Source: a virus
Lineage: Duplodnaviria; Heunggongvirae; Uroviricota; Caudoviricetes
Reading direction: 5' to 3' (one strand)
Length of the DNA: 64,000 bases
IMG/VR virus record: IMGVR_UViG_3300043436_001089
Shown here: positions 1 through 64,000 of the stretch, piece by piece
How the letters are laid out: each line of letters starts with the position of its first letter
Position numbering within the stretch: position 1 is the stretch's first letter
Made by a program: the position numbers and the translations under genes
Notes under the pieces: model-generated
Told to the model about the DNA's origin: nothing
The model's database searches: none
Seen by the model: the letters and a program-made list of their open reading frames with translations, nothing else

Positions 1-360
1 TTGTTAGTAGCAGTACTAGTATTGACATTGTTGTTATTGTATGTCATTGTACCACTATTGATATTGTGATTAGTGTTGGTATTATTACTCGTACTGGTGT
101 TGACATTGTTGTTATTGTATGTCATTGTTCCGGAGTTGACATTATTATTGTTATAAGTCATTGTCCCTGAATTCACGTTATTATTGTTAACTGTGCTTGT
201 ACCGCTATTGATGTTATTATTTGTGTTTACGCTAGTGCTAACATTATTATTGTTGTTGGTACTAGTGCTGTTGACTGTGGCTGTGCTAGTACTGTTGCTA
301 TTACTATTGGTATTGCTGTTTGAAGTAACAGTGCTAGTACTATTGCTAGTACTATTAGTG
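1..360. repeat. Tandem imperfect DNA repeats (about 39 and 78 nt period) encoding iterated GTMTYNNNNVNSG-like units
   Basis: tgacattgttgttattgtatgtcattgt recurs at 24 and 101. A shorter variant recurs near 133. The run lies inside the minus-strand CDS below. Confidence 0.6.
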
Positions 361-509
361 TCCACTAATGACGCTGAATCATAGGATCCTTGGTTAATAA
401 GTGTACTTGTTCCTGTGGTTGTACCACCGGTTGTGCCTGATGTTGTAGTAGTTTGCGCCATTGCACCCGTAACAAAAGCTATAGCCAATGCTATTAATGT
501 CTTTTTCAT
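1..509 (-). CDS. Secreted Ser/Thr/Asn-rich repeat protein (N-terminus complete, C-terminus beyond window start)
   Basis: ATG at 507-509 on the minus strand gives MKKTLIALAIAFVTGAMAQ, a signal peptide with an AxA cleavage site. After it come T/S/N-rich low-complexity repeats. The ORF is open to position 1. It is missing from the ORF track because it runs off the edge. Confidence 0.6.
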   Translation of the reverse strand, partial: MKKTLIALAIAFVTGAMAQTTTTSGTTGGTTTGTSTLINQGSYDSASLVDTNSTSNSTSTVTSNSNTNSNSNSTSTATVNSTSTNNNNNVSTSVNTNNNINSGTSTVNNNNVNSGTMTYNNNNVNSGTMTYNNNNVNTSTSNNTNTNHNINSGTMTYNNNNVNTSTATN

Positions 510-619
510 CTTTCTATCCTTGTTATTATTGTTTTTAGTAAAGATGGTTTTTACTATTGATATTTATCAAGAAAAGTGCTAAATATAGTACAACTATTAA
601 AACAAGAAAAGGAGTTGAA

Positions 620-1162
620 ATGGCAGAAGAAAAGAAACCATTATCTCGTTCAGAACGTGAAGCAAAGATTAAAGACAAGGCCGGCTGGGTAATCACAGTT
701 ATAGCCGCTTTGTTAGCAGTTAACACATATATTGCTAGTGGAAACTCTAGTAAAGTACTGAACAACACTATCAAGGCTAATGATACTTGGGCATTCTACC
801 AAGCAAAATCAATCAAACAGACATTAGCAGAACAAAGTTATGATGATGCTATGGAAAGAAAACAGTTTGAAAAAGCCGAAAAATTAAAGGCTAAAATCAA
901 CCGTTATGAATCTGACCCCGAAACAGGGGAAGGTAAGAAAGAATTAATGGTCAAGGCTCGTGCATTAGAAGCAGAGCGTGATAGTGTACGCAAGTCAGGC
1001 CCATGGATGACATTTAGCGGTATGGCTTATCAGTTAGGCATTGTTCTATTGACTGCATCTATATTAGCTGTGAGTGTGCCTCTATTCTGGGGTAGTATTG
1101 CAGTTAGCAGTGTGGGTGCATTACTAATGAGCCAGGGTATTTGGCTCTGGTTACCTTTCTAA
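620..1162 (+). CDS. Hypothetical K/E-rich membrane protein with two C-terminal TM helices
   Basis: ATG at 620 is preceded by AAAAGGAG at 607-614. The track ORF 557-1162 is trimmed to this start. Two C-terminal hydrophobic helices are WVITVIAALLAV and LGIVLLTASILAVSVPLFW. Confidence 0.5.
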   Translation: MAEEKKPLSRSEREAKIKDKAGWVITVIAALLAVNTYIASGNSSKVLNNTIKANDTWAFYQAKSIKQTLAEQSYDDAMERKQFEKAEKLKAKINRYESDPETGEGKKELMVKARALEAERDSVRKSGPWMTFSGMAYQLGIVLLTASILAVSVPLFWGSIAVSSVGALLMSQGIWLWLPF

Positions 1163-1190
1163 AAATAGCCCCGAAAGGGGCTATTCAACC
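1163..1190. terminator. Intrinsic terminator hairpin (stem atagcccc / ggggctat, loop gaaa)
   Basis: aaaaATAGCCCCgaaaGGGGCTATtc lies immediately after the 620-1162 stop. There is an A-run on one side and TATT on the other. On the minus strand the hairpin is followed by TTTTT. Confidence 0.5.
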
Positions 1191-1233
1191 AATATCATTG
1201 ACTATCGACTAGTCACGTGATATATTAAAATAT

Positions 1234-1980
1234 ATGATTAAATTTATACGCAAAACATTAGTTGCCAGCCTGTTATGTTCCTCTGTTTTTGTAGGAGCTA
1301 CTATGCCGGCTGTAACCGCACAAGCTTGGCTTGTCGCTGACAATGAAGGTAAAGTTATTGAAGGATCACATACCACCGATGTACGTAGTATCGCAAGTAT
1401 AACAAAGTTAATGACAGTTATGGTTGTGCTTGATTCAGGACAGTCTATATTAGAAACTATTCCTAAAAAATTATACGGAAAGAAATTGACTAGATTGAAT
1501 TTGATTGAACTTGCAATGATTAAGTCTGACAACAATGCGGCTAGGATGCTATGTGAATTCTATCCATCAGGATTAGATGGATGCATTGAAGCAATGAATA
1601 GAAAGGCATTCTCATTGGGAATGTACGATACTGTTTTTACCGATCCTACTGGACTGTTTCACACTAACGTAAGTACTGCACAGGACTTGGTCAAACTAGT
1701 AATGGCTGCTAGTTCATATGAAGCAATCAAAGAATCAAGTAACAAAGACAAAGTTGTACTACCTGTCCCAAAAAATAAATTTACAATCTTTAGTAACACT
1801 AATACTTTAGTAGGCAGGGGTGATACATTTATTGTTAGTAAAACTGGTTGGATCACTAAGTCAGGGGGTTGTATCGTTATGATGATACACACTATAAATG
1901 GAATCAGGACCGTAGTCCTGTTGGGTAGTAAGAATACTAAGACACGTATTCCTGAAGCTAAGTTAATTGCTTATCGCTGA
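1234..1980 (+). CDS. Serine-type D-Ala-D-Ala carboxypeptidase/endopeptidase (PBP5/PBP7-like, peptidase S11) with signal peptide
   Basis: It has the SxxK motif (SITKLMT), the SxN motif (KSDNNAA) and KTG (SKTGW), with an N-terminal signal peptide ending AQA. The plus-strand orientation is unusual for this locus. Confidence 0.75.
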   Translation: MIKFIRKTLVASLLCSSVFVGATMPAVTAQAWLVADNEGKVIEGSHTTDVRSIASITKLMTVMVVLDSGQSILETIPKKLYGKKLTRLNLIELAMIKSDNNAARMLCEFYPSGLDGCIEAMNRKAFSLGMYDTVFTDPTGLFHTNVSTAQDLVKLVMAASSYEAIKESSNKDKVVLPVPKNKFTIFSNTNTLVGRGDTFIVSKTGWITKSGGCIVMMIHTINGIRTVVLLGSKNTKTRIPEAKLIAYR

Positions 1981-2252
1981 ACCTTTGTATACTTGTTTTT
2001 GTCTTTCATGGGCATGTAATCTACTCCTGCAACGGGTGTGTAGTCTTTAGTCAGTTCACTAACCATGTCTTCCCCGTACATTAGGGTAAGATAACTGAAT
2101 GTCTTGTCGTTGTCTTTAGCTGCCATGCCAATGACCAAATGCTGATACCAATGAATTTTAGTATCAACGTGCTTCTTTACATTCACATCATTTAGAATGT
2201 CTGTAAAATTATTGTTTTCTCGGTAGAAGTTATAGTATTTCATTTTTTCCAA
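1971..2252 (-). CDS. Hypothetical protein
   Basis: 93-aa ORF on the dominant coding strand with no recognisable motif. Confidence 0.4.
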   Translation of the reverse strand: MEKMKYYNFYRENNNFTDILNDVNVKKHVDTKIHWYQHLVIGMAAKDNDKTFSYLTLMYGEDMVSELTKDYTPVAGVDYMPMKDKNKYTKVQR

Positions 2253-2446
2253 AGTATAAAATTTACGTAGTCGTGTTCAGCTTCAAAATAGAATTCATAC
2301 GTTCCTGCATCTGCTCCTGCAGGAATTAAACATTCATATCCCCAATCACCAGAGCAATTAGACTCACACCAACTACTCACTGGTTTTAGATTACCAAAGT
2401 CAATTAGGATATCAGTTTTGTACTGTGTATTGGGTGACACTAACAC
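2240..2446 (-). CDS. Hypothetical protein (Cys/Trp-containing, 68 aa)
   Basis: Coding-strand ORF packed between neighbouring genes. Confidence 0.35.
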   Translation of the reverse strand: MLVSPNTQYKTDILIDFGNLKPVSSWCESNCSGDWGYECLIPAGADAGTYEFYFEAEHDYVNFILWKK

Positions 2447-2933
2447 CGCCCTTTGATAAGAAATCTACCCCTGCTGTATCACGATACGAGTCTCGGTAGA
2501 ACACACTTTTAATGCCTGACTGAAAAATCATCTTAGCACAATGAATACATGGTGCAGTAGTAACAAACAACGTAGCATCTTCGCTAGATTCTGTACTACC
2601 GGACACTTTAGCGATTGCGTTACTTTCCGCATGTAATACTTCATCTTTAGTGACTAAACGATATCTACGATTAGATTCTACCTCTTTATCGTATTCTTCA
2701 AGAGGCCAGCGTTCGTAGATTTCATCTGGATCTAACCATCCACCTGCATCTCCGCTCATATAGTCTTTGTACTCACATGTATTATCCCATCCTGTAGGCA
2801 TACCATTATATCCATAGCTGAGAATTCTATTGTCTTTGACAATAACGGCTCCTACTTGTCTACGAATTGCGTGGCTTAGTTTACCTGTACGTTCAGCAAC
2901 GTCCATGTAATAGTCTATGTATTTTTGTTTCAT
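2412..2933 (-). CDS. dCMP deaminase (cytidine/deoxycytidylate deaminase family)
   Basis: It has the zinc-binding motifs HAESNAI (HAE) and PCIHCAKMI (PCxxC). Its length of 173 aa is typical of phage Cd. Confidence 0.8.
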
Positions 2934-3253
2934 TCTTCTAGCAATGGTAATTTGTTTGGCTTATCTTTCCACTCTGCCGCATCAGGTGGTGCATCTTTTC
3001 TTTTTGTAATAGTAGGCCATTTGCTACTTAATCGTTGGTTCAAGTCATACCAAAACTTAGTGTCAACACCCTCATGGTCATCAGTGACAATAGCATTAAC
3101 AGGGCATTCAGGAATGCATACACCACAGTCAATACATTCGTCGGGGTCAATAACAAGAAAGTTAGGTCCTTCTTTAAAGCAATCCACTGGGCATACGACT
3201 ACGCAATCTGTGTGTTTACATTTAATACAATTTTCTGTTACCAAGTGTGTCAT
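2930..3253 (-). CDS. Ferredoxin, 2x[Fe-S] bacterial type (7Fe/8Fe FdxA-like)
   Basis: Two cluster motifs are present, [14 protein letters not shown] and [12 protein letters not shown], in a 107-aa protein. Confidence 0.8.
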
Positions 3254-3498
3254 AATACGTAATTATCCTCAATCATTTCTCTAGCAATATCTTCGTCAAC
3301 TAAACATCTAACTACATAGTCAGTGATATCAAATTTTTCGCAAAACGCTCTACCAAATCTTATATCTTGCAATTGATAAAACAGATACTCTTTGCAAAAA
3401 AGTTCATATTCAATTTTACTTATCTTTTTCTCAGGAGCTTTGTTAAATTGTGTAAGCATACTAACAGTATGGTCAAATGTAAAATAGTTCAATCCCAA
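3250..3498 (-). CDS. Hypothetical protein
   Basis: 82-aa coding-strand ORF abutting its neighbours. Confidence 0.4.
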
Positions 3499-4028
3499 AG
3501 ACTCCTATAATATTTACCGAACAACTCTAATCCTTCTTGGATTCGTTCTTCGTGTAATTTGTGCCCTTCAGCATCAAACCAATGACTTTCAGGATCTTTG
3601 TCAACCATTTGATAAGTTGGTTCTACTACCCCGGTCACTGGATTAGGGAACGTTTTGTCACTCTCAACCCAATCCATATCTATCTTACCATGATGATATA
3701 GATCACCGTAGTCATCAATGCAGATTTGTCTAAAAGACCAGATCATCTTTTCTAGAATTTCATCCCATCGCTTACTAGCAATCTCCCAAGATTCCTGATG
3801 TGTCTCTTTATAGAAGTCAAAACTATCCTGTGAAACATAGTCTTCACCACCAACATCATCTACTAATTCGCTAGGAATACCATGCTTAGTCGCTTTAAGT
3901 TGTAGCAATGCAGGATAGATAATTAGTGCTAGAGTATGATCCAAGTTCCATGTGTCATATCCATCAATCTTAACATCTATTTTTCTGCGATTACCTTTTG
4001 TCGGAAACTTCCCTAGATTAATTTTCAT
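3489..4028 (-). CDS. Hypothetical protein
   Basis: 179-aa ORF with no motif recognised. Confidence 0.45.
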   Translation of the reverse strand: MKINLGKFPTKGNRRKIDVKIDGYDTWNLDHTLALIIYPALLQLKATKHGIPSELVDDVGGEDYVSQDSFDFYKETHQESWEIASKRWDEILEKMIWSFRQICIDDYGDLYHHGKIDMDWVESDKTFPNPVTGVVEPTYQMVDKDPESHWFDAEGHKLHEERIQEGLELFGKYYRSLWD

Positions 4029-4396
4029 ACTGTTATTTTTACTTTCCCGTTTACAAATGCTACTACATGTTCACCATGCAACACAGCGGCATACTTGATG
4101 TTATTATTCTTCAATGAAAGTTCAGCAAGTTCGTCCATTGATTTTGCTTGGCATATAAAAACGTTGTTATCTCTATCGTACAGATATAGAATATCATTAA
4201 CTGATTCGACAAATAGTTGAAATACGTTTGGCTTACCATCTTCATCAGATTCAATGATGTTGTAGTCGCTATCAACTCTAATGCCGTCTTTCCTTGCTTC
4301 ACGTACAATAATGTCACGCAAGTGCCAAGACAGTACGATTTGACCAAGGTTGTATCCTACGTAGAATACAAAGGCTAAGATAATAAGTTCTAGCAT
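4025..4396 (-). CDS. Hypothetical membrane-anchored protein
   Basis: N-terminal TM helix MLELIILAFVFYVGYNL. Its stop overlaps the start of the next gene. Confidence 0.45.
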   Translation of the reverse strand: MLELIILAFVFYVGYNLGQIVLSWHLRDIIVREARKDGIRVDSDYNIIESDEDGKPNVFQLFVESVNDILYLYDRDNNVFICQAKSMDELAELSLKNNNIKYAAVLHGEHVVAFVNGKVKITV

Positions 4397-4402
4397 AGTA
4401 TA

Positions 4403-4684
4403 TTATTTATTGATAATGATATTAGACCACTTCTTTAATTTCTCAAACTTAGCCTTTTTAGCTAGTTCAAGCCCCGCAGTTGTTACTCCAATGTTCTTGT
4501 CAGTGAGCAATTCAATCATAGCAAGCAAGTCTCCCAACTCTTCTTCCAAGACTTGGATGTTTGTTTTCTCTTTGCCGGGCTTGATTTGATCGGGTCCAAA
4601 GCGCATAATCTTTGAAACTTCTTTAGCTACCTCTGCGCATTCCTCTGAGAGGATCAAAATAATTTCTCTTGTATCTTCGTTCAT
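4403..4684 (-). CDS. Small MazG-like nucleotide pyrophosphohydrolase (putative)
   Basis: 93 aa with an EExxE ... EEELGDLL pattern typical of the all-alpha NTP-PPase (MazG-like) fold. No search was run. Confidence 0.4.
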   Translation of the reverse strand: MNEDTREIILILSEECAEVAKEVSKIMRFGPDQIKPGKEKTNIQVLEEELGDLLAMIELLTDKNIGVTTAGLELAKKAKFEKLKKWSNIIINK

Positions 4685-4986
4685 TTTACTACCTTTAGTG
4701 TTGGTTTGTCATCTGTCACTACATTATTACGATGCTCCTCAAGCAATGTGATTGGGAACACGTAAGTGGAATCAGTTGACTTCTTATTAAAGAATCGGTC
4801 TAGCAATCGTTGACCAAAACGTTTGTTGTTTCTTACTGGTACAACAATCATACGACTTGCAAGGTCAACAGTATCGTCTGCATCAAGATATCCATTGCGA
4901 TTAAGCCAATACAATACTTGATGTGCGTTCGCTGTCAATTCAGTACCGTAATCTTGAGGAGAATAAGAAAATTGTTCGTAGTTCAT
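4681..4986 (-). CDS. Hypothetical protein (start taken at MNYEQFSY; the track ORF extends to 5052)
   Basis: The start at 4986 forms an ATGA overlap with the stop of the upstream gene at 4983-4985. The alternative start at 5052 would overlap that gene by 70 nt. Confidence 0.35.
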   Translation of the reverse strand: MNYEQFSYSPQDYGTELTANAHQVLYWLNRNGYLDADDTVDLASRMIVVPVRNNKRFGQRLLDRFFNKKSTDSTYVFPITLLEEHRNNVVTDDKPTLKVVK

Positions 4987-5345
4987 ACAATTAGTGCCAC
5001 AATTAAAATATAAGTTAATGAATGTAGAAACTGATCTAGACCAAGCAACCACCAGAATTGTTCATGTGTGTTTGGGCCCCAACCCATCTTTGCATTTAGA
5101 TTCATCTTAGCCCAATCAATGTGATAGTGAATAAACATATCAGCGAGACTAAGATAAATTGCCGCAATCGGAGCATACCAAAACAAACACAAGTATGTTC
5201 CAATTCCATGTAACCCTGAGTGTAAGATGCCTCCGGGGTGTCCGTATGTCCCTTTGTTGCTCCATTGATAACGATGTTGCAACGGGAAGTCTACTATAAA
5301 GTGCTTAGTGAATAATGCTAAGATTAACCAGAGTGTAATATTCAT
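4983..5345 (-). CDS. Hypothetical polytopic membrane protein
   Basis: 120 aa with three or more hydrophobic helices and a His-rich loop (HYHIDW). Confidence 0.45.
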   Translation of the reverse strand: MNITLWLILALFTKHFIVDFPLQHRYQWSNKGTYGHPGGILHSGLHGIGTYLCLFWYAPIAAIYLSLADMFIHYHIDWAKMNLNAKMGWGPNTHEQFWWLLGLDQFLHSLTYILIVALIV

Positions 5346-5346
5346 G

Positions 5347-5862
5347 TTAGTCTTTCTTTTTACTTGCAGCCTTTGCTACATACTTTTGATGATAGGGTTT
5401 CCAGTTGTCTAAGTAGTCGGTCCACTTAATCCAACGATGCATTCCCTTTTTTACTTGAACAAGAAAACCCCATTCACGTTGTTGTCTGCCCATAAAGAAT
5501 AAAGTAGTAGCGGGTTTACCTTCTTCAAGTTCAAGCCAGTGATACTCACCTGCACTACGTTTGATGATAGAGCCAGGACCACGCCATGTTTGAAACTCTG
5601 CAAACATTTTTCCGTCTTTGTTACAGACTGGTGTGTGTTCCCAGTAACCACCCTTCAACACAATAGTCATGTAAGACCAAGGATGATCGTGCATGATAGG
5701 ATCATCACTGCGCACAATCTTGTGCAACGTTACATTGAACGGGAACCATGTGCGGTCTTTCAAAAACAAGTAGTATCGGTGCATGTAATCTTCACCTGTC
5801 TGACGGTCAGGGATCAAACGATAGCGACCTAACTTGTTCATAAGATTGTGAAAGAAACCCAT
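5347..5862 (-). CDS. Hypothetical protein (possible cupin-like fold, HDHPW motif)
   Basis: 171-aa ORF. The MHDHPWSY stretch resembles a metal-binding double-stranded beta-helix segment. This is weak evidence. Confidence 0.4.
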   Translation of the reverse strand: MGFFHNLMNKLGRYRLIPDRQTGEDYMHRYYLFLKDRTWFPFNVTLHKIVRSDDPIMHDHPWSYMTIVLKGGYWEHTPVCNKDGKMFAEFQTWRGPGSIIKRSAGEYHWLELEEGKPATTLFFMGRQQREWGFLVQVKKGMHRWIKWTDYLDNWKPYHQKYVAKAASKKKD

Positions 5863-5914
5863 TGATTGCTCCTATAGAAATTGATAACTTATTATAGCAT
5901 ACTTTTTATTTTAG

Positions 5915-5938
5915 CGCAAGTAGGAAAAGGGCATTACT
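5915..5938. terminator. Bidirectional intrinsic terminator (AAAAGGGCA-ttac-TGCCCTTTT)
   Basis: A perfect 9-bp stem is flanked by an A-run and a T-run. It lies in the gap between genes 5967-6233 and 5347-5862. Confidence 0.6.
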
Positions 5939-5966
5939 GCCCTTTTCCGTTTAACTCAGTATGAGA

Positions 5967-6233
5967 TTAAACGAGACCCATTGACAAAGCCTTGTAGCCT
6001 GCGGCGACAACTGCTCGGGTAGGGGTACCCAAACGATACTTGGTGAAAGTCTCACCACGCTTGTTTGTACGCTTGTTAGCGTACACTGCAAAACCACCGC
6101 GGATGCGAAGGTCGCTCACGGTTGCTGTTGGATTAGCAATACCGAAACGGCTAGTGATTTGCTTTGCGGTGAGTTGCTCACCTTTTTGTAGAGCCTCGAG
6201 TAAGGCCTGAGATTTTGTTGCAGTCGTATTCAT
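5967..6233 (-). CDS. Small putative DNA-binding protein (HTH-like, 88 aa)
   Basis: The start at M34 of the track ORF (ATG 6233) has a better Shine-Dalgarno sequence, AAAGGAAAAAA. The protein is basic and helical and is followed by the terminator. Confidence 0.4.
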   Translation of the reverse strand: MNTTATKSQALLEALQKGEQLTAKQITSRFGIANPTATVSDLRIRGGFAVYANKRTNKRGETFTKYRLGTPTRAVVAAGYKALSMGLV

Positions 6234-6332
6234 AACTTTTTTCCTTTTAAATGTTTCGTTGTTCTCACAACGTACATAGATTATACGACAAAACTTCTCA
6301 TTAAGCAACACGTATTGGACACCTGATTTCAC

Positions 6333-7181
6333 TTAGATGTCCAAATACTTTAACTCAAACACATCTGCTTGAGGATCGTGGCCGCCGTAACCGCGAGGAT
6401 TACATACGATTCTAGTTTCCCCGATCATGTAATCAAATGGGTCATGTGTATGTCCATGTGTCCATAATTTAATTTGCGGATGATCCAAAATGAATTCACT
6501 TAAGTCGCTACTGTAACCACCGTTCATTAAATAATCATTCTGATATTTTGGATGAGTAGATTGTTTACTAGGAGCATGGTGTCCTACCACTACAAACTTT
6601 TCATCATGCATACCTTGAACGACATTTTTTATGTAGCTCATTGATTGATGGTGTCTCCACATTGCATGTGCAGGTCGCAACTTAGTGTACCCATGTTCAT
6701 CGTTGCGAATGATTCTAAAGTCATTCATCATATCACTAATGGCATGTAGAGTAAGAGGGTCACCCTTATTCATATCAGTCCACAATGTGCAACCAATGAA
6801 TGTGTGCTCACCGATTGTTTTTATGTCATTTTCTAGGAAGTAGACATTAGTAAATTGGGCGCATTCTTCACGCAAGTGATCCAAACTTGCTTTCCACTTA
6901 CCGTGATAGAATTCATGATTACCCGCAATGTAGATAACATGCGGGAATTGAAAACTACAACGCTTCAAAAAGTCACGGAAGCGAAGGGCAGTTAGTTGTC
7001 TGCGACCCAAATCAGCAAGAGCACCTGAAGTATATGGATTGTAGTCAAAGTGTTTATGGTTGTGTAGGTCTTCGGCGATCATAATGTCGCCTGACAGGAT
7101 AAGGACCTCTGCACCCTCATCATTAGTGAGGTTAATGTCCTGAAACTCTAAGTGCAGGTCTGATGCTAATGCGATTTTCAT
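6333..7181 (-). CDS. Calcineurin-like metallophosphoesterase
   Basis: Motifs SDLHLE (DxH), LSGD, GNHE and GHTH are present. The start is taken at MKIALASDLH. Confidence 0.7.
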   Translation of the reverse strand: MKIALASDLHLEFQDINLTNDEGAEVLILSGDIMIAEDLHNHKHFDYNPYTSGALADLGRRQLTALRFRDFLKRCSFQFPHVIYIAGNHEFYHGKWKASLDHLREECAQFTNVYFLENDIKTIGEHTFIGCTLWTDMNKGDPLTLHAISDMMNDFRIIRNDEHGYTKLRPAHAMWRHHQSMSYIKNVVQGMHDEKFVVVGHHAPSKQSTHPKYQNDYLMNGGYSSDLSEFILDHPQIKLWTHGHTHDPFDYMIGETRIVCNPRGYGGHDPQADVFELKYLDI

Positions 7182-7428
7182 TTTCTTTTTGATAGTTATG
7201 TTGCAGACCAAAAGTCTGTTCTATTGCTTCTACACTTTTATTGATAGTACATTCAACTGTACCCAAATCGTATGTAGTATATGCACAATGCACGGGGGTG
7301 TTCTGTACGACTTCAATTACCTTTTCTAGTAGCAACTCGGCAAACTTTTCAAGTGTTGCCCCACCTACTTCTGGGTAATGACTACCGCCCGCTTGTAATG
7401 CTATTTCCTTTAATATTTGCTTGTTCAT
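7132..7428 (-). CDS. Hypothetical protein (overlapping both neighbours)
   Basis: 98-aa product from internal Met MNKQIL of the track ORF 7132-7509. It overlaps SWIM by 46 nt and the phosphoesterase by about 50 nt. Boundaries are uncertain. Confidence 0.3.
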   Translation of the reverse strand: MNKQILKEIALQAGGSHYPEVGGATLEKFAELLLEKVIEVVQNTPVHCAYTTYDLGTVECTINKSVEAIEQTFGLQHNYQKENENRISIRPALRVSGH

Positions 7429-7798
7429 TCTTTTCCTTAATTTCGTTGGTGTGTTTACATGTGTGTCTGAAAGAAAATCCAGGACATGTACACATATACT
7501 TAGCCCCAACTTTGGTCACGTAATACTTCTTGCCATTACTACCTTCAACTTCAATAGCTTGCTTGGGAGCAAATGCTTCTGTCTTAGTAAAGTAAACACT
7601 ATCAGGTTCACCCTTTGTCTTTAACTCTATGAATTTACGACCTTTACCGTAGAACGAGATTGGTTGCTTGAATTTGAAGAGGTCTTTAGTACCGTGCTTG
7701 ATGTAGCCTACCATTTTAGACTTGTCTTCATTTAGGTAATAGATATGGTTGACAGCAGTTGGGCTATCCCATTCGGTGACCTCTTCAAAGTATTTCAT
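7382..7798 (-). CDS. SWIM-type zinc-finger protein
   Basis: CTCPGFSFRHTCKH matches the SWIM signature CxCxnCxH. Confidence 0.6.
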   Translation of the reverse strand: MKYFEEVTEWDSPTAVNHIYYLNEDKSKMVGYIKHGTKDLFKFKQPISFYGKGRKFIELKTKGEPDSVYFTKTEAFAPKQAIEVEGSNGKKYYVTKVGAKYMCTCPGFSFRHTCKHTNEIKEKNEQANIKGNSITSGR

Positions 7799-8271
7799 TA
7801 AGCAACCTCTGTTTCTGCTTCTTTAGCAAATGCCTCAGTCAACAACATATAGTCACCGCTGTGATCGGATACAAACCAAGTAGCAACACCATTTACATTT
7901 CGCAAAATATAATCGTATTCTTCTTCCTGACCATCAACCAAAAAGTGTTCGTAATCGTTGAAATACCGTGCCTTAGTGTAGACTTCATTACGGTCACGAC
8001 CATAGAATGTAGTCATATCACGATACAGGTCAGAATACTGTTCCAATGTCATATCAGGAACATCATAGTGACTGAAGGGGTGCTTTGTGCCAATTGTTGG
8101 TCGCAGACTTGACACATCACCCAAGTCAATCAACTCTTGCAATTTAAAGGGATCAGAATAGTTCTCAAACAGAATCTTGCCGTTATGAGCCAGATAGCCA
8201 TCCCAGTGTGCATACACCTGACCAATGCGACCATCTGCGAATTCAAGAGCGATTGTAGAACGTGTTGCCAT
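7798..8271 (-). CDS. Hypothetical protein (first gene downstream of a consensus promoter copy)
   Basis: 157-aa ORF. The Shine-Dalgarno AAAGGA and promoter copy a lie immediately upstream. Confidence 0.45.
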   Translation of the reverse strand: MATRSTIALEFADGRIGQVYAHWDGYLAHNGKILFENYSDPFKLQELIDLGDVSSLRPTIGTKHPFSHYDVPDMTLEQYSDLYRDMTTFYGRDRNEVYTKARYFNDYEHFLVDGQEEEYDYILRNVNGVATWFVSDHSGDYMLLTEAFAKEAETEVA

Positions 8272-8304
8272 TTCGTAGTCCTTTAATTAACTGTTTAAGA
8301 TTCT

Positions 8305-8333
8305 ATTATATACCCAAAGTGATTTATTGTCAA
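8305..8333 (-). promoter_or_regulatory. Sigma70-consensus promoter copy a (TTGACA-17-TATAAT on minus strand)
   Basis: Plus-strand attata at 8305-8310 and tgtcaa at 8328-8333. The reverse complement reads TTGACAATAAATCACTTTGGGTATATAAT. Confidence 0.65.
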
Positions 8334-8346
8334 CCTTTTAGCATGG

Positions 8347-8544
8347 TTATGCAACCACTACTTCTTTCACACAGATTGCCTGCAACATGCAAAAAGCATC
8401 ATAATATTCTGTATCCGTCAAATCAGTAGACCGTTGTCTAGGTGTTCCGAAGCCAACTTCTAGTTGATAGTGATAATCGGCTATTCTCCAAAGAACTGCC
8501 GAGTCACCGTTTTCAATGTAACCTTTAGCAATAAATTGTGTCAT
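8347..8544 (-). CDS. Hypothetical small protein
   Basis: 65 aa with Shine-Dalgarno AAAGGA. Promoter copy b lies directly upstream. Confidence 0.45.
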   Translation of the reverse strand: MTQFIAKGYIENGDSAVLWRIADYHYQLEVGFGTPRQRSTDLTDTEYYDAFCMLQAICVKEVVVA

Positions 8545-8574
8545 TTTGTGTCCTTTTGTTGATTCAATACAAGT

Positions 8575-8603
8575 ATTATATACCCAAACCGATTTATTGT
8601 CAA
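8575..8603 (-). promoter_or_regulatory. Sigma70-consensus promoter copy b
   Basis: attata at 8575-8580, a 17-nt spacer, tgtcaa at 8598-8603. Near-identical to copy a. Confidence 0.65.
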
Positions 8604-8607
8604 CCTT

Positions 8608-8880
8608 TTACACCAGATCAACTTGGACTTGTTTTCCCCGTAGAGTGTGGCCTATACCTGTCGGCAATGGTTGATTTGTGCGCTTGGCTTCATAACGCAA
8701 ATACGACAATTTAATTAACGAATCCCAGCATGTAACGCGGGCATTAACTGTAGCAAACATTTCCGTCATTTGCTGGATTGTCATATACATACCGATATCG
8801 TTCTCGGAACCGTCACCCTTAAAAATCACACGGAATTTCTGAGAATTTTTGAAGCCATCAACAATAGTCTTTGTACGCAT
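8608..8880 (-). CDS. Hypothetical small protein
   Basis: 90 aa with Shine-Dalgarno AAAGGAA. Promoter copy c lies upstream. Confidence 0.45.
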   Translation of the reverse strand: MRTKTIVDGFKNSQKFRVIFKGDGSENDIGMYMTIQQMTEMFATVNARVTCWDSLIKLSYLRYEAKRTNQPLPTGIGHTLRGKQVQVDLV

Positions 8881-8908
8881 TTCAGTTCCTTTTTCAATCT
8901 ATGTATAG

Positions 8909-8937
8909 ATTATATGCCCAAACCGATTTATTGTCAA
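8909..8937 (-). promoter_or_regulatory. Sigma70-consensus promoter copy c
   Basis: attata at 8909-8914, a 17-nt spacer, tgtcaa at 8932-8937. Confidence 0.65.
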
Positions 8938-8953
8938 CCTTTAAAAGTAGTAC

Positions 8954-9469
8954 TTACTTACTAAGTAATTTAGAAAACATTCCCTTCTGTGCGAGTGTTT
9001 TACGTCCGGGTGTCGCATAATCCTTGTTCATGTGAGTTTTGAAACAATGGCAGTTATTACAAAGTGTTTGTAGATTTTTTTCACGGTTGTCTTTTGGGTT
9101 ACCGTTAATATGGTCTACTTCTAATTGAGCCGAATGACGAATTTTGTAATTGCATTTGAACCCCAATCGCCCGTCACGATTTTCACAATATTCTTTTCTG
9201 TGCTTGCGGTAAGGGTGGGTGCTATTTAAAAAATCAGCAACTGAATCAAAACCTGCCTTCTTTGCCATTACCTCAGCAATGTTTTTCAATCCATGTTTTT
9301 TTGCAGTCTTTATGTTGTGATGTGTTGTGCAAAGTTTTCTGAAAGCCGGCGTGCCATCTTTTCGATAATTACCAGTGTGCTGTGCAGCCTGTTTGCATCC
9401 TCGATGTGTGCAACGTGGACGTTCGTCCATAGGGATAAAAACTTTGTTTTCAGTTTCGGATGCTTTAGC
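8954..9469 (-). CDS. HNH endonuclease family protein
   Basis: DHINGNPKDNREKNLQTLCNNCH matches the HNH motif. CxxC/CxxH zinc ligands are present upstream. The start is trimmed to MAKASE so the promoter is not inside the ORF. Confidence 0.7.
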   Translation of the reverse strand, partial: AKASETENKVFIPMDERPRCTHRGCKQAAQHTGNYRKDGTPAFRKLCTTHHNIKTAKKHGLKNIAEVMAKKAGFDSVADFLNSTHPYRKHRKEYCENRDGRLGFKCNYKIRHSAQLEVDHINGNPKDNREKNLQTLCNNCHCFKTHMNKDYATPGRKTLAQKGMFSKLLSK

Positions 9470-9503
9470 CATAAAAAAATCCCTATTAAGTTGCAAAGAT
9501 GCA

Positions 9504-9532
9504 ATTATAACAGGGATTTTAGTTATTGTCAA
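9504..9532 (-). promoter_or_regulatory. Sigma70-consensus promoter copy d (more diverged flanks)
   Basis: attata at 9504-9509, a 17-nt spacer, tgtcaa at 9527-9532. It sits just downstream of the clpP stop. Confidence 0.55.
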
Positions 9533-9533
9533 T

Positions 9534-10124
9534 TTAAATACGTTTTTCAACGATCTTGTCAATCAATCCATAAGCTAGTGCTTCGTCTGCACTCATGAAT
9601 TTATCACGATCCATATCACGTTCAAATTCTTCGTATGTCTTACCTGCACTGTTGTGCTTGACATAGATTTCAGTCAAACGCTTTTTCAAGTATGTGATTT
9701 CTTTGTATGAAATTTCAATATCACTTTGCATACCACGTGCGCCACCTGATGGTTGATGAATCATGTGTCGTGCGTTTGGCAACATAAAACGTTTACCAGG
9801 TGCACCTGCTTGTGCAAGCAAACTACCCATTGAACAGGCTTGACCCATTACAATTGTATGTACATTGGGTTTGATAAATTGAATAGTATCATAGATAGCC
9901 ATACCTGCAGTAACACTGCCACCCGGGCTGTTAATGTACATTGAAATATCTTTTTCAGAATCTTCTGATTCAAGGAATAACAATTGGGCAACAATCAAGT
10001 TTGCCATTTGGTCGTGTACTTCACCTTCAAGTAAGATGACACGGTCACGCAATAAACGGCTATAAATGTCATAACTACGCTCACCTTTAGCGGTTTGCTC
10101 AATGACCATTGGGACTAGACTCAT
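9534..10124 (-). CDS. clpP: ATP-dependent Clp protease proteolytic subunit ClpP
   Basis: Catalytic Ser context GQACSMGS, His context MIHQPSGG, and full-length similarity to bacterial ClpP. Confidence 0.9.
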
Positions 10125-10193
10125 AATTATCCTTTAGTTAAAAGTTATATTGTACACTAGTAACAATACAAAATCAACAGTTATGGATACTTA

Positions 10194-11690
10194 TTATCTC
10201 TTTTTACGCTGACTTGTTTCTTTTTTCTTTTGTGATTTGGGTTCAGCAACATCTTTGGCAGCAGTAGCTAGATCGGGTTCGTTTTCCATACCGTCTACTG
10301 GTTCTTCGCCTGGCTCACTACTTACTGAATCATCAGTGCGGCCTAGTTTGAAACTGAAACCACCTGCAGTCGGATCAATTGCACTAGACTTGTTTTCAAC
10401 ACTAATCTTACCGTCTAGCTTTGCAGGCCATTGCGTAGCAAATGTCAGTTGACCACTCTTATAATCACAGTACTGTTGGATGAAGTTCATTTCTAGAATT
10501 TGAATGATAGCATCTTTGAACTCAGGAATAGCATCTTTGCTGTTCATAGCATCAGCTACTTCACGCTTGATACAGTATATCAATTTACCACCGTCACTTG
10601 CATTAGGAGAGTCAATATCATTAAACATGGGGTAATATTTTTTAGGCAAGGGTTGGTCAACACGTTGTTTTTTCAAGTCTAAACTCTCTTTAGCTAGGGT
10701 TGCAAGCTTTGGACTCTTTACTGCGAAAGGTAAAAACGTGTGCCACTTCTTGTTTATAGCTTTGGGGTTAACTTCAAAAATCAAATCCATAGCCGCAAAT
10801 GCTTGTGGGATTGTACCTAACTTCTGACAGATATCTATAAACTTGATAGCGTTTTCGTAGTTAGGATCCTGTCTGATATAGTCAGGAACTTTAAGGCCTG
10901 AAATAGCAGGAGCAGCTCCTCCACCGGTGCCCTTACTAGAGATATTCAATGTGTGATTGGTTGCGCTATTAGTAACAGTAGCATAGCTATCTGCCAAGTT
11001 TGTGTTTGCCTTCAACGGGAAGTTAACTGTCAACTGATTGGTATCAGCACCCATCCATCTTTGAAATTCTGCTTTTCTTGGGAAACGGCTACGATTGTAG
11101 ATTAATGCTAATACACCTAGGTATTCACCTGCGTAGTCAACAATAGCCTTACGCACTTTTTCTTTTTCTTTGCCCTGATACTCAGGGGGCAACATCACTG
11201 TATCACCCGAGACAATCATAGTTGCAAGTAGTTGAACAACTTGACCATAGTCTGTGCTGGCTAATACGGCATTGGAATTAATAACTTCATACAAGTCTTC
11301 CGCAGGGATATTCTTATCACAGATACCAATTTGACTTGGTTTGACAACTAATCCTTCTTTACCTGCTTGACTTGCATCTTGCCCGGCTGCAACCGCGGCA
11401 CCACCAAAGTCACCTGTTTTAGCTAACTGACTTAATGCAATTTCATCTCCGTCAGACAGCCGAATCTTTAATGCACCACCAAACTGTCCATTGTCAAATA
11501 GTTGTTGAAAACGTCTTGCTTCCCTAGGATCAGCAATAACTTCACTACCGTCAACTTTAGTAAAGGGCTTTTTAAATGTGATGTATTCAATGAATTTTTT
11601 AAATCGCCAATCGTATTTTTTGATTTCGTTGGCGCTCAAGCCCACTGGGGCTTCTGATAGGATTTGTATAAGGTCTAAGTATTCACGCAT
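10194..11690 (-). CDS. Hypothetical 498-aa protein with Gly/Ala-rich segments and a highly basic C-terminal tail
   Basis: Long ORF with no recognisable catalytic motif. The C-terminus is ...KSQKKKETSQRKKR. It lies directly upstream of clpP in transcription order. Confidence 0.5.
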   Translation of the reverse strand: MREYLDLIQILSEAPVGLSANEIKKYDWRFKKFIEYITFKKPFTKVDGSEVIADPREARRFQQLFDNGQFGGALKIRLSDGDEIALSQLAKTGDFGGAAVAAGQDASQAGKEGLVVKPSQIGICDKNIPAEDLYEVINSNAVLASTDYGQVVQLLATMIVSGDTVMLPPEYQGKEKEKVRKAIVDYAGEYLGVLALIYNRSRFPRKAEFQRWMGADTNQLTVNFPLKANTNLADSYATVTNSATNHTLNISSKGTGGGAAPAISGLKVPDYIRQDPNYENAIKFIDICQKLGTIPQAFAAMDLIFEVNPKAINKKWHTFLPFAVKSPKLATLAKESLDLKKQRVDQPLPKKYYPMFNDIDSPNASDGGKLIYCIKREVADAMNSKDAIPEFKDAIIQILEMNFIQQYCDYKSGQLTFATQWPAKLDGKISVENKSSAIDPTAGGFSFKLGRTDDSVSSEPGEEPVDGMENEPDLATAAKDVAEPKSQKKKETSQRKKR

Positions 11691-11708
11691 AATGAGTATT
11701 TATACGAT

Positions 11709-12200
11709 TTAACACTTAAATAGATTTTGATATCTAAACCACTTTCTTTTGCTATGTGCGCTCTTTAAAGGAATACCTAGCTTTTTAAGTTTCTCTCGGA
11801 ATATAAAAAAGCTTGGCCCATGACTCATAATAGGTTCTTTCCCCATGTTTAGTCTCCTTAGACCCTCCACATCCCATTGATATTGGTGACACATTTCATG
11901 AGCTAGTATTGTAATTAACCATTGTCTACAGTACCATTTATCCATCATTCTTATCTTGCAGTAGCTTCTAGTCTTAGTGGGCATTTGCAATGAACCATAG
12001 CACATTCCCCAATACTTTCTACAGCGTCCCATAACCTCAATCTCGGGCATAATCAATTTGTTATTGAATACGTGCTTATTCAGCATACGGTAAAGCTTGA
12101 CTACTTCATCATGATCCGTTCTATAACAAAGACGTTTCTGATAGGCTATGTTAGGAAGGTCTTCCTGCATCAGGTCTCTGAGGGTATTTTTTAAGAACAT
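11709..12200 (-). CDS. SprT-like zinc metalloprotease domain protein
   Basis: ILAHEMCHQYQW matches the SprT/Wss1 HExxH motif. Additional Cys pairs are present. Confidence 0.6.
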   Translation of the reverse strand: MFLKNTLRDLMQEDLPNIAYQKRLCYRTDHDEVVKLYRMLNKHVFNNKLIMPEIEVMGRCRKYWGMCYGSLQMPTKTRSYCKIRMMDKWYCRQWLITILAHEMCHQYQWDVEGLRRLNMGKEPIMSHGPSFFIFREKLKKLGIPLKSAHSKRKWFRYQNLFKC

Positions 12201-12281
12201 AATACTCTATTTAAGTAGACGCTTCTGTGAAAAAAATGCTATGTTTTAACCATGATTAAATATATGTTTAGGAGATTAAAA

Positions 12282-12602
12282 ATGATAGAATTTATCAAAC
12301 GTTTGTTCGGGTTTTCAGCTAAACCAGTAGAGGTAGCACCGTCTGCCCCGTACAAAGTACCAGAGCCAGTAGCTACTACACCGGTTCCATTGGGAGTAGA
12401 AGCATATACATCTACACCTGTGGGTATGGTAGAAACTAACTCAGTGGTAGCACCTGTAGCAGAAACTAAACCAGCTGCACCAGCTATAACTGCTACTAAA
12501 AAGAAAGCTGAACCTAAAGCACCTGCAAAGGCTAAACCAAAAGCTAAGGCGCCGGCTAAACCCAGGGCAGCTAAGAAGCCAAATATGACTGTAGCTAAGT
12601 AA
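12282..12602 (+). CDS. Histone H1-like / KAP-repeat basic protein
   Basis: ATG at 12282 follows AGGAG. The C-terminus is KKKAEPKAPAKAKPKAKAPAKPRAAKKP, resembling the H1/AlgP-like lysine-alanine-proline repeat. Confidence 0.5.
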   Translation: MIEFIKRLFGFSAKPVEVAPSAPYKVPEPVATTPVPLGVEAYTSTPVGMVETNSVVAPVAETKPAAPAITATKKKAEPKAPAKAKPKAKAPAKPRAAKKPNMTVAK

Positions 12603-12636
12603 TCATGATAACAGGGAAACCTGTTATCATGTTCCT
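12603..12636. terminator. Perfect 12-bp inverted repeat hairpin (catgataacagg-gaaa-cctgttatcatg)
   Basis: It lies between the stop of 12282-12602 and the ATG at 12637. It lacks a T-tract but has a strong stem. It may terminate, attenuate, or occlude the downstream ribosome-binding site. Confidence 0.45.
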
Positions 12637-13329
12637 ATGAACATCGGATTTGACGTAATCAGTGACCTGAACCTTTCCCCGGAAGATAACTTCAATTGGG
12701 AGGGTAAAGCCACAAGCTTGTATTGTATAATTGCAGGTAATGTCAGTAGTGACTTAAGAACCATCTATCAGACATTATCGCATTTATCACGGTTTTATCA
12801 AGGTATATTTTATACACTAGGATCCTTAGAATATGAGTGTGTAGACGATATAAGCAAGAGAACTGAAGAAATTTTTAAAGTCACTAGATCATTGAACAGT
12901 GTCGTAATGCTACATCATCATGTGGTAATTATCGAAGGTACTGCAATTGTCGGGGCTAACGGGTGGTACGGTACTAACCCAAGTGTAGACTTAAAAACGG
13001 AGATAGCCATCGAAAATCAACGTTACGAGGATTTATACTATCTCAAGTCTACAATAGAAAAACTCCAAAAGCATTTGGATGTAAGAAAAATAATGATTGT
13101 ATCTAGCTCTGTTCCAGGAGCAGATTTGTATTTCGGAGAAGAGCCAGGTTCAATTGATGCTCAACTACCCTTAGAACTTGTGTTGCCAAGTGACACTGAA
13201 AAGAAAGTATCTAATTGGGTATACGGCACATATGGAAAAGTAGTTGATACCACTATTAATGATATCAACTACGTGAACAACTCTTATTACAAGAGAAAGC
13301 CCTATTGGGCTAAGAGAATAGAAGTTTAA
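12637..13329 (+). CDS. Hypothetical protein, possibly a degenerate metallophosphoesterase fold
   Basis: DVISDLNL and GNVSS weakly resemble the phosphoesterase DxH / GNH(E) motifs. There is no Shine-Dalgarno sequence and the start codon abuts the hairpin. Confidence 0.35.
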   Translation: MNIGFDVISDLNLSPEDNFNWEGKATSLYCIIAGNVSSDLRTIYQTLSHLSRFYQGIFYTLGSLEYECVDDISKRTEEIFKVTRSLNSVVMLHHHVVIIEGTAIVGANGWYGTNPSVDLKTEIAIENQRYEDLYYLKSTIEKLQKHLDVRKIMIVSSSVPGADLYFGEEPGSIDAQLPLELVLPSDTEKKVSNWVYGTYGKVVDTTINDINYVNNSYYKRKPYWAKRIEV

Positions 13330-13631
13330 GCTTCTGCTTCTACTTTAACTTGTAGCGGGAATCCCTGACTACGTGCATCAAGTGTAACTTCAATACCCTT
13401 TTGCTCTGCTATTTCGTATGGCAATACAGCAACAACTGCACTTCCAGTATCGTGAATACTATTAGTGATATCAGCCGCAGTAGCAGTCGTGTAATCAAAA
13501 TAATCAATTAATGACGTAACTACAAATTCCATGCTTGTTACATCATCGTTAAAGTAAATAATCTTGAACAACGGTGGTTCCGCAAGTGTTGTGATCGGCT
13601 TGATTTTAAGTTTAGTTTCTGTTTTTGACAT
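13326..13631 (-). CDS. clpS: ClpS-like ATP-dependent Clp protease adaptor
   Basis: 101 aa. The core ...YKIIYFNDDVTSMEFVVTSLIDYF... matches the ClpS fold sequence pattern. Confidence 0.7.
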   Translation of the reverse strand: MSKTETKLKIKPITTLAEPPLFKIIYFNDDVTSMEFVVTSLIDYFDYTTATAADITNSIHDTGSAVVAVLPYEIAEQKGIEVTLDARSQGFPLQVKVEAEA

Positions 13632-13656
13632 AGTTTTTCCTTCAGTCTACATTATA

Positions 13657-14100
13657 TTATTTATTGTAGTTAATTGCAATCTTCTTGGGCTTCTGTTCCT
13701 CTGGAATTGTACGCTTTAAATGAATTGAGAGGATACCCAATTCAAGATTACAATTCTCAATATCAACGTGGTCAGCAAGCTTGAACTCACGACGGAAACT
13801 GCGAGTACTGATTCCTTTGTGTAAGTAGTTAATTTCTTCTAATGGTAGAACAGGTGTTCCATCAATGATAAGATAGTTACCCTCTTTAGTAACATCAATA
13901 TTATCAGGTCCAAAGCCGGCTACTGCTAAACTAATCATGAACTCATCTTCATTGATTTGCGCAATGTTAAACGGTGGATAGTTTGTAGTGCCTTGTTGTG
14001 CGTTGATTCTAATCATTTCGTCAAATAGATTTTCAAAACCTACTGCGAATTTGTGAATGCTTGGAATGTCCAAGGAACGAAGGGTTAGTTGGTTTGTCAT
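13657..14100 (-). CDS. Small heat shock protein (Hsp20 / alpha-crystallin, IbpA-like)
   Basis: 147 aa with the alpha-crystallin domain pattern ...GNYLIIDGT... and the conserved IxI-like C-terminus AINYNK. Confidence 0.75.
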   Translation of the reverse strand: MTNQLTLRSLDIPSIHKFAVGFENLFDEMIRINAQQGTTNYPPFNIAQINEDEFMISLAVAGFGPDNIDVTKEGNYLIIDGTPVLPLEEINYLHKGISTRSFRREFKLADHVDIENCNLELGILSIHLKRTIPEEQKPKKIAINYNK

Positions 14101-14197
14101 TTGTTTTCTCCTTTAATAAGCAAGATGACTTGTAGACCCGACTGTCGGCATCTACATACGTATTTATTATAACAAAAACACGCAAAAAAATCTAGTA

Positions 14198-15397
14198 TTA
14201 AGGCAAAGCCTTAGGCTCTAAAATACTTTCTTGATTGATATTAATTACTTTGATGTTACTCTCACGGTACTTCTTAGTGTTGTACATATGAGGCATCAAT
14301 GCACGTTCAATCTCAGTGTGCAATCCACGAGCACCTGTATTCAATTTCAAACAGTTATCCACCATCTGCTCAAGTGCTGAGTCGTTAAACTGCAAATCAA
14401 TTTGGTCGATACTGAACAAGTACTTATATTGTTCAATGTAGTTGTTCTTCACGGACGTAAGTACTTTGAGTAATTCATCCCTAGACAAGTTAGCTACACT
14501 AACAGCAGTAGTGAAACGACCGATCAATTCAGGAATCATACCAAACTTAGTCAAATCGTCAGGTGATACTTGACCCAAGTCACCTTCTTTCTTTTTGTCT
14601 TTGATATCAGCACCGAAACCAATACTAGTACCTGATTTTCTGTTTGAGATAATGTCTTTCAACCCTACAAACGCACCGCCGGCAATGAACAAAATGTTTT
14701 TAGTGTTGACTTCAAGCATATCACCACCTGGATGTTTTCTGCCGCCACCTGCTGGGATACGACATACAGTACCCTCAACAAGCTTGAGTAATGCTTGCTG
14801 GACACCTTCACCTGATACGTCACGTGTGATACTTGCAGACTCACCTTTGCGGGCAATCTTATCAATTTCGTCAATGAAAACAATGCCGCGCTCTGCAAGT
14901 TTAGGATCACCACCTGCATTGGTGACCAACATGCTAATCATAGACTCAACATCATCACCTACATATCCTGCTTCTGTCAAGCTAGTAGCATCAGCTACAA
15001 CGAAGGGAACATTAAGATATTTGGCAACTGTCTTTGCTAACAGTGTTTTACCTGATCCAGTAGGACCGATCAGCATTACGTTACCCTTTTGAATTTCTAA
15101 ATCCTTAGGAGGGTGGGTAATTCGTTTATAGTGATTAGCGATTGCTACACTAAGAACCATTTTAGCATCGTCCTGCCCGATGATATGCAAATCTAAAAAG
15201 TCCTTGATATCTGATGGATCATAGTGATCTTTTGCAATGGATTCTTCTACTACACCAATATCATCATCTATAAGTTGAGTACATTGCTCAATACAATCAC
15301 TACAGATAGCAACGTTGTCGCTTACAATCAGTTTTTTTACTATATCTTTGTGGTTACCACAAAAAGAGCAATGGTTTAATTTATTTTCAGTTGACAT
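14198..15397 (-). CDS. clpX: ATP-dependent Clp protease ATP-binding subunit ClpX
   Basis: N-terminal C4 zinc finger (CSFCG...CSDC). Walker A GPTGSGKT. Pore and sensor motifs are conserved. 399 aa. Confidence 0.9.
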
Positions 15398-15433
15398 ATT
15401 ATAATTTATCTTTTTATTTTTGACGCAGTATTT

Positions 15434-16411
15434 TTAGCAAGTACTACTAGGAACTACTGATAGTTCAATCATCCTAGCTTGTTCAATTACTGCACGATCC
15501 TTAACGATAACTTGAATAGTTCCCTTTTCAACTGTATTACCGTAAACAACAAAATGTCTAGGATCACCAATTCCATAGAATCTATTACCACCACTGACTA
15601 GTGAGGGCACAGCGCAAGTTTTCAAGATAACCTTGTTTTCATCGTTGCGCAAAGATAGCATTAATCTAACTTCTCTATTACCTGTTACAGAATCTTTGAT
15701 CTTATCAAGCATGATTATATCATTAAATCTATACTGTTTACTAGAGCCTAGCACTAAATCTTTAGGGTTCTTGCCCATGATAGTTACGTTACTTGGAGCA
15801 GGAGAAAATCTACCAAACCTGTCATCGTCAAACATTTGCATTGCTTCTTTCAATGCTTCAATGAATTCATAATTCCAATTTAGTTGATAGGGAACTCTCA
15901 ATAAAGTATTTCTATATTGATCGGTTGAAATACTTAATGCATCTTGTTTAACAAGATATGCATTATTAGGATATGTAGCAAGTACTCTACTTAATACAAT
16001 ATCCCCTTTGTTACGTTGGTGAATGAAAGTCTGGTAACTAGCTCCCACAACTGCTCCATCAACTTCATTGTTTGATTTACCTGAGGAAATAACTTGGTTA
16101 AACAATTTACTGTCAAAGACTAACACATCCATAGTGACAACATATCGGTTAGATATAGTTTGCACGTTACTAATTTTGTAATCCTTGACATATCCTGCAC
16201 TAAACACACTGATATCATCACGTTCTAGTTTTCGAAGGGTGCTTTCTCTTTCACTTAGAACAATGGTACCTGCACGAATTTGCACAGCTTCACGAAAGGC
16301 ATGTTCTTTTGCAATTTCAAGTGTGACACCCTCACCGACTACACGGATGTAGTCAGTAGCAAATACATTAGAACAGAACAACAATGCTACTACAAATAGT
16401 AGTCTTGTCAT
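15434..16411 (-). CDS. Secreted hypothetical protein (signal peptide)
   Basis: N-terminus MTRLLFVVALLFCSNVFATD. No known domain recognised. Confidence 0.5.
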   Translation of the reverse strand: MTRLLFVVALLFCSNVFATDYIRVVGEGVTLEIAKEHAFREAVQIRAGTIVLSERESTLRKLERDDISVFSAGYVKDYKISNVQTISNRYVVTMDVLVFDSKLFNQVISSGKSNNEVDGAVVGASYQTFIHQRNKGDIVLSRVLATYPNNAYLVKQDALSISTDQYRNTLLRVPYQLNWNYEFIEALKEAMQMFDDDRFGRFSPAPSNVTIMGKNPKDLVLGSSKQYRFNDIIMLDKIKDSVTGNREVRLMLSLRNDENKVILKTCAVPSLVSGGNRFYGIGDPRHFVVYGNTVEKGTIQVIVKDRAVIEQARMIELSVVPSSTC

Positions 16412-16412
16412 A

Positions 16413-17042
16413 TCAATTACCGAAACGTTTACGGAGTTGGCTAGCTGTGTTGTCGCTGTCTTTAGTCCAGCGCATAGTTACTGTTACTTCTTGCGGACCA
16501 GACACTTCTTGTTTGACAGGAATGAAGCCACGCAGTCTTGCACGTGCGTTCACACGAATGTTTTCAGCAAGACTAAATGCAGTGTCATTAGAGTTTTCAC
16601 GTACAGTAAAGTTAGTATCTTTTTCTGCGTCCTTATCAGACATTTCAACAACTTCACCTTCTTTAGCTCTAGACTTAAGGCGATCACTTGCCTTCTCAAC
16701 GTTCTTGGCAAGAGTAGTAGATACCCGATTACTAGAAATTTCTTCGCTCATAAAGTGAGCCACGTTAGCTAGGGCCTTGTCTTTAGCTCTAGTGAGGGCA
16801 GTGTTGCGATTGTTAACAGTGTTGCCGTTTGTAGTTGCACTACCGATACTAGTGATAGACACAATATCACATTCGCTTTTCCATGGCTTGTACCAAGTAC
16901 AATCTGTTTCAATGTGAATAGTATCTTGTTTAAAAGATGTTGACAACTTCTGATTTCTGATTGGTTCAGAATCATTCGATGTTTTTGTAGCACATGCACC
17001 TAAAACAAGTGACAGTGCAAGTACAGAGAGACGGATATTCAT
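16413..17042 (-). CDS. Putative lipoprotein
   Basis: Signal peptide with lipobox LVLGAC. The mature part is hydrophilic. Confidence 0.55.
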   Translation of the reverse strand: MNIRLSVLALSLVLGACATKTSNDSEPIRNQKLSTSFKQDTIHIETDCTWYKPWKSECDIVSITSIGSATTNGNTVNNRNTALTRAKDKALANVAHFMSEEISSNRVSTTLAKNVEKASDRLKSRAKEGEVVEMSDKDAEKDTNFTVRENSNDTAFSLAENIRVNARARLRGFIPVKQEVSGPQEVTVTMRWTKDSDNTASQLRKRFGN

Positions 17043-17100
17043 AAATAACCTGTGTGAGTAGTTAACGATATTGATAGTGTATCACACCATCAATTATTCG

Positions 17101-18684
17101 TCAACTTTTTTGGTTACTTAAATAATCCTCAACTTGCTGTTTTTCTGCGTCAGATAGTAAGTCAATATCGTACTCGCCCAATTCTATACGTTCAATTAAA
17201 AACTTGATGTATTCTTGATCGTAGAGATAGGTATCCGACTGTTCCTTGTTGATTTCTATCCATTTGCGTCCGTCAAATTTGTATACCTTATTAGGTAGTA
17301 CATCTACACGGACACGGATATCACCTTTGTTTGCTGTTTTGGGAAAGTCAGTACCAAAACTAGTTGTAATATTGTTAGTAGAGTCTGCGGTTAACATGAA
17401 CAGTTCGGGCTTCATGTTCTTTAGCACATCTCTGTGCATATGCTTGCCCTCATATGTTACGTAGTCCCCGTGTTCTTCGTAAGGTTTTTTCTTTTCCGTA
17501 GTGACATTACTGGTAATGATTTCTGATTCGACTAATGGTTCTACAGTTTCAGGTTCTCCGGGTACATCACATTTAATGTTCGGACATACTAAACCTATAC
17601 CAGGTGCATCTACTAACACCGTGTTGCATTTTAGACATTCAATTACCGTATCTTCTTCAACAAGAATTGTTTCTGGGACTACATAATCGTCAAAGTCCTT
17701 AGGGTGCTCTCCGGAATCAACAAACTTCATAGGTTCTTTAGGTGGTATAATCTCGGGTACTTCTTTTTCTATCTCTGCTAATTTATCGTTCGCTTCGGCT
17801 ACTAGTCTAGCTTCTTCATCTGCATCCAATCCTCTAGCAATTAGCTTACTGCTAGTAAAGAAATCCTCGACTTCTTTTTCAGGTTCTTCATCATCCCATT
17901 CTTTACTTGCATTAGCCGCAAGAACAAGTGCAATAGCTAGTGGATCAAACACAATAACTAATAGGATAATAACCCAACGTACTGCCGCTTCTAGTGTATT
18001 GTTATCAGCATTTTCACCGTAAATCAATGCGGCAATATATTTGATAGGTCCAACTTCTGCTTCTATCTTACGATTCTCTGCCGCAATAGGTGCTCGTTCT
18101 TCATTTAGTTTAGCAATTTCTTTTTGAGCATCACCAATTTCTTTTTGTAGTTTAGTGCGTTCGCCTGTTTGTTGTCTACGAATCTGTACGGCACGTTCAG
18201 CACTATTCTCGCTATCACCACGACTTAATCGTTGGTCAACCTGATTGTCCATTTGAGTTAATGCTTTGCGGGCTAACTCAATGTTATCTCGTTGTGTCTT
18301 AATCTTTTCATCATATAGTGATAGTTTGGCTTGACTATCACCGGTACTGATACCATGTTCCATGTGAGCCTTTGACAAGAAGCCAAAGATACCCATAGAG
18401 GTCAGTAACGCTAATGCAATAACCGCAGGCACTAGATAGAGCTTAAGCATGAAGCCACAACGTTTCCAGTACTTACGTAGCCAAACAGTTGTAGTGATTT
18501 TTCCTACCTCAAGTATACCCCCCATGATGATAACAGGAATAACCGCACCTGCAAAGATAGCGGTTAAACCGATGATACTATACCAGGCAGCTACCGAACT
18601 AAGTGATAGTGCTACTAATAGTGTGAGGTTGGAAAAACTTGTAAACTTCTTGAACATGCTATATTTATCAATCTTCCAAACCAA
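17101..18684 (-). CDS. Polytopic membrane protein with central coiled-coil and acidic C-terminal domain
   Basis: Several N-terminal TM helices. A long coiled-coil region (KLQKEIGDAQKEIAKLNEE). A second hydrophobic block. A C-terminal soluble domain with CxxC ... CxxxxC. Confidence 0.5.
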   Translation of the reverse strand: MVWKIDKYSMFKKFTSFSNLTLLVALSLSSVAAWYSIIGLTAIFAGAVIPVIIMGGILEVGKITTTVWLRKYWKRCGFMLKLYLVPAVIALALLTSMGIFGFLSKAHMEHGISTGDSQAKLSLYDEKIKTQRDNIELARKALTQMDNQVDQRLSRGDSENSAERAVQIRRQQTGERTKLQKEIGDAQKEIAKLNEERAPIAAENRKIEAEVGPIKYIAALIYGENADNNTLEAAVRWVIILLVIVFDPLAIALVLAANASKEWDDEEPEKEVEDFFTSSKLIARGLDADEEARLVAEANDKLAEIEKEVPEIIPPKEPMKFVDSGEHPKDFDDYVVPETILVEEDTVIECLKCNTVLVDAPGIGLVCPNIKCDVPGEPETVEPLVESEIITSNVTTEKKKPYEEHGDYVTYEGKHMHRDVLKNMKPELFMLTADSTNNITTSFGTDFPKTANKGDIRVRVDVLPNKVYKFDGRKWIEINKEQSDTYLYDQEYIKFLIERIELGEYDIDLLSDAEKQQVEDYLSNQKS

Positions 18685-18883
18685 ATAAATGACCGTACAA
18701 TGAGATAAACTCTTTCATAATTATTACATGTTTCTGTGGTAAACCCCTACCTTGTGTGATATGATAAGTAACCCATGGCACTAAACCATCTATTTCACTA
18801 TCTCGTTGCTTAATCTGTATTACCTCAATTTTATTACCATCTTCAAAGATAAAATACTTACCTACTAATTCTTCAGGTGTCAT
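18668..18883 (-). CDS. Hypothetical small protein
   Basis: 71-aa ORF overlapping the stop of the upstream gene. Confidence 0.35.
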   Translation of the reverse strand: MTPEELVGKYFIFEDGNKIEVIQIKQRDSEIDGLVPWVTYHITQGRGLPQKHVIIMKEFISLYGHLFGLED

Positions 18884-19398
18884 TCACTACCTTCTTTCGG
18901 TGGGCTAAAAGGCCACTTAGCAGTAGGTTCTAGCTTCAACGGTTCTGTAGTTTCTTCATCGTGTGACCCGGTGATGATAGGTTCTTCGGTACCTTCTCCG
19001 TCTGTTCGTGTAATTTCTAAATCACAATCAATAATCATTTCACACTCATCTTGACTCCAACCATGTTCTTCTAAGTCAAGCCAAGAATTACCTTCTTCAA
19101 AGAATTCTTCAATCCATTCAGTAGTTTCATCATCGCAGTCATCGGTGTCAACTTCTTCCCAACACCCGTCACTTGTTTCAACAAGTTCAGATTCGTATCC
19201 GCAGTCATAGATATCAACACCGGCTTCAATGTTAGGCGGATTATCATCATCTGTGTATACAGTGAATTCTCCCCATCTCCACCCCGTTTCAATCATTACA
19301 GTATTACCGTCTTTAGTTAGATAATTGCGCTCAAGTATTGATTTCTTCCATGTTGGTTTTACACTCCATTCAGCCATTTTAGTTCTCCTCTTCTTCAC
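18880..19398 (-). CDS. Highly acidic hypothetical protein (D/E-rich, Trp-rich)
   Basis: 172 aa with long D/E runs (EVDTDDCDDETTEWIEEFFEEG). It is a candidate DNA-mimic type protein. Confidence 0.45.
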   Translation of the reverse strand: MKKRRTKMAEWSVKPTWKKSILERNYLTKDGNTVMIETGWRWGEFTVYTDDDNPPNIEAGVDIYDCGYESELVETSDGCWEEVDTDDCDDETTEWIEEFFEEGNSWLDLEEHGWSQDECEMIIDCDLEITRTDGEGTEEPIITGSHDEETTEPLKLEPTAKWPFSPPKEGSE

Positions 19399-20035
19399 GA
19401 CTATCCATCATAACCCAACTTTCACCGCAATCAGGGCAGTAGTAACCGCTCTCTTTGATTTCAGGTAGTTCACTTTCTTTATGCATCATACCGCAACTGA
19501 AACAAGGAACAGCTTCCTCTTCGTCAGCGGCTTCTTTAGCCCATCGTGCGGCACGTTCATCAGATTCTTTCTTCTTCTGAATACCAAATTCAGTTAGTTC
19601 AGTATCACTTTCACAATACTTACAAACTCTTTTGGCTTCGTCTAAGTCATTGCCATCACTGTCTTGCCATTGCCAATCAGCTTCGTACTCACTGCCTTCC
19701 CACTTACAGTTAGTACACTTGTGTGTTGGTGGGTCGGGTTCAGGTTCGTGATGCCAACTAGATTCATCACCTAGTTCGTATGTAACATCATACCCACCTT
19801 TGCGGTCAGTCCAGCAGTCATCGTATTGAAAGTCCCATTCAATCTCTACGTCATTTTCGTAGGCATCATTGATAACTTCTTCGTAATCAACTTCACCTGA
19901 TTCAATGTCTGCGAGTTTCTGTGCAATCTCATCCTCATCCAAGTCAGGATAGATTTCACTCAATAAGTCTTCATCAAGTTCAATAGCATATTGTCTATCG
20001 TGTTGATGCCATTCATGTTTTACAATTGTTACCAT
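19379..20035 (-). CDS. Highly acidic hypothetical protein with multiple CxxC zinc-ribbon pairs
   Basis: 218 aa with CTNC...CKYC...CFSCG...CPDC and a very high D/E content. Confidence 0.45.
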   Translation of the reverse strand: MVTIVKHEWHQHDRQYAIELDEDLLSEIYPDLDEDEIAQKLADIESGEVDYEEVINDAYENDVEIEWDFQYDDCWTDRKGGYDVTYELGDESSWHHEPEPDPPTHKCTNCKWEGSEYEADWQWQDSDGNDLDEAKRVCKYCESDTELTEFGIQKKKESDERAARWAKEAADEEEAVPCFSCGMMHKESELPEIKESGYYCPDCGESWVMMDSREEEEN

Positions 20036-20095
20036 AACTGCTCCTTAATTTAAATTAATTGTACACTGCTATGATAACAATGTAAACTATAATGG

Positions 20096-21940
20096 TTATA
20101 CTACTTTAGCATCTACTACCGTGTCATCATTGGGTTTGTTTTTAGCTTCCATTAATGGTTGTGCCGCAACATACAATTCGCTGACTGTTTGGGTAATCTG
20201 TTCCTTATCTTCGTTATTGATAGCTTCTTGAACCTTAGTGATAGCTTGTTCAACGGTATCTTTAACGTCTTGTGAAACAGTAGTTTCTTCAAGGTCTTTG
20301 CGGATAGAATGAATTTGTGCTTCTGCGGAGTTTTTAGCCTCCACAATCTCACGTTTCTTTTTATCAGCTTCTGCATTATCCTCAGCATCTTTAACCATTT
20401 GCTGAATTTCTGCTTCACTTAGACCACTGTTACTCTTAATAGTAATCTTGTTTTCTTTACCAGTGTTCTTATCTTTAGCTGAAACATGCATGATACCGTT
20501 TGCGTCAATATCAAGTGTAACTTCAATCTGAGGTTGTCCACGGCGTGCAGGCGCAATACCTTCTAGGTTAAACTCACCCAACAACTTATTATGTTGAACA
20601 AATTCACGTTCACCTTGGAATGCTTTGATAGTAACTGCAGGTTGATTGTCTTCCGCAGTACTGAATACTTGACTGTGCTTTGTAGGGATAGTTGTATTCT
20701 TCTGAATCAACTTAGTCATAACCCCACCCATTGTTTCAATACCCAAACTCAATGGAGTAACGTCAAGCAACAATACATCTTTGCGTTCACCACTTAGAAC
20801 AGCACCTTGAATTGCGGCACCAGCGGCTACTGCTTCGTCTGGGTTAACGTCTTTGCGTGGAGCCTTACCAAATAGTTTCTCAACTGTTTCTTGAACCTTA
20901 GGCATACGGGTCATACCACCAACAAGGATAACCTCGTCAATATCACTAGCACTTACGCCTGCATCTTTCAATGCTGTCTTGCAAGGAAGGACACTTCGCT
21001 GAATCAATTCTTCAACTAGTTGTTCCAACTTCGCACGATTGATGCTAATGTTCATGTGCTTAGGCCCACTTGCATCAGCGGTGACGTATGGCAAATTGAC
21101 ACTTGTTTGTTGACTACTAGACAATTCAATCTTGGCTTTCTCAGCGGCTTCTTTCAATCGTTGCAATGCTAATACATCTTTAGTCAAGTCAACACCTGAC
21201 TCTTTTCTAAATTCATCTACCAAGTAGTCCATGATGCGCTGGTCAAAATCTTCACCACCTAAGAACGTATCACCGTTTGTAGATAGTACTTCAATCTGCT
21301 TTTCACCATCAACGTTAGCAATCTCAATAATTGAAACGTCAAATGTACCGCCACCCAAGTCGTACACTGCAATCTTACGATCTTCTTTGTCTTGTTTGTC
21401 AACACCGTATGCCAAAGCCGCCGCAGTAGGTTCGTTAATGATACGCAATACTTCAAGACCTGCAATTTTACCTGCGTCTTTAGTTGCTTGTCGTTGACTG
21501 TCATTGAAATATGCAGGGACTGTGATAACAGCTTGAGTGACTGCGTGACCGAGATAATCTTCTGCGGTGGTTTTCATCTTACGCAATACTTCTGCACTGA
21601 TGCCTGGTGGTGCAAGATCCTTGTCATCTACTTTCACCCAAGCATCACCGTTGTTAGCTTCAACGATTTTGTAGGGCATCAAATTAATATCTTTTTGTAC
21701 AGCTTCTTCTTTGAACTTGCGCCCAATTAGTCGCTTTGCCGCATAGATAGTATTTTTAGGATTAGTAACAGCTTGTCGTTTTGCTGATGCGCCAACTAGA
21801 ATTTCATCATTGGCGTAAGCAACAATAGAGGGTGTAGTTCTAGCACCTTCACTGTTTTCGATAACTTTGGGGATTCCGTTTTCAATAACGGCTACACATG
21901 AATTGGTTGTACCGAGGTCGATACCGATTACTTTGCTCAT
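20096..21940 (-). CDS. dnaK: Molecular chaperone DnaK (Hsp70)
   Basis: 614 aa. [16 protein letters not shown], the substrate-binding domain and the C-terminal lid are all conserved. It is bacterial type. Confidence 0.92.
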
Positions 21941-22024
21941 ATTTTTCTCCTTTTTAAAAGCAAGATTCCATACAGCCCCAAACGGGCACTGTATAGAATT
22001 ATTTATTCCTGTAAAAACAGTAAT

Positions 22025-22183
22025 TTATATATGTTTTTTTACTCTAGCAATAACTTCTTTTGCTTCTGCCATATCACTAGATTCTAACAGAGCCTCAGTC
22101 ATTGTGTCAATAAAACTATACCAGTTTCGGTACTCTTGTTTCCAACTGATATTGTATTGTGTGAAAAAATCTTTATCGTTCAT
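22025..22183 (-). CDS. Small hypothetical protein (52 aa, below track cutoff)
   Basis: MNDKDFFTQYNISWKQEYRNWYSF... was read manually from the minus strand. It fills the gap downstream of the dnaK upstream region. Confidence 0.25.
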   Translation of the reverse strand: MNDKDFFTQYNISWKQEYRNWYSFIDTMTEALLESSDMAEAKEVIARVKKHI

Positions 22184-22354
22184 GTTATGCCTTTAGAATG
22201 TCTAGCATTTCTTGTTTGTTTTGATTGATATAAGCCTGTGCCACCATTATCATAAACTCAGCATGTTCTAAACTTATAGGGATAACAACTCTTTCACCAC
22301 GCTCAATTTCTTTGAGCAATGCTAATCGTTCCCATTCAGTGTGTGGAATCATTC

Positions 22355-22594
22355 TTAAACTCCGAAATGGTCTTTAATCTCTTGAATAGGATGTAGGTAT
22401 TCTTCACCGGGTCTGCTCATTCTAACAGTATATGGACTAATAATATCAATACATTCTATAATAATCAACTCGGCGAATTTTTCAAACACTACTTGAGGAT
22501 CTGGTGGAACATAAACTTCCCAATCCTCGTAACCTGATTGTTTCTTGGCCTGATATTCTGCTCGTTCGATAAGTAATTTAATTCGTTTGTTCAT
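22355..22594 (-). CDS. Hypothetical protein
   Basis: 79 aa with an ATGA overlap to the ligase stop. Confidence 0.4.
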   Translation of the reverse strand: MNKRIKLLIERAEYQAKKQSGYEDWEVYVPPDPQVVFEKFAELIIIECIDIISPYTVRMSRPGEEYLHPIQEIKDHFGV

Positions 22595-23940
22595 TTGTCA
22601 TCCCTAAAACGAACAAAGCGAGGGAAACGCAAACTGTATGTACCATCTTGGTTCTGTGTAATCACATCGCACAAGACCTCAGCAGTGCGGCCAATGACCA
22701 GATTACGATTCCCCCAATAATCGTCTCGGTCAGTATCGCTAAAACCACTACCAACGTTGACGGAAATTTCTTTTCCGTCATCCACACCTGCACAAACAAG
22801 TGCTCCCAAGCGTCCTTGATTTCTTCCAGTACCTTCTTCAACACCTACGACCTCCAAGTCTACAGTAATAGTGGGCTTCCACTTCATCCAATCAGTACTA
22901 CGCTTGCACTGATATGGGGCATCCATGTTCTTAATCATAATGCCTTCGAACCCTGCGTTCACATTGTCTTTAGCATAACGCTCAAGTTGATCCTTACCAG
23001 CCGCAGTATCAAGGTCGACCATGATGTGTGGCAGTAGTTCAACGTTAGGCATATTGTGAATCACGGCTCGCATATTATCAAGTAATGCAATACGCTTACG
23101 CAATGGTGCGTTCCAGTGACCACGACGGAAGTCTTCTAGTGGAACAATGTCAAAGATATTGAATACACTGTCATCGGCTTGTACGTCACTTTTACGGCGT
23201 GCTTGTCGCATAAGTTCTTGGAACGTATTGCCAATCACCTCACCGTCAAGTACAAAACCATTAATCAAACTGCGACCTTGATCGGCACCTACACAAGCAC
23301 GAACAATCGTAGTAAAATTATCCCGAATTTGTTCTTCAATGTGACTGAAATTGTCAAACTGTTTGCCATTGCGGCTGTAACAGATAGTAGTCACCTCACC
23401 ATCATCACTAGGGATAACAACAAACAACGCACGAACACCATCAAGCTTAGGCTCAAGACGTTTGTTGCCCTTCATTTCAGGACGACCTTCGCTATTAGTT
23501 GCTAGTTGACACCCAAAGATTGGGATTTCGTATTCAGTCTTTTTGACAATCTTATTGATTGTAGTAGATGAAATGCCAGCCCGCATGTCTCTACGCAATA
23601 CAGGAGCACAGAATGTATTCCATTCTTCGCTATTGAACCGCTCTGCCATTTCTTGAATAGCATCACGTGCGGCATGACCAGTCAACTTGCGATAACTCAA
23701 GTCAAGCAACAGGTCATTAAATTGACTCCAGGGGTTTTCAGCATTAATGATGCCAACTGTGTCAGGGATTTGTTTGACACCGAATGTTACATAGGGATTG
23801 TAACAGGCTTTAAGAAAGCCAAGAAATACTTGTGCGTTTGTACTACCGAGAACAGTAGCCTCAAGTGCTTGTTTGAGTACATCTTCCTTGTGAAGACGAC
23901 TATCTGATTCATTAAGTTTGTTGATCCACGATGCTGACAT
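22591..23940 (-). CDS. ATP-dependent DNA ligase
   Basis: Motif I is EPKLDGVRAL (KxDGxR). Nucleotidyltransferase and OB-fold segments follow. 449 aa. Confidence 0.8.
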   Translation of the reverse strand: MSASWINKLNESDSRLHKEDVLKQALEATVLGSTNAQVFLGFLKACYNPYVTFGVKQIPDTVGIINAENPWSQFNDLLLDLSYRKLTGHAARDAIQEMAERFNSEEWNTFCAPVLRRDMRAGISSTTINKIVKKTEYEIPIFGCQLATNSEGRPEMKGNKRLEPKLDGVRALFVVIPSDDGEVTTICYSRNGKQFDNFSHIEEQIRDNFTTIVRACVGADQGRSLINGFVLDGEVIGNTFQELMRQARRKSDVQADDSVFNIFDIVPLEDFRRGHWNAPLRKRIALLDNMRAVIHNMPNVELLPHIMVDLDTAAGKDQLERYAKDNVNAGFEGIMIKNMDAPYQCKRSTDWMKWKPTITVDLEVVGVEEGTGRNQGRLGALVCAGVDDGKEISVNVGSGFSDTDRDDYWGNRNLVIGRTAEVLCDVITQNQDGTYSLRFPRFVRFRDDK

Positions 23941-24479
23941 TATTCTTTATCTCCAAATGGCCATGCTGTTGTTGCTACAAAAGGGGGCCGGGGTTTCAAT
24001 TCAATCACTTCAATAGACTCATTATACACGTTTTCGTCTATTTTGTCAACCGTGAAGGGTCCGTAAATAGTAATACTATCTTCTTCTACTTCCCAATCAT
24101 GCTCTCCGTCATATAACCAAGCCGCTCCACTTCTCCCGTATTCATCATTTGGGTCACCCTCATACCAGAGTTTTTCAACTTCGGCTTTTTCTTCGTCAGT
24201 AAAACTGTCATCGAATTCAAACCAACAGGCACAGAGGTCATCGAGTTCACAACCCCAACCAATTGTAGGATCTACGTAATGAGACTTGTCATCACTGTAG
24301 GGTAGTTCGTCTTCATTCTCAACAAAGCCCTGACCCCAACGATACGTTTCTTTAACACTCCAACCTTTGATAGTACCATCGGGCATTCGCTTGAACACAT
24401 CATAAAATGCCTCGATTGATTTTTTATCGGTTGGTTTAATACGGTATAAGATGCTCATGTCGGTACTTTCAATATTCAT
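23940..24479 (-). CDS. Hypothetical acidic protein
   Basis: 179 aa, Trp- and Glu-rich. Confidence 0.45.
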   Translation of the reverse strand: MNIESTDMSILYRIKPTDKKSIEAFYDVFKRMPDGTIKGWSVKETYRWGQGFVENEDELPYSDDKSHYVDPTIGWGCELDDLCACWFEFDDSFTDEEKAEVEKLWYEGDPNDEYGRSGAAWLYDGEHDWEVEEDSITIYGPFTVDKIDENVYNESIEVIELKPRPPFVATTAWPFGDKE

Positions 24480-24487
24480 ATCAATGC

Positions 24488-24802
24488 TTAAAAAGGGATA
24501 TCGTCATCCATATCGTGAAACACTACTGGCTCACGCTTGGGTGCAACATAGTCAGGGTTGTGGAAGTTATCAAACACCTCTTGGTAGTCACCTCGTAACC
24601 TATCTTGATTGTCTGATAGAATGTCAGTCATATCTAGATTAGTCCAAGGACGATCTGGGTGCCAGATAGTTACATATCCATTATAGAATGTGCCTGCCCA
24701 AGCACCGTTGACTACATAAAATTCAAAATGTGTAGGTGAATGCTCTTGCTCAAGTTCAACTAGCAGACTCGGATGATCTACGGTGCCTAACATCAATCTC
24801 AT
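24488..24802 (-). CDS. Hypothetical protein
   Basis: 104-aa coding-strand ORF. Confidence 0.4.
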   Translation of the reverse strand: MRLMLGTVDHPSLLVELEQEHSPTHFEFYVVNGAWAGTFYNGYVTIWHPDRPWTNLDMTDILSDNQDRLRGDYQEVFDNFHNPDYVAPKREPVVFHDMDDDIPF

Positions 24803-24805
24803 ACA

Positions 24806-25216
24806 TCACCAACTTGAATTGTAAAATACTTTGAGACCCAAAAACAATTCTGCTTTAGCATCAACACAAAACTTGAGGTCTGTTTCGTAGTACATGTTGT
24901 CACTAGGCTTACCAAAGAAGAATCCTTCAGTAAAAGGAAGTTGACCATGACGCACTGCATTTTCAAGTTCGTCAACATCTTCCCAAGTCAATTCAAGTTC
25001 AATATTATTGAAGGTAGACATGTCCTCAGGATTTTTCTTCTGCCACAATTGTTCCATCCAACCATGCAATGAGGGATGTTTACGCCAGTACGCAAGTTCT
25101 ACTGGCTTACTTACAGGACCAACTAACTCTTTAGTCTGTTCATCCCAATGAGATTTTTCATAAAATTCATCACGTTGACCGGAACGACCAGCGTATGCGT
25201 ACATATCAAGTCCCAT
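24806..25216 (-). CDS. Hypothetical protein
   Basis: 136-aa ORF. Confidence 0.45.
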   Translation of the reverse strand: MGLDMYAYAGRSGQRDEFYEKSHWDEQTKELVGPVSKPVELAYWRKHPSLHGWMEQLWQKKNPEDMSTFNNIELELTWEDVDELENAVRHGQLPFTEGFFFGKPSDNMYYETDLKFCVDAKAELFLGLKVFYNSSW

Positions 25217-25217
25217 T

Positions 25218-25343
25218 TAGTTCACCTGTTCAATAGTTACTTCTTTAATCTTGTCTACGCCCCTGTCAGCCATTTTAGCAATGCCACTAAAGCCTACAGT
25301 TGCGATAACAATACCTACGATAACACCTGCAATAAAATTCATA
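25218..25343 (-). CDS. Small single-TM peptide (41 aa, below track cutoff)
   Basis: MNFIAGVIVGIVIATVGFSGIAKMADRG... was read manually. It fits exactly between its neighbours. Confidence 0.25.
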
Positions 25344-26087
25344 TTATAACACCTTTACACGACCAAGTTGAGTAGAATTATCACGTTGAGTTTTGACGAC
25401 ACCCTGAATAGTGAGCATAGTACCAATGTCATATTGTGTTTTATGTGCAAAGAAAACAACTTGATCCTCAGTAGTGATACCGGTGATGTACCAAGTGTTC
25501 CACTTGTTGCTCCACAATTGTTTCAGTACTTCAATATTAACTGTTACCTTGTCAGCAAGATTGCCAACAAAGCCACCGCATGCAAAATTGATACGGCGAT
25601 CAACATCATCACGCTTGCTAGATTTTTCGTAACTCTGTGGAAGACTTACAACAACCGCAAGTTGGTACGTGCTAGTAATCATATCGTTAGTAGCAAACTC
25701 CATTGCATTCTTTGCAAAGTCAGTCAGTGCTTTACCTTCAATAACCTTGAAAGTAAGTCCCTTGTAATACTTGCGCACAAGGTCACCTTGCAGTCGGTCG
25801 GCATCGGTGATTAGTGTTTGATCCTTTAGTGCTTCCTCAGCGAGTTGTCGATTGGTCTTTTGTGTAGTGCCAGGGGCAATAGCTTTGATGTACGAACCGT
25901 TGATTCGTTGTGCCGCACATGATGCCGCAAACACATCGTCAGTAGTGTAACCAATTTTTGTAACACGGGGTGTAGATTTTACTGGGCGCTTCCAGTATAC
26001 GGGACGGGGTTCGTCATAATCATCAGTATGACCCATCCGGCGAACATCTTCGTATGTCATACCACTAACGTCAACAAATCCTGGCAT
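25344..26087 (-). CDS. Hypothetical protein
   Basis: 247-aa ORF with no motif recognised. Confidence 0.5.
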   Translation of the reverse strand: MPGFVDVSGMTYEDVRRMGHTDDYDEPRPVYWKRPVKSTPRVTKIGYTTDDVFAASCAAQRINGSYIKAIAPGTTQKTNRQLAEEALKDQTLITDADRLQGDLVRKYYKGLTFKVIEGKALTDFAKNAMEFATNDMITSTYQLAVVVSLPQSYEKSSKRDDVDRRINFACGGFVGNLADKVTVNIEVLKQLWSNKWNTWYITGITTEDQVVFFAHKTQYDIGTMLTIQGVVKTQRDNSTQLGRVKVL

Positions 26088-26096
26088 GTTTACTCC

Positions 26097-26354
26097 TTAA
26101 GCAAATTCGTAAAACTTAACAGATGGATCCAACTTTTGCAATTCACGTGCCGCCTTTGTCAATTCATTGTAACGGGCTTGAACAATACTACGGGGCAGTT
26201 CACCATCACAAGATAAATTCTCAGGACTCAAGTCACAATCAATACTATCGGCAATCTTTTGACGGTCAACTGCACTATCCAAAGTAAGTGCTTTGGCACC
26301 AAAGATTGTAGCGTATGCGTTCTTGCGATCCAGATACTTTTTTAATGCTGACAT
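26097..26354 (-). CDS. Hypothetical small protein (promoter copy e upstream)
   Basis: 85 aa with Shine-Dalgarno AAAGGAAA. Confidence 0.45.
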   Translation of the reverse strand: MSALKKYLDRKNAYATIFGAKALTLDSAVDRQKIADSIDCDLSPENLSCDGELPRSIVQARYNELTKAARELQKLDPSVKFYEFA

Positions 26355-26376
26355 TTCGTTTCCTTTTCTTTACTGT

Positions 26377-26405
26377 CTAAGATTCTATTATAGCACCAAA
26401 CCCAT
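26377..26405 (-). promoter_or_regulatory. Sigma70-consensus promoter copy e
   Basis: attata at 26377-26382, a 17-nt spacer, tgtcaa at 26400-26405. Conserved flank ctgtctaagattct. Confidence 0.6.
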
Positions 26406-26416
26406 TTATTGTCAAA

Positions 26417-26677
26417 TTACATTGACCAATACGTTTCGCTAGCAGGGTTGCAACAGTTAGGAGTGTCTGCATCAATCTCAATCAACTTACCGGTCATGAG
26501 ATTTTTGACTGTCTTTTTAGGAAACTGAAAGTTGGGGTTGAGAACCTTAAAAGCTTCCAAAGTCTTAGCAGGTTGTGCTAATGGATTCTGCGCAATAAAT
26601 TGCAATGTTTCCATCAAATTCATACCCAAGAACTGTGCTTCTTTTTGAATCTGTTTCAGTGCTGTTTCTGCTTTCAT
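26417..26677 (-). CDS. Hypothetical small protein (promoter copy f upstream)
   Basis: 86 aa with Shine-Dalgarno AAAGGA. Confidence 0.45.
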   Translation of the reverse strand: MKAETALKQIQKEAQFLGMNLMETLQFIAQNPLAQPAKTLEAFKVLNPNFQFPKKTVKNLMTGKLIEIDADTPNCCNPASETYWSM

Positions 26678-26709
26678 TTCATGTCCTTTAGTTAACTGTC
26701 TATGTATGT

Positions 26710-26738
26710 ATTATATACCCAAACTGATTTATTGTCAA
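26710..26738 (-). promoter_or_regulatory. Sigma70-consensus promoter copy f
   Basis: attata at 26710-26715, a 17-nt spacer, tgtcaa at 26733-26738. Confidence 0.65.
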
Positions 26739-26974
26739 ATTTTGGACACGCCTAGACGGAATTTATTTAGAACATCAGTGGCTTCCTGTACGGAACCTGA
26801 CAATGATTGTGAGAGGTCTAGAATCTCAATTGAATACATTTGTAGTAAATTTACAACATATTCCTGAATGTATACTTCTTGCTTAGTATACCAAGAACGA
26901 AATCCTGCAACACCTTGCTCGGCGAGAGTTTCTTGGATGAACTTGATGTTGTTCAAGTCGCGGGCTTCTGACAT
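26735..26974 (-). CDS. Hypothetical small protein (promoter copy g upstream)
   Basis: 79-aa ORF. Confidence 0.45.
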   Translation of the reverse strand: MSEARDLNNIKFIQETLAEQGVAGFRSWYTKQEVYIQEYVVNLLQMYSIEILDLSQSLSGSVQEATDVLNKFRLGVSKI

Positions 26975-26987
26975 AGATCACCTGTTT

Positions 26988-27620
26988 TTAAACTGTAATC
27001 TGTATTATAGTCCCAAAGTGGTTTATTGTCAAGTCTTTTGTTCCGTTGTTTTCTGCTATGATTGCATCCATCCAAGGCTTCATTTTCTCTTTTACTGCGT
27101 TCCATTTTTCTAAGAACTCATCCTTAATACCAGTGGTATCTTTACTGGTTATTTCGCCTATTTGATTTAATACTGATTCAGGGTCAGTTATTAATTTTTC
27201 TAATTCAATATTATATCTTTCAACCTTAGGATTTTCGATTATCTTTTCAATTTCTTCATATAATCCATTCAATGGAGCATATTTACCGATATGACCATAG
27301 CTGTGTATTACATGTTTAGCCCAAGTTTCAGGAGTAATTTCTAATGGACTAGTAATAATGTCTGGTCCAATCCAATGCTCTTCCCAAGCTTCATATATAG
27401 AAGTGTTTCCTTCGTTATATGTTTTTAGTATATTTTCTAGGAAATGATTAGTCATTACCCAAGCAAATGTACCATGTTGATAAGATATAATAACCGCGGT
27501 TTCATCATCTTCTAATTGTCTATAGTTGTTGTATTCACTAACTAATTCCAATTGAGTAAAGATATCTGAAATGAATGGGCCACTTGCTCCGTTGATTGAG
27601 ATTATAGAATATTTCTGCAT
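26988..27620 (-). CDS. Hypothetical protein
   Basis: 210-aa ORF. Confidence 0.5.
   Translation of the reverse strand: MQKYSIISINGASGPFISDIFTQLELVSEYNNYRQLEDDETAVIISYQHGTFAWVMTNHFLENILKTYNEGNTSIYEAWEEHWIGPDIITSPLEITPETWAKHVIHSYGHIGKYAPLNGLYEEIEKIIENPKVERYNIELEKLITDPESVLNQIGEITSKDTTGIKDEFLEKWNAVKEKMKPWMDAIIAENNGTKDLTINHFGTIIQITV
27004..27032 (-). promoter_or_regulatory. Sigma70-consensus promoter copy g
   Basis: attata at 27004-27009, a 17-nt spacer, tgtcaa at 27027-27032. Confidence 0.6.
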
Positions 27621-27646
27621 CTGATATTTATCATAATATCAGCTAT

Positions 27647-27672
27647 TAAAAAAGCCCCTTTTGGGGCTTTTT
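27647..27672. terminator. Bidirectional intrinsic terminator (AAAAAAGCCCC-tttt-GGGGCTTTTT)
   Basis: GC-rich 6-bp stem with a tttt loop, flanked by an A6 run and a T5 run. Confidence 0.65.
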
Positions 27673-27678
27673 ATCTTA

Positions 27679-27951
27679 TTACTTTTTAGACTGTGTGCTT
27701 TGATTAACAAAGCCGTACATCTTTTCAGCAGTTTCAAGGATCTTGTCTAGTCCCGGGAACTCGGGCATTTTAACAGTAGATACAATTTGGTTAGTCTTTG
27801 GGTCACGCTCGGCACTCATTTCCCAACCATGAAATTTCATGCTGTATTCATTCTGAACCATATCTTTAGCCATAGCTAAGATATCAGTGCGTAGCTCATA
27901 GCCATTTTTGTTAAATTTAACTTCTGGCATTTTTGGTGTAAAGTCTGTCAT
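27679..27951 (-). CDS. Hypothetical protein
   Basis: 90-aa ORF followed by the terminator. Confidence 0.45.
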   Translation of the reverse strand: MTDFTPKMPEVKFNKNGYELRTDILAMAKDMVQNEYSMKFHGWEMSAERDPKTNQIVSTVKMPEFPGLDKILETAEKMYGFVNQSTQSKK

Positions 27952-28160
27952 TTTATTTCCTTAAAAAGTGTATGTGTGTTTATTTTATTTTGTTTTGACT
28001 GGTGTGTCAATGGGTTTCGGTAACTTACCATGATTAACCCACTCCCAATCTTCATCGGTCATTGGTTGCCATTGATTCATTTTAGTTTACTCGCTTTGTA
28101 TTTTTTAAAAGATTGAATGGCTTCAAGTATATTCCATAAGAATTGTTTAATTTTGTTCAT

Positions 28161-28322
28161 AGAAATCTCCAATCTGATTGTTTGCGATGGAACTCGTAAG
28201 TCAATCTCTCCACATCACCTGCATCTTGTGGATTTTGTCCTACAATGTATTTTTCTAGTTCTGTCCCGTAGGTGTCTGTAGAGAAACCTAGGAACGCTAT
28301 TAGCATTCCTAAAAGTTTCATG
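28161..28322 (-). CDS. Small hypothetical protein with N-terminal hydrophobic segment (54 aa)
   Basis: MKLLGMLIAFLGFSTDTYG... was read manually. Confidence 0.2.
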
Positions 28323-28323
28323 A

Positions 28324-28593
28324 TTACTTAGCCTTCTTTTGATTGAAAGCTGGAACCATTGCTTTGTACTGGTCAGCTAATTGTGTATAGAAATCTTTGC
28401 TTGTGAAAATCATACCCAAAGCCATCATTGATTGCATTCCTGCATCTGCGGCTGATTTAGTATATTTTGCTTGTGCATCAACGAATGAATTCATTGCATT
28501 TTTGATGCCTTCGTGTTGAACTGTTTGTTCTACGAATTTCTTTTTGAAGTCTGAAACGCCGTCGATGAAGGCGTAAGTTGCTGTGTTAAACAT
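28324..28593 (-). CDS. Hypothetical protein
   Basis: 89-aa ORF. Confidence 0.45.
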   Translation of the reverse strand: MFNTATYAFIDGVSDFKKKFVEQTVQHEGIKNAMNSFVDAQAKYTKSAADAGMQSMMALGMIFTSKDFYTQLADQYKAMVPAFNQKKAK

Positions 28594-28847
28594 GTTTATC
28601 TCCTATGTGTGTGTTTAAGTGTTGAGTTTTTAAGTAGAACTCTAACTACTTTATTTATGCCTTATTATAGCACGTTTCACGATATTTTTGTAGAGCTTTC
28701 TCTCTAATCTCAGCCAGTCGTTTAGTGATATGATCGGGTAATTCTGTATCATCATCCCAAAGATTCTTTGCTTTGATTAGCTTAGGTCTACCATAACTAC
28801 GATGAAGGTCAAACTCTTCACCGTAGTCATCATCGTTATAGTCTACT

Positions 28848-29132
28848 TCACTTAGCGGCTGGCTTTGCGTCTGCTTTTGGAGCAGGTGCTGTTGCAGCCT
28901 TTTTGTCCTGGACAGGGGCAGGGCTTTTAGTGGCGTCAGCTTTGGGAGCAGCCTTGTCTTCTTTCTTCTTAGCCAATTTCATTTCAGTCTTTGGAGCTTC
29001 TGCTTTAGCAGGTGCCGCCGCTGGTGCAGATGCTACTGGAGCAGGAGTTGCTGCCACTGGAGTCTTCGCAGGTTGTGCGAAAGCAGTAGCGATACCAAAA
29101 CTAGCGATAAGAGCGATAGCGATGTTTTTCAT
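28848..29132 (-). CDS. Secreted Ala/Pro/Lys-rich low-complexity protein
   Basis: Signal peptide MKNIAIALIASFGIATAFA followed by QP... and then APAKAEAPK / APKADAKPAAK repeats. Confidence 0.5.
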   Translation of the reverse strand: MKNIAIALIASFGIATAFAQPAKTPVAATPAPVASAPAAAPAKAEAPKTEMKLAKKKEDKAAPKADATKSPAPVQDKKAATAPAPKADAKPAAK

Positions 29133-29219
29133 GTTGAGTTTCCTTTAAGTTTATGAAATCGTAGATTTTTGTGTCTACATATATATAACGCGGTAGCTTA
29201 GTAAACCGTTGACAAGTTT

Positions 29220-29390
29220 TTAACCACCACGCCCAGTTTTTCTAACTGGTGCGCCACCAAACCCTTTGCTTGGTTTTGGTGCTTTAGCTTTTTGTATCAA
29301 TGCCGCTTTTTCTGGAGTTATTTTTGTAGCTCGTTCTTTTGCTTCACGTGCCATATTGATGAATGGATTTGGGCTTTTCTTTTCTGTCAT
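29220..29390 (-). CDS. Small basic protein (56 aa, below track cutoff)
   Basis: MTEKKSPNPFINMAREAKERATKITPEKAALIQKAKAPKPSKGFGGAPVRKTGRGG was read manually. Confidence 0.3.
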   Translation of the reverse strand: MTEKKSPNPFINMAREAKERATKITPEKAALIQKAKAPKPSKGFGGAPVRKTGRGG

Positions 29391-29791
29391 TTTCGTACCT
29401 TTATTGAATCTAAGTAGTCGTTGAGATTACCATACAACTCTACCATCATAGCAATTTTGCTATCGTAAAATCTTATGTATGTTTGCTTGGACTTACTATC
29501 TTTATTTACGCCTAAGTAATAGGGGCACTTGATTTTTTTGTTAAGTTCAAGTAAGTATGCATGGTGGCTTGTGCCCTCACGTAATTTAAAATCAGCTTGG
29601 TAGTATTCTATTTCAGCCAATCTAAAATTCATATCCCCCCACTCAGTGAGTCGTAGCCCATCTTGTCTTCCGCTAGCCCACCATTTAGTGAGTATTGAAT
29701 CTGAAATCAGATTGCGGTCTTGTGCGACGGCAGGCAGTTGCCCTTGCACTGCCTCAGTAATAATTTCTTTTAGTGATTTTTTATTACTCAT
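29387..29791 (-). CDS. Hypothetical protein
   Basis: 134-aa ORF. Confidence 0.45.
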   Translation of the reverse strand: MSNKKSLKEIITEAVQGQLPAVAQDRNLISDSILTKWWASGRQDGLRLTEWGDMNFRLAEIEYYQADFKLREGTSHHAYLLELNKKIKCPYYLGVNKDSKSKQTYIRFYDSKIAMMVELYGNLNDYLDSIKVRK

Positions 29792-30077
29792 CCGGGTAGA
29801 CTACTCTACCCGAGTTCATAAAGACAACTGTAAACTTATCTGTTTTAAATTGTAGATTCAGTTTTCTACATAAGTTACGTGCATGACCGGGATTACTAAA
29901 ACTGGTCTTTTTGTACTTGGGAGTAGCTTCATTGTCTAGGTAATGTTGTGACTTGAGATTGATAGGTTGACCGTCATAAAACACGGCCCAAATACCAGAT
30001 GCTTCAACGATCTGGTCGCATTTGTAAGTCACTTTGTCTACTAGTTCAAGTAAGACTTTGGGTTGTGTTCTGCTCAT
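29784..30077 (-). CDS. Hypothetical protein
   Basis: 97-aa ORF. Confidence 0.4.
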   Translation of the reverse strand: MSRTQPKVLLELVDKVTYKCDQIVEASGIWAVFYDGQPINLKSQHYLDNEATPKYKKTSFSNPGHARNLCRKLNLQFKTDKFTVVFMNSGRVVYPDE

Positions 30078-30281
30078 TTAAAATTTACCGCCAGTTACTT
30101 CTACTTGTATAACTTGCTCTGGCGCCTTGCTTTCTTGTTTCTTAGCTTCATAGTGGTCAACTAACAATGTTGCCAATTCGTCACGCAGTATTCTAGCCTC
30201 AGTTATAGGGATTACCACATCTTTACCGTGTCTTCCTTCAATGTAAGACACTTTCTCTATAAAACGTTTAATATTAATCAT
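30078..30281 (-). CDS. Hypothetical small protein
   Basis: 67-aa ORF. Confidence 0.35.
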   Translation of the reverse strand: MINIKRFIEKVSYIEGRHGKDVVIPITEARILRDELATLLVDHYEAKKQESKAPEQVIQVEVTGGKF

Positions 30282-30739
30282 AGACTATTTATCACGTTTT
30301 TAGCTTCATCTTCTGTTTTATATGGACCTAGATACTCATAACGCTGAATAAAAATATATTTAGGACAGAATTCAATTTGACTTTCAGTGCCCTGTTTCAA
30401 TACATACCATCCTGCGGCGTAGTAACATTTGCTCTTTGGTGTTGTAGTAAACAAATGCATCTTGCGTTTGATATCTAATATAGAGTTATATACCTTTTTT
30501 GTAGTAGGATAATCTGAGAAAGGTAGATCCTGTTTAGACTTCCCTGTATACTTCTCTGACGCAAATTCAATTTTGCCGTACTTTTTAATAGCGTTAGTAT
30601 TTTTATGCTGTGATTTGCTACCGTTTAGCTTTAGTTCAAATCCACTACCGTTCGCAATTACGTTACCTACTTTTTCACTACCGTCAGTTACAATCCAAAA
30701 CTGATCTTTGACTACAGGCTTTGCAATTAAATTAGACAT
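30278..30739 (-). CDS. Hypothetical protein
   Basis: 153-aa ORF. Confidence 0.45.
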   Translation of the reverse strand: MSNLIAKPVVKDQFWIVTDGSEKVGNVIANGSGFELKLNGSKSQHKNTNAIKKYGKIEFASEKYTGKSKQDLPFSDYPTTKKVYNSILDIKRKMHLFTTTPKSKCYYAAGWYVLKQGTESQIEFCPKYIFIQRYEYLGPYKTEDEAKNVINSL

Positions 30740-30746
30740 GTTCTTC

Positions 30747-31004
30747 CTATTTATATATTTTTATATCTTTGTGCTTAACGATTATAACAGTATAGATTTT
30801 ATCTTGATACTTAATCGGTAAATCTAAATGTATGCTTATGCGTGGGCCTTCGGTCTCGTTGATTAATGTATCATTACCAACTGTTCCCACGAATGGAATC
30901 TTATTCCACTTTCCAATAACACGATCACCGATATCATATTTTGACTGATATCGGTTTAGTTTAAAATATTCTGCTAAGTTCATAACCAAGCGTGGCATGA
31001 CCAC
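30747..31004 (-). CDS. Hypothetical small protein
   Basis: 85-aa ORF. Confidence 0.4.
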   Translation of the reverse strand: MVMPRLVMNLAEYFKLNRYQSKYDIGDRVIGKWNKIPFVGTVGNDTLINETEGPRISIHLDLPIKYQDKIYTVIIVKHKDIKIYK

Positions 31005-31300
31005 TTGTTGAGATACCGCATACTGCCGTTGAATGTGCCAAAATGTTTCGTATGGAAAACATCATATGCAGCCTGCCACTTTTTTGTAATTGGTTCGGGA
31101 CTGTGACAAGCAAGATAATGTAGGTTTCCAAACTGTCGAAAGATAGTCTTGTGATTTAGTTTGAAGCCTGCAGGATACCATTCAATACGACTTTGCCAGT
31201 TGTAGTTACCATGTAGTGCTCCGTACTTTCTTCGTTCACGCATGACGCTTTTAGTAGTCATGCTTGAGCTAGGTCGAAACTTGTTTGGGATTGTTTTCAT
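30980..31300 (-). CDS. Hypothetical protein
   Basis: 106-aa ORF. Confidence 0.4.
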   Translation of the reverse strand: MKTIPNKFRPSSSMTTKSVMRERRKYGALHGNYNWQSRIEWYPAGFKLNHKTIFRQFGNLHYLACHSPEPITKKWQAAYDVFHTKHFGTFNGSMRYLNKWSCHAWL

Positions 31301-31464
31301 CGCTTGTTCAACACATAATTAAGGTATGCGATACCCAAGTTAATAAATGCGCTACTATAATCTTCACGGGCTAATGCAGTAAGTCCAGTGATAGTACACA
31401 TGCCAATAACAAACCAAGTGATTTCGTTGCTGTATTTCGTATACCATTGTACAAATTTGTTCAT
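31300..31464 (-). CDS. Small membrane peptide (about 54 aa)
   Basis: MNKFVQWYTKYSNEITWFVIGMCTITGLTALA... was read manually. Its start makes an ATGA overlap with the upstream peptide gene. Confidence 0.25.
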
Positions 31465-31583
31465 TTTACATTTTCCCTAGCATTTTTATAAATCTTAGCC
31501 ACTATGTCCCATAATGGCTTGATAATAAAGATGCCCCAGAATACACCCGCAAGAAACATAGCGAATTCATTCAGGGACATCAT
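31462..31583 (-). CDS. Small membrane peptide (39 aa)
   Basis: MMSLNEFAMFLAGVFWGIFIIKPLW... Its start lies 2 nt after the stop of the SPFH gene. Confidence 0.25.
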
Positions 31584-31585
31584 AT

Positions 31586-32398
31586 TTATTTACCTACGTT
31601 TACGTTAGTACCAGCACCGATTACAAGTGTGTTACCTTTGAATGTTGCAATAGCCTTAGCAGTTTCAAGCGCCGCATCAGCTTGCTTCATACGTGCTTGA
31701 GCATCCATGTACTGAATAGCACCTGCGTTTTGTGCAAGAGCCGCAATACGTCGGGCTTCTGCTTCGGCAGTCTTAACTTCAACTTCTTTTTGCTTCAATT
31801 CGTTCTTACTACGAACCAACTCATTTGCACTTGCAACAATAACGTCAGAAGGGACTACGCTACGCACCATAACTTGACTAATGCCAATGCTGCCGTCTAG
31901 TTTTTCCTCAGTAAGGTTTCGAGTAATTTCCTCCTTAATGAAGATTTCCATTTCATTACGATTGTCTGCCATGTCCAGTGCTTCATACTTACGTGCGGCT
32001 TTGTAAATTGCATTACGAGCATTCTGTACAATGTAATTATACATCACGTAAGTATCGCCCTTGAAATCAGCATGGAAACTTTTGTTCTTAGCATTATACA
32101 GTTCAGCAACCTGACTTTGATTGACGTTATAAACAATAACAGCGTCCAAGTCTTTCATTGTTGAGTTGTCTTTAGCAACAGGAGTCATGTTTTCAATGAC
32201 CACGTTAACGTCTTTGATAGGGAACGTCATAACCTCACCGATGATGGTTTGATTCCATGAACCGGGCAACAGTTCAGTGGTACTAACCTGCTTGTTAATG
32301 TCACGGCGAAGACCAACCTCACCAGTCTCAATACGAGTACATGCAGAAGTAAGAGCAACTGCGGCGAGAACAAAACCAATTTTAATAGAGCGCATCAT
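31586..32398 (-). CDS. SPFH/band-7 (prohibitin/HflC-like) domain protein, probable lipoprotein
   Basis: N-terminal signal with Cys (ALTSAC). The SPFH core is followed by an Ala/Glu-rich coiled-coil (EVEVKTAEAEARRIAALAQNAG). Confidence 0.7.
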   Translation of the reverse strand: MMRSIKIGFVLAAVALTSACTRIETGEVGLRRDINKQVSTTELLPGSWNQTIIGEVMTFPIKDVNVVIENMTPVAKDNSTMKDLDAVIVYNVNQSQVAELYNAKNKSFHADFKGDTYVMYNYIVQNARNAIYKAARKYEALDMADNRNEMEIFIKEEITRNLTEEKLDGSIGISQVMVRSVVPSDVIVASANELVRSKNELKQKEVEVKTAEAEARRIAALAQNAGAIQYMDAQARMKQADAALETAKAIATFKGNTLVIGAGTNVNVGK

Positions 32399-32495
32399 TT
32401 TAGAGAATACCTTTTACAAAAAGAAAGAAACAAAACATGAAACCAAGAATGAAATACATTGGTCTCAACAGAAAGTCAGGAAACATTTTTAGTCC

Positions 32496-32672
32496 TTAAA
32501 AAAGAATTACTAACCCAATTAGTACTGAAATTGTCAGCACAGAACACAGTATACTATACCCTACAATTTTTGTCAAGGCTAATGCCTCTTTTCCTGTCAT
32601 CTTTTGGGCAAATTTAATTGCTCCAAAAAATAGAACAAAAAGTACTACAAATGCTAAAATTACTTTACTCAT
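32496..32672 (-). CDS. Small two-TM membrane peptide (58 aa)
   Basis: MSKVILAFVVLFVLFFGAIKFA...ILCSVLTISVLIGLVILF was read manually. Confidence 0.3.
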   Translation of the reverse strand: MSKVILAFVVLFVLFFGAIKFAQKMTGKEALALTKIVGYSILCSVLTISVLIGLVILF

Positions 32673-33126
32673 GTTTATTTTCCTTTGTTAATTCGCATAC
32701 CAACATAAAATGTTCGTATGCACTTTTTACTGACGGGTTCGTCATTAGCTTGTCAGCCTCTTCCTGCATAGCCTTTACTCCTGCTTCAGCACAGTCACGC
32801 ACACTAAGACCGTATAAAGTACATAGTTCATCACCCATTTCTTTGGCTAACTTTTTCCATGCTTTTTGTTGTGCTTCTGTAATAGGAGTACTCTTTGGTC
32901 TTAGTTCTGCGGCTTTGCTGATTGATTTACAGATAGCATCTTCGGCAACACGACCTGCGGCAATCATGGGTGCATACGCCGGATCAATGTTAAACCTACG
33001 TGAGGTTCCACCGGGGTAACACATAACAAGGTGATTACCTTTAGCAAAACTATCTAGTAGATTATTGTCATACTCAGCAACAGGAACATACCTGCGTCCA
33101 ACTTTTTCGTAGTAGATTTTTTTCAT
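32665..33126 (-). CDS. Hypothetical protein
   Basis: 153-aa ORF. Confidence 0.45.
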   Translation of the reverse strand: MKKIYYEKVGRRYVPVAEYDNNLLDSFAKGNHLVMCYPGGTSRRFNIDPAYAPMIAAGRVAEDAICKSISKAAELRPKSTPITEAQQKAWKKLAKEMGDELCTLYGLSVRDCAEAGVKAMQEEADKLMTNPSVKSAYEHFMLVCELTKENKHE

Positions 33127-33353
33127 AGTTGAAACTTTTTCAAATAGTTTTTAGCAATTGATAAATCTTCTTCATCCAACGGAACCAGTTCTTCATACGT
33201 TTCTTGCATACGTACCAATTCTTCCCGATATGCTTTGATGATCCACATAGCATATTCTTGATCCTCGGGATCCATGCTATGCCACCAGATTTCTAGTTCT
33301 TCTTGGCTTCTATTAAGAATGTACAGGATATTATTCATGTCTTTATCATTCAT
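33123..33353 (-). CDS. Hypothetical small acidic protein
   Basis: 76-aa ORF. Confidence 0.4.
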   Translation of the reverse strand: MNDKDMNNILYILNRSQEELEIWWHSMDPEDQEYAMWIIKAYREELVRMQETYEELVPLDEEDLSIAKNYLKKFQL

Positions 33354-33354
33354 A

Positions 33355-33600
33355 TTAATCTCCTAATACTTCCCAAAATAGTTCTTTAGTCTTGATGTAT
33401 GCTACTGGTTTTACCCAGCCTCTGTCAATGCAATCGGCTAGAATTTGTTGATAGTTATATGGACAACTTTTAGAAATTTCAATTCCAGCACGTGGTACCA
33501 TCTTGATGCCATCAATCATATAAAAGTGTGAATCGTCCCGCTTAATCTCTTTGATACGATTTTCTGGAGTAGTGAATGTCATTTCTTCAATTCTTCCCAC
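33355..33600 (-). CDS. Hypothetical small protein
   Basis: 81-aa ORF. Confidence 0.4.
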   Translation of the reverse strand: MGRIEEMTFTTPENRIKEIKRDDSHFYMIDGIKMVPRAGIEISKSCPYNYQQILADCIDRGWVKPVAYIKTKELFWEVLGD

Positions 33601-33815
33601 ATTAGTTCTTTAGCACGTTTGTCAAGTTTCTCATGTTCGTTTTTCAGAATCAGTGGAGCCATTTGGTCGATGTATCTTAATAGAGCCTCATGTCCACCTT
33701 CACGGAAATGATTGTATTCGCCCTTCGTACTTACTCTAGATTCGTAATAAAGTTTGTCATCCTTGAGTACCGCAACAATACCCAAGTACAATTGCTTCTC
33801 AATTAAATCATTCAT
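33579..33815 (-). CDS. Hypothetical protein (start trimmed to MNDLIEKQ to avoid a 90-nt overlap with the RNase H gene)
   Basis: The track ORF 33579-33899 overlaps the 33808 stop. The internal Met gives an 8-nt overlap. Confidence 0.3.
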   Translation of the reverse strand: MNDLIEKQLYLGIVAVLKDDKLYYESRVSTKGEYNHFREGGHEALLRYIDQMAPLILKNEHEKLDKRAKELMWEELKK

Positions 33816-34806
33816 GTACGTGCCCTTGATACGGTGTATTAAGCCATGCAGTATAAGAGTCAGCTTGTTGAGAGATTTTCGTAAGTTCATATTTGCCACA
33901 AAATTTCATCAGATGAATGCCCACTTGAGGAGTTACATTTACACGGACAGATTCTTTGATACGAGTGTCACAAGCTTCTTTAATATTTTCGGGTTGTGCT
34001 TTCAAGTCGATCAACATTTTATTACGCTGATAGCAGTCACGAACACATTGTTCTTCACCATTATGATCTACCCACTTTTGCAACATGAAGTTATTCCAAT
34101 TGAAACCTTGTTTGTCACGGTCCTCAAATGCTTCACGAATACCTACTCGATTCTTACTACCTTTTTCGGGTGCTCGGGGATATGCTGTGAAAACGTTGTC
34201 GCCCGCATCACCTCTGACAATTTTCTTAAACAATAAGTATTCAGGATCCTCAAGCAACTTAGGATTCTTTTCTTTGTCTAGTACTGGCTTACCATTTTCT
34301 TTGAAGTAGCCGTTGAGGGTGATAAGCTCTCCTGCGACACCATTGTACTGGTGCACCGTGTCGCTGATAAGTTGAACATAATCAGTATCAGTAGAAATAA
34401 TGTAGTGCGTGTCATTTGGATGCAAGTGAATGAATCGGGCAATCAAGTCGTCAGCTTCTGCTGTTTCGTGACGTAAAACGCTAACGTTAGTTTTCTCTTT
34501 AAGAAACGTAGTGAACTTTTCATACGTATCCCAAAACATTTCTGATTCTTCTTTCTCAGCCTCAGTTACTGACATAGCATCAACAATACGATTCTTTTTG
34601 TAAGGACCGTATACATCTTTGCGCCAGCTTCTACCCTCCAAGCAAAATACAACGTGGTCAATTCCATAGCGTCGGACAGCTTGATTGACTGATGCAAGAG
34701 TTAGATGAAGGGCCATGCCGATTTTTTCCCACGTATCTGCATTACGTGATGCAACGTGTCGGGCACGGAAGAATGTGTTAGCTGTGTCAATGAGTGCGTA
34801 TTTCAT
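33808..34806 (-). CDS. 5'-3' exonuclease / flap endonuclease (T4 RNase H-like)
   Basis: 332 aa with an N-terminal PIN-like acidic cluster (LIDTAN..., EADDLIA, STDTDY) and a helix-3-turn-helix arch typical of the FEN/T4 RNase H family. Confidence 0.75.
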   Translation of the reverse strand: MKYALIDTANTFFRARHVASRNADTWEKIGMALHLTLASVNQAVRRYGIDHVVFCLEGRSWRKDVYGPYKKNRIVDAMSVTEAEKEESEMFWDTYEKFTTFLKEKTNVSVLRHETAEADDLIARFIHLHPNDTHYIISTDTDYVQLISDTVHQYNGVAGELITLNGYFKENGKPVLDKEKNPKLLEDPEYLLFKKIVRGDAGDNVFTAYPRAPEKGSKNRVGIREAFEDRDKQGFNWNNFMLQKWVDHNGEEQCVRDCYQRNKMLIDLKAQPENIKEACDTRIKESVRVNVTPQVGIHLMKFCGKYELTKISQQADSYTAWLNTPYQGHVHE

Positions 34807-34837
34807 GATGAAAGTATACTACTATTCTGAATTATTG

Positions 34838-35278
34838 TCAAGAAATATTTTCCAAAAACATATCGGGACTATCCTTTAAGTTTTTGAAAACTTTGCTTGG
34901 ACTGAATGGTAAGTGTTCCTTTTTGACTTTATAAATTTCTGGATAAACTGCTTTGCAACGGGCATCAACAAATTTAACAATGTCTTTGCCCGTAACTTTT
35001 TCTTTTGGATCAAACCATTCTAGTTTTTCGTCAAACAATACTAACAGTTTGTCTTTCCATTGATTTTTCAAATGACGCTCAAGTGCAACGATTTGACTGT
35101 ACTTACCATAATACATGTGACAGAAAACTTGTTTCTCTGCACTAGGATTACAGTAACCCTTACGCAAACGTGATTCGGCATTCAGTGTGATACCGAAACC
35201 CCACTTACCATTGTGCGCAAGTTGAATGATATAGAACCATCCACACTTGCTATGTAACTTAAATTCAGATTGTTGCAT
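34838..35278 (-). CDS. Putative GIY-YIG family nuclease domain protein
   Basis: GWFYIIQ...GKWGFGIT resembles the GIY-(x10)-YIG core. Weak evidence. Confidence 0.35.
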   Translation of the reverse strand: MQQSEFKLHSKCGWFYIIQLAHNGKWGFGITLNAESRLRKGYCNPSAEKQVFCHMYYGKYSQIVALERHLKNQWKDKLLVLFDEKLEWFDPKEKVTGKDIVKFVDARCKAVYPEIYKVKKEHLPFSPSKVFKNLKDSPDMFLENIS

Positions 35279-36473
35279 TTTTCACTGTCTCCAAAATTTC
35301 ATCATCAAGTTCATTGAAGATATCGCAACCGTTTTGCATAAAATCGTTAACGTCACCGGTCAAGTAGTAATCACCACCGACACGTTGATAAATTTTCAAT
35401 ACAACAGCGAGAGCCGCATTGTGCGGGCAAGACGGTACATTCTTCAATGAAGGATGTGCTTTGCGAAAGTACTTAGTATAAGCACGTTCAGTTGATGTTC
35501 GCAGTCCGGCCAGGTCAGTGAAACATTCAAAAATGACAGAATTAAACTCATTCAGAAATTTCTTCCACTTTGTACCAGTTACTGGGAAATTGTTGTTTAG
35601 CATGTGTTCATACAAGTTGCCATACAAACCCCAGGTGGCCGCATCAACAAGAGTACCGTGCCAATATGTCTTGTGTGTTTGCAGAATGAATTCGAGTGTG
35701 ACCAAATTCCAATCATAGATCACATCAGACCGAGGAAGTGTACCTGCTTTACCAAAGTCTGGATGACCTTTAGGCAATGGGATAGCTTCGTATTTTTCGC
35801 AAAGTGTTTGACGAGCCTCAGCGTCAGTGTATTCTTTGCTTTGTGTTGGGTTATTGAATTTACGAACATCCGCAACTTTGATTTTGTGGTGGTCATATGG
35901 TTCCCATTTCTTTTGACCTTTGCCATTGCGATGCAATGCGGCTTCGGGTGTAAAGCTAGGGTGAGGTTCGTCTACCACGAATGCAGGGAACTTGAAGTTC
36001 AACCAATCTTTTGGATCATTGTCCCATAGCCCGTGCTTTGCTAGAAGACCAACAACAGCCAATCCGTGTTGAGTGTCAAAACATGACAATGTGCCATCTT
36101 TTTGTTTTGTCGCAAAGACAGGTGACAGTAAACGAGGGTCTAGATTTTTAAGAATGTCAGTGTGACAGTGACCCACATCCAAAAGACGTTGTGTAATTTC
36201 ATTGAACGTGTTTAAGCCAATGGGCGCTTGAATAAGTTTACCGATTTGATTCTTGTCGAATGTCTTTTTGTTTGCTTTGAGTGTGTTGATATACTCAATA
36301 GTTCCTGGGTTTTGTTCAAGCAACCCTACAGTGTCCTCCAAAGTCAAAACTTTTGGATTCGCAAGTTTCTTTGGGTCAAGTGGGTTGCGAATCTTACTAA
36401 TATCAATCTTCTGACCTTTCGGTACCTTTTTAAAAGGAAAGACGTAAGTTGTATCATGTGAAGATTTAGCCAT
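35265..36473 (-). CDS. Hypothetical 402-aa protein (downstream of promoter copy h)
   Basis: The start is trimmed to MAKSSHD (ATG 36473) with Shine-Dalgarno AAGGAG. The track ORF start would include the promoter. Confidence 0.5.
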   Translation of the reverse strand: MAKSSHDTTYVFPFKKVPKGQKIDISKIRNPLDPKKLANPKVLTLEDTVGLLEQNPGTIEYINTLKANKKTFDKNQIGKLIQAPIGLNTFNEITQRLLDVGHCHTDILKNLDPRLLSPVFATKQKDGTLSCFDTQHGLAVVGLLAKHGLWDNDPKDWLNFKFPAFVVDEPHPSFTPEAALHRNGKGQKKWEPYDHHKIKVADVRKFNNPTQSKEYTDAEARQTLCEKYEAIPLPKGHPDFGKAGTLPRSDVIYDWNLVTLEFILQTHKTYWHGTLVDAATWGLYGNLYEHMLNNNFPVTGTKWKKFLNEFNSVIFECFTDLAGLRTSTERAYTKYFRKAHPSLKNVPSCPHNAALAVVLKIYQRVGGDYYLTGDVNDFMQNGCDIFNELDDEILETVKNATI

Positions 36474-36507
36474 TAAAAAACTCCTTTGAGTGTTAAACAA
36501 TACTTGT

Positions 36508-36536
36508 ATTGTACACCCAAAGAAGTTAGTTGTCAA
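36508..36536 (-). promoter_or_regulatory. Sigma70-like promoter copy h (TTGACA-17-TACAAT)
   Basis: attgta at 36508-36513, a 17-nt spacer, tgtcaa at 36531-36536. The flanks (acccaaagaagttagttgtcaacc) resemble the other copies. Confidence 0.55.
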
Positions 36537-36565
36537 CCTTTTTATTGGTTTTTATTTTGAATACG

Positions 36566-36994
36566 TTAACTAACCTCTGTGCGCCCATCGCCTAGATCCT
36601 TTGTTCTAACAATACGCATGTCCCTGTTCTCAGGGTCAGCTTGTTGCTGTTCATAGATTTCTAGTGCGATATTACGACAGACTGATTGGAACCATCTATC
36701 AACCATAACTTGGTCAGTGTCACTGTCTTTTTGTTTGTATCCTGCACGAATGAGATTTAGAATAAACTTATCATTCCAATCTAGTTCAAATGCACCGTTG
36801 TTGATATTAGCAGGATCAACTTCTACTTTGAGAATTGATACATAAGGCTCACCTGCTTGAGTTGCCTTCTCTTTTTCAGACAACACAGGTTCCGGCTTCT
36901 TTTCTTTAGGTGTACGTGTCTTACGTTCTTTTTTAGGTGCTTCAACCTTTATTGGTTCTGGCTTCTTGCCAAATAGTTTATCAAATAATCCCAT
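36566..36994 (-). CDS. Hypothetical protein with basic N-terminal tail
   Basis: 142-aa ORF. KKPEPIKVEAPKKERKTRTPKEKK at the N-terminus. Confidence 0.45.
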   Translation of the reverse strand: MGLFDKLFGKKPEPIKVEAPKKERKTRTPKEKKPEPVLSEKEKATQAGEPYVSILKVEVDPANINNGAFELDWNDKFILNLIRAGYKQKDSDTDQVMVDRWFQSVCRNIALEIYEQQQADPENRDMRIVRTKDLGDGRTEVS

Positions 36995-36995
36995 A

Positions 36996-37475
36996 TTAGT
37001 CCTCTTTTATTTCCATCCATGTATGATCGCCCATGTATTTAACTTGCGTGACATACTCATAAGATTCCGGTACACCTGTCGACCAATCATTGGGACCGGT
37101 ATGTACAAGCAACGTCTTTTCTTTTCTTTTTTCCCATACTAACCAGTATGTGTTTCCCATTACAATTTGAAATTGATATTCTGCGGCATGTACTGCATCT
37201 GTTACTTCTAGCCTACGTTTAATATCTAGTGCTTGTTTTTGCAATACATTCACAATGTCCATGATTCTATCATACTCTTGCTGGGCATACATCCTAGCAT
37301 GATTAATCATGATATCTTTTTGCTTTGTAACAGGAATCAAGTCAAACTTTGGACCTCCTGCTTCGGTAGGATACTCACTCACATTCCTATTAAAGAAGTG
37401 AATTAAGTTTCCAGTGCTAGTACTATCGTAGCTATGCACACCGTTAGCAGAATTATTATCGTTTGGCATGTTCAA
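36996..37475 (-). CDS. Hypothetical protein
   Basis: 159-aa ORF. Confidence 0.45.
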   Translation of the reverse strand: MNMPNDNNSANGVHSYDSTSTGNLIHFFNRNVSEYPTEAGGPKFDLIPVTKQKDIMINHARMYAQQEYDRIMDIVNVLQKQALDIKRRLEVTDAVHAAEYQFQIVMGNTYWLVWEKRKEKTLLVHTGPNDWSTGVPESYEYVTQVKYMGDHTWMEIKED

Positions 37476-38478
37476 GTAGTTTGAAGCTTGCTAAGTTCTT
37501 ACCCTTAGCCTCACACATGATATCAAAGTTATCATTGAATGTCAATGCCCAATCGTTCACTGCATCATTCCAGAAGTAGTCACTGTGAGCACGTAGTTTT
37601 TGTTTGCTGTGTCCACTTGCAATCAAAGCCGCCTGGTCGGGTAATTGGTTACTGTCGTGTCCGACAAGTACGTCCTCCCGAGATACACTGTAATGGATAG
37701 TAGGGCGAACGCCACGCCAACTATCAATAACCTTTTTAGCAAGGTCACTATTACAGTCAATATAGGTTCCCTCACGAATCCAATTATGGTGAATGTCCAA
37801 GACCGTAGGGACGAGGTCAGATAATGATAAGCAGTCAGATAGTCCATGTGTGTATTCTTCGTTTTCTAGTGTTAGTGTGTTACGTGCCTCAGGAGACAGA
37901 CGACCAAATACATCCCTGATGCCCTGAGGACCTTTGCGACCAGAAATGTGTACGTTGATTTTCATGTCTTGAAAAGTTTTGCCATAGCCCATAAAACGTG
38001 CCATGTCTGCATGATATTCAAATTCTTCAATACTCTTATTTACTACCTCGTCACGGTCACTTGCTAAAACAACGAATTGGTCAGGGTGAAATGACAAACG
38101 AACATTGTTAGCACGTGCTGTTTCACCGATGGGTGCCATCCAACGTGCTAGATTAGATTGAACATCACTTGAATGCCAAAAGTCTTTGTAGTCATCATGA
38201 GTGTAAAAGCTAAACATGTCGGATGTAATGCGCAACATACGCAATTCAGGCTCTAGTGTTGCAACTTTTTTGACAAGTGCGTGTGTAGCGAGAATGTTGC
38301 TTTTTGCTACGTCAATAATTTTTTGTTCTACTGCGGCACGATTGTTACGCTTTGCCCATGCTAGTGTAGTGCCACCTGTGTTCAGTCCCTCAACAGACGC
38401 AATCTCGCCTTTCTTGTTAATTTCAGCGAATTTACAAGCAAAACCGATGCGTTTAGTAGTAATGTCAAAAGAGTGCAT
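37456..38478 (-). CDS. UV damage endonuclease (UvdE/UvsE family)
   Basis: RIGFACKF, SFHPDQFVVLAS, INVHISG, LTLENEEYTH, HYSVSRE, SGHSKQKLRAHSDY and IMCEAKGKNLA align with B. subtilis UvsE blocks from memory. The start is taken at MHSFDIT. Confidence 0.75.
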   Translation of the reverse strand: MHSFDITTKRIGFACKFAEINKKGEIASVEGLNTGGTTLAWAKRNNRAAVEQKIIDVAKSNILATHALVKKVATLEPELRMLRITSDMFSFYTHDDYKDFWHSSDVQSNLARWMAPIGETARANNVRLSFHPDQFVVLASDRDEVVNKSIEEFEYHADMARFMGYGKTFQDMKINVHISGRKGPQGIRDVFGRLSPEARNTLTLENEEYTHGLSDCLSLSDLVPTVLDIHHNWIREGTYIDCNSDLAKKVIDSWRGVRPTIHYSVSREDVLVGHDSNQLPDQAALIASGHSKQKLRAHSDYFWNDAVNDWALTFNDNFDIMCEAKGKNLASFKLLEHAKR

Positions 38479-38554
38479 AAGAGTCCATAGTGATAAATAA
38501 TAGATGTAGTGTAGCATACCTACGCAATAAAGTCAACTATTTACGGAAACTACA

Positions 38555-38977
38555 ATGAAAGCAACCGAATTTATTACAGAAGCAGCCAATTCAGCGCAAC
38601 AAGCCGCTATTGCCATTTCTAAAAAGAAAGAGCAAGGGTTGGATGAGGATTGGCAGAAAGTCAATAAGAAGGACAAGACTGATGGCATGAGCAGTAAAGC
38701 AGTCAAAGCATATCGTAGAGAGAATCCGGGTAGCAAGCTAAAGACCGCAGTCACAACTAAACCTTCAAAATTGAAGAAGGGTAGCAAGAGTGCTAAACGC
38801 CGTAAATCATTCTGCGCACGTATGAGCGGTATGAAGAAGGCACATGCTAGTGCTAAGACTAAACGAGATCCGGATAGCCCAATCAACAAAGCATTACGCC
38901 GTTGGAACTGTGAATCAGTTGAGCAAATGCAAGAATTAGTAATGATTGCCGAACAGAAAATTAGGAATATGAAATGA
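38555..38977 (+). CDS. Hypothetical very basic protein (plus-strand island)
   Basis: 140 aa, Lys/Arg-rich (KKGSKSAKRRKSF). The opposite-strand ORF 38533-38988 has antisense-like Leu/Ser composition. Confidence 0.45.
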   Translation: MKATEFITEAANSAQQAAIAISKKKEQGLDEDWQKVNKKDKTDGMSSKAVKAYRRENPGSKLKTAVTTKPSKLKKGSKSAKRRKSFCARMSGMKKAHASAKTKRDPDSPINKALRRWNCESVEQMQELVMIAEQKIRNMK

Positions 38978-40470
38978 AAATCAGACATTTAATGGAAGGC
39001 ACTGAGCCAAAGATGCCCGGCGCACCCAGTGGTATACAAATTATGACACCTCAGCAATTCGTTGCTAAAGCTGGTGACATGCCCGGTGAAGAATCAGAAG
39101 AAGGTGTGGCGGAAGTTAGTGATGCTACGCTAACCAGTTATCTAACAAAATTAGATAGAGATAACCTTAAGCACAGAATGGATCCCACAAAACGCAGTGA
39201 CGCAAAACGTATGAAAAGTGGTCCTAATTTTGTTAAAGCGTTTACCAAATTGGATAATAGAAAGCAAGGTGTGGCGGAAGGTGAAGAACACTTATCAAGA
39301 ATTCGTAAACTATCTGGCTTAGAAGAAGCAACTAAACTACCAGCACAAAGTCGTGAGTTTGGTGGTGATGAGTTTCAAGACTATATGAAGCGTATTGTCG
39401 GTACACCCGATGTAGACAAAGCAGGTAATGTCAAGACTGACAAGAAGGGCAATGAAAAGTATGTGTCTGGTAAAACTAAGAGTGACAGATACAAGATGCC
39501 CTACATCCATCGTTCAAGTGTAGTGTCATACTTAAGTCCTGATGGTAAGACATATGATGAAGACGCAGTTAAGAAGACATTAGCAATTCGTCCTAAAGCA
39601 TTATTAAAGCAAAACGAAAAGATGAAGCACAGTAACGGTGAGTTTGAACAATTCTTTAACGTTGGCTTTGCAGCATTGACTGGTATCGCACTAGATGAAC
39701 AAACTAACAACTTAATCATTGTTAATACATGTCCAGGTGCTGGCTCATGTAAAGTAGATTGTTTCGCTATGAAGGGTGGTAAAGTTCAGTTCCAAGGTCC
39801 GTGGCAAAGTGACGGTCGTATCTTGACATATCTATTGAACGACCCAGATGGTTTCTTCAACCAACTAAGTGCCGAGATTACAAAAGAATCTGAAGCAGGT
39901 AAAAAGGGCGATAAGAAATTCCCTAATGGTTGGCAAACAACTGTTCGTTGGCACGATGCTGGCGACTTCTTCAGCCCAGAATACTTAGACTTAGCATTGA
40001 AGATGGCTGCAAAGCACCCTGATGTTAAGTTCTATGCCTACACTAAGATGGCTGGCGCCGCTCTTGCTAAAAAGCCAGACAACTTCATTATCAACTGGAG
40101 TGAAGGTGCTCATACAAGCCAAGAGAAACAAGTCAAGGCAAGCGATGCTAACTTAGATACAACTAAGAACAGTCGCATTGTCCCTGACGAACTATTCCAA
40201 GATTTGTTAGTTAAGGACGAAAAGAAGAACTTAGTTAAAGGGGAACAAGGCCAATGGCAAGTACAACCTGACAAGTTACCTGAACTAAAACAAAGATTGG
40301 CCAGTGAGTATGGACTAAGTGCTAACAGTATCTTATCATATGATGAATATATGGCTAAGCGCAAATCAATCCCTCAAGGTATGAAGTACAATGTTATCGT
40401 TGCCCCGGGTGAAGGTGATATCAGTGCTAATGACCAAAATATTATATCAACATTGCTATTGAGACACTAA
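38974..40470 (+). CDS. Hypothetical 498-aa protein (plus-strand island)
   Basis: Shine-Dalgarno AGGAA before ATG 38974. A Cys cluster CPGAGSCKVDC is present. No family recognised. Confidence 0.5.
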   Translation: MKIRHLMEGTEPKMPGAPSGIQIMTPQQFVAKAGDMPGEESEEGVAEVSDATLTSYLTKLDRDNLKHRMDPTKRSDAKRMKSGPNFVKAFTKLDNRKQGVAEGEEHLSRIRKLSGLEEATKLPAQSREFGGDEFQDYMKRIVGTPDVDKAGNVKTDKKGNEKYVSGKTKSDRYKMPYIHRSSVVSYLSPDGKTYDEDAVKKTLAIRPKALLKQNEKMKHSNGEFEQFFNVGFAALTGIALDEQTNNLIIVNTCPGAGSCKVDCFAMKGGKVQFQGPWQSDGRILTYLLNDPDGFFNQLSAEITKESEAGKKGDKKFPNGWQTTVRWHDAGDFFSPEYLDLALKMAAKHPDVKFYAYTKMAGAALAKKPDNFIINWSEGAHTSQEKQVKASDANLDTTKNSRIVPDELFQDLLVKDEKKNLVKGEQGQWQVQPDKLPELKQRLASEYGLSANSILSYDEYMAKRKSIPQGMKYNVIVAPGEGDISANDQNIISTLLLRH

Positions 40471-41286
40471 TAACAACTGATCCATCGTATACAAGTTACG
40501 CATATAGGGTGATACGTTCTCTAATACAGAGACCTCAATATCACCCTTTCTTCTTGGGCCCTTTATTACGTCAAAGTCAACATCATTGACTTTCTGAAAT
40601 AAGTTAACAATTTCTTTGACAGTATATCCCACACCATGACCTAGACATTCTATACCATTACTAGGTTTCTCAATTGCTTGCATCAATGCATCGCATATCT
40701 CATTGACATGAACATAGTCCCTGACACAAGTTCCGTCGCTTGTTCTTTCGTAGTCAGTACCAAAGATAGTAAACTCACCGGTCTCACGTGCTTTTATTAA
40801 ATTGTACATTAACCCGTCAGGATTAGTTGGAGCAAAGCCATCACTACCAATCACGTTGTAAAAACGAAAGATGGTATGTGGTGTAGGTCTGTGTTTTGTG
40901 CAGAATTCTTTAACAACATCCTCTGCCGCACGTTTACTAATACCATAAGCACTTTCACAACCATCTGCGGCACCGGTGCTAGCAAAGATAAAGTTCTTGG
41001 TCTTTATCTTATTCAATATATTCATAGTACCATTCAGGTTAGTAATGTAGTATTGAATAGGTATATGTTCGCTCTCTCCGACATTGACCAATGCAGCCAA
41101 ATGAATGACTGCATCATAATCGTTATCTAATACAAACTGTCTACGAATGTCTATTGTATTATGAGCTTTAGGTTCGATTTGCGGAGGGTTAATATCAAGC
41201 CCGTGAACTTCATATTCATCTTGTAACATCTTTGTTAGATGTGAACCAATGTAACCCGAGTTACCTGTAATTAAAATCTTCTTCAT
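40456..41286 (-). CDS. NAD-dependent epimerase/dehydratase (short-chain, GalE-like)
   Basis: Rossmann motif ITGNSGYIGSHL and a catalytic YGISK (YxxxK). 276 aa. Confidence 0.8.
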   Translation of the reverse strand: MKKILITGNSGYIGSHLTKMLQDEYEVHGLDINPPQIEPKAHNTIDIRRQFVLDNDYDAVIHLAALVNVGESEHIPIQYYITNLNGTMNILNKIKTKNFIFASTGAADGCESAYGISKRAAEDVVKEFCTKHRPTPHTIFRFYNVIGSDGFAPTNPDGLMYNLIKARETGEFTIFGTDYERTSDGTCVRDYVHVNEICDALMQAIEKPSNGIECLGHGVGYTVKEIVNLFQKVNDVDFDVIKGPRRKGDIEVSVLENVSPYMRNLYTMDQLLLVSQ

Positions 41287-42647
41287 AATCCATCGAACAA
41301 GCTTGCACCTGTTTCTTCCTCTTCTGGTCTAAATGTAGGGTCTTTACTCAAGTAAGTATCGTTGTCGGTATACCATACGTTGATAAACTTATACTTGTTT
41401 GACAGCACTGATTCAAAATCCTCACGTGCTAAATGTTTGCGACCTAAGTCTTTGATATAATCACGGTACTTGATTGTCTCATATGTGTTGATCTTTGCCG
41501 AATTCGTATTACTGCGCTTTCCCACAAAGTCATCTAAAAACTTCACCCACTTAAGTGCTACTTGGTCGTCAAGTTGTTTGACATAATCAAGTGCCAAAGA
41601 AGGTTGATCTATTGCATACAACTGTTTGATTGTACTGGCTGCGTTACTAACATGAACTTTGTGATAGAAAATACTGTCAAAGTTATCTGACCAGTCTTGG
41701 TTATCTAACACAACACAAGGCATATGACCCAGACATTCTAAAAATGCAAAGGGATAGTTTTCACGCAAACTGGGCATAAAGAACACACTAGCACTACGGA
41801 CAAAGTCTACTTTCTCTTTACCGGTGATGCCTGCTTTGATTTCATAATCAGTAATACCCGCGTCTTGAAATGCTTTCTCGAACTTCTTTTGCCCGTTACT
41901 GTTAGTCATTACTTTACACGGTAATTGAGCTTCCTTCATAACTTTAATGTATGCTTCTGGGTTCTTGCCCTCTTCCCATCTACCAATGAACAATACACCC
42001 TTCTTGTCCCCTGTGTATTCTTCTAACAAGCCACGTTCACTCATTGGCATAGGTAGTAACTGGCAGTTAGTTGCACCATGTTTAGTTAGTTCATCAATGT
42101 TCTTTTGACTTTGCGTACCGATAATGATATCACTGAACTCCATATGCTTGTTATAGAAGTTGTGATAGCTATCCAAGAACACATCACTACCTTGACTTTC
42201 GCGGAAGATCATGCTATGCAAGTGAGTATAGAACACTACTGGAATATACTTGTTGACTGTCATTGCATACGCCGCAGTCATTGCTTCTTGTGTGTTGCAA
42301 ACAATCATGTCATATGCATTTTCTTCAAATGCTTCTAACAATGCTGTCCTAAAGTTGATAATCTTTTCAAAGTTTACGGTATCGCTAAATGCAAACGTAG
42401 CAGTATGGTTGTTGTATCGTAGTGGTTCTAAGGGCCATACTAAATTAGCACCTGCGTTTTCTACTACTTTGTCAAAAGTACCAGTCGGTGCTTTGTCTAA
42501 GATGATATCGACTTTCCAATTCAATCGACTACACATTTCTGTAAAGCTTTTACAGAATGAACCAATGCCCCCGTGGGGGATAAAGTGCTGGTCGCTTATT
42601 AAGAATGCAATTCGTTTATTATACAGTTTCATTCTGTCTTGCCCCAT
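41283..42647 (-). CDS. Glycosyltransferase, GT-B fold (GT4-like)
   Basis: FIGRWEEGKNP is an EX7E-type GT4 motif. 454 aa. Confidence 0.65.
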   Translation of the reverse strand: MGQDRMKLYNKRIAFLISDQHFIPHGGIGSFCKSFTEMCSRLNWKVDIILDKAPTGTFDKVVENAGANLVWPLEPLRYNNHTATFAFSDTVNFEKIINFRTALLEAFEENAYDMIVCNTQEAMTAAYAMTVNKYIPVVFYTHLHSMIFRESQGSDVFLDSYHNFYNKHMEFSDIIIGTQSQKNIDELTKHGATNCQLLPMPMSERGLLEEYTGDKKGVLFIGRWEEGKNPEAYIKVMKEAQLPCKVMTNSNGQKKFEKAFQDAGITDYEIKAGITGKEKVDFVRSASVFFMPSLRENYPFAFLECLGHMPCVVLDNQDWSDNFDSIFYHKVHVSNAASTIKQLYAIDQPSLALDYVKQLDDQVALKWVKFLDDFVGKRSNTNSAKINTYETIKYRDYIKDLGRKHLAREDFESVLSNKYKFINVWYTDNDTYLSKDPTFRPEEEETGASLFDGL

Positions 42648-42832
42648 TTAATTTTGAGCCAAATGCGTTCATGAATGTAGTAGTCAATACTTAATAATAC
42701 ATGCAATGCAGTAGCAAAGCCTGCCGAATTACCTAAATTTCCCGTGAACATATATGTCCAAAAAATTGTAAATAACCATGCAGTAAGTCTGTACGTTATC
42801 ATTCTAACTACCGTTCTTTTTTTAGTTTCCAT
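42629..42832 (-). CDS. Small membrane protein
   Basis: 67 aa with two hydrophobic helices. Confidence 0.4.
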   Translation of the reverse strand: METKKRTVVRMITYRLTAWLFTIFWTYMFTGNLGNSAGFATALHVLLSIDYYIHERIWLKIKWGKTE

Positions 42833-43068
42833 TATACTATTCCTTTAAGTTTTGCTATTATAAATTCATTTTTTTTGTACCAGCGATCTTCAAACATCAC
42901 ATCGCCTGGGCCAAGTAACATAGCAGTTTGCTTATATGCATTTTCCATACATATAGTCTTACCACTAATGTGACATTTTTTCGGGAAGATTGCATATTTA
43001 AGTTCTGTACCTACACAGCATCTTTTAAAAGAATCTCCCATCGTTACACTGCCTATACTGTCTAGCAT
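42832..43068 (-). CDS. Hypothetical small Cys-containing protein
   Basis: 78-aa ORF. Confidence 0.4.
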   Translation of the reverse strand: MLDSIGSVTMGDSFKRCCVGTELKYAIFPKKCHISGKTICMENAYKQTAMLLGPGDVMFEDRWYKKNEFIIAKLKGIV

Positions 43069-43072
43069 TATG

Positions 43073-43255
43073 TTACCAACTAGTTACGTCAGTGATATCC
43101 ATCTTGATTGACTGCTTAGGGTCAAATTCAATAGTGGTAGTAGGACCTATACCACTAGTAGATTCTTCTGTTAATACAACTCTGTCAAGGTCGTACATTT
43201 CAAATACTTCCTTCAGTTTCTCAAATTGATTTCTTGTGATTACGATTTGTTTCAT
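43073..43255 (-). CDS. Hypothetical small protein
   Basis: 60-aa ORF. Confidence 0.35.
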   Translation of the reverse strand: MKQIVITRNQFEKLKEVFEMYDLDRVVLTEESTSGIGPTTTIEFDPKQSIKMDITDVTSW

Positions 43256-43485
43256 GTGTCAACTCCGTATACCTGTTTAATCCATTGCCTCATTGAGATA
43301 TTTTGAAACTCAACATTACTGTCACGCTTGCCACCTGGGTAAACAACAAACAGTTCGTTAGCCACATCTTTAATAATCAACTCAGCGAACTTATCAGCAT
43401 GTTCTACTCCCATCCATTTGCCGCTTGTATCAGTACCGGCATTCTTCATCATTTCTTTAATTCGTTCATTCATCAGGTGCCCCAT
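43252..43485 (-). CDS. Hypothetical small protein
   Basis: 77-aa ORF. Confidence 0.4.
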   Translation of the reverse strand: MGHLMNERIKEMMKNAGTDTSGKWMGVEHADKFAELIIKDVANELFVVYPGGKRDSNVEFQNISMRQWIKQVYGVDT

Positions 43486-44321
43486 TCGTTCTTAAACAAC
43501 GGTACTTGAAGTCTGTCACTGTAGCGCCATCCTCTGTTCATTGCCGCGATTGCTACATTCTTAGCGTTCATGCTATATAATGATTCAACCCCACCGCAAG
43601 GCATCAAGTATACGGGACCAGTAAAGCCACGCTTACGATATTCGTCAACTGCTTGTTCTGCTTCTCGTACATCATCTTCTGTAGCAACTACGAATTTCAA
43701 ATAAACAAAACCATACTGCTTATACTGAGAAATTACGTCAGGACAAATTGCTTCTTCCCACTTCTCACCGCTAATAGATAGCTTAGGACTGACTGAAAAA
43801 GTGATAGCATCTTTAGCACGATTGCGTTGCCATTCACGTATGTAGTTACCAAACTCCGGAGTAATGAGTTGTGTACCATTTGTCTCAAAGGTCATCTCTT
43901 TGAGACTTCTCATTTTCTCATGTGAAAGTAAGTCAGGATACGCTCTTTGCCATCCGAGAAGAGGTTCGCCGCCCGTAATAACAAGGTGCTCATCCATCCA
44001 ACGACCTCTAGGAAGTGTACCAACAATGCTGTCAGCAATAGAATCGGTGTCAAGCACAGGACTAAGATGTTTAAAAGCAGGGTCCCAAGATGCATAACTA
44101 TCACATCCCGTACTGACAAGTGGTAAGGATTTATAATCTGTAAAAGTTTCTGCTTTAATTGCAATTGTTTCCCTTTCTAAGCTCATTTCTCCCTTTGGCA
44201 TACCAAAGCCACCGCAAGTAAAGTTGCAACCGAATGTTCGTAAGAACACACTAGGGACTCCCATAAACTTGCCTTCACCTTGAATGCTGTAGAATAATTC
44301 TGAAATTTTAAGTTGACTCAT
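43473..44321 (-). CDS. queE: 7-carboxy-7-deazaguanine synthase QueE-like radical SAM enzyme (atypical Cys spacing)
   Basis: ELFYSIQGEGKFMGVPSVFLRTFGCN, HLVITGGEP, FETNGT and SVSPK align with E. coli QueE blocks. The cluster motif reads CNFTC and the third Cys is about 37 residues later (STGCDSY). Confidence 0.7.
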   Translation of the reverse strand: MSQLKISELFYSIQGEGKFMGVPSVFLRTFGCNFTCGGFGMPKGEMSLERETIAIKAETFTDYKSLPLVSTGCDSYASWDPAFKHLSPVLDTDSIADSIVGTLPRGRWMDEHLVITGGEPLLGWQRAYPDLLSHEKMRSLKEMTFETNGTQLITPEFGNYIREWQRNRAKDAITFSVSPKLSISGEKWEEAICPDVISQYKQYGFVYLKFVVATEDDVREAEQAVDEYRKRGFTGPVYLMPCGGVESLYSMNAKNVAIAAMNRGWRYSDRLQVPLFKNEWGT

Positions 44322-45396
44322 AATTTTTTATACTGTGTAAGTTTCCCAAGATAATTCTAGGGCTGTTGAAGATCGGATCTTGTAATAGATCCTGCAATTC
44401 TTTCTTTTCCAATTCGGGCATTTCAAAATTTGTATGAAATGCAGAGTCAGACAAGTGACCCCATTGTACTACTAAGTTGAAGTAAACGCTAGTCAAATGG
44501 CTATATTCAAGTTGCCATTTTGCAAAGTCTACTATCTCTTTGTAGTTGTTGCGCTGTACAGTGAAGTTAGTTTGGAACTGTTTTAAATTTTTAAATGACC
44601 CATTCTTTATGATTTCATTCAATGATTCTAAGTTCCTTTTCACTTTATCTAGTGATCCGTTTTTCCGTACAACTGAGTAAGTGTCATTAGTTGCCGCATC
44701 AATACTGATATTGATATGACTGATGCTATCCCACAAATGTTGCATGTCATTTAATCGAGAGTCTGTCATTAAGATACCGTTAGTTAACAATTTCAATGAT
44801 AGATTTTCATTAGGTTCTAGATTCTTAATATAGTTCCAATAGGTAGGACTAGCGAATGCATCACCGCTGCCTGTGATGTTCAACGTTAGCTTTTCACCTC
44901 GACTTAACAGATAGTCAATCAATTCTTTGACTCGATTATGCACACGTGTTATCAATGCATTTTCGTCTAATTGAAACAATATCAATTCATTTCTACAGCT
45001 AGGGCATTGTAAGTTACATGATTGGTCATAACTAAAGTTAATAACAATAGGCTGTCGTGCTTTCTCATGTTGAAGCATAGGTAAAGGAACTATGTATCCC
45101 GGTATATGCTTCCCATTAAGTATAGAGTTAATGAAAGGACAATGGTCATTACATTCAGTAAACTTACCCTTATCCATATCATTGATTAATGATACTCTGT
45201 TGAAGTTAGTTAGTATCTCTTCCGGAGTATCAGTTAACACATTGCCGAACATCTTAGGTAACCAAGAAAAACAACAGACAGATATATCACCTGAAGGGTG
45301 TATCTCAATATATTTTGATATACGGTAGCATCCATAACTAGTTAGTTTGGATTCAGGAACTATATACTTATCTGCTGATTTTATAACGTAATGCAT
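44308..45396 (-). CDS. Radical SAM enzyme with extra N-terminal Cys-rich domain
   Basis: Canonical CNLQCPSC (CX3CX2C). N-terminal Cys cluster CCFSW...CNDHCPF. 362 aa. Confidence 0.65.
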   Translation of the reverse strand: MHYVIKSADKYIVPESKLTSYGCYRISKYIEIHPSGDISVCCFSWLPKMFGNVLTDTPEEILTNFNRVSLINDMDKGKFTECNDHCPFINSILNGKHIPGYIVPLPMLQHEKARQPIVINFSYDQSCNLQCPSCRNELILFQLDENALITRVHNRVKELIDYLLSRGEKLTLNITGSGDAFASPTYWNYIKNLEPNENLSLKLLTNGILMTDSRLNDMQHLWDSISHINISIDAATNDTYSVVRKNGSLDKVKRNLESLNEIIKNGSFKNLKQFQTNFTVQRNNYKEIVDFAKWQLEYSHLTSVYFNLVVQWGHLSDSAFHTNFEMPELEKKELQDLLQDPIFNSPRIILGNLHSIKNYEST

Positions 45397-45546
45397 TACC
45401 AGTGCCTAATCACGCCTGCAACAATAAACAAGTTTGTTGTTATGTATGACAACACAATTAAAGAACGAATGATAGCAACACTGTCAGACTCCTGATCCGT
45501 AGCGCCGGCTTTCTCCCCTAGTGCTTTCGCCCAGATACGCCAAAGA

Positions 45547-46101
45547 TTACGCAAACAAGTCCTCATTCCACTCACGATGACCTTCACGATAAGCCATGTT
45601 AGATTGTGTCTCACGTACTTCAACACGATAGCACCATAGACGCTTGGCTTCACCATCACCCCACATATCAGGGATGTAAACACCATTCACATACTTGTAA
45701 AGCATATCTGCTAAACTCTCGCAACCAATTCGTGGTAGAATGGTTAGTTTAGCTAACTTCTTTTCTTGTAACATTTTGAATGTTTCAAGTTCGGGATCGT
45801 CTTGTGCGACTAGTAATGTATGGTCAAACTGATCCTCAAGAATCTTTTTCAATTCTTTAAGACCACCGTAGTCAGCCGCCCAGTTACGAACGTCTAGATC
45901 GTTTGTACCGAAATAGAATTTCATACTGAAACTGTACCCGTGAATCATGTTGCAGTGACTATCTGCACGCCACTGTCGATAAGCGCACGGGAATGAATCG
46001 TGATATTCTTTTGTGCTAGTATACTTATAAGTCACTGGTCTAGTGTTTTGTAAGTTTTCTTCTATGTGACGAATTAAGTCACCTGTTGATGAGTTTGCCA
46101 T
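45547..46101 (-). CDS. queD: QueD-like 6-carboxy-tetrahydropterin synthase (PTPS family)
   Basis: CNMIHGYSF matches the CxxxHGH zinc motif region. FDHTLLV matches LDHHYLN of E. coli QueD. It is longer than the E. coli protein (184 aa). Confidence 0.65.
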   Translation of the reverse strand: MANSSTGDLIRHIEENLQNTRPVTYKYTSTKEYHDSFPCAYRQWRADSHCNMIHGYSFSMKFYFGTNDLDVRNWAADYGGLKELKKILEDQFDHTLLVAQDDPELETFKMLQEKKLAKLTILPRIGCESLADMLYKYVNGVYIPDMWGDGEAKRLWCYRVEVRETQSNMAYREGHREWNEDLFA

Positions 46102-46176
46102 TATTTTCTCCTATGTTAATTATAGCATAGGACGCAGAATTTGTATACCGGGATGAGCCCATAAGGCCGGTTATCT

Positions 46177-46974
46177 TTATTTACCAAATCCCAAAGATTT
46201 GCGAATTTTTGTTGCACTAATATTATGAGTAGCATCATCAAAAACTTCTTGTTCAATGGTATAACCCACATCACGACCATATGTAATGTTAGTGATATTT
46301 GGAACTACTTGAATTTCATATTGACCTTGATAAAGCATGTCCAAATCACGCTTGATAAAGTTCTTTACTTGGTCAATTGCAAATGGGTTAGTTCCATTCC
46401 ATCCTTGGCAGTCACGTATTTGAATGACAACTTGCCCAGTCTTAGCAATAGCACGTTCAAACAACTTACGATGTCCTTCGTGCCAGGGTTGCCAGCGACC
46501 TAACATCTGTACAGTTTCTTTTTGCCAATTAAATACGGGTCTGCGTCTATCATCTAGTATATGTGCGGCAATAAACTCACCCCACTTTTCACCGTGTTGC
46601 TCGGTGATTCTGAAATCATACTGTTCAGGTGGAATAAATGCTTTGTTGGTATCTTCGTATCGACCCTTGTCAATCGTATCTACCCACACAGTCCAATCTG
46701 CTTTGAAGTTATTACGCATTTCAACTAATGGTGCAACAAAATCACAGATAACATAATCATATTCTGTCATTGTATCTGCTAGTTGACGCATACGATGACT
46801 TTGACGAATACGACCTTCTGTGCTAAAGTCCCAGTCATTGTACTTTTTACGCACATCATCCGCGTTTAGCCAGCCTACTTTTTTCTTTTCATTTTGTAAA
46901 TACTCTAGTACATATTGTGCTAGGTAAGTTTTTCCTGCGCCCGGAAGACCCATTACTAAAATTCGATATGTCAT
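46177..46974 (-). CDS. Fusion of P-loop kinase and HxGH nucleotidyltransferase
   Basis: N-terminal Walker A VMGLPGAGKT. C-terminal WQPWHEGHRKLF (HxGH), the signature of the cytidylyl/adenylyltransferase superfamily. Confidence 0.6.
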   Translation of the reverse strand: MTYRILVMGLPGAGKTYLAQYVLEYLQNEKKKVGWLNADDVRKKYNDWDFSTEGRIRQSHRMRQLADTMTEYDYVICDFVAPLVEMRNNFKADWTVWVDTIDKGRYEDTNKAFIPPEQYDFRITEQHGEKWGEFIAAHILDDRRRPVFNWQKETVQMLGRWQPWHEGHRKLFERAIAKTGQVVIQIRDCQGWNGTNPFAIDQVKNFIKRDLDMLYQGQYEIQVVPNITNITYGRDVGYTIEQEVFDDATHNISATKIRKSLGFGK

Positions 46975-46996
46975 TTATATAACTCCATTATTATTT

Positions 46997-47716
46997 TTAA
47001 CTAATTTTTATATTTAAATTTCTTGCAATTAACTTGTTTATTCTCGAATAAGTAGTTCCACTTGAATCCATTTTTTGAGTGACCATTTCTTTTATTTCTG
47101 TATAATTTTCTGGTCTAGGAGTAAACAGTAATTCAGGAGAAATAATCTCAGTATCTTCGAGCCACACATCTAAGTCAATGGGGCCATCAAAATCATCCAT
47201 CAATTTATTACAATATAAACTACGATAGATTGCATACTCAAGATGTTCTCTATTGTATGGGATTGGGTCGTGAATATTTTTAGGTATGTCTATGATATTA
47301 TAGTAAGCCCAGTACCCCTCTTTTCCACTATTACTAGTTGTACTTCTTACCAGTTCAATATAAAAACTAGTTATTTGGTCTATTATATTACGCCGACAAA
47401 TTCTTATTACATAGCACTCGTTATTCTTAATACTGTCAGCTACCATTAATCTTTGATTATTAAGTATGTTATCCAGCGGTCCTGCCTCAAGAAGTTCAGG
47501 GTACATTAATTCATCTATATGAGTTTTTAATATGTACGGTTGTTTACTATTCATAAGATCAGATAATTCTGTTTTTTCTTTTGATGCAATATTAAAGGGT
47601 TCATTAATGAATGGGATACCTAAGTGTCTTTTGAGTTCAAGAGATAGCGCCGTAGAACCTGTTCTCGGAGCAGATAAAATAATTACTGGAAATTTTGTTA
47701 TGTTATATTTGTTCAT
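46997..47716 (-). CDS. Sulfotransferase (PAPS-dependent, Stf0/NodH-like)
   Basis: The 5'-PSB-like SAPRTGSTAL (PRSGST motif) and the 3'-PB-like RRNIIDQITS (Rx7S) are both present. Confidence 0.55.
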   Translation of the reverse strand: MNKYNITKFPVIILSAPRTGSTALSLELKRHLGIPFINEPFNIASKEKTELSDLMNSKQPYILKTHIDELMYPELLEAGPLDNILNNQRLMVADSIKNNECYVIRICRRNIIDQITSFYIELVRSTTSNSGKEGYWAYYNIIDIPKNIHDPIPYNREHLEYAIYRSLYCNKLMDDFDGPIDLDVWLEDTEIISPELLFTPRPENYTEIKEMVTQKMDSSGTTYSRINKLIARNLNIKIS

Positions 47717-47737
47717 ATATTATTCTATTTACGCTTT

Positions 47738-48040
47738 TTATCGGTATAATTCCAAAAGCATCTTATACTTATCATACGCTTCACTGATTGCCGGGTGTCT
47801 TTTACGCATCCATGCTTCGCTTCTCTGATCTTGCCACAGTAGATCATACTCATGGTCTATCCTGACCAATTGTTCAAATCCACTACGTGTAATTTCTATT
47901 TCAATAAGTTCTTCACGGTTAGTGTAGTAACCAGCAGTTTGATTGTAACCATAGTTAATAGTCTCAAAATTACGGTCACGAACTACCTGCACATGTTTGA
48001 CACTATATTTATTAATGAATGAATCGTAAAAATTACTCAT
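47738..48040 (-). CDS. Hypothetical protein
   Basis: 100-aa ORF. Confidence 0.4.
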   Translation of the reverse strand: MSNFYDSFINKYSVKHVQVVRDRNFETINYGYNQTAGYYTNREELIEIEITRSGFEQLVRIDHEYDLLWQDQRSEAWMRKRHPAISEAYDKYKMLLELYR

Positions 48041-48510
48041 TGTTGACCTCTTTTGTTGGTTTCACTATCATAGACACGTTTACGTAGGCTACTGGAGCTG
48101 AAGGAGTGATCTCTACCGTTAAAGACAATTTCGATGGATCTGAGCTTGCATTCACCTTTACCACTGAATTCCTTATCGGCATATTCGACACCAAGGATTC
48201 TGACATCCACCGGTAGTATGAGTAAGAGGTCAACGAGGTCCTGCTCTGTACTATACACAACCACTTCGTCAACGTAACGACACGCCGCCAACTGGATTTG
48301 ACGTTCCACAATGCTTTGAACAGGCTTGTTTTTAGTGTCAGGCCTATCAATTGTAGGATCACTTTGAAGTCCGCAAATAAGGTAGTCGCAATGGTTTCTT
48401 GCTTCACTGAGCATTGCGATATGTCCTGCGTGAAGCATGTCGAAGGTTGAGAATGTGATTCCAATTCGTTTGCCTTCTTGTTTAAGTTTTTTAACATGAT
48501 TAAATATCAT
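48037..48510 (-). CDS. Cytidylyl/adenylyltransferase (HldE/RfaE domain II or TagD-like)
   Basis: TFDMLHAGH (HxGH) in a 157-aa single-domain protein. Confidence 0.65.
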   Translation of the reverse strand: MIFNHVKKLKQEGKRIGITFSTFDMLHAGHIAMLSEARNHCDYLICGLQSDPTIDRPDTKNKPVQSIVERQIQLAACRYVDEVVVYSTEQDLVDLLLILPVDVRILGVEYADKEFSGKGECKLRSIEIVFNGRDHSFSSSSLRKRVYDSETNKRGQQ

Positions 48511-48847
48511 CTGGTAGTATTTCCTCTAACTCAGTTTCATCCTCAAAGTAATGAACATGATAAGTTTTACCTGCATGTTCATATACATCAGTGAAAGAAC
48601 GTTGATTGTTGGTTGACTCAATTGGTTCCAATAATCTGAACACAGTAAACAAGTGCTCACGTTCAGTACCCTCAATCTTACGTTTATCAGGTCCCATGAC
48701 TTTACGCATGAACTCTTTGAGTTTGATAGGATCACTAGCGATTCTATCAGCAGCCTCTTGAATCCAGTCAAGATTTGTTTTTGCAGTCACAGTTACGTCC
48801 TTGGTTACAGTTGCCGGTGCAATCGCTCTTCGGTAATCTACGAACAA
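48500..48847 (-). CDS. Hypothetical protein
   Basis: 115-aa ORF. Confidence 0.4.
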   Translation of the reverse strand: MFVDYRRAIAPATVTKDVTVTAKTNLDWIQEAADRIASDPIKLKEFMRKVMGPDKRKIEGTEREHLFTVFRLLEPIESTNNQRSFTDVYEHAGKTYHVHYFEDETELEEILPDDI

Positions 48848-48892
48848 CTGTTATAGCGATGACAACTACTATTAGTAGAATAATGACTGTCA

Positions 48893-49570
48893 TTACTTAC
48901 CTTTGTTTGCAATCTGCAAGAACTCTGCACGTGCCGCTGGATCAGTTTTGAACCCGCCGCCTAATCGACAAGTAACAGTGCTTGAACCTGTATCTTCTAC
49001 GCCGCGACTCTTAACGCAATAGTGTTGTGCGTCAATCATAACTGCCACGTCCTCTGTTTCAAGTATGAATTGTAGCGTATGGAAAATCTGCTCTGTGAGG
49101 CGCTCTTGAATCTGCGGGCGTTTTGAAAAATACTCAACAATACGGTTGATCTTACTGAGTCCCAAGACTTTTTGCTTAGGAACATATGCAACAGTAGCCA
49201 AGCCGTCAATAACGACAAAGTGATGTTCGCAATTACTTTGGACGTTGACGTTACGCTCAACGACCATTTCGTTGTAGTGCATTTTGTTGTCCACGGTAGT
49301 GCATTTTGGGAACGCTTCATAATCTAAACCCCAGAAGATTTCGTTGACATACATCTTAGCAACACGCTTTGGTGTGTCAATCAAACTATCGTCTGTTAAG
49401 TCAAGACCGAGCGTTTCCATAATATATGCAAAGTGAAGTTCGATTTTATCAATCTTTTCTTTACGGTCTATACTATTAGGTTTTGTAGGTGTCTCAACAC
49501 CCATTTTGACTAAGTATTCGTGTACTTTTTGACCCAACTCTGGGTCTGTTTTTGTTTTATTATAACTCAT
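48893..49570 (-). CDS. folE: GTP cyclohydrolase I (FolE)
   Basis: CEHHFVVIDGLATVAYVPK, GLSKINRIVEYFSKRPQIQERLT and HYCVKSRGV align with E. coli FolE. The start is taken at MSYNKT after Shine-Dalgarno AAGGAAGG. Confidence 0.85.
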   Translation of the reverse strand: MSYNKTKTDPELGQKVHEYLVKMGVETPTKPNSIDRKEKIDKIELHFAYIMETLGLDLTDDSLIDTPKRVAKMYVNEIFWGLDYEAFPKCTTVDNKMHYNEMVVERNVNVQSNCEHHFVVIDGLATVAYVPKQKVLGLSKINRIVEYFSKRPQIQERLTEQIFHTLQFILETEDVAVMIDAQHYCVKSRGVEDTGSSTVTCRLGGGFKTDPAARAEFLQIANKGK

Positions 49571-49636
49571 AGATAACCTTCCTTTGTGATGGTTTTGTTT
49601 TGACATTGTGCTACCGTTGTGTAGCACAAGTATTTA

Positions 49637-49930
49637 TCATTCTTCGTCAACGATACAAAGAATATCTTCTTCTTTCATGACGATGAAATCTTGATTACCA
49701 ACTGTAATCTTTTGAGGACCTGATTGATTGTAGATTACAACGTCTCCCTCTTTTACTTCAGGTGTAGCGAAGGTTCCGTCCTCTAGTCTGCGACCTTTGC
49801 CTACCTTGAATACAGTGCCACGGGGCAATTTCTCTTGAGCCGAATCAGGGATATAAAACCCCGATTCAGTTCTAGTCTTTGCTTCCTGCGGTTTGACCAA
49901 GATGCGGTCATTTGCTGGAGTCAATGCCAT
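49637..49930 (-). CDS. groES: Co-chaperonin GroES (Cpn10)
   Basis: The 97-aa pattern ...DRILVKPQEAKTRTESGFYIPDSAQEKLPRGTVFKVGKGRRLEDG... matches the GroES mobile loop and beta-barrel. Confidence 0.8.
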   Translation of the reverse strand: MALTPANDRILVKPQEAKTRTESGFYIPDSAQEKLPRGTVFKVGKGRRLEDGTFATPEVKEGDVVIYNQSGPQKITVGNQDFIVMKEEDILCIVDEE

Positions 49931-49932
49931 GA

Positions 49933-50127
49933 TTAAGCCTTAGCTTTTGCTTCTGCACGTGCGGCTTTTTCTGCTGTAATTTCATTACGGCGAGCCTTAA
50001 CTGCTTTAGCTAGTTCTGCTAGTGCTTTGCGGGCACGTGTGCCTGCTGCCGCATTACCTGCAACAAACTTAGTATTTTCTGCGTTGTATGCAGCCAGTTG
50101 TGTTTCGATATCATTGTGTGCGCTCAT
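49933..50127 (-). CDS. Small basic Ala/Lys-rich protein (histone-like tail)
   Basis: The start is trimmed to MSAHNDIE after Shine-Dalgarno AAGGAG. The C-terminus is AEKAARAEAKAKA. Confidence 0.4.
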   Translation of the reverse strand: MSAHNDIETQLAAYNAENTKFVAGNAAAGTRARKALAELAKAVKARRNEITAEKAARAEAKAKA

Positions 50128-50137
50128 TAGTTTCTCC

Positions 50138-51325
50138 TTAAAATTTTGCTTCACGTGTGTGTTTGCGATAGTCTGTTGACATACGCAAATATTGTTCACC
50201 CTTGCCTTCAAGGATGTCACAAATTCTGTCTATAGTCCCGTCATTGCGTTGTGCGATAGCACCTTGATTATAATGAGGATCTCTTAGTAATGGGTGCAGT
50301 TTGTTAATAGCATCGTCAATAGACCAAGGCACGTAAAGTCTAGATGCATCATTTGCAAAAGTTTCTGGGAAACTCCTATAAGCAGGATACAAGACATTGC
50401 AACCAAGAGCATCCGCTTCGGATACGGTGTTGCTAACCCAGTCTTGTAAAGCGCAATTAAAGACAACACGACTATTGTTGACAATATTATAATAATCATT
50501 TTTACTCAAGTCCTCATGCAACGTAAGTAATCCGCGACTTACTAAGTCACGTGTGCGATCCATGTAACTATCGTTATTAGATTTCAGTTTGCTACCAGAG
50601 CAAACACAGAACTCTACGTTGTTACCATAACGCTCATGCCATTCTTCAATTAGATCCATATAGAAGTCAGGCTGCTTCTCTTGATCCCAACGTGCTGAAA
50701 AGACAACACGCATTGCCCGTTCTTCAAACGGTTTAATTTGATGCTGTACACGCTCACGTACTTCTTCCATGCCAAATGCTAGTCCACTGATATTGTAGAT
50801 CGGGACTTCCCAACCTGCAATCTTCATGTGCATGACCATTTCTTCATTAGTTGCGAGGATCGCACCACCACTCTGGCTAACAGCTTCGCAGACCATCTTC
50901 TCATAGGAACCCATCCACTTGGCCATCCCCCAAACGTGAACAAAGTCATCAGGGTCGATTGACTGCGCAAGACAGCGCACATATATCTTAGGGCGATGTG
51001 CTTCACTAACTTGATTAAGAATATAAGGCAAGCTCTCAAAGCCCGGCTGAAACATATCTTCAAAATAGATAACATCTTCATTATTGATTTTACCTTGTTT
51101 CATCCACATAACAAGATTCATCATCTGACTCATAGCAAAATAGCTACGACCATGTGCATCTAGTACTTGACCGGTTACAATAGATTCTTCATTGTCTAGT
51201 GTTTCACCGGGTACGATTACATACTGAATCTTGCGTTTCTCAAATGCACGTGTGTTCCACTGCTGTAGTTGCAATGTGTACCGTGCTTTATAGGGTTCTA
51301 GTCCCATGTAAATAAGTCTACGCAT
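50138..51325 (-). CDS. Putative glycosyltransferase (GT-B-like)
   Basis: 395 aa. ARWDQEKQPDFYMDLIEEW resembles the GT4 EX7E region. Weak evidence. Confidence 0.45.
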   Translation of the reverse strand: MRRLIYMGLEPYKARYTLQLQQWNTRAFEKRKIQYVIVPGETLDNEESIVTGQVLDAHGRSYFAMSQMMNLVMWMKQGKINNEDVIYFEDMFQPGFESLPYILNQVSEAHRPKIYVRCLAQSIDPDDFVHVWGMAKWMGSYEKMVCEAVSQSGGAILATNEEMVMHMKIAGWEVPIYNISGLAFGMEEVRERVQHQIKPFEERAMRVVFSARWDQEKQPDFYMDLIEEWHERYGNNVEFCVCSGSKLKSNNDSYMDRTRDLVSRGLLTLHEDLSKNDYYNIVNNSRVVFNCALQDWVSNTVSEADALGCNVLYPAYRSFPETFANDASRLYVPWSIDDAINKLHPLLRDPHYNQGAIAQRNDGTIDRICDILEGKGEQYLRMSTDYRKHTREAKF

Positions 51326-52085
51326 TATTTTTTCTTTCTATATCTTCTTCGTTGCATTCTTCACCATATTGAATCTCTACGATTCTACAAGGTGTCTTAT
51401 ATGGATTACTTAGTCTATGCCAATCACCTTGTGGAATTTGTACTTGACTGAATGTTGTTAGTTCCATTGAAGGCAATGCATAGCCACTAGGCATAGTCAT
51501 GTCAAGGATACAATTACCTTCAGTCACGTGCCAAAATTCGTGTCGCTTGAAATGTCGTTGCATACTCAGACTTTGACCGGGATTTACTGTTAATTCTTTT
51601 ACCTTGCATCCTTGCACATCATGTAGTATACGATAGTATCCCCATTGGCGCAACGTTTTTGGTTGTTTCCATTCACGTAGAATCCAACTGCTCGAATTCT
51701 TTTTATCATTTCCACCGACACCAAATACAAATTCTATGTTGTCGTCTTCAACATCCATTTCTGGAATGTTATCATGTGTTCTATCTCCGCCGTTAGCAAA
51801 GATAATAGTTGCTTCTGGGAATTTCTCCCTCACTGCGTAGATAGCATACTTTGCAGTATTGTCTACATCGTCAAAATTTATTACCCAATCTACTGGATCT
51901 AAATTTCCTACAATGGTTAGTCTTTCATCAAACGGCATAAAAGGTTGGCCCTTTTTACGAGCCAACCAATCATCACTGTTGAGACCAACTACTAAGTTGT
52001 CGCCCAATTCTTTAGCGGCTTTGAGATAACTGACATGTCCAGAATGTACAGGGTCAAAGCCTCCAGTGACTAATACAATTTTCAT
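51318..52085 (-). CDS. Heptose-1-phosphate adenylyltransferase-like (HldE domain II) fused to C-terminal cupin
   Basis: VTGGFDPVHSGHVSYLKAAKELGDNLVVGLNSDDW...VDWVI aligns closely with E. coli HldE domain II. The C-terminus has the cupin motif QRHFKRHEFWHVTEG. Confidence 0.65.
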   Translation of the reverse strand: MKIVLVTGGFDPVHSGHVSYLKAAKELGDNLVVGLNSDDWLARKKGQPFMPFDERLTIVGNLDPVDWVINFDDVDNTAKYAIYAVREKFPEATIIFANGGDRTHDNIPEMDVEDDNIEFVFGVGGNDKKNSSSWILREWKQPKTLRQWGYYRILHDVQGCKVKELTVNPGQSLSMQRHFKRHEFWHVTEGNCILDMTMPSGYALPSMELTTFSQVQIPQGDWHRLSNPYKTPCRIVEIQYGEECNEEDIERKNNA

Positions 52086-52288
52086 CGAATAATTGCTTCT
52101 GCCCACATGTCTTTGGGTGACTTGTTAGTCATCCATTTCTCAAACTGACGAAACGCAAAGCTTCGGCGGTCATAGAGAGTTGACTCGTCAAACTTGTATC
52201 CATAGTCCTGACAGAATTCAAGATATTTTTCCAAGTCTTCAAAAATTTGACGGACACGTGGATTGGGTTGAAAAGAAGGTTTTGCCAT
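52082..52288 (-). CDS. Hypothetical small protein
   Basis: 68-aa ORF. Confidence 0.35.
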   Translation of the reverse strand: MAKPSFQPNPRVRQIFEDLEKYLEFCQDYGYKFDESTLYDRRSFAFRQFEKWMTNKSPKDMWAEAIIR

Positions 52289-52301
52289 TTTAATAATTCC
52301 T

Positions 52302-52757
52302 TTAAATAGCGAGTTGTTGATAAGGTTGAGTTAAGTTATAATGAATCGTGGCACCGTTCTCACCGTCTTCGCTTACGGTAATAATGATTTCACGTTCGGG
52401 ATAGCGAGTAGCGATTTGCTCATAGAGGTCATCACTAATCATTTCACACGACTTATAATTCAATTCAAGTGTTCCGCCTTTATAGAGATTCTCTAACCAG
52501 CGTTTAAATTGAATGAACTCAATATCCCTGTCGTTGTGAAATACTTCAATCGCCACATTAAAGTGAAAAATGTGACGATGTGGGGTTCCTAGAAAGCTAA
52601 CATCATATTCGTCACCTGTCGCTAGGTTAAAATCTGATGCTGCCGCGGGGTACTTATGAATACCTTCTTTCTGAAAGGTCACAAAAATCATACGTTTCGC
52701 TTTATCTTTAATGCGATTACGTGCTTCTACCATTGCATGGTGTCGTTGTTCAATCAT
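52302..52757 (-). CDS. Hypothetical protein, possible T-fold (PTPS/QueD-related)
   Basis: LGTPHRHIFHF loosely resembles the PTPS HxH zinc site context. Weak evidence. Confidence 0.3.
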   Translation of the reverse strand: MIEQRHHAMVEARNRIKDKAKRMIFVTFQKEGIHKYPAAASDFNLATGDEYDVSFLGTPHRHIFHFNVAIEVFHNDRDIEFIQFKRWLENLYKGGTLELNYKSCEMISDDLYEQIATRYPEREIIITVSEDGENGATIHYNLTQPYQQLAI

Positions 52758-52966
52758 CTGTCATCCCCAAAGTCTACTGTATCATGGTCGTGATCCCATT
52801 GAGCACGATTCATTTGTCTAAGTTCAGTCATGTATTTTACACTAGTAGTACGCAGTTCTGCAAGTTTTTTGGGATCTGCGTTTCCCGATTTCTCTAATTG
52901 AAATATCTGATTTTCTACTATTCTGTGTGATTCTTCTAATGTTTTAATACGTTGAGTGTATGGCAT
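52754..52966 (-). CDS. Hypothetical small coiled-coil protein
   Basis: 70-aa ORF. Confidence 0.35.
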   Translation of the reverse strand: MPYTQRIKTLEESHRIVENQIFQLEKSGNADPKKLAELRTTSVKYMTELRQMNRAQWDHDHDTVDFGDDR

Positions 52967-52967
52967 A

Positions 52968-54548
52968 TTATTCTCCTAAAACTTCATTGATTGCGTCATC
53001 ACTATCCTCAATGATTTCATCAATCTCTGGCTCACTACTATTTACTTCAAATAATTGGTCAAACATAGTCATAGCATTTTCAGTTTTCTTACCGCTGATA
53101 CCTTGACTACCTGATTGAAACTGCTTCCAGTAACTGTTATGATAGTTGATAACATCTAATGCTTCTTGTTTAGTCTTCTTACTAAAGATTTCATCAACAA
53201 TATTTTTAAAAAAGCTATCACCGTCTAATTTATGAACTAACATCTTAGGCACAACACCCTGCGCATATTGACGATTAGCTTCTTGAACAGCATTCATATG
53301 CATCCAAACATTATGACTCTGAATCAATGTATAGCTCAATGTATCCCAACTAGTTTTAGTTTCTTTACCATGTGCACCTAAGAAGCCTTGACCCCTATAG
53401 CATACGTCCTTAACGACTAGTTTATCAGTTACTGGACTATCTGTAAAGAGTTTATGGACGCCGTCATTAATAATAGCATCACTAAACTTACGTTGGTCAC
53501 CACCGGGCATACCTGTTTGAGGTACACCGTACTTCTTATCATCTAGAGTTTTTTCCATACTATACGCCCACTTTTTATTGTGTTCAATACTAGTGTTGAA
53601 ATAACCTAGACCTTTAGCCGCACTATAGAACGGGCTTGCACAGTCAAATGTAATTTGAAGCTTTGGATTATGATACTTGCGGATAGCTTTCTGAATGTCA
53701 GTGAACAATACTGCATACTCTAAAATACTTGTACCTAAACAGTGAATCAAGTCATGCTTGCCTTCTTGTAATAGACCATCATGGATGATATCAACCATAC
53801 GTGTTAGCATTAAGTGAACGTCAATTTTGTTCTGTCCTCCAAACGCCCATCCGTTGAAGTGATTATCCGGATAGATATTTGGATCGCAATACTTTTTCAT
53901 TTCAAGATACCAATCATCAGATTGTGTATGATTGCGACCTTGCAATACGTTTAAGAACTTGCATTTACCCGAACGATGCTTTATAAAGTATTCGTTGTTA
54001 ATATGTGTAGCAGTGATAGCTTCTTCAATAGTACTAATACCGTGAGCACTCTTGCCTGTCTTAGGATCCTTGATATGAAAGGTAGTCAAGGATTGTGATG
54101 GGATATCAAGACACATACCATAGTCCATGTATGTGTCCATCCACGTGAGAACTTCTTTACGTTTCTTCATAGCACGTGGGCAGTTAGGATCTTTCCAATC
54201 AGCAGGCCACTGACATTTCAAAATCTGAAATCCACCTGAGTCACCCAACATGAAAGTACCTTCTTCACGTTCACGTATGATACTCTCACTAGAATCATTT
54301 TTCATTGGATCTAAGTTAGCATGACCAGCAGAGTACAAACCCCACTTATAAGTATACACACCTTCTTTACTATTTAAGAAATTTAATTTTTCAACATCAC
54401 CATTAAACCCTGCAGGAATACGTGATTGGTCAAAATAGTTTTCACCTTTACGCTGTTTACCTAAGCCGGCAATATAGAACGAACTTACTGCTGGTAAAAA
54501 CAGTGCCCATTCAGGGTCTTGTTTTGCTGATAGATTATCTTGTTGCAT
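52968..54548 (-). CDS. dpdA: DpdA-like DNA-guanine transglycosylase (TGT superfamily)
   Basis: FMLGDSGGFQILK matches the catalytic DSGG[FY]Q motif of tRNA-guanine transglycosylases. It lies next to folE, queD and queE, as in phage 7-deazaguanine DNA modification clusters. 526 aa. Confidence 0.65.
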   Translation of the reverse strand: MQQDNLSAKQDPEWALFLPAVSSFYIAGLGKQRKGENYFDQSRIPAGFNGDVEKLNFLNSKEGVYTYKWGLYSAGHANLDPMKNDSSESIIREREEGTFMLGDSGGFQILKCQWPADWKDPNCPRAMKKRKEVLTWMDTYMDYGMCLDIPSQSLTTFHIKDPKTGKSAHGISTIEEAITATHINNEYFIKHRSGKCKFLNVLQGRNHTQSDDWYLEMKKYCDPNIYPDNHFNGWAFGGQNKIDVHLMLTRMVDIIHDGLLQEGKHDLIHCLGTSILEYAVLFTDIQKAIRKYHNPKLQITFDCASPFYSAAKGLGYFNTSIEHNKKWAYSMEKTLDDKKYGVPQTGMPGGDQRKFSDAIINDGVHKLFTDSPVTDKLVVKDVCYRGQGFLGAHGKETKTSWDTLSYTLIQSHNVWMHMNAVQEANRQYAQGVVPKMLVHKLDGDSFFKNIVDEIFSKKTKQEALDVINYHNSYWKQFQSGSQGISGKKTENAMTMFDQLFEVNSSEPEIDEIIEDSDDAINEVLGE

Positions 54549-54928
54549 TAAACTTTTACTTCTTCTTGTATTAGTGCTTTAACCATTTCAATCTTGTTGA
54601 TATAGTTATCCATTGTAGTTCGCATCTCAACCACGATATCGTTGATAGTAGGATGCTTTTCGCACAAGGCTTGTAATTCTTGTTCTTCAAACATCTTCTT
54701 TTCTGCCCACTTGAGAATGCTAATAGCATTTGATGATAGATTAACGGTAGCCTGACCACCACCTATAGTCATCCAATGACTACCATCATAGACCTTCATC
54801 TGTTGAGTACTAGGATCATAACTCATTGCACCTACCATAGGCTGATTACTAGACATATTGATATAAGGCTGAGCACCTTTGTTACTAATAACATTTAGGT
54901 ACTCACCACCAATTACGTAGTCAATCAT
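54548..54928 (-). CDS. Hypothetical protein
   Basis: 126-aa ORF. Confidence 0.4.
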   Translation of the reverse strand: MIDYVIGGEYLNVISNKGAQPYINMSSNQPMVGAMSYDPSTQQMKVYDGSHWMTIGGGQATVNLSSNAISILKWAEKKMFEEQELQALCEKHPTINDIVVEMRTTMDNYINKIEMVKALIQEEVKV

Positions 54929-55656
54929 TTTGCTTGTGCGGGCAACAAGTAGCGATATGTAGCTAGACCACTATCAACTGTGATTTCAACTGCTCCCGCA
55001 TCACTGATGCGAACAGTCTTGTCACCGGGAAGATCCATGATCGCTTGGAATACTTTGACAGGCCACTTGTGCGGCTTAGCCAATGTACCTGCGACACCTG
55101 AGTGAAACACGAAGTTACCTGAGTGAGTTGACGGGTCACCGAAGTATACCTTCAAGTCACCGTTCTCGGTCTTAGTAGCAAAGTTTTGTTCTTCACTGTT
55201 TGCACTAGCTTGCTTCTTTAGTCGCTGAATGCCTGCAATAGTAGGACTGAACTCAACGTTCCAAGACGCACCTTTGAAAGTAACAGTCTTGACACGTTCG
55301 TCCACGATTGACTTAGCCATCAAACGATAGTCGTTAATGAAGTCACCGTTTTTAGTTTCAAAGTGAATTGCGCTTGGTACATCTGCGCCATCACGTTGAG
55401 TTTGAGTGACATTGATCTTGGCATCAGTACCATAGTCATCAAAGCCCAAGATTGTTTTTAGCTTGCTTAAGTTAGGCATACCGAATGTGCCGATAAACTC
55501 TGCAATAGGTGCGTTCAATGTTCCGCTTACAACAACACTCTTGTCTTCTGCAATAGCATTGATTTGTGTCTCTTTGTCAGTACCTGTGATTTTAATCAAA
55601 TCAATAACACCTAGACCATGTGTGTATTGAATCAAGTCTTGTAAATTATCTTTCAT
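54925..55656 (-). CDS. Hypothetical protein, possible sliding-clamp (gp45-like) by position and size
   Basis: 243 aa, immediately downstream of the DNA polymerase gene. No motif proof. Confidence 0.3.
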   Translation of the reverse strand: MKDNLQDLIQYTHGLGVIDLIKITGTDKETQINAIAEDKSVVVSGTLNAPIAEFIGTFGMPNLSKLKTILGFDDYGTDAKINVTQTQRDGADVPSAIHFETKNGDFINDYRLMAKSIVDERVKTVTFKGASWNVEFSPTIAGIQRLKKQASANSEEQNFATKTENGDLKVYFGDPSTHSGNFVFHSGVAGTLAKPHKWPVKVFQAIMDLPGDKTVRISDAGAVEITVDSGLATYRYLLPAQAK

Positions 55657-55736
55657 GTTTTTCCTTTGTATAATAACTATTTAGGTAGTTCTTCAGCGTA
55701 TTATAGTGGAATATAATACGCTTGTCAACGACCTGT

Positions 55737-58454
55737 TTAACCGAATGTGAATAAATCATCAAATGTTGAATTCGTGTCAGTGTTTGAACGTATGTCCCAA
55801 TCTAGCACACCCAACAAGTTATCAATCTTTTCATCAACTAGAGTCTTTTCCATTTCTTTGTCATCAAATGGTAGCTCAACAAACCACTGTGGTAGTCTGA
55901 GTTCATCAGTAGGGTATGCGATTGAAGTAAATCCTAAGGGATTAGGTTTCAACTTACACACAATAACCTTCATACCATCAACAATCTTTTGACTATATTG
56001 ATCTCCGTTAACTCTGCGCAAGTAGTTATAGTTAAGTGCGGCTCTTACGTGACCGGGCATGTTTGCTTTGCCCGTCGAACTCTTTTCTTCTTTCTCACCG
56101 TAACTTGTTAATTTGTTAACACCTTTAGGTGAGCCTTTAGTCCAACTATCTTGTGCTGCCAAGACACGTTTAAAAGTTTTGACAACTTCAATAACTTCGT
56201 CACGACCCTTACCTTGCTGAATAACCATTTGTAGTACGTTCATTAAAAACTCTTGTACATACTTAGGTGTATCCGCACGTTTCAAGTCAAGACCCATCGC
56301 TTTGATATCGCCCATCTTACCATCTTTATCTTTACGTTTGCCTTCTTTATCAAAGATATTGATAGCATAACGCTTTTTAGTAATAAAGATACTACGATCA
56401 CCGATCAATTCACGACCTGCTTTGATAATCTCACCGTTCTTACGAGGTGCATGAAATGCTTTCTCCATGAACTGGGGGAATGACTCGTTAGCCTGATCTG
56501 CTATACTATCGTACAATCCAATGCACAACTCTTTGTCCCACTTCAGTTCACCTTTAGCAACCTGATCTTTGAGAATAGGCCATGCACTGAAATAACAAGA
56601 GTCAGTGTCGCCATAAACAATAGCTTCACCTTCGTGCGTATACTCGCCCGCAACACATTCGTTAATCTGACTCATCATGTGCTTAACAATCTGACGACCA
56701 CTTAGTGTAACTGATTGACCGATACGCTTGTCATAGAAACGACAGTGTTCATTCAGCAATGCACCATACGCAGAGTTCAACAAAATCTTACGAACTAGTT
56801 GACGCTTATCCCAATACTCTTTGTCAGTGTCAGTAGTTGCCTCTTTTAATTTCTTTTGCATTGTTTTACGATCACTGTACCAACGTGTGAGTAGACCAGG
56901 AATCACGCCCTCTTTCTCATACGTAAAGATTGTACCGTTCGCACTTAGCATATAAGGCTTGTGACTATCAAAGATCATCTTCCAGATTTCTGCGGCAGAC
57001 ATTTCTACACTGCGACCATCTTCAAAGTCAACAGTAAGAATAGTACCACGTTCTTGACTCATGATAGCTGTGTACTCTAATGCACCAAACAAACCTTCCC
57101 ATAAAATAGCACCTTCAACTGCATCATCGCCATCTTTGTAGCGTTTCTTTTCCATTGCAAGTTTGAGGCCCTTTTCATGCATGTACTTTTCAGTTAATGT
57201 TTGTCTGACTTGGGCAACGATTGTTTCTGGTGCCATGTTGAGGGCACGAATAACCGAGGGATAGAGCGAGTTAATATCGACTGCTCCGACCCATTCATGC
57301 ATGCCTCTTTTCGGAGTAGCAACGAAGGCACCTGCTGCCTGCTGGACATCTTCTTCATTTTCAACCTTTCGTTTTTTATCAGGAACCACTAATCCACGTT
57401 CATGAGATTCATTCATGATAGCCATTTCAATCATAGCTACTGAACCCATAACTGTCGGCAATAGCACAGTATTTTCATGTGCTAGTTGATTTGCCAATTC
57501 TAAAAACTTAAGCTTGTTGTGAATTTTCACTAACAACAATGTATCTTGTCTATTGTATTCAATGAACTTTTTAAAGTCTTGATTATACAATTGGTCAAGT
57601 GTACCTTCATACTGAGTCTTGTTCTCACCTACTTCCATCTCACCGATAGAATCTAGTTTGTAACTATGACGGCTTTCATAGTTGTACTTTTTATACAACT
57701 GTAAATAGTCCATATGAATACGACCCACCAAGTCATATGTCATTTCAACCTTACCGAATCGTTCATATTCTCTAGGCTTAGGTAGTTGACCCATCAAGCA
57801 AAACTTGCGTGTGTCATCTTTACTCATTACTCTAGTAACACGATTGACCATGTAGGGAATATCATAGCCCTCTGAGTTCCAGCCTGTCATCACATCAGCA
57901 TCTTCAATCAACTGAAAGAACACATCAAACATGTCCTTCTCATTTTTGAATAGCATTGTATTTTCAAACTGACTTACAATCTCATTTGCTGTATCATCTG
58001 TCATGTGCTTAGGTGCAATAACAAGAGTGACACACTGATCTAACCAATCCAAGTAACAACTAATCGCAGTTACAGGATTGAATGGATCGCTAGTAGGACT
58101 AAAACCTTTCTCAGGATCAAAGTCTACTTCAATGTCAAAGAAGCAGGTATGAAGCTTAGGTGCGTCAATGCCAAGATAGTTTTCACTAAGACACCTGAAC
58201 ACAACGTTAACATCACTCTCAAATAATTTCTTACCTGAGTGAATCCTACGTTCCTTTTCAAATTCAGTGCGCTTGCGAGTGCTGAATCTTGATACAGAGT
58301 CATTGTAAATACTACGATGTTTACCCTTAGGGTCAGCGTAGTAAAGAACGTAGTTCGTAGGAAACTCTTTGTATTCACGCTTGCCCTCAGGTGATCGTTC
58401 TACTACGTAGATACGATCTTCATCCCTGCTGTGGATAGCGTCAACGTAGCTCAA
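55737..58454 (-). CDS. DNA polymerase, family B (T4 gp43-like)
   Basis: Exo I motif FFDIEVDF. Pol motifs DINSLYPS, KILLNSAYG and YGDTDS. 905 aa. Confidence 0.9.
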   Translation of the reverse strand: MSYVDAIHSRDEDRIYVVERSPEGKREYKEFPTNYVLYYADPKGKHRSIYNDSVSRFSTRKRTEFEKERRIHSGKKLFESDVNVVFRCLSENYLGIDAPKLHTCFFDIEVDFDPEKGFSPTSDPFNPVTAISCYLDWLDQCVTLVIAPKHMTDDTANEIVSQFENTMLFKNEKDMFDVFFQLIEDADVMTGWNSEGYDIPYMVNRVTRVMSKDDTRKFCLMGQLPKPREYERFGKVEMTYDLVGRIHMDYLQLYKKYNYESRHSYKLDSIGEMEVGENKTQYEGTLDQLYNQDFKKFIEYNRQDTLLLVKIHNKLKFLELANQLAHENTVLLPTVMGSVAMIEMAIMNESHERGLVVPDKKRKVENEEDVQQAAGAFVATPKRGMHEWVGAVDINSLYPSVIRALNMAPETIVAQVRQTLTEKYMHEKGLKLAMEKKRYKDGDDAVEGAILWEGLFGALEYTAIMSQERGTILTVDFEDGRSVEMSAAEIWKMIFDSHKPYMLSANGTIFTYEKEGVIPGLLTRWYSDRKTMQKKLKEATTDTDKEYWDKRQLVRKILLNSAYGALLNEHCRFYDKRIGQSVTLSGRQIVKHMMSQINECVAGEYTHEGEAIVYGDTDSCYFSAWPILKDQVAKGELKWDKELCIGLYDSIADQANESFPQFMEKAFHAPRKNGEIIKAGRELIGDRSIFITKKRYAINIFDKEGKRKDKDGKMGDIKAMGLDLKRADTPKYVQEFLMNVLQMVIQQGKGRDEVIEVVKTFKRVLAAQDSWTKGSPKGVNKLTSYGEKEEKSSTGKANMPGHVRAALNYNYLRRVNGDQYSQKIVDGMKVIVCKLKPNPLGFTSIAYPTDELRLPQWFVELPFDDKEMEKTLVDEKIDNLLGVLDWDIRSNTDTNSTFDDLFTFG

Positions 58455-58717
58455 AGTGTTTTGCCCACAGTTTCCAAGATAGTGTTGAGTTCATCGTGGT
58501 CTTTGTTAGTCTGACCGAGACTTGCTTTGTGTGCAATCTTAATTGCTTTCTTCAACGTAGAAGCTTTGATTTCCAATTCTTCTGCAACTGCCTTAACAGT
58601 ATCATTCAATCCACCGTTAAGTGTATCAATTTCATGTAGGACGGTCATGCCCTCATTGATTAGCTGTGTAAGTTTGATTTTTGCTTCGTTATTGAAAGTG
58701 CGGTTATAATCTGACAT
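58451..58717 (-). CDS. Hypothetical protein
   Basis: 88-aa ORF directly upstream of the polymerase gene. Confidence 0.4.
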   Translation of the reverse strand: MSDYNRTFNNEAKIKLTQLINEGMTVLHEIDTLNGGLNDTVKAVAEELEIKASTLKKAIKIAHKASLGQTNKDHDELNTILETVGKTL

Positions 58718-58806
58718 AGGTTCTCCTTAAATATCTAGTTAGTATAGCAGATTGTGTAGAGAAGTCAACTATTTTAGGTAACACAAAACACACACTAAAT
58801 ATTTGC

Positions 58807-60294
58807 ATGAACATAATCTTTTGGAATGGTGGAGTTGATTGGGGAGTCTCAAGGACTATCGGTCCTTATAAGGTAGCGTATTGGTTACGTAAGCACAACT
58901 ACACTTCCCAAGTAATAGACTTCATTGACTTCTTACCCGGTGATATCATTGAAAAATTAACCAGAAAGTTTATTACCAAAGACACAAAAGTTTTGGCAAT
59001 ATCAACAACCTTTCTAGCACTAGCGGTGCATACGCATTCTAATGGTAAAAAATATTGGATATCAGAAACTAATCTAGCCATACTAAAACGTATCAAGCAA
59101 GACTTCCCTGATATAAAGATAGTGCTCGGTGGGTACAAATCCGAAAAGCTTGCAGGCTTTGGGATCGTTGATGCTACGGTAATGTCATACACAACTGCAT
59201 CTGAAGAAATCTTTTTGGAATACATGAATCATTTAACTACAGGTTCAGAGCCTCCTGAATCAGTAGAATGCTGGTGGGATCCTGATAAGCGACCCGTATA
59301 CAACAAAGCTAGAAACCCAATATACAATATTGAAGTAGATGATTTCAAATGGTCTAAAGAAGACGGTATCTTACCAGGTGAGCCTTTACCACTTGACATA
59401 AGCAGAGGGTGTATCTTTGCTTGCAGATTTTGTCAGTACCCACACTTGGGTAAAAAGAAATTAGACTATATCCGTGGTATGGAGTTCTTGAAAGAAGAAA
59501 TTCTTTACAACTATGAGAATTTCGGCACTACATCATATTATATCATTGATGATACTTTCAATGATACTGAAACTAAGATGAAGGCGTTCTATGACATGAC
59601 GCAAACACTTCCGTTTAAAATAAACTATGCAAGTTATATTCGTGCAGACCTAGTATATCGTTTCCCGGATACAGCACACTATCTTAAAGAGTCGGGTTTA
59701 TACGGGGCGTTCTTTGGCCTTGAGTCATTACATCCAAGTGCTAGTAATATTGTAGGTAAAGCATGGAGTGGTAAACATGCTAGAGAATTTATTCCTGAAC
59801 TATATCATAACATCTGGGATCATCATGTACCTATTCATACTAACTTTATTGTAGGTATCACTGGTGAAACAATAGAAAGTGTTGACAGTACTGCTGATTG
59901 GTTTATTCAAAATGATTTACATAGCATAACATTTGAACGATTAGGATTGAATGGACCTGACGATGGGCCTGTGTGGTCTATTAAGTCGGAGTTTGATAAG
60001 AACTCATCCAAGTATGGATTTACAATGTTGCCCTCACAATCTAATTCAATCTTTGCTGATTGGAAGAATGATAACTGGACTAGAGATAGTGCAGGCTATC
60101 ACGCAGATAGATTGAATAAGAAGTTAGCAGACCATCGCAAAGTTGTTACATGGTCTATTCCTAATTTATTGTGGTACGGTGTAACTAAAGATGAGATTGA
60201 AAACAAACGCAGAAATGAATATCCTGCTGAATTTTTCAAACACGCTAATCGTACTAAAATTATAGAGTATTGCAAAAAGATGCTGTCAATGTAA
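58807..60294 (+). CDS. B12-binding domain radical SAM enzyme (class B)
   Basis: N-terminal Rossmann-like B12-binding region. DISRGCIFACRFCQYP is a CX3CX2C motif. 495 aa on the plus strand. Confidence 0.7.
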   Translation: MNIIFWNGGVDWGVSRTIGPYKVAYWLRKHNYTSQVIDFIDFLPGDIIEKLTRKFITKDTKVLAISTTFLALAVHTHSNGKKYWISETNLAILKRIKQDFPDIKIVLGGYKSEKLAGFGIVDATVMSYTTASEEIFLEYMNHLTTGSEPPESVECWWDPDKRPVYNKARNPIYNIEVDDFKWSKEDGILPGEPLPLDISRGCIFACRFCQYPHLGKKKLDYIRGMEFLKEEILYNYENFGTTSYYIIDDTFNDTETKMKAFYDMTQTLPFKINYASYIRADLVYRFPDTAHYLKESGLYGAFFGLESLHPSASNIVGKAWSGKHAREFIPELYHNIWDHHVPIHTNFIVGITGETIESVDSTADWFIQNDLHSITFERLGLNGPDDGPVWSIKSEFDKNSSKYGFTMLPSQSNSIFADWKNDNWTRDSAGYHADRLNKKLADHRKVVTWSIPNLLWYGVTKDEIENKRRNEYPAEFFKHANRTKIIEYCKKMLSM

Positions 60295-60879
60295 TTTATT
60301 TTCAACAATCTTCTTGACCAATGTGTGCAAGCCTGGGTTAACATGTAATGCTTGGGGCATCAATACATTGCGCACATAGTTTCGCATGTATTTGGTGTCT
60401 TGGTTGGACTCGTCTTCGATCCAAGGCACTTCATGTCTCAAACACCAACTCTTGAATTCATCTTTGCGTGTAGTTAAGAACGGGCGTAATACATTGTTAC
60501 GAGTTAATGGAATAACTTTGGCTGTGCCGTGAAGACTAGACCAAATAAATGTTTCTACACAGTCATCTAAGTGATGGCACGTGATAACCGGGCCCAACTC
60601 ATTTAAGAATTCATAACGCACTCTACGCCAATATTCTTCTTGACTTTCTTCTTTTGATTTATCACTACGAGGTGTACCAAACATCATAGGGATATTATTA
60701 TCTGTGCAATATTGGGCAACAAATTTAAATGCTTTTTGACCGTTTTCAGTACCATGATGAAAATGTGCAACGGTTACATCATGCTTTCGTTTCAGAAAGT
60801 CAACGACAGCCATACTATCAACACCACCGCTACATGCGACAGTAATTCTTTTGGGTAGAGGTACTAAAAGTTTAAGCAT
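60286..60879 (-). CDS. PP-loop ATP pyrophosphatase, TilS/MesJ-like
   Basis: VACSGGVDSMAV (SGGxDS) and VAHFHHG resemble the TilS N-terminal domain more than QueC. 197 aa. Confidence 0.6.
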   Translation of the reverse strand: MLKLLVPLPKRITVACSGGVDSMAVVDFLKRKHDVTVAHFHHGTENGQKAFKFVAQYCTDNNIPMMFGTPRSDKSKEESQEEYWRRVRYEFLNELGPVITCHHLDDCVETFIWSSLHGTAKVIPLTRNNVLRPFLTTRKDEFKSWCLRHEVPWIEDESNQDTKYMRNYVRNVLMPQALHVNPGLHTLVKKIVENKLH

Positions 60880-60904
60880 GTGCCATTATAGCACATGTTA
60901 CATT

Positions 60905-61483
60905 TTATTGAAAGATGTGATGGTTCTTTTCACCGTAAATCTTGATGTATTTACCCGCAAGCATATCGGCCATAGCTTCAATTGGGCTACCTGGATAACT
61001 TGACCCGGGTTTAATCATGTTTAATTCGTCTTGGCGTACATGTACTAGTTCGTGGAATACAGTTCGTAAAATATCTACTAAGTTTCTATTAGTAACATAT
61101 ACCCAAATTGTTCCGGCGCCAGTTGTGTGACCACCAGTGTGATGATTTGTTTGTGCTTCTTCTGTATCGGTGCTGAGTTCGATTTCAGGTATAGTTTTTA
61201 AGTTTAGTTTTTTACTAGTCCACTCAACAAACTTATTAACTTCATCTTCTATGTCAAGAGACTCAGTATCAGTTTCATCTAGTTTATTTTTTATCCAACT
61301 ATCAGGTGTATTTTTGAATTTTTTAACAAACAAATCATGCAATGCTTTACCGGTTATATGGTGCTTTTTAGCTATTGAACGCATTAAAAGGTCAATAGTA
61401 TCGTAGTCATGCTTACGCAATGAAGGTAGCTTTTTTGCTAACTCTTGCGCTGCCGATTCTGTTAAAATTTCGTCTGATATCAT
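60905..61483 (-). CDS. Hypothetical protein with HExxH motif (possible zinc peptidase)
   Basis: VFHELVHVRQDE and a His-rich segment NHHTGGHTTG. Confidence 0.4.
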   Translation of the reverse strand: MISDEILTESAAQELAKKLPSLRKHDYDTIDLLMRSIAKKHHITGKALHDLFVKKFKNTPDSWIKNKLDETDTESLDIEDEVNKFVEWTSKKLNLKTIPEIELSTDTEEAQTNHHTGGHTTGAGTIWVYVTNRNLVDILRTVFHELVHVRQDELNMIKPGSSYPGSPIEAMADMLAGKYIKIYGEKNHHIFQ

Positions 61484-61761
61484 GTTTCTTCTTGTGGAAA
61501 AATAGTAAATTGAAAATGTTCCATGAAATTATCATCGTCATCTACATACACTGTATGTGCTAGTATTCGCTGATCCTTTATCCAAGCCCTAAACAAAGCT
61601 TCTTTACCAGAAGTCATCTTTCCAGGAGATTCATCTATAGTCTCGTATTCTGCAATTTCTATCGGTGAACGAGTACGATAAACCCACTCGTGCCAACTCA
61701 TGAAATCTTTGCCGAATTCTGCGGTATAAATTATTTTCTTTTCACTCATACTATTTATCAT
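61480..61761 (-). CDS. Hypothetical protein
   Basis: 93-aa ORF. Confidence 0.4.
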   Translation of the reverse strand: MINSMSEKKIIYTAEFGKDFMSWHEWVYRTRSPIEIAEYETIDESPGKMTSGKEALFRAWIKDQRILAHTVYVDDDDNFMEHFQFTIFPQEET

Positions 61762-61858
61762 AAAATGCTCACTTTAGACTTCCGAGTAGCGAATTCGTAG
61801 ATCAACCCAGCAGCCGGGTCACACTACGGTAACTTAATACCGGTCCTAAGGTGTGTTC

Positions 61859-62542
61859 TTACCAAGAATTATCAGTTATGTCTAACTGATGTTTCTCAAA
61901 TCTCTTTAATCTATTTATGAAATCTGTAGTCTGCTCAGTAACAATTCCGGTCATTTGAAATGTTACTCTAGGGTTATGCCCTGCGTTTGCTGTAGCATGG
62001 GGGATGTTCTGCCAATCAAATGTTGTCACATCTCCTGCATGCCAAAATTGATGCATATGATTACCGTAAGACCAAAAGTGCCCCGGCTCCCAGTCTGTTA
62101 ACTGTACTTGTAACCTCATAACACGCCATGGTTCTTCAGGACACCATTTTTCTAACTTGTCTAAATGAAGATTCCAAACTTCCCCGGGCATCTGTACATG
62201 TACACGATCCATACAATCTCGTAGTCCAAATAACTCACTGATTCGCTTTAGCTTTTCAGGTATATCCCAGTTCAAGTGAGTAATTTGATAATCTTTACCG
62301 TAACCAAATTTCTCTAAGTCGTAATCTTCACTTGCTAGTTCTTCTTCAGGCCGAGTCTTCCCAACTTTGCCGCGTGTTCTCCACGTTGCAGGTTTTGCAT
62401 TTTTGATAATATCAGTTAGCTCAGGTTTAAAATCCGCTACAATTTTACCAAGTGATGTGACTTTATCTTGTTGAGAATCTAATTTGAAATTATCAAAATG
62501 ATACTTGCTACGCTTTTTTGTTTCTTCCCAATTACTTAACAT
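61859..62542 (-). CDS. Hypothetical protein (His/Trp-rich C-terminal half)
   Basis: 227 aa. HFWSYGNHMHQFWHAGD may be a metal site. Confidence 0.45.
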   Translation of the reverse strand: MLSNWEETKKRSKYHFDNFKLDSQQDKVTSLGKIVADFKPELTDIIKNAKPATWRTRGKVGKTRPEEELASEDYDLEKFGYGKDYQITHLNWDIPEKLKRISELFGLRDCMDRVHVQMPGEVWNLHLDKLEKWCPEEPWRVMRLQVQLTDWEPGHFWSYGNHMHQFWHAGDVTTFDWQNIPHATANAGHNPRVTFQMTGIVTEQTTDFINRLKRFEKHQLDITDNSW

Positions 62543-63165
62543 ATTACTGATACCTCTATATCGTTTTCTATATAACTTTGATTGTATTCTGCAGGGGGTG
62601 ACTCAATTCCGAGAATCAATGCCAACCTAGAGTTGTTATACACTCTAAATGGCTTGTGTTTGTCCATTGCGTCTTGTATGTCACTGTTTTGTTCTTCTAT
62701 AAAAGATGACATGGTGCGTAGGTCTTTGTAGTATGTATCATACTTGGGATAAGTTATATCAAAGTGGCCGCATTTTACCCACCAACCTAAACAACTATCA
62801 TTATCTCTATGAACTAATACAATTGGGCATTCAGGCCATGTTTCTTTAATGTAATTGATGTGATGTGCGAACACATGACTTTTAATAATACGGACCCCTG
62901 TACCGTCAGGTGCAAAAGCTTTATCAAACGCTTCTTCATGTTGTTCTTTAGTGTACATTGGCATTCTTAGACAGAGTTCGCCAAACTCCATACCGGGATC
63001 AAAGTATGCGCCTAAATGCATTAGTTGCATTGTGCCGCTAGCATCGTGATAATAGGTACGCTCATCACTGTAGTCTGATTGGTCTATGCTAGGGCTGTAG
63101 TAAATATTCTTTACTACACTAGACCATTTAGAGCCGGGTGCGCCGGCTACGAAAATATATTTCAT
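62536..63165 (-). CDS. Hypothetical protein
   Basis: 209 aa. The N-terminal VAGAPGSKWSS is neither a clear Walker A nor a clear sulfotransferase PSB motif. Confidence 0.4.
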   Translation of the reverse strand: MKYIFVAGAPGSKWSSVVKNIYYSPSIDQSDYSDERTYYHDASGTMQLMHLGAYFDPGMEFGELCLRMPMYTKEQHEEAFDKAFAPDGTGVRIIKSHVFAHHINYIKETWPECPIVLVHRDNDSCLGWWVKCGHFDITYPKYDTYYKDLRTMSSFIEEQNSDIQDAMDKHKPFRVYNNSRLALILGIESPPAEYNQSYIENDIEVSVIC

Positions 63166-64000
63166 TTTTTACTTAATTGTACTATGATAGGTTTAAAATT
63201 CTTTCTTAATGCTTCGGCATATACCTTAACACCTTCTGTATTTAATTGCTTTTCTTCAATCAAAATATAATTATTGTAGGCCCACTCTTTGTATTCAGGA
63301 CTTCTTATTGCTTTACTAAACTCAGATTGATACCAGTTTACTATCTCCGTAGATGTGTCAGGTGGCAAACTTACCATCCAACCAGCATAAACACTAATAC
63401 CTGGAATACTATCTTCAAGTAAAGGAGCACCTGCAATTTTTTCAGGAACTTTATCCCCAGTAAGACCTATCAATTTTACTTTTCCTGCATCAATTAATGG
63501 TCTTGCTATAGCTATTGGCATAATACCGAATTCTACTTCTTTGTCACCGGCTACCGCAGTGACTGCTTGCTGAGGTCCACCATATCTTACAGCACGAATT
63601 TTGTCTTTGTCACCTTTTGTTTTTAACATGATATATTCGTATGCCATTTGGTGTGCTCCACCACCTACAGCAATGTTTATATTTCTATGACTAGAGTGAA
63701 CTGTTGCTAAGAATTGTTGTGGGGTGTCAACTAGGCTTGATTTATTAGCTACTAGTGCTAGTGGACTTTGACCTAGCGTTACAACATTATTAAAAGAATT
63801 ATATTGAAACTTTTTTACATCTTGTTGCCAAATATCATTAGTTACAAACAAACTCATGTGACTAGGAACACTGATTGTTAAACCATTTTTCTCTGCGTTA
63901 AACAATAAGTTTTGTGAAACTACCGCATCTGCTCCGGGTTTGTTTTCAATTATGAAATTTATGCCAGGATTGTTTTTCTCTACAATACTTGATGCTTTTC
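63162..64000 (-). CDS. TctC/Bug-family periplasmic substrate-binding protein (N-terminus beyond window end)
   Basis: The ORF remains open to the window end. ...INFIIENKPGADAVV... and IAVGGGAHQMAYEY resemble TctC family blocks. The track start at 63905 is a TTG inside a longer open frame. Confidence 0.5.
   Translation of the reverse strand, partial: KASSIVEKNNPGINFIIENKPGADAVVSQNLLFNAEKNGLTISVPSHMSLFVTNDIWQQDVKKFQYNSFNNVVTLGQSPLALVANKSSLVDTPQQFLATVHSSHRNINIAVGGGAHQMAYEYIMLKTKGDKDKIRAVRYGGPQQAVTAVAGDKEVEFGIMPIAIARPLIDAGKVKLIGLTGDKVPEKIAGAPLLEDSIPGISVYAGWMVSLPPDTSTEIVNWYQSEFSKAIRSPEYKEWAYNNYILIEEKQLNTEGVKVYAEALRKNFKPIIVQLSKK

Follow-up and report, generated by a model that had tools for sequence, protein, structure and literature searches.

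Two adjacent minus-strand genes in the window, by which we mean the whole 64,000-nucleotide stretch of tailed-phage DNA that was analysed, probably constitute a phage-encoded sulfation module, with one gene for PAPS supply and one for the transferase. By homology, the kinase domain of the first protein is predicted to turn adenosine 5'-phosphosulfate (APS) into PAPS by phosphorylating its 3'-OH; from its motifs, fold and family, the second, sulfotransferase-like (ST-like) protein (ORF 46997–47716) would bind PAPS via a PRTGST loop and an R108/S117 motif, and would move the sulfuryl group onto an acceptor hydroxyl with release of PAP. The two genes and their surroundings are listed here, with the evidence for each assignment in brackets.

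44308–45396, minus strand: radical SAM enzyme with N-terminal twitch/SPASM domain, accessory, low-GC (context)
45547–46101, minus strand: QueD of the 6-carboxytetrahydropterin synthase family, next gene downstream from the kinase fusion (PTPS, 1.4e-16)
46177–46530, minus strand: minimal HxGH nucleotidyltransferase domain, ~115 aa, residues 149–265 of the fusion (Pfam, NCBIfam, PDB profile)
46531–46974, minus strand: APS-kinase-like P-loop kinase domain, residues 1–148 of the fusion (Pfam, PDB profile, Foldseek)
46975–46996, minus strand: 22-nt spacer between the ST-like gene and the kinase fusion; its GGAG Shine-Dalgarno stands 9 nt ahead of the kinase ATG (sequence)
46997–47716, minus strand: small putative Stf0-like sulfotransferase-fold protein, 239 aa (motifs, fold, family)
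48037–48510, minus strand: cytidylyltransferase-like enzyme, HldE domain II / TagD-like, 157 aa (context)
48893–49627, minus strand: FolE, GTP cyclohydrolase I (GTP_cyclohydroI, 1.3e-60)
62536–63165, minus strand: ST2, 209 aa, a low-confidence candidate for another sulfotransferase-like protein (Pfam)
63162–63905: TctC-like gene preceding ST2

The kinase–nucleotidyltransferase fusion

The fusion protein (ORF 46177–46974, minus strand, 265 aa) joins a Walker-A kinase (GLPGAGKT) to an HxGH nucleotidyltransferase (HEGH), as the initial annotation had described. For the kinase domain, the motifs GLPGAGKT (residues 9–16), NADDVR, DWDFS, GRIRQ, FVAP and KGRY were located, and Pfam APS_kinase matched at 4.2e-11 (43.5 bits, above the cut-off of 21.1) over model positions 4–94 of 152, corresponding to the first ~90 residues only; NCBIfam equivalog cut-offs were not reached (TIGR00455, 32 bits against 138.7). 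Searching the PDB with a kinase family profile gave APS kinases as the best matches (down to 1.6e-11), and the top 48 Foldseek PDB matches were all APS kinase or PAPS synthase chains, PAPSS1 first, using a model with pLDDT of 75–93 across residues 1–80. The APS-site motifs of the fusion are GLPGAGKT, NADDVR, DWDFSTEGRIRQ and FVAP. Kinase motifs were unchanged among relatives at 39–53% identity, the APS-kinase motifs DxxR, F-S/T, R-x-R-Q and F-V-x-P were invariant in distant relatives of the fusion, and D39, R42, F50, R55, R57, Q58, F79 and P82 were invariant in 15 sequences (down to 39% identity), positions that we take, from APS-kinase structures, to contact APS. The fusion departs from the APS-kinase motifs at two places (Asn to Gln, and Ser to Ala in F-I-S-P), and a Xylella phage homologue has DGDAVR in place of NADDVR. 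These sequence and fold comparisons place the kinase domain in the APS-kinase family, and PAPS formation is predicted by homology. A dNMP kinase, the outcome that had been named beforehand as refuting the initial reading, was rejected, with APS kinase returned throughout by Pfam, PDB profile and Foldseek searches.

For the second domain, the motifs were GRWQPWHEGH (HEGH at residues 165–168), NPF (NPFAIDQ), YGRDVGY and ISATKIR (residues 252–258). Pfam CTP_transf_like matched at 7.3e-5, NCBIfam NMNAT families at ~1e-6, far under their cut-offs (NF002243, 27.8 bits against 127), and a domain profile matched NadM NMNAT (2qjt, 1.8e-7) and MJ0541 (1f9a, 1.7e-5) in the PDB. The same PDB search gave no ATP sulfurylase chains at E ≤ 10, Pfam PF01747 (ATP sulfurylase) did not match the fusion, and G-R-W-Q-P of the fusion matches NMNATs, not the sulfurylase Q-x-R-N-P; HxGH itself is common to the whole nucleotidyltransferase superfamily. 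The domain has ~115 aa against 168–181 aa in NMNATs, with alignments ending at about residue 65–80, and the C-terminal half that binds nicotinamide riboside (NR) or NMN in NMNATs appears to be missing. YGRDVGY is invariant in the fusion family and may resemble the GRD loop of ATP sulfurylase; AF2 modelled this domain too poorly for use. The suggestion in the initial annotation that the pair makes or uses an activated donor is partly supported; the nucleotidyltransferase resembles NMNAT, not ATP sulfurylase.

Tentatively, the leading candidate role for the 115-aa domain is to adenylylate a small anion that would feed the kinase in an ATP-sulfurylase-like step. With this step, the weakest in the scheme, the fusion would be a miniature PAPS synthase in the domain order of the animal enzyme; if the step is wrong, APS would be supplied by the host. 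PAPS synthases (animal PAPSS1/2, and Sat-CysC fusions of bacteria and fungi, e.g. Aquifex 2gks) likewise have an APS kinase fused to an HxxH-superfamily nucleotidyltransferase, and in animal PAPSS, as in the phage fusion, the kinase is N-terminal; they differ in having a ~400-aa ATP-sulfurylase module, with no detectable similarity to the ~115-aa NadM-NMNAT-like domain of the fusion.

The fusion could instead be an NAD+ salvage or reconstitution enzyme that phosphorylates NR and adenylylates NMN to counter NAD-depleting defences, with an unrelated ST-like neighbour, a reading that we consider unlikely. It is favoured by the C-terminal domain, whose significant matches are confined to NadM-type and archaeal NMN adenylyltransferases and which shares GRxQPxHxGH, NPF and SxTxIR with them, and by a COG3236 gene beside the fusion in Xylella-type phages, COG3236 being the NADAR family tied to NAD/ADP-ribose metabolism. 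A bifunctional phage NMNAT/NR-kinase is moreover experimentally established: NadR/phage NARP3 Bas30_86 likewise pairs an HxGH adenylyltransferase with a P-loop kinase (PMC13464706), but it has an N-terminal NMNAT, a C-terminal NR kinase and a PnuC partner, whereas the fusion has the opposite domain order, a kinase of the APS-kinase family and no sequence match to it. Against NAD+ synthesis stand the APS-kinase-like result in Pfam, PDB profile and Foldseek searches with APS-kinase motifs kept, the missing NMN-binding half of the NMNAT fold, the lack of a PnuC-like gene among the neighbours examined, and the outcome of tblastn with the fusion on 50,697 phage records, which returned Xylella, Stenotrophomonas, Xanthomonas, Clavibacter and Ralstonia phages only and no NadR-like coliphage gene. 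An NAD+ enzyme would also give no rationale for neighbours from at least two sulfotransferase families, or for a fusion of the kinase only to a sulfotransferase domain.

Linkage of the two genes

Both genes lie on the same strand, and no terminator was found in the 22-nt spacer at 46975–46996. Among 11 sampled members of the ST-like family, 9 adjoin, or are fused with, an APS-kinase-like kinase. ST-like and kinase genes are adjacent in contigs of P0004, P0008, P0129, P0131, P0135 and P0140, and in a 174-kb relative the two are adjacent with their order swapped and an ST-like protein 49% identical. P0210 is a natural fusion of sulfotransferase and APS-kinase domains, found on 8 contigs, 4 of which stem from 4 different sequencing runs. 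The ST-like gene lies on either side of the kinase, depending on the relative, and a covalent sulfotransferase–kinase fusion exists; both points favour coupling over coincidence, and we regard the ST-like and kinase-fusion genes as functionally linked. Counting against the module are kinase fusions beside which a sulfotransferase was not detected (described below) and 4–5 IMG/VR phage types that bear the ST-like family without a kinase inside 10 kb.

For the converse count, the kinase-fusion sample comprised the best 80 IMG/VR loci (81–93% identical) of at least 580 stretches, and since these are best matches with near-duplicates included, counts over them are not independent. On that understanding, 34 of the 80 loci had a same-strand Sulfotransfer_3 gene (62 bits against a cut-off of 27) no more than 7 kb away, immediately adjacent to the kinase fusion in 26 of the 80, and directly upstream of it in 25; the classifiable partners were ordinary Sulfotransfer_3/Sulfotransfer_1 proteins. 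As a cultured-phage baseline, Sulfotransfer_3-type genes occurred in 10 of 50,697 records and the ST-like family in none. The earlier statement that sulfotransferases are rare in phages accordingly holds for cultured phages, but not for metagenomic phage contigs, where they are common. The biological function of the cultured-phage sulfotransferases has been described as one that "remains unclear" (PMC10580990). Those of cyanophages S-SKS1, S-SRM01 and S-SCSM1, and of OM43 phages, are of the same Sulfotransfer_3 type as the genes directly upstream of the kinase fusion in IMG/VR loci, but by tblastn against phage records these cyanophages have no kinase fusion.

The proposed module shares its logic, private PAPS-making enzymes with a sulfotransferase specialised for a single secondary product, with rhizobial NodPQ and NodH and with Xanthomonas RaxQ and RaxST, which are dedicated gene sets for PAPS supply and sulfotransfer. 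These systems are cellular and have a CysD/CysN-type sulfurylase, whereas the phage module is viral and has a different second domain.

It is improbable that the pair makes or uses a non-sulfate, PAPS-like donor (3'-phospho-nucleoside-5'-diphospho-X), with a phospho-type group transferred by the ST-like protein. An HxGH nucleotidyltransferase with an APS-kinase homologue is the enzyme logic for such a donor, the sequence of the nucleotidyltransferase domain is not that of an ATP sulfurylase, and the cluster is rich in sugar-nucleotide enzymes. A precedent lies in the O-methyl-phosphoramidate pathway of Campylobacter jejuni, where Cj1415 was reportedly recognised as an APS-kinase homologue (Taylor and Raushel, in 2018). 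Cj1415/Cj1416, an APS-kinase-like cytidine diphosphoramidate kinase with a cytidylyltransferase, build a PAPS-analogous 3'-phosphorylated nucleotide donor for sugar decoration, and Cj1415–Cj1418 make CDP-phosphoramidate 3'-phosphate (PMC11800397). In C. jejuni, however, these are separate proteins of a capsule locus that handle a phosphoramidate group, whereas the phage fusion is a single protein, and homologues of the glutamine kinase and amidohydrolase of that locus were not found among the neighbours of the fusion that were examined. The confidently classifiable partners are moreover ordinary Sulfotransfer_3/Sulfotransfer_1 proteins, and the ST-like family keeps the sulfotransferase residues of the 5'-phosphosulfate (PSB) and 3'-phosphate (3'-PB) sites.

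Little probability is likewise given to the fusion being an auxiliary metabolic gene of cysC type, raising assimilatory sulfate reduction in the host or its PAPS pool in general, beside an ST-like ORF that is a chance neighbour in a variable slot. Viral "cysC / adenylylsulfate kinase" genes are routinely called auxiliary metabolic genes (e.g. 10.1101/2020.02.13.942896), and the fusion, on at least 580 IMG/VR stretches, is far more widespread than any single sulfotransferase family. It is also present where a sulfotransferase is undetected, as in Xylella phage Sano (the search covering the first 50 of its 56 kb) and relatives, which have a COG3236 neighbour, and in 16 close relatives with the kinase fusion, none of which has a sulfotransferase in the flanks examined; in relatives the slot beside the fusion is variable and may hold PsiE, a class II aldolase or endonuclease VII. 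Against an auxiliary metabolic gene, cysH, cysD and cysN were not found among the neighbours examined, sulfotransferase enrichment beside the fusion is very large relative to cultured phages, and both the placement of the sulfotransferase gene on either side of the kinase and the covalent fusion argue for coupling.

The sulfotransferase-like protein

Both PAPS signatures that had been reported for ORF 46997–47716 are present: the PRTGST 5'-phosphosulfate loop at residues 17–22 (window 47651–47668), and an R-x7-S stretch, RNIIDQITS, at residues 109–117 (window 47366–47392), the 3'-phosphate motif being RRNIIDQITSFY at residues 108–119. Two further motifs, absent from the initial annotation, are a KTH triplet at residues 64–66, which by sequence resemblance may correspond through K64/H66 to KTH(L)P (K-x-H) of cytosolic sulfotransferases, the catalytic base or Lys close to the acceptor, and a (W/Y)-x-E-D motif at E187-D188. 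In a family alignment of 82 members, R18, K64, R108, Q114 and E187 were invariant, with high conservation in the loop (R18 82/82, G20 81/82, S21 78/82), the 3'-phosphate motif (R108 82/82, Q114 82/82, S117 81/82) and the triplet (K64 82/82, H66 70/82). Because of this conservation across the 82 family members, the presence of the motifs is judged to exceed chance. The loop reads S-A-P-R-T-G-S-T, with Walker-A G-K-(S/T) missing, and Gly-Lys was found at this position in 0 of 82 members.

Profile searches gave a divided answer: Pfam Sulfotransfer_3 (20.1 bits, cut-off 27) and Sulfotransfer_1 (13.4 bits, cut-off 22) scored below threshold and over residues 10–51 only, with other family members reaching E = 4.6e-6 at best in the sulfotransferase model search, but the family profile matched Stf0. 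Specifically, the 82-sequence profile gave weak PDB matches to Stf0, CurM ST and NodH, whose loops align with the ST-like loop, and none to kinases; HMMER paired the R108...S117 region with 'IHIHRPDVVSQAVSFW' of Stf0. The larger profile was needed, an 8-sequence profile giving no PDB match. The fold check alone failed to separate sulfotransferase from NMP-kinase-like fold, with NMP kinases, shikimate kinase and MiaA scoring near sulfotransferases at low TM-scores. No PHROGs or NCBIfam family was found for the protein, and neither tblastn of the protein nor megablast of window 43000–50000 gave a match in the 50,697 phage records. When the family was compared profile to profile with the canonical phage Sulfotransfer_3 family, to which the cyanophage proteins belong, the PSB loop alone aligned, and the protein of the window is a member of a separate, smaller family.

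Stf0 (1tex; PF09037; mycobacterial trehalose 2-sulfotransferase) works with PAPS made by host CysNC. The phage protein is only 16% identical to it, and the phage family is shorter (~190–240 aa, where 1tex has 287 residues, 239 of them ordered), lies under the Pfam model cut-off, is phage-borne, and is physically linked to its own APS-kinase gene. That the ORF is instead a degenerate P-loop kinase-like or binding protein with convergent motifs, as the close NMP kinase, shikimate kinase and MiaA fold scores, the sub-threshold Pfam score and the lack of PHROG, NCBIfam or phage-database annotation could suggest, is highly improbable against four sulfotransferase signatures in the correct order, all (nearly) invariant, a family profile that finds Stf0, CurM ST and NodH and zero kinases, the missing Walker-A Gly-Lys, and consistent linkage to an APS-kinase homologue.

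Genomic surroundings, acceptor and meaning

The pair does sit between queD and folE, with three more ORFs between the ST-like gene and FolE. Among relatives, the gene most often found upstream of the kinase fusion is the cytidylyltransferase-like one. Since the queD/folE module and the kinase fusion are retained in 16 close relatives that lack the ST-like gene, the latter is an accessory, low-GC gene. The radical SAM/twitch gene is also low-GC; the window and L002 have both genes, the 16 relatives neither. They were rejected as an obligate unit because L111 carries the ST-like gene without radical SAM.

ST2 (Pfam Sulfotransfer_3, 1.3e-4, under cut-off) is 62% identical to L003:5027–5653, and in other phages it forms, with the TctC-like gene, a pair lying just ahead of the kinase fusion. 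It gave no PDB match and no significant profile–profile match, and was set aside as a firm sulfotransferase, its support being limited to weak Pfam matches. The 209-aa and 208-aa kinase neighbours in L003 were both rejected as ST-like family members by hhalign. Sat, CysD and CysN were not found among ten larger window ORFs (ClpX, DnaK, ligase, exonuclease, others).

The cluster is rich in sugar-nucleotide enzymes, with TGT-like, FolE/QueD/QueE, glycosyltransferase and nucleotidyl-sugar genes nearby, and from the nucleotidyl-sugar and glycosyltransferase genes a sugar or glycan is the most likely type of acceptor, perhaps carried on DNA, virion proteins or the cell envelope. The position of the pair had prompted the proposal that a nucleotide or DNA base is sulfated; this inference is weak because the kinase–sulfotransferase pairing occurs in phages lacking queD/folE/queE, and 16 relatives lack the ST-like gene, leaving only a weak link between queD/folE and the pair. 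Very unlikely is a miniature PAPS synthase with a new minimal ATP sulfurylase serving Stf0-like sulfation of a 7-deazaguanine or glycosyl DNA hypermodification, i.e. sulfated DNA, with these TGT-like, FolE/QueD/QueE, glycosyltransferase and nucleotidyl-sugar genes making the hypermodification. A literature search for phage sulfotransferase with APS kinase or 7-deazaguanine returned nothing relevant.

Sulfation changes how sugars, proteins and metabolites are charged and recognised, and we know of no role established for it in phage biology. The linkage joins scattered "cysC" genes, "hypothetical" 200-aa proteins and occasional Sulfotransfer_3 genes into a testable module, a donor-supply enzyme with interchangeable transferases that is widespread in uncultured aquatic phages. 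Should the 115-aa domain act as a sulfurylase, sulfate activation would have gained a new minimal solution. Viral "cysC" matches in ecological surveys should be read with caution, as not simply sulfur-assimilation genes.

The gene pair and its setting

The main new result is the linkage of a sulfotransferase-like gene (ST-like, 239 aa) and a gene for a kinase-nucleotidyltransferase fusion (kinase fusion, 265 aa); this linkage and the homology of the domains were established by computation. The window comes from the genome of a large uncultured phage. No near-identical DNA was present among 50,697 phage records, the DNA polymerase is T4-type and nearest to those of the jumbo phages Phosso, Atu_ph07 and RaK2 (44–49% identity), and a ligase and a 5'-3' exonuclease are also encoded, as are the chaperones ClpX (ClpX-like ATPase, 14198–15397), full-length DnaK (Hsp70, E 6e-260, 20096–21940) and GroES. 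DnaJ and ClpB are encoded by L003-type phages, which also carry the kinase fusion. The minus strand carries almost all genes between 40.4 and 54.6 kb:

52968–54548, minus: TGT-like protein, 526 aa, DSGGFQ motif; first in transcription order
minus: small ORFs between the TGT-like gene and the cytidylyltransferase-cupin fusion
51318–52106, minus: cytidylyltransferase-cupin fusion
50138–51325, minus: first GT-B-like protein
49637–49930, minus: GroES, between the first GT-B-like gene and FolE
48893–49627, minus: FolE
minus: 115-aa ORF between FolE and NT157
48037–48510, minus: NT157, HldE-II/TagD-like nucleotidyltransferase, 157 aa
minus: 100-aa ORF between NT157 and the ST-like ORF
46997–47716, minus: ST-like ORF
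46177–46974, minus: kinase fusion
45547–46101, minus: QueD
44308–45396, minus: radical SAM enzyme, N-terminal twitch/SPASM domain (NCBIfam N_Twi_rSAM, 1.2e-11)
43473–44321, minus: QueE
minus: small ORFs between QueE and the second GT-B-like gene
41283–42647, minus: second GT-B-like protein
40456–41286, minus: GalE-like epimerase; last in transcription order

The ST-like ORF and the kinase fusion are separated by 22 nt, with GGAG 9 nt ahead of the kinase-fusion start codon, and promoter- and terminator-like matches around the pair were little above shuffled expectation.

Despite its DSGGFQ motif, the catalytic motif of TGT, the TGT-like protein had no Pfam, PHROG or NCBIfam match; its identity is 32% to 'hypothetical' proteins of PA5oct-like jumbo Pseudomonas phages and 25% to a protein of Sinorhizobium phage Phosso, and it is probably a divergent DpdA-like DNA transglycosylase. 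No QueC-model match was found, although FolE, QueD and QueE are present (43473–49627), and the sole PP-loop ATPase seen (60286–60879) matches ATP_bind_3 (TilS-like), so the deazaguanine product may stop at, or branch from, 7-carboxy-7-deazaguanine. The QueD–QueE slot, occupied by the radical SAM gene in the window, is hypervariable among relatives, holding class II aldolase, PsiE, endonuclease VII or HNH-like genes (L025:11344-11964; L034:12051-12467 and 12915-13541; L111:2751-3152). The radical SAM gene (GC 34.5%) occurs in the window and in L002, a 174-kb relative, and is missing from 16 relatives; locus L111 has an ST-like gene without it, so the two genes are not obligately linked. A second radical SAM protein (495 aa, 58807–60294, plus strand) is encoded between the DNA polymerase and PP-loop ATPase genes.

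Homology of the ST-like protein and of the kinase domain

A sequence check located every motif quoted in the initial annotation where it had been placed. Profile comparison with the Sulfotransfer models, by which the sulfotransferase assignment was to be judged, was sub-threshold for the single protein, which scored 20.1 bits with Sulfotransfer_3, below its cut-off of 27 (E 8e-4, residues 10–51 only). No match was found in PHROGs, NCBIfam or cultured phages, and a word-indexed search of 5.8 billion proteins returned eight clusters, every one 'hypothetical'. When 1.84 billion cluster representatives were searched exhaustively with an HMM, 522 scored as relatives at E<=1e-3 and 311 of these at E<=1e-10, and most of the best 150 are 185–225 aa long; the family is thus sizeable and without annotation. 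Across an 82-sequence alignment, R18, K64, R108, Q114 and E187 are invariant, G20, S21, E39, P40, S117, Y119, D188, P202, N204 and Y205 nearly so, and H66 is kept in 70 members. These residues form four blocks in the order expected of a PAPS sulfotransferase: S-x-P-R-T-G-S-T (5'-phosphosulfate loop), K-x-H, R-(R/K)-(N/D)-x-x-x-Q-x-x-S-x-Y (3'-phosphate motif) and (Y/W)-x-E-D. Against all PDB sequences, the family profile matched Stf0 sulfotransferase best (1tex, E 6.7e-5), in an alignment that spans the loop as well as the R...Q..S motif, then, more weakly, the CurM sulfotransferase and NodH, with no kinases among the matches. Individually, 23 of the 82 members match Sulfotransfer_3, 15 Stf0 and 5 Sulfotransfer_1 at E<=0.01. 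When this profile was compared with that of the canonical phage Sulfotransfer_3 family, the loop alone aligned, which suggests that the ST-like family is a distant, compact branch. The protein probably has a sulfotransferase fold that binds PAPS.

Residues 1–148 of the kinase fusion are homologous to APS kinases, scoring 43.5 bits (4.2e-11) with Pfam APS_kinase, whose cut-off is 21.1. APS kinases headed a single-sequence PDB search and, with a 15-sequence profile, reached 1.6e-11, PSTK following at ~1e-5; among the first 48 Foldseek matches of an AF2 model, every chain belonged to an APS kinase or a PAPS synthase. GLPGxGKT, D-x-V-R, D-W-D-F-S, G-R-x-R-Q and F-V-x-P are invariant in the family, and are kept in a Xylella phage homologue of 39% identity, whose DGD is canonical, and in a form of 53% identity that has the kinase alone. 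We take these positions to be equivalent to the residues that touch APS (Arg, Phe, Arg, Asn) and to the F-I-S-P strand in APS-kinase structures. The matches do not extend past residue ~90, CysC has a longer lid, and NCBIfam equivalog thresholds were not attained. A dNMP kinase, which the initial annotation had named as grounds for abandoning its reading, does not describe this domain, which is APS-kinase-like by Pfam, PDB profile, Foldseek and motifs.

Linkage of transferase genes to the kinase fusion

Starting from the ST-like family, the entire module is kept in L002, with the ST-like gene and kinase fusion adjacent in swapped order; the ST proteins are only 49% identical, against 83–89% for core proteins. 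On the contigs of P0004 (55% identity) and P0008 (37%) the order is NT157, kinase fusion, ST-like, QueD. Among six more distant, randomly sampled representatives, the kinase fusion begins directly past the ST-like stop codon in three (P0129, P0131, P0140) and a kinase domain ends just ahead of the ST-like start in P0135; P0200 (3-kb contig) has no adjoining kinase, and P0160 (0.9-kb contigs), with only a 61-aa non-kinase fragment downstream, is barely informative. In P0210 (336 aa; loci L017-L020, e.g. L017:3500-4510) ST-like and APS-kinase-like domains are joined in one protein without the nucleotidyltransferase domain; it occurs on 8 contigs, four of them shown from four different sequencing runs, in phage context (Cpn10, clamp loader, PhoH). 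To judge by such kinase-only forms (P0210, L107), it is the kinase that is coupled to the transferase. In four or five IMG/VR phage types the ST-like family occurs with no kinase within 10 kb, and 16 IMG/VR relatives of the window retain NT157, the kinase fusion and QueD but show no ST-like gene in the sequence examined.

Starting from the kinase fusion, at least 580 relatives were found in IMG/VR, and the best 80 loci (L021-L100, 81–93% identical to the window protein) were examined. A same-strand Sulfotransfer_3 protein lies within 7 kb in 34 of these 80 loci, which are non-independent samples, and passes the Pfam Sulfotransfer_3 and Sulfotransfer_1 cut-offs over its whole length (62 and 45 bits). 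Its gene is immediately adjacent in 26 loci (25 upstream, 1 downstream); in seven (eight with L084, which also has an adjacent gene) the domain is the N-terminus of a 590-615-aa protein (among them L073, L075, L081, L084, L087, L088 and L090; e.g. L088:4850-6688). Among 50,697 records of cultured phages, just 10 contain Sulfotransfer_3 genes of this type. Overall, what the loci have in common is the kinase fusion, and its sulfotransferase partners, from two or three unrelated families, can replace one another, the pattern expected of a donor-supply enzyme with different client transferases.

A weaker third candidate, ST2 (62536–63165, minus, 209 aa), has GAPGSKWSS, KSH and VHRxxD (VHRxxDxCLGWW in the window copy) and matches Sulfotransfer_3 at E 1.3e-4 to 6e-3; PDB and profile-profile comparisons did not confirm the fold. 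It always follows a TctC-like gene (tripartite tricarboxylate receptor family; 63162–63905, minus, directly upstream in the window). In nine further IMG/VR loci (9/80) and in the L003-L007 contigs, ST2 precedes the kinase fusion by 0–5 kb. Judged from its sequence and position, ST2 may be another transferase served by the PAPS-supply enzyme. For a phage to encode a solute-binding-protein homologue is unusual in its own right.

The fusion is 81–93% identical across L021-L100 phages that otherwise have no detectable genes in common with the window in the flanks examined, whereas core genes within the window lineage are just 40–90% identical, suggesting unusually strong constraint or frequent horizontal transfer. 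It is split into two ORFs in L037:9980-10792 (156 + 114 aa, broken at the kinase/nucleotidyltransferase boundary) and L111:505-1277 (203 + 52 aa), through frameshifts or errors, or as a sign that each part can function as a protein of its own. Xylella phage Sano and relatives have the fusion, and no sulfotransferase was detectable there (in Sano, within the first 50 of 56 kb). In Casjensviridae phages of Xylella, Stenotrophomonas and Xanthomonas the fusion is 37–41% identical and overlaps the end of a gene for the NADAR-like COG3236 (L001, Xylella phage Bacata, 5565–6741; L101, Sano, 14970–16143), and may have a different or additional role.

Donor, acceptor and wider meaning

The kinase domain would convert APS to PAPS, and the Stf0-like enzyme would consume it. 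Residues 149–265 of the fusion are a minimal HxGH nucleotidyltransferase, whose AF2 model is unreliable. Significant matches are to NadM and archaeal NMN adenylyltransferases (2qjt 1.8e-7, 1f9a 1.7e-5), with which the domain has GRxQPxHxGH, NPF and SxTxIR in common; it is ~55–65 residues shorter, and alignments end near residue 65–80. We tentatively favour adenylylation of sulfate by this domain; the fusion would then be a miniature PAPS synthase, its domains ordered as in animal PAPSS. In favour of this reading, the domain is constantly fused to an APS kinase, has lost the section of the NMNAT fold in which the large nucleophile sits, and carries an invariant Arg-Asp motif (YGRDVGY throughout the family); the lack of detectable similarity to ATP sulfurylase, which was absent from the matches even at E<=10, counts against it. 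Among known systems, the module would come closest in its working to Stf0 supplied with PAPS by CysNC, bifunctional PAPS synthases, and private sets of PAPS supply plus transferase such as NodPQ/NodH.

Two other readings stay under consideration. The pair might make or use a non-sulfate PAPS-like donor, for which the C. jejuni pathway making CDP-phosphoramidate 3'-phosphate is a precedent (PMC11800397). The fusion might be an NAD enzyme, with the phage NadR-like NARP3 enzyme as precedent (PMC13464706); in membership tests it fell outside ATP sulfurylase, full-length NMNAT and NadR/NARP3.

The initial annotation had proposed a nucleotide, a DNA base or a sugar intermediate as acceptor from the position between queD and folE. 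For a nucleotide or DNA base this argument is weak, since the pair also occurs without deazaguanine genes and the ST-like gene is accessory in the window lineage, as its GC (31.2%, lowest in the cluster; window 39%) and its absence from 16 relatives indicate. The Sulfotransfer_3-partnered loci have no FolE, QueD or QueE; RCC1-repeat propellers, Lcl_C-domain proteins and UDP-galactopyranose mutase are among the proteins encoded nearby. Of the loci with 590-615-aa proteins, L084 and L088 had their surroundings scanned: there the genes for these proteins stand amid arrays of RCC1-repeat beta-propeller genes, and in L084 UDP-galactopyranose mutase adjoins the kinase fusion, hinting that the sulfated target in these phages is a virion fibre protein or its glycan. 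The nearest characterised relative of the ST-like protein sulfates a sugar, the window cluster holds two GT-B-like proteins, three nucleotidyltransferases, a cupin and an epimerase, and in other lineages the partner genes lie amid fibre-like proteins and Glf; a sugar or glycan is accordingly the best guess for the acceptor, held with about even confidence. Sulfation of a DNA hypermodification is improbable, and sulfate might also serve as a transient leaving group.

Earlier annotations place sulfotransferases in cyanophages and OM43 phages, where their function was called unclear (PMC10580990), and viral 'cysC' has been counted as an auxiliary metabolic gene (10.1101/2020.02.13.942896). An incomplete literature search, in which absence is not proof, returned nothing linking phage sulfotransferases and 'cysC', nothing on the 200-aa ST-like family and no description of an APS-kinase-NMNAT-like fusion. 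The proposal of a sulfotransferase with its own sulfo-donor supply is supported, its tie to DNA or nucleotides was not borne out, and the module is widespread in uncultured phages and mechanistically testable.

Follow-up and report, generated by a model that had tools for sequence, protein, structure and literature searches.

Three different HxGH-domain enzymes beside a deazaguanine module in a freshwater jumbo phage

The window, the whole stretch of 64,000 nucleotides analysed here, belongs to an abundant, uncultured freshwater jumbo-phage lineage. Its three HxGH domains are all genuine and encode three different enzymes, rather than the three paralogous NDP-sugar-forming enzymes that an earlier note on this DNA had proposed. 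On balance, we slightly favour a reading in which two of them, NT-A and NT-B, are sugar-activating-type enzymes, and the third, NT-C, is an NMNAT-derived domain fused to a kinase. The E-values for the three HxGH ORFs, the epimerase and the glycosyltransferases were far beyond chance level. The analysis established directly to which families and clades the domains belong, how far their motifs are conserved, which genes lie together and which loci have or lack them; we infer substrates, nucleotide specificity, the acceptor and a 3'-kinase/PAPS-like role.

Family placement of the three HxGH domains

48037..48510, minus strand: NT-A, stand-alone 157-aa HxGH nucleotidyltransferase of the GCT/ECT/HldC clade (HAGH, CRYVDEVV, FSSSSLR)
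51660..52085, minus strand: NT-B N-terminal domain, HldC/HldE-II-type nucleotidyltransferase (HSGH, PVDWVI, NSSSWILR)
51318..51659, minus strand: NT-B C-terminal domain, type-II phosphomannose-isomerase-type (PMI) cupin (SMQRHFKRHEFW ... GDWHRLSN ... EIQYGEECNEEDIER)
46540..46974, minus strand: Kin, APS-kinase-family P-loop kinase domain, N-terminal half of Kin-NT (GLPGAGKT, LNADDVR, DFSTEGR, VAP)
46177..46539, minus strand: NT-C, truncated NMN-adenylyltransferase-like HxGH domain, C-terminal half of Kin-NT (GRWQPWHEGH, NPF, YGRDVGY, ISATKIR)

All three ORFs (48037-48510, 51318-52085 and 46177-46974) were present on the minus strand with the HxGH motifs ascribed to them, and each carried both nucleotidyltransferase motifs: HAGH at 48432-48421 and FSSSSLR close to the C-terminus in NT-A, HSGH at 52046-52035 with NSSSWILR downstream in NT-B, and HEGH at 46482-46471 with ISATKIR in the C-terminal half of the 265-aa Kin-NT. 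In a tree, NT-A, NT-B, HldE-II, HldC, TagD, TarD and ECT were separated from CoaD, NadD, NadR, RibF, NadM and NT-C with 100% bootstrap. The sequences thus support placing NT-A and NT-B in the sugar-/alcohol-phosphate nucleotidyltransferase clade (HldE-II/HldC, TagD, ECT), not with PPAT or NMNAT. The sugar reading that the note had wanted checked by such a phylogeny is supported for these two domains and not for NT-C, which grouped with NadM (97% bootstrap).

NT-A matched Pfam CTP_transf_like (E=4.7e-13), NCBIfam rfaE_dom_II (E=2e-22, 79.5 bits) and PHROG 7878 (3.5e-30); its best PDB matches were ECT (2e-19) and TagD (3e-11), and its CRYVDEVV is a cytidylyltransferase signature. NT-B likewise matched CTP_transf_like (E=6.8e-14) and rfaE_dom_II (E=9.5e-23, 80.6 bits), with Burkholderia HldC (5x9q, 6e-13) as the best PDB match of its N-terminal domain. 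Neither reached an NCBIfam equivalog cut-off (about 80 vs 181.5 bits). By BLAST, E. coli HldE-II aligned to NT-A with 31.7% identity over 139 aa (E=9e-20) and to the NT-B N-terminal domain with 46% identity over 74 aa (E=8e-23), and the VDWV of NT-B is HldE-type, which bears out the resemblance to HldE domain II (GHVSYL...VDWV) noticed earlier. NT-A and NT-B matched each other more weakly (E=1.5e-8). Each is nearer E. coli HldE-II than its counterpart, and recent paralogy is therefore ruled out.

NT-A was found in all 53 loci having the FolE and QueD anchors and is a core gene of the phage lineage; its ORF overlaps the neighbouring ORF on either side. It would activate a second phosphate ester, which may be a sugar-1-P or else the phosphate of an alcohol, for instance glycerol-3-P, giving an NDP donor, probably CDP-linked. 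Against a sugar role, its homologues in the cultured phages Ab1-TPeters and phiKT1024 lie amid hypothetical genes, without an annotated glycosyltransferase nearby.

The NT-B fusion and its proposed sugar pathway

50138..51325, minus strand: GT395, GT-B-fold (GT4-like) glycosyltransferase (weak Pfam; structure prediction and Foldseek)
41283..42647, minus strand: GT454, GT4-type glycosyltransferase (Pfam Glycos_transf_1 2.5e-6, 27.6 bits vs 26.4)
40456..41286, minus strand: SDR, short 276-aa GalE-like NDP-sugar epimerase (Pfam Epimerase 5.6e-32)
52082..52288, minus strand: s68, small conserved ORF (ATGA overlap with NT-B)

The NT-B start at the ATG at 52085 is correct, giving 255 aa (database homologues have 250-258 aa) and overlapping the stop of the upstream ORF as ATGA. 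Its cupin matched Pfam MannoseP_isomer (E=6.9e-21, 75 bits, cut-off 23.6), Cupin_2 (1.1e-6) and the C-terminus of TIGR01479 GMP_PMI (7.9e-19), and the C-terminal PMI domain of E. coli CpsB aligned to it with 34% identity over 106 aa (E=1.4e-15). The PMI signature blocks are unbroken, and their motifs were conserved in 49 family members. By sequence, then, the NT-B C-terminus is classed as a type-II phosphomannose-isomerase cupin, giving substance to the suggestion that it could be a sugar isomerase or epimerase.

The gene directly 3' of NT-B is GT395, which overlaps it by 8 nt. Its Pfam matches (Glyco_trans_1_2, Glycos_transf_1) were weak. An AF2 model (pTM 0.80) matched MshA (3e-10) in Foldseek, as well as BshA, PimA, WaaG, sucrose-phosphate synthase and T4 alpha-glucosyltransferase (1y8z, 1.2e-7). 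The model thus indicates a genuine glycosyltransferase with a GT-B fold, though weak by sequence. GT454 also matched Glyco_transf_4 and Glyco_trans_4_4 (GT4/GT1), and related loci show synteny between it and SDR. The SDR protein scored 158 bits against TIGR01179 galE (cut-off 262), 58.6 bits against heptose_epim and 8.7e-44 against PHROG 540 nucleotide-sugar epimerase. The epimerase and two glycosyltransferases previously named are consequently real.

In other phages, a GT2 and a full-length SDR epimerase (L038) or a GT8 (L043, L154, L221) come directly after the NT-B fusion, so that three phage contexts show three glycosyltransferase families (GT-B/GT4-like, GT2 and GT8) in this position. The fusion thus adjoins glycosyltransferases in several contexts that are independent of each other. 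Among 362 bacterial relatives, mostly from SAR86 and about 50% identical, the commonest neighbour was a UDP-Glc/GDP-Man dehydrogenase (19 loci), a Wzz-like protein recurred (10 loci), and SAR86 fusions often adjoin polysaccharide genes. Because phage fusions precede glycosyltransferases and SAR86 fusions have polysaccharide neighbours, these associations support a role of NT-B in sugar-nucleotide synthesis. GT395 was found in 75 of 76 loci; NT-B was cleanly missing from 21 of the 76, which retain GT395, and locus L047 keeps NT-A and NT-B without GT395 or the deazaguanine genes. NT-B and GT395 are therefore not obligate partners. The ORF s68, without a match in family searches, is translationally coupled to NT-B or, in the 21 loci lacking it, to GT395, which it abuts there (gap -51 to +150 nt).

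We propose that NT-B combines two activities of a pathway to a manno-configured sugar nucleotide. Its PMI-type cupin would turn a ketose phosphate, either fructose-6-P or sedoheptulose-7-P, into a manno-aldose phosphate, enzymes encoded elsewhere (a host mutase, or a kinase and phosphatase) would yield the 1-phosphate, and the HldC-type domain would form NDP-mannose or NDP-heptose. The downstream glycosyltransferase, here GT395, would use this product, as perhaps would GT454 following epimerisation by SDR. The logic is that of the ManC/AlgA isomerase-pyrophosphorylase, but with an HldC fold replacing the usual nucleotidyltransferase fold. There is a precedent in the phage arabinose pathway, which runs through an isomerase, a kinase, a phosphatase and a nucleotidyltransferase (PMC13326640). 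Against the proposal, the window ORFs that were scanned yielded no mutase, no HAD phosphatase, no SIS isomerase and no sugar kinase, and the pathway is thus incomplete without host enzymes.

The deazaguanine module and the sugar acceptor

52968..54548, minus strand: divergent tRNA-guanine-transglycosylase/DpdA-like protein (DSGGFQ, LQG, GWAFGG, FDCASP)
52302..52757, minus strand: p151, DpdL-like protein (LGTPHRH; PHROG 17812 2.5e-37)
48893..49627, minus strand: FolE, GTP cyclohydrolase I (Pfam GTP_cyclohydroI 1.3e-60)
45547..46101, minus strand: QueD-like 6-carboxytetrahydropterin synthase (Pfam PTPS 1.4e-16)
43473..44321, minus strand: QueE-like 7-carboxy-7-deazaguanine synthase (likeness to a PA5oct CDS)

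The surrounding genes form a deazaguanine module (DpdA-like/DpdL/FolE/QueD/QueE), in agreement with the DNA-modification setting claimed before. The DpdA-like protein had no Pfam or PDB sequence match; in a local profile alignment its catalytic motifs lined up with E. coli Tgt, DSGGFQ being identical to Tgt 89-94, and its homologues in PA5oct-type phages adjoin an annotated QueE. In p151, 53% identical to a PA5oct protein, the QueD motif CxxxHGH is altered to LxxxHRH, the DpdL motif (Cui et al. 2023, PMC10516641). The QueE-like protein had no Pfam match at E<=0.001, and is 33% identical over 257 aa to a PA5oct CDS annotated as 7-carboxy-7-deazaguanine synthase.

Co-location with this module, and analogy to a phage cluster of HAD/APH kinase, cytidylyltransferase and GT-B that makes heptosyl-5hmC DNA (bioRxiv 10.1101/2023.12.21.572611), suggest phage DNA as the leading candidate acceptor. 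Against it, a hydroxyl-bearing acceptor base is not predicted (the window holds no ThyA-homologue or TET enzyme), and 7-deazaguanine, the predicted DpdL-pathway product, offers no obvious glycosylation site. Comparative genomics showed that gain or loss of NT-B, of Kin-NT and of the deazaguanine genes can occur separately; phage DNA is therefore a plausible but unproven sugar target. Given the 21 loci without NT-B, and L047 without deazaguanine genes, the idea of more than one activated sugar destined for DNA is still inferential.

Kin-NT and the sulfotransferase-like genes

46997..47716, minus strand: ST239, sulfotransferase-like protein directly upstream of Kin-NT (PRTGST ... RRNIIDQITS)
62536..63165, minus strand: ST209, second sulfotransferase-like ORF (GAPGSKWSS, IKSH, VHRDNDSCLGWW; Sulfotransfer_3 1.3e-4, under cut-off)

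Kin matched Pfam APS_kinase (43.5 bits, cut-off 21.1), the top ~26 PDB matches of its family profile were all APS kinases (down to 1.6e-15), and its motif blocks align to 2yvu. The NT-C family profile matched the MJ0541 NMNAT (2.3e-13) and NadM (4e-11), and hhalign against MJ0541 gave a probability of 99%, with NMNAT residues ~77-92 and ~99-107 deleted. By this match and the NadM grouping, NT-C is not HldE-like; NMN adenylyltransferase clustering is the very outcome that the earlier note had named as refuting its proposal.

Kin-NT most likely adenylylates a compound, whose adenosine 3'-OH it then phosphorylates by a PAPS/CoA-type logic, and in the window it probably serves the adjacent ST239. 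In support, the APS kinase to which NT-C is joined in a relative (P0462) is a canonical one (233.6 bits, cut-off 138.7). ST239 scored 8e-4 against Pfam Sulfotransfer_3, under the cut-off, and the sole PDB matches of its family profile were CurM-ST and Stf0, at two PAPS-binding motifs (E about 1-2). Several observations argue against a PAPS-like role: NT-C showed no homology to ATP sulfurylase (none among the PDB matches of its profile; hhalign probability 1% with the yeast enzyme), in Casjensviridae phages the partner of Kin-NT is a NADAR gene instead of a sulfotransferase, in the relative P0484 that of Kin is a sugar-1-P nucleotidyltransferase, and ST239-like genes are scarce (5 of 53 loci). 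ST239 itself was seen in only 4 genomes. In favour of the link between them, a 99%-identical contig (L001) lacks both ST239 and Kin-NT, relative to which the pair is a variable cassette, gained or lost together. The position of ST209 upstream of the polymerase is conserved, and in three loci (L047, L069 and L004) a kinase-only Kin paralogue lies one gene away from it, which also speaks for the sulfotransferase association.

Phylogenetic placement of the three HxGH domains

An earlier note had described three open reading frames of the window as HldE-like nucleotidyltransferases. All three are real, and each carries both nucleotidyltransferase motifs: HAGH and FSSSSLR in NT-A, HSGH and NSSSWILR in NT-B, and HEGH and ISATKIR in NT-C.

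48037-48510, minus strand: NT-A, a nucleotidyltransferase of 157 aa
51318-52085, minus strand: NT-B, an N-terminal HxGH domain followed by a C-terminal PMI-type cupin ("the fusion")
46177-46974, minus strand: Kin-NT, an N-terminal domain of the APS-kinase family (Kin, 46540-46974) followed by a C-terminal HxGH domain (NT-C, 46177-46539)

The start of NT-B at 52085 is correct: it overlaps the stop of the upstream ORF in an ATGA, and database homologues have 250-258 aa. An ORF of 154 aa in another frame, 48033-48497, lies wholly inside NT-A and is almost certainly spurious rather than a gene.

A neighbour-joining tree of the HxGH domains (120 columns, 200 bootstraps) was built with HldE, CoaD, NadD, NadR, RibF and PanC of E. 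coli K-12 and with TagD, TarD, ECT, HldC and NadM from PDB alignments, several of these references being partial sequences. One split received 100% bootstrap support, with NT-A and NT-B beside HldE-II, HldC, TagD, TarD and ECT on one side, and NT-C and its phage relatives beside CoaD, NadD, NadR, RibF and NadM on the other. NT-C was grouped with Francisella NadM at 97%. Within the sugar/alcohol clade resolution was poor; NT-A joined domain 2 of ECT at 68%, and NT-B remained unplaced. The earlier claim of HldE-type sugar activation therefore stands for two of the three domains, NT-A and NT-B, as members of a clade of sugar- and alcohol-phosphate enzymes, and falls for the third, NT-C, which belongs with the NMN adenylyltransferases. 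The three are also not paralogues of one another as had been supposed: both the tree and the pairwise scores refute this, NT-A and NT-B each being nearer to HldE-II than to each other.

Pairwise comparison of the HxGH domains
NT-A with E. coli HldE-II: 31.7% over 139 aa, E=9e-20
NT-B N-domain with E. coli HldE-II: 46% over 74 aa, E=8e-23
NT-A with NT-B: 30.6% over 72 aa, E=1.5e-8
NT-C with NT-A or NT-B: not significant, E about 0.3-0.5

Pfam and NCBIfam E-values for NT-A and NT-B ranged from 1e-13 to 1e-23. That these two proteins are cofactor enzymes (PPAT, NMNAT or FMN adenylyltransferase) is an idea already largely refuted, and we give it next to no credence. There were secondary, weak matches to archaeal PPAT (37-46 bits) and, for NT-A, to pantothenate synthetase, but the matches to HldE-II, HldC, TagD and ECT were far stronger, the fully supported split sets both proteins apart from CoaD, NadD, NadR and RibF, and NT-B is fused to a PMI cupin and recurrently adjoins glycosyltransferases and sugar-nucleotide enzymes.

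From its sequence, NT-A may act on either a sugar-1-phosphate or an alcohol phosphate. It scored 79.5 bits against rfaE_dom_II (TIGR02199, cut-off 181.5) and 53.5 bits against TagD (TIGR01518, cut-off 165.4), both below threshold. A credible though somewhat unlikely alternative to a sugar-1-phosphate enzyme is a CTP:alcohol-phosphate cytidylyltransferase, which would make CDP-glycerol, CDP-ethanolamine or CDP-choline and supply a phospho-alcohol decoration. The CRYVDEVV of NT-A matches ACRYVSEVV of ECT and IRYVDEVI of TagD, where HldE and HldC have ECVDWVV instead; its HAGH, CRYVDEVV and RDHSFSSSSLR all align with TagD and ECT, while NT-B lacks RYVDEV. Human ECT is the best PDB match (2e-19), with TagD and TarD next, and the tree pairs NT-A with ECT domain 2; HxGH, (C)RYVDEV and R...(I/F)S(S/T)(S/T) are shared with the GCT/ECT/CCT type (TagD; PDB 1coz, 3elb). 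However, the rfaE_dom_II score exceeds the TagD score, NT-A aligns with HldE-II over its full length, internal support for its place in the tree is weak, and the window ORFs scanned include no recognisable cognate phospho-alcohol transferase (TagF, LicD or EptA type).

Related loci were chosen for their resemblance to NT-B (51 loci) or to the DpdA-like protein of the deazaguanine gene set (80 loci), which biases the frequencies given here, and contigs were compared over ±10 kb. NT-A was present in all 53 of the 53 related loci that have its flanking anchors FolE and QueD. It is translationally coupled to both small neighbour ORFs, and its homologues of 60-68% identity in Acinetobacter and Vibrio phages are solitary genes with no annotated sugar genes nearby.

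The nucleotidyltransferase-cupin fusion

The N-domain of NT-B shares with HldE-II and HldC, as NT-A does, the common HxGH/ISxTxxR fold family, and its similarity to HldE-II over the first 74 residues includes GHVSYL...VDWV. Its DPVDWVI agrees with the (E/D)xVDWVV block of E. coli HldE-II and Burkholderia HldC, the position at which NT-A has RYVDEV. The NCBIfam scores were 80.6 bits for rfaE_dom_II (cut-off 181.5) and 46.7 bits for TagD (cut-off 165.4), both below threshold. NT-A and NT-B thus differ from HldE-II/HldC in reaching only about 80 of the 181.5 bits, and NT-B in its cupin; moreover, a scan of the window ORFs with Pfam revealed no GmhA SIS isomerase, HldA ribokinase-type kinase or GmhB HAD phosphatase, and found a PMI cupin and a P-loop kinase instead. 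Neither a mutase nor a kinase plus phosphatase is encoded among the window ORFs scanned, and host enzymes would therefore be required.

The suggestion that the cupin could be a sugar isomerase was supported by alignment, in so far as the domain is of the PMI type. It matched MannoseP_isomer (PF01050) at 6.9e-21 with 75 bits against a gathering score of 23.6, aligned with the PMI domain of E. coli CpsB at 34% over 106 aa (E=1.4e-15), and the blocks SxQxHxxRxExW, GxWHxLxN and EIQxGxxxxEEDIxR were kept across 49 family members. From the alignment to CpsB, NT-B is predicted to combine an isomerase for manno-type sugar phosphates with an HldC-type nucleotidyltransferase, after the manner of ManC/AlgA but on another nucleotidyltransferase fold. 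As in ManC/CpsB/AlgA (TIGR01479), the C-terminus is a PF01050 cupin that bears the same signature, and isomerase and nucleotidyltransferase for a manno-configured sugar would share one polypeptide. In contrast to ManC, whose N-terminal pyrophosphorylase is PF00483, the N-domain of NT-B is the unrelated PF01467 (HldC); NT-B has 255 aa against about 480 aa, and matched TIGR01479 in its C-terminal part only (67.8 bits, cut-off 372.95). No description of an isomerase-HldC fusion was found in the literature searched.

The contexts in which the fusion occurs, the best clue to its function, point to sugar-nucleotide synthesis. In the window it is followed, with an 8-nt overlap, by the gene for the GT-B enzyme GT395 (50138-51325, minus strand). 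In an unrelated phage context (locus L038) it is followed by a GT2 enzyme and a full-length GalE-like epimerase, and in T4-like loci (L041-L043, and the probably mis-binned L154 and L221) by a GT8 enzyme and then several paralogous proteins. In bacteria, 362 relatives at about 50% identity were found among GTDB species representatives, mostly SAR86 and one of them on a complete chromosome. The commonest bacterial neighbour was a UDP-glucose/GDP-mannose dehydrogenase (19 loci), a Wzz-like protein stood nearby in 10, and elsewhere the fusion lay among housekeeping genes.

The two contigs L154 (148 kb, from a Haliscomenobacter MAG) and L221 (335 kb, from a Neomarinimicrobiota MAG) were not counted as bacterial. 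Both share with phage locus L043 the cluster of fusion, GT8 and paralogues, L154 has a T4-type UvsX-like recombinase besides, and both are probably mis-binned phage contigs. The paralogues in L043 (10756-15926), as in L154 and L221, are four or five proteins of 260-370 aa downstream of the fusion and GT8; they have an FYYIDTGY-type motif and no Pfam match, and may be an undescribed transferase family.

A link between NT-B and PAPS was considered from the complete SAR86 genome CP097968.1 (L165, 6867-12984), in which the gene order is metK, fusion, ahcY, cysD, cysN/C. The idea was dropped: the metK-fusion-ahcY order recurs in about 11 SAR86 genomes, and adjacency to cysD and cysNC in only 2 of 80 bacterial loci.

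If NT-B is indeed a manno-sugar isomerase-nucleotidyltransferase, isomerisation and activation would have been coupled independently here, alongside ManC/AlgA and GmhA plus HldE. The fusion is common to the very abundant aquatic SAR86 bacteria and several phage lineages, and may be how the streamlined SAR86 make a precursor of LPS or capsule.

The kinase-nucleotidyltransferase Kin-NT

Kin, the N-terminal half of Kin-NT, exceeded the Pfam gathering score for APS_kinase (43.5 against 21.1 bits). About 26 top PDB matches of its family profile were all APS kinases, down to 1.6e-15, and the profile covered APS kinases over 85 residues and nicotinamide riboside kinase at the P-loop only. As in CysC and PAPS synthase, Kin has Walker A, L(D/N)xDxxR, FSxExR and (I/V)xP blocks; the order of kinase and then adenylyltransferase is that of animal PAPS synthase, and a sulfotransferase-like gene adjoins. 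Unlike a true APS kinase, however, Kin scored 32-40 bits against equivalog cut-offs of 127-139 (32 bits against 138.7 for TIGR00455), and its partner is NMNAT-like.

This partner, NT-C, has GRWQPWHEGH and NPFAID, motifs of archaeal/NadM NMNAT, and its profile matched the NMNAT MJ0541 at E=2.3e-13 with an hhalign probability of 99%. Archaeal/NadM NMNAT (PDB 1f9a, 2qjt) and NadR have the corresponding GRFQPFHxGH, NPF(T/S) and ISxTxIR. In contrast to them, NT-C has about 118 residues against 168, contains an invariant GRxxGY, and according to hhalign lacks residues ~77-92 and ~99-107 of MJ0541, the NSIW stretch falling within the lost part. The region ~77-107 of NMNAT, which runs from strand 3 to the ERGY block, contributes to the nicotinamide pocket. 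The score against TIGR01527 was 26 bits, below the cut-off of 181.2, and NT-C also differs from NadR in its APS-kinase-type partner and in the opposite domain order. The invariant GRDxGY raised the idea of a miniature form of ATP sulfurylase, an enzyme with HxxH and GRDHAG motifs, but the idea was rejected as homology: hhalign gave a probability of 1% against residues 191-390 of the yeast enzyme, no ATP sulfurylase appeared among PDB matches of the NT-C profile at E<=1, and the GY aligns with the ERGY block of NMNAT. Convergent ATP-sulfurylase-like function may nevertheless exist. AlphaFold modelling of Kin-NT on a shallow alignment of sequences with 82-100% identity gave a poor result (pLDDT 49), which was left out of the fold search.

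The Kin-NT family has more than 2,000 relatives, split forms included. In one of them, P0462 (loci L065-L067), an NT-C-type domain is fused to a canonical APS kinase (233.6 bits against the cut-off of 138.7), which suggests that the product of NT-C is the substrate of an APS kinase; P0462 lies on a 5.6-kb contig beside an MFS transporter and a 2OG-Fe(II) oxygenase. Kin-NT of the window would adenylylate and afterwards 3'-phosphorylate, by the logic of PAPS or CoA synthesis, a tentative reading of the sequence that we would expect to prove wrong rather more often than right. Casjensviridae phages, which pair Kin-NT with a NADAR gene, count against a role in sulfate metabolism.

Kin-NT adjoins a putative sulfotransferase gene, ST239, and both are absent from a 99%-identical contig (L001). 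The window has two different sulfotransferase-like ORFs, assigned by sub-threshold matches to Sulfotransfer_3 and by plausible 5'-PSB and 3'-PB motifs:

46997-47716, minus strand: ST239
62536-63165, minus strand: ST209

CurM-ST and Stf0 were the sole matches of the ST239 family profile; they fell on both PAPS-binding motifs, with E about 1-2. ST239 is rare (5 of 53 loci) and travels with Kin-NT, and ST209 is lineage-conserved upstream of the polymerase, with a kinase-only paralogue of Kin one gene away in three loci.

Alternatively, Kin-NT could be an NAD+-related enzyme in the manner of NadR, in which Kin would make NMN from nicotinamide riboside or phosphorylate NAD and NT-C would make NAD+, serving NAD+ replenishment or counter-defence. 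We consider this unlikely, although NT-C is clearly homologous to NMNAT, with its GRFQPFHxGH and NPF motifs; in Sano-, Salvo- and Bacata-type phages the Kin-NT fusion overlaps a NADAR-domain gene near MazG; and the great abundance and strong conservation of the fusion (82-100% identity across more than 120 clusters) would befit a general-purpose function. The loss of the two NMNAT segments, NSIW included, the restriction of the nicotinamide riboside kinase match to the P-loop, and the pairing with a canonical APS kinase in P0462 all argue against it. Still less probable is a role for Kin-NT as non-orthologous analogue of HldE or AfhE, Kin phosphorylating a sugar and NT-C making the NDP-sugar, so that all three HxGH domains would activate sugars in line with the earlier note. 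Kinase and HxGH domain do follow each other as in HldE, split Kin and NT-C genes stand directly beside the NT-B fusion and the GT8 cluster in L041-L043, and in P0484 Kin is fused to a PF00483 sugar-1-phosphate nucleotidyltransferase. Kin, however, keeps the substrate-binding blocks of APS kinases and not those of sugar kinases, NT-C groups with NMNAT and not with the HldC/TagD clade, Kin-NT occurs in Casjensviridae without a glycosyltransferase nearby, and it is found in only 28 of 53 related loci. With adenylylation and 3'-phosphorylation as our tentative reading, Kin-NT is an uncharacterised two-domain enzyme whose candidate products are PAPS-like, NAD-like or some other 3'-phospho-adenylyl compound.

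A small DUF2061 membrane protein is encoded at 42629-42832, and paralogues of 29-35% identity directly follow Kin-NT in L021, L028, L044 and L049, which hints at a functional link to the APS-kinase-like fusion. The "moraphage" paper (PMC12619734) and a search on DUF2061 yielded nothing that bears on these genes.

Deazaguanine genes, gene order and the target of the sugars

The window is gene-dense, lies almost wholly on the minus strand and has a GC content of about 0.39. Besides a family-B DNA polymerase (55737-58454) and a clamp-like protein, it encodes a DNA ligase, an RNaseH-like exonuclease, UvdE and dCMP deaminase. A megablast search of 46000-54600 against GenBank phages gave no match and no annotated close relative. 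The polymerase shares 44-49% identity with its counterparts in the jumbo phages Phosso, Atu_ph07 and RaK2; proteins identical or nearly so to those of the window occur on metagenomic contigs as long as 174 kb, with relatives on others of 330-524 kb. The lineage is one of abundant, uncultured, mostly freshwater jumbo phages. It also has an unusually full protein-quality-control set of its own, with ClpP (9534-10124), ClpX (14198-15397), DnaK (Hsp70, 20096-21940, E=6e-260) and a GroES-like co-chaperonin (49637-49930).

The DNA-modification neighbourhood claimed previously is real, as are the epimerase and both glycosyltransferases:

52968-54548: DpdA-like protein, 526 aa
52302-52757: p151, a DpdL-like protein
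48893-49627: FolE
45547-46101: QueD
43473-44321: QueE homologue
41283-42647, minus strand: GT454, a glycosyltransferase
40456-41286, minus strand: SDR, an epimerase

The DpdA-like protein had no Pfam or PDB sequence match, the PDB search giving noise only. Its DSGGFQ is identical to residues 89-94 of E. coli Tgt, and in a local hhalign comparison with weak statistics (E=0.003, probability 10%) its LQG, GWAFGG and FDCASP aligned with the catalytic motifs. The LGTPHRH of p151 represents a change of the QueD CxxxHGH to LxxxHRH, which is the QueD-to-DpdL signature of phages whose DNA contains 7-deazaguanine and which encode FolE, QueD and QueE while lacking QueC (PMC10516641); p151 was assigned by this motif and the gene set, DpdL itself being a proposed CDG decarboxylase. 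The window thus has a complete FolE/QueD/QueE set, no QueC-family match, and a DpdL-signature protein. In these features and in a divergent, putatively TGT-like enzyme it resembles the DpdA3/DpdL dDG pathway of Cellulophaga phage phiST (Cui et al. 2023, PMC10516641). In contrast to phiST, genes for glycosyltransferases, an epimerase and nucleotidyltransferases are interspersed in the module, and no sequence match was detectable between the TGT-like protein and the phages listed there. This protein has homologues in PA5oct-type Pseudomonas jumbo phages and in Sinorhizobium phage Phosso, and may represent an undescribed DpdA subfamily. PA5oct has the same DpdA-like, DpdL-like and QueE genes next to its polymerase, which suggests that its DNA carries a 7-deazaguanine; no sugar genes lie nearby.

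Across 120 non-redundant related loci the order was highly conserved: DNA polymerase, clamp, DpdA-like, p151, s68 (a small ORF, 52082-52288), (NT-B), GT395, H1-like, FolE, NT-A, (Kin-NT), QueD, QueE, GT454, SDR. The small conserved ORFs s68, s70, s115, s100, s78 and others had no Pfam or PHROG assignment. NT-B was cleanly absent from 21 of 76 loci, and is a supply-side accessory of GT395 rather than its obligate partner. The 364-kb contig L047 keeps s68, NT-B, H1-like, GroES, NT-A and a kinase-only gene, and, within the ±10 kb compared, lacks DpdA-like, p151, GT395, FolE, QueD, QueE, GT454, SDR and a PP-loop gene. The nucleotidyltransferases therefore do not depend on the deazaguanine pathway, whereas in this one case the glycosyltransferases co-vary with it; their joint absence suggests a tie between the transferases and the pathway.

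The sequence matches of GT395 are weak, but its AlphaFold model (pTM 0.80) resembles the GT-B/GT4 enzymes MshA (3e-10), BshA, PimA and WaaG and the T4 alpha-glucosyltransferase. DNA as the target of the sugars is supported by analogy, both through these predicted structural neighbours, which are those of validated phage DNA arabinosyltransferases (PMC13326640), and through a phage cluster of cytidylyltransferase, kinase/phosphatase and GT-B enzyme that makes heptosyl-5hmC (bioRxiv 10.1101/2023.12.21.572611). Both "contig 53" with heptosyl-5hmC (Pyle et al., bioRxiv 10.1101/2023.12.21.572611) and AfhE/AfhF with arabinosyl-5hoC (PMC13326640) resemble the window in having a phage cytidylyltransferase-like enzyme beside a GT-B enzyme, in the scheme of isomerase, kinase, phosphatase and nucleotidyltransferase, and in transferase neighbours MshA, BshA, PimA and sucrose-phosphate synthase. 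They differ in their hydroxylated pyrimidine (5hmC or 5hoC), formed by an MT/TET pair or a ThyA homologue. The window, in the ORFs scanned, has neither of these nor any other pathway to a hydroxylated acceptor base; its base pathway is that of 7-deazaguanine, and its predicted isomerase is a cupin fused to the nucleotidyltransferase.

A serious rival, possible though on balance improbable, holds that the sugar nucleotides of NT-A and NT-B are not meant for DNA. The two would be auxiliary metabolic genes for remodelling or maintaining host envelope glycans (LPS, capsule), or would serve virion-protein glycosylation, and their position among replication and deazaguanine genes would be no more than shared early-gene synteny. 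The lack of a hydroxylated-base pathway is in keeping with this, as is the wide occurrence of the fusion on the chromosomes of SAR86 and other bacteria, where it often borders a polysaccharide island (ugd, wzz). Among cultured phages, the NT-B N-domain has its nearest relatives in cyanomyovirus genes that bear LPS- or teichoic-type enzyme annotations; NT-B can be separated from the deazaguanine genes, as L047 and the loci without NT-B illustrate; and PA5oct has its DpdA-like, DpdL and QueE genes without sugar genes. Against it, GT395, GT454 and SDR disappeared in L047 along with four separate deazaguanine blocks, the genes are translationally coupled inside a replication-gene operon, and the modelled fold of GT395 shares MshA, BshA, PimA and sucrose-phosphate synthase with the DNA arabinosyltransferases, and resembles the T4 enzyme too.

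Returning to DNA as the target, we put forward one specific scheme as a long shot. GT395, GT454 and SDR would act on a 7-deazaguanine-derived base in phage DNA and yield a glycosylated purine hypermodification (e.g. a C- or ester-linked sugar on 7-substituted 7-deazaguanine), with NT-A and NT-B supplying unusual NDP-sugar donors. In some genomes, that of the window included, the glycan would be further sulfated by ST239 and ST209 with a PAPS-like donor from Kin-NT, by a new NMNAT-derived route to an adenylyl-sulfate-type compound. DNA glycosylations cited in the literature considered are all on pyrimidines. Glycosyltransferases interleaved with a DpdA-like/DpdL pathway on hundreds of freshwater jumbo-phage contigs make a candidate for purine-linked glycosylation.

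Several other genes of the region were recorded. Just upstream of the DNA polymerase lie a PP-loop ATPase (60286-60879, ATP_bind_3, E=5.8e-35) and a divergently transcribed radical SAM protein of 495 aa (58807-60294). The ATPase could perform a QueC-like carboxylate-activating step; its gene is missing from L047 along with the deazaguanine genes, and also from some DpdA-containing loci. Between QueE and QueD, a radical SAM/SPASM protein of 362 aa (44308-45396) is inserted, which recurs in only 4 of the 51 related loci sampled first. On the plus strand, the region has a single large gene, 38974-40470, which encodes a GP88-family protein of 498 aa (E=3.6e-23) and is convergent with SDR, overlapping its 3' end by 15 nt.

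Follow-up and report, generated by a model that had tools for sequence, protein, structure and literature searches.

Every tRNA(Ile) lysidine synthetase (TilS) described so far has at least the C-terminal domain CTD1; the distal domains aid catalysis and the rejection of tRNA-Met, and removal of CTD2 loosens discrimination at the acceptor stem (PMC11947777). Among viruses, TilS has been annotated in phages MIJ3 and RsoM2USA (PMC6892783, PMC8504454), and the TilS of chloroviruses has likewise been explained by an AUA-decoding rationale (PMC7589089). Phages that encode DpdA, FolE, QueD and QueE but lack QueC are also documented, with pathways ending in dCDG or dDG (PMC10516641).

The locus analysed here contains genes related to both of these systems. 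In the window, that is, the whole stretch of 64,000 nucleotides under analysis, which comes from a large freshwater phage, a minus-strand gene at 60286..60879 encodes a 197-aa protein consisting of the TilS catalytic N-terminal domain alone (mini-TilS). Convergent with it, and overlapped at its 3' end by 9 bp, is a plus-strand gene at 58807..60294 encoding a 495-aa, class-B-like radical SAM enzyme (rSAM), which the first-pass annotation had singled out as the sole large plus-strand ORF of the last 20 kb, in agreement with the ORF list. The explanation that we consider probable is that two unrelated accessory functions abut at this site: a mini-TilS for AUA decoding and a separately inserted, virus-specific rSAM.

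Mini-TilS is a core gene of the clade to which the window phage belongs. It forms part of a conserved module around the Family B DNA polymerase, in the order p192, TilS, p88, polymerase, p243, p126 and DpdA-like protein. The polymerase gene (55737..58454, minus strand) encodes a protein with 47% identity to that of PA5oct. The direct neighbour of mini-TilS in most relatives is p88 (58451..58717, minus strand), a small conserved protein that matches PHROG 12534 and, less strongly, a transcription-regulator PHROG. Most clade loci have p192 (60905..61483 here, minus strand) on the other side of mini-TilS; it contains the motif HELVH and adjoins mini-TilS in many loci, with inserts between the two in others. 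The junction between TilS and p88 is variable: relatives without rSAM have about 40–70 nt between the TilS stop and the p88 start, or other inserts of 0.7–0.9 kb, and in the window it is occupied by the rSAM gene together with a spacer at 58718..58806. A minus-strand sigma-70-like site at 58768-58741, a consensus match only, faces p88, and a scan for promoters and terminators around the rSAM gene stayed at background level. The Rfam scan of the window at gathering thresholds returned zero RNA families, megablast of the region against 50,697 phage records gave zero matches, and PHROGs contained no family for rSAM or for mini-TilS.

The same minus strand carries a set of deazaguanine-related genes. 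These encode a divergent QueE (7-carboxy-7-deazaguanine synthase; 43473..44321), which scored 54 bits with TIGR03365, below its cutoff, matched four more QueE models and is 33% identical to the annotated QueE of PA5oct; a T-fold protein of the QueD/PTPS family with the motif CxxxHGY (45547..46101), orthologous to PA5oct EST35_0258; FolE (GTP cyclohydrolase I; 48893..49627; PF01227, 204 bits); and a DpdA-like protein, a putative DNA guanine transglycosylase, with the motif DSGGFQ and without a Pfam match (52968..54548). Homologues of this last protein in cultured phages were found only in PA5oct-like phages, Phosso and one Vibrio phage. Because its comparison with E. coli Tgt by hhalign reached a probability of just 7.9%, with the QG, GG, G.G and FDC motifs aligned, and a sequence search of the PDB returned noise, its assignment as a TGT is based on motifs and synteny. 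Other products encoded in the window are glycosyltransferases, an epimerase, an APS-kinase-like protein and sulfotransferase-like proteins.

The 197-aa product is a TilS catalytic domain by several measures. It scored 124.5 bits with TIGR02432 (cutoff 93.6), covering profile positions 1–189 of 189, and 121 bits with PF01171. In the aligned sequences it spans residues 25–227 of A. aeolicus TilS, 13–197 of E. coli TilS and 21–221 of G. kaustophilus TilS. A Foldseek search returned the TilS structures 2e21, 1wy5 and 1ni5 as top matches (best E = 2.5e-12), with 23–27% identity to solved TilS in the structural alignments. The PP-loop ITVACSGGVDS occupies residues 12–22; all 29 close homologues share it unchanged, and across 137 family members its conservation is at least 93%. 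The motifs SGGxDS, HxxH, RxxRY, HHLDDxxET, RP, EDxSN and RNxxR are common to mini-TilS and the three solved TilS in the alignment, and their core residues are at least 85% conserved among the 137 family members. The helical subdomain that closes the TilS N-domain is kept as well. Two features set the protein apart: the Gly-rich loop RGxGxxGL of cellular TilS is absent family-wide, as a deletion of 5–8 residues relative to the solved TilS sequences, and both CTD1 and CTD2 are lacking, residue 197, the last, corresponding to about residue 227 of 317 in A. aeolicus. The full-length TilS model NF007942 gave 77.9 against a cutoff of 606. The family, of ~200 aa, is large and mostly found on viral contigs (181 representative clusters at E <= 1e-30). 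These results agree with the first-pass annotation, which had seen a TilS catalytic domain in the motifs SGGVDS and AHFHHG, both present, had judged the C-terminal tRNA-binding domains to be absent, and had proposed a profile search, in which the TilS N-domain model passed and no QueC family of Pfam or NCBIfam matched.

Outside the window clade, mini-TilS is coupled to a specific tRNA gene. We collapsed 28 mini-TilS loci from outside the clade to 22 lineages; in 16 of these a tRNA with a CAU anticodon lies within 4 kb of mini-TilS, always on the same strand, and in 13 it is the nearest tRNA, often at a distance of 6–80 nt. In several of these loci it is the sole tRNA of the 20-kb locus. None of the linked CAU tRNAs has the C3-G70 pair typical of tRNA-Met/fMet; in most of them position 3 is G or A and pairs with C70 or T70, which is the signature of tRNA-Ile(CAU) (PMC1635315). 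DpdA, FolE, QueD, QueE and QueC had zero matches within 10 kb in all 28 loci. Since the gene is coupled to an Ile2-type tRNA and has no deazaguanine genes nearby, the reading as a lysidine synthetase is supported and the replacement of QueC is not. Of the two options offered in the first-pass annotation, it is thus the tRNA(Ile) lysidine synthetase-like enzyme that gains from the TIGR02432 match, the alignment of the whole catalytic domain and this linkage.

Other phages that encode mini-TilS show a similar association. The TilS protein of PA5oct/MIJ3 (EST35_0433 in PA5oct) has 203 aa, is 43% identical to the window protein and belongs to the same family. PA5oct encodes mini-TilS at 277.4 kb, and two CAU tRNAs are part of a tRNA cluster at 267.5–271.8 kb. 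The one tested shares 87% identity with E. coli genes annotated as tRNA-Ile; the second differs from it only in the acceptor stem. AUA accounts for 46% of the Ile codons in ten long PA5oct genes. In the huge phage LR756502, mini-TilS is located between two tRNA arrays with 25 tRNAs altogether.

Following the established chemistry of TilS, the PP-loop of mini-TilS would use ATP to adenylate C2 of cytidine 34 in tRNA(Ile2) with a CAU anticodon, and an amine, which is lysine in canonical TilS, would then displace AMP. The modified tRNA(Ile2) would be charged with Ile and read AUA rather than AUG, and the phage might in this way secure AUA decoding where host capacity is scarce. The substrate may be a phage-encoded tRNA(Ile2), as in PA5oct and most related lineages, or the tRNA(Ile2) of the host. 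Mini-TilS would operate outside the 7-deazaguanine pathway, with the FolE, T-fold, QueE and DpdA-like set working without QueC, as in phages with CDG- or DG-type DNA bases. The rSAM would be a single opposite-strand gene that, in one sub-clade, was inserted at an intergenic site of variable content. Because all described TilS have CTD1 and the distal domains aid catalysis (PMC11947777), activity of the N-domain by itself is a prediction.

Some observations from the window clade speak against AUA decoding. Searches for tRNA genes came up empty in the window and its flanks (8.8 kb upstream and 6.3 kb downstream, ~15 kb, giving ~79 kb in total), on extension beyond these by way of a flanking protein, and in more than 110 mini-TilS loci of the clade. 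AUA makes up only 13% of the Ile codons of the window. Mini-TilS is part of a replication and DNA-modification module there, and both this clade and PA5oct are without QueC or another PP-loop enzyme. The missing RGxGxxGL loop, set beside the CTD1 of all described TilS (PMC11947777), points in the same direction.

The protein encoded on the opposite strand matches Radical_SAM of Pfam (PF04055; 43.5 bits, cutoff 29.5) over residues 198–365. It comprises an N-terminal Rossmann-like domain (~1–170), the rSAM barrel (~195–380) and a helical C-terminal domain. The cluster C202-x3-C206-x2-C209 (CxxxCxxC) is invariant in 50 homologues, which have no other conserved cysteines. The best NCBIfam alignments were with B12-rSAM families, namely PhpK (72.7 bits), the ladderane rSAM (58.9) and HpnJ (52.7), all far below their cutoffs; among the named families compared (PhpK, ladderane rSAM, HpnJ, BzaD and BchE) none passed, the best score being 72.7 against a cutoff of 600. 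The fold matches the class-B, AprD4 and RimO group. Homology and fold suggest that the enzyme is most like the cobalamin-dependent class B enzymes and that it may bind cobalamin. The earlier description as a class B, cobalamin-dependent rSAM therefore holds for the rSAM part, by PF04055 and CxxxCxxC; its 'B12-binding' label is an inference, and the Pfam B12-binding domain (PF02310) gave no match. A methylthiotransferase of the MiaB/RimO/MtaB type was considered and rejected, as the protein has neither the N-terminal cysteine triad nor a TRAM-like domain and its C-terminal region is helical.

The distribution of the rSAM differs from that of mini-TilS. Among 80 clade loci anchored on TilS, 5 have it at the TilS-p88 site, and another 32 loci all lack it. 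Because it occupies the site in a sub-clade only, the functional pairing of rSAM and PP-loop gene implied by the first-pass annotation is weakened. Homologues at 46–55% identity are located in unrelated contexts. The family is essentially absent from cellular genomes (185,579 scanned, with one weak match on a 3.9-kb MAG contig), and from cultured phages, with zero tblastn matches in the 50,697 phage records. In the contexts found elsewhere, the homologues recurrently adjoin tRNA arrays, tmRNA genes or a second type of TilS, which is suggestive: the adjacency to mini-TilS may not be purely accidental. Clustering of the flanking ORFs revealed no obvious conserved partner gene, the only recurrent neighbours being a cell-wall hydrolase, TctC-like proteins and fatty-acid desaturases.

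These neighbourhoods raise the possibility that the rSAM modifies a translation-related RNA (tRNA, tmRNA or the lysidine-bearing tRNA(Ile2)) and that its place beside mini-TilS is functional. We consider this unlikely. In large phages, tRNA and tmRNA genes lie in hyperplastic islands where accessory genes accumulate, and the TctC-like and fatty-acid-desaturase genes recur in them too; several of these contexts may share ancestry, and five or six contexts are without a tRNA, tmRNA or TilS neighbour. The protein itself is mildly acidic (pI 6.4) and, as noted, without the TRAM-like domain and the cysteine triad of methylthiotransferases, and most members of the clade keep mini-TilS without the rSAM. 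The related proposal of an rSAM belonging to the translation toolkit of the phage, acting on tRNA or tmRNA and possibly within the tRNA(Ile2)/lysidine system, is in our view quite unlikely. We know of no earlier rSAM of the two-domain, class-B-like architecture with an RNA substrate. If the present one had such a substrate, this could indicate a further, undescribed elaboration of the wobble base that decodes AUA. In this regard, the enzyme for the conversion of lysidine to ava2C is still unidentified (PMC11938285).

An alternative for mini-TilS itself is that it places an amine other than lysine on C34 of a CAU tRNA, or that its tRNA specificity is relaxed. The family-wide loss of RGxGxxGL, by 5–8 residues, and the absence of both CTDs would fit either version; TilS may tolerate various Lys analogues in vitro, a natural variant of lysidine, ava2C, exists (PMC11938285), and the looser acceptor-stem discrimination that follows CTD2 loss (PMC11947777) would favour relaxed specificity. 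However, the remaining conserved motifs of the N-domain and its C-terminal helices are kept, and positive support for another nucleophile is lacking, so that we regard such a departure from lysidine synthesis as rather improbable.

Class-B rSAMs commonly methylate unactivated carbons of sugars and heterocycles. Given this chemistry, the rSAM of the window could take part in the hypermodification of DNA or glycans by C-methylation of a 7-deazaguanine derivative or a sugar, and the deazaguanine cluster, glycosyltransferases, epimerase, APS-kinase-like and sulfotransferase-like proteins of the window would provide a setting for it. The gene is, however, at least 13 kb from those genes and on the opposite strand, most clade members with the complete cluster lack it, and around its homologues elsewhere DpdA, FolE and QueE neighbours are absent. 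A role of this kind thus seems very unlikely.

The last alternative concerns the deazaguanine pathway, in which mini-TilS could stand in for QueC by adenylation and then amidation of the carboxylate in 7-carboxy-7-deazaguanine to yield ADG or preQ0, which the DpdA-like enzyme would insert into DNA. The first-pass annotation had reported canonical QueC to be absent, and tblastn with E. coli QueC bore this out, with zero matches in the window, 8.8 kb upstream and 6.3 kb downstream; QueC was not found in the complete PA5oct genome either. Mini-TilS is the sole ORF with a PP-loop motif in the window and the sole PP-loop enzyme in complete PA5oct. An SGGKDS 3.6 kb past the window end (L002:17990-18850) was considered as a second PP-loop protein or QueC and turned out to occur by chance within a GNAT-like protein. 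FolE, the T-fold protein, QueE, the DpdA-like protein and mini-TilS are common to the window clade and PA5oct-like phages, and in the window clade the DpdA-like gene is ~5.7 kb from mini-TilS, with no tRNA near. The Vibrio phage with a partial DpdA-like match has QueC and is without mini-TilS, and modified G is present in PA5oct DNA (PMC12191111). The co-occurrence of mini-TilS and preQ0-pathway genes is, however, confined to the window clade and the related PA5oct group, as opposed to 0 of 28 other loci, and since these phages are related and share synteny the two amount to about a single observation. The huge phage LR756502 encodes mini-TilS and gave no DpdA-like match. The protein shows no similarity to QueC: no QueC family was among its Pfam or NCBIfam matches at E <= 0.01, BLASTP with E. 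coli QueC gave E = 6.5, and QueC ranked 39 and 48 in the Foldseek search (E = 7e-3 to 1.6e-2). Its cysteines (16, 58, 101, 107 and 146) form no CxxC-type cluster and no CxxCxxC, and hence no Zn-cysteine motif. Considering also the retained TilS N-domain motifs, the link to Ile2-type tRNAs in 16 of 22 other lineages and the QueC-less pathways to dCDG and dDG already known (PMC10516641), we conclude that replacement of QueC by a TilS fold, the second option of the first-pass annotation, is highly improbable.

Under the explanation that we favour, a mini-TilS for AUA decoding beside an unrelated rSAM, a viral TilS family with the catalytic domain only would be a natural minimal system. It is usually paired with its own tRNA(Ile2) gene in a module of two genes, and could reveal the minimum needed for tRNA recognition and lysidinylation; the pair would also make a compact, portable AUA-decoding cassette for work on codon reassignment. 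For annotation, CAU tRNAs adjoining mini-TilS genes, including the 'tRNA-Met' genes of PA5oct, should be read as tRNA-Ile2, and where a phage deazaguanine cluster lacks QueC, the nearest PP-loop protein should not be assigned to that role. The rSAM family recurs as an accessory gene restricted to viruses, and its substrate merits a search.

Compared with described systems, the rSAM is best placed beside the class B enzymes TsrM, CysS, TokK, MgmA and OxsB and the PhpK family, with AprD4 and RimO/MiaB as structurally similar proteins. The deazaguanine set resembles QueC-less phage systems, such as the dDG pathway via DpdL of Cellulophaga phiST and the CDG-stage pathway with DpdA3 (PMC10516641), in combining FolE, a T-fold protein, QueE and a distant TGT-like DpdA. 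It differs in that the DpdA-like protein of the window has no tblastn match to that of phiST or to the DpdA3 of Campylobacter phages, and the CxxxHGY of the T-fold protein is neither the CxxxHGH of QueD nor the LxxxHRHxF of DpdL. Like QueC, Gat-QueC, QueC*, QatC and Cap9, mini-TilS is a member of the PP-loop ATP pyrophosphatase superfamily encoded in a genome with FolE, a QueD-like protein, QueE and a DpdA-like protein, but unlike QueC it has no match to QueC models, no BLAST similarity and no Zn-binding cysteine cluster. With the TilS of PA5oct/MIJ3, RsoM2USA and chloroviruses it shares the rationale that AUA codons are numerous in an AT-rich virus that encodes tRNAs of its own; the reports on these proteins give the annotation only and do not address the N-domain-only build or the coupling to CAU tRNAs. 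Among viral enzymes, RsoM2USA ORF84 (349 aa) and the TilS of another locus (L123) are longer and Type-II-like, unlike mini-TilS. Type I TilS (E. coli, 1NI5; G. kaustophilus, 3A2K) consists of NTD, CTD1 and CTD2 and Type II (A. aeolicus, 1WY5) of NTD and CTD1, whereas mini-TilS consists of the NTD only. It keeps the full catalytic N-domain of cellular TilS, with SGGxDS and the other shared motifs, and is distinguished from it by a shortened loop at the position of RGxGxxGL and by its membership of a separate, mostly viral family.

Mini-TilS, the 197-aa PP-loop protein of the window (60286-60879, minus strand), and rSAM, the 495-aa radical SAM enzyme adjoining it (58807-60294, plus strand), are both present, with their 3' ends overlapping tail to tail by 9 bp. 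In the final 20 kb of the window, rSAM is the sole large gene on the plus strand, and the first-pass annotation was confirmed in this observation as a whole. The window is part of a large uncultured phage: a protein identical to rSAM was found on JGI/NCBI contigs of 94–174 kb, the contigs of relatives measure about 350 kb, and a nucleotide search detected no near-identical DNA among cultured phages. Just upstream of the window, the same contig (L129, 479-808 and 2203-2418) encodes an IscA-like Fe-S assembly protein, which may serve the three radical SAM enzymes of the phage, and an IF1/eIF-1A-like protein.

Mini-TilS scored 121 bits against Pfam PF01171 and 124.5 bits against the curated TilS N-domain model TIGR02432 (cutoff 93.6), and just 77.9 against the full-length TilS model (cutoff 606). 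Aligned to three solved TilS proteins, it spans residues 25-227 in A. aeolicus, 13-197 in E. coli and 21-221 in G. kaustophilus, that is, the entire catalytic N-terminal domain and none further, and shares with them the motifs SGGxDS, HxxH, RxxRY, HHLDDxxET, RP, EDxSN and RNxxR; a shorter segment replaces the Gly-rich RGxGxxGL loop of cellular TilS. In a fold search with its AlphaFold model (pLDDT 81), TilS structures ranked first (E = 2.5e-12) and QueC appeared only at ranks 39 and 48 (E ~1e-2). BLASTP gave no match to E. coli QueC, nor was any QueC model matched in Pfam and NCBIfam profile searches. Given the match confined to the N-domain, the poor full-length score and the lack of a QueC match, the protein was correctly described as a TilS catalytic domain without the C-terminal tRNA-binding domains. 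Among 1.84 billion cluster representatives searched exhaustively, 181 matched at E <= 1e-30, nearly all of 180–240 aa; a collection clustered at 90% identity gave over 2,000 matching proteins, of which the best 120 are all close relatives of 174–206 aa. Mini-TilS thus represents a large family of stand-alone TilS N-domains.

When diverse representatives of the family were aligned and viral contigs searched with the result, 28 mini-TilS loci were obtained outside the window's clade, or 22 lineages after collapsing at >=90% nucleotide identity. In 16 of the 22 lineages, mini-TilS has a tRNA gene with a CAU anticodon no more than 4 kb away, and in 13 no other tRNA is closer. The two genes always share a strand and are often 6–80 nt apart, and at several loci no further tRNA occurs in 20 kb. 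The C3-G70 pair usual in tRNA-Met and tRNA-fMet is absent from every linked CAU tRNA. In most of them, position 3 is G or A and pairs with C70 or T70, the tRNA-Ile(CAU) signature of Silva et al. (PMC1635315); C4-G69 and C5-G68 are also common. In the 642-kb phage LR756502, mini-TilS sits between two arrays totalling 25 tRNAs. There is thus strong comparative evidence that the family would be a genuine tRNA(Ile2) C34-modifying enzyme travelling with its substrate. The TilS-like enzyme proposed earlier is the right reading.

The closest cultured homologues (43% identity) belong to PA5oct-like Pseudomonas jumbo phages. In PA5oct, mini-TilS is located ~6–10 kb from a cluster of 12 tRNAs, including three CAU tRNAs annotated 'tRNA-Met' (L101, MK797984.1 267558-270240). 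In two of these, the D, anticodon and T arms are the same and only the acceptor stem differs; the one compared shares 87% identity with E. coli genes that are annotated as tRNA-Ile. The third shows the C1/A72 mismatch of an initiator tRNA. They are probably two tRNA-Ile2 and one initiator-like tRNA, which would leave PA5oct without an elongator tRNA-Met gene and make the public annotation misleading. AUA accounts for 46% of Ile codons in ten long PA5oct genes; it is very rare in GC-rich Pseudomonas. In the window, AUA represents only 13% of Ile codons, a gap in the TilS account for this phage, and none of the more than 100 loci of its clade has a tRNA within 10 kb of mini-TilS.

Gene order across these >100 IMG/VR loci is conserved: p192, mini-TilS, p88, DNA polymerase, p243, p126, the DpdA-like gene and, further on, FolE. 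The p192 gene (60905-61483, minus strand), whose product has an HELVH (HExxH-like) motif near its C-terminus and only a partial PHROG match in a family search, flanks mini-TilS on the side away from p88 in most loci and directly adjoins it in many, with inserts of up to ~4 kb between them in some relatives. We detected rSAM in 5 of 80 TilS-anchored clade loci and in none of 32 further loci; elsewhere, the TilS-p88 junction holds a gap of ~40–70 nt or other inserts of 0.7–0.9 kb. Therefore, rSAM is a lone gene inserted on the opposite strand at a variable site. Another such single-gene insertion is the one other large ORF on the plus strand, of 498 aa and with a GP88 domain (83 bits; 38974-40470, plus strand), flanked by an epimerase gene and a 151-aa ORF that is itself beside a UvdE-like endonuclease gene.

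A Pfam search assigned rSAM a Radical_SAM domain, and its CxxxCxxC is invariant in homologues, with no further conserved cysteine. It had been called B12-binding; HMM alignments to the B12-rSAM families PhpK, ladderane and HpnJ begin at residue 27 or 40, all far below cutoff, so a class-B-like designation is justified at fold level and cobalamin binding is putative. A methylthiotransferase is argued against by the missing cysteine triad and TRAM domain. Homologues at 46–55% identity occur in other large phages: in L110 the gene is 3 nt from a CAU tRNA belonging to an array of 31 tRNAs, in L111 it is ~0.7 kb from an array of 18 and in L127 7.4 kb from another array, whereas three more lie 3, 50 and ~700 nt from Rfam-confirmed betaproteobacterial-type tmRNA genes (contigs L006, 11506-11828; L118, 9549-9951; L122, 3496-3889). 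These tmRNAs are permuted (beta_tmRNA, 103–155 bits) and, with the TctC/Bug-family genes on such contigs, point to betaproteobacterial hosts. In the L123 group, the homologue is 4.5 kb from a different, 325-aa TilS (16009-16986) and directly followed by an Smr-domain gene (11528-11908); unlike mini-TilS, this TilS keeps the RGSGLRGL loop and runs on for ~100 residues past the catalytic N-domain. Five or six more contexts have no tRNA-array, tmRNA or TilS neighbour. L119 carries two paralogous copies of rSAM. The recurrence near translation RNAs may reflect function or co-location in hyperplastic accessory islands. TctC-like and fatty-acid-desaturase genes recur there too, and the protein is mildly acidic (pI 6.4); we consider an RNA substrate for rSAM unlikely. 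TctC-like genes are within ~6 kb of the homologue in four contexts (L006, L118, L121 and L126), and the window itself ends in a gene for a 320-aa TctC/Bug-family periplasmic solute-binding protein (63162-64000, minus strand, continuing to 15318 in locus L002).

The 7-deazaguanine genes of the window (43473-54548, all minus strand) comprise a divergent QueE (43473-44321), an adjoining radical SAM protein that has a twitch/SPASM-like domain at its N-terminus (44308-45396), a single T-fold protein in which CxxxHGY stands where QueD has CxxxHGH (45547-46101), FolE (48893-49627) and a DpdA-like protein of 526 aa that contains DSGGFQ and matches no Pfam family (52968-54548). FolE, a T-fold protein, divergent QueE and a long DpdA-like protein are common to the window's clade and the PA5oct group; PA5oct adds a canonical QueD, and modified G has been reported in its DNA (PMC12191111). 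The reported lack of QueC was borne out in the window, ~15 kb of flanks and the complete PA5oct genome, reassembled from nine pieces, so the suggestion that mini-TilS replaces it cannot be dismissed by a QueC elsewhere; however, phages with DpdA, FolE, QueD and QueE and without QueC are already documented, and incorporation of CDG- or DG-type bases accounts for them (PMC10516641), mini-TilS is coupled to CAU tRNAs in other lineages, and the two groups, sharing at least 20 homologous genes and local synteny, count as one observation, which together make a QueC surrogate very improbable. DpdA-like, FolE, QueD, QueE and QueC genes were absent within 10 kb of mini-TilS at all 28 outside loci. Near the DpdA-like gene in both this phage and PA5oct is an unusually well conserved 151-aa protein (52302-52757, minus strand; 53% identical to PA5oct EST35_0318) with no family match, a candidate partner of the transglycosylase. 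Interleaved minus-strand genes (40456-42647, 46177-47716, 50138-52106 and 62536-63165) encode an APS-kinase-like/nucleotidyltransferase fusion, two sulfotransferase-like proteins (below Pfam cutoff), an NAD-dependent epimerase, two GT4-type glycosyltransferases and a cytidylyltransferase-cupin protein of the mannose-6-phosphate isomerase C-terminal type, and may form a sulfated or glycosylated modification pathway.

The rSAM family has several hundred metagenomic members of ~500 aa; cultured phages gave no match, and a scan of 185,579 cellular genomes essentially none. It is new as a class-B-like radical SAM family that is restricted to viruses and shows an affinity for loci of translation RNAs. 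In the TilS proteins described, CTD1 is the minimum (Type II) and CTD2 accompanies it in most (Type I), with the distal domains contributing to catalysis and discrimination (PMC11947777); a TilS consisting of the N-domain alone is thus a new variant. Family members were already annotated as TilS in PA5oct and MIJ3 (PMC6892783), a longer phage TilS is known from RsoM2USA (PMC8504454) and chlorovirus TilS has also been annotated (PMC7589089). The novelty, modest but real, lies in the rSAM family and in this N-domain-only TilS family, which is widespread among large phages and in most cases comes with a tRNA(Ile2) of its own.
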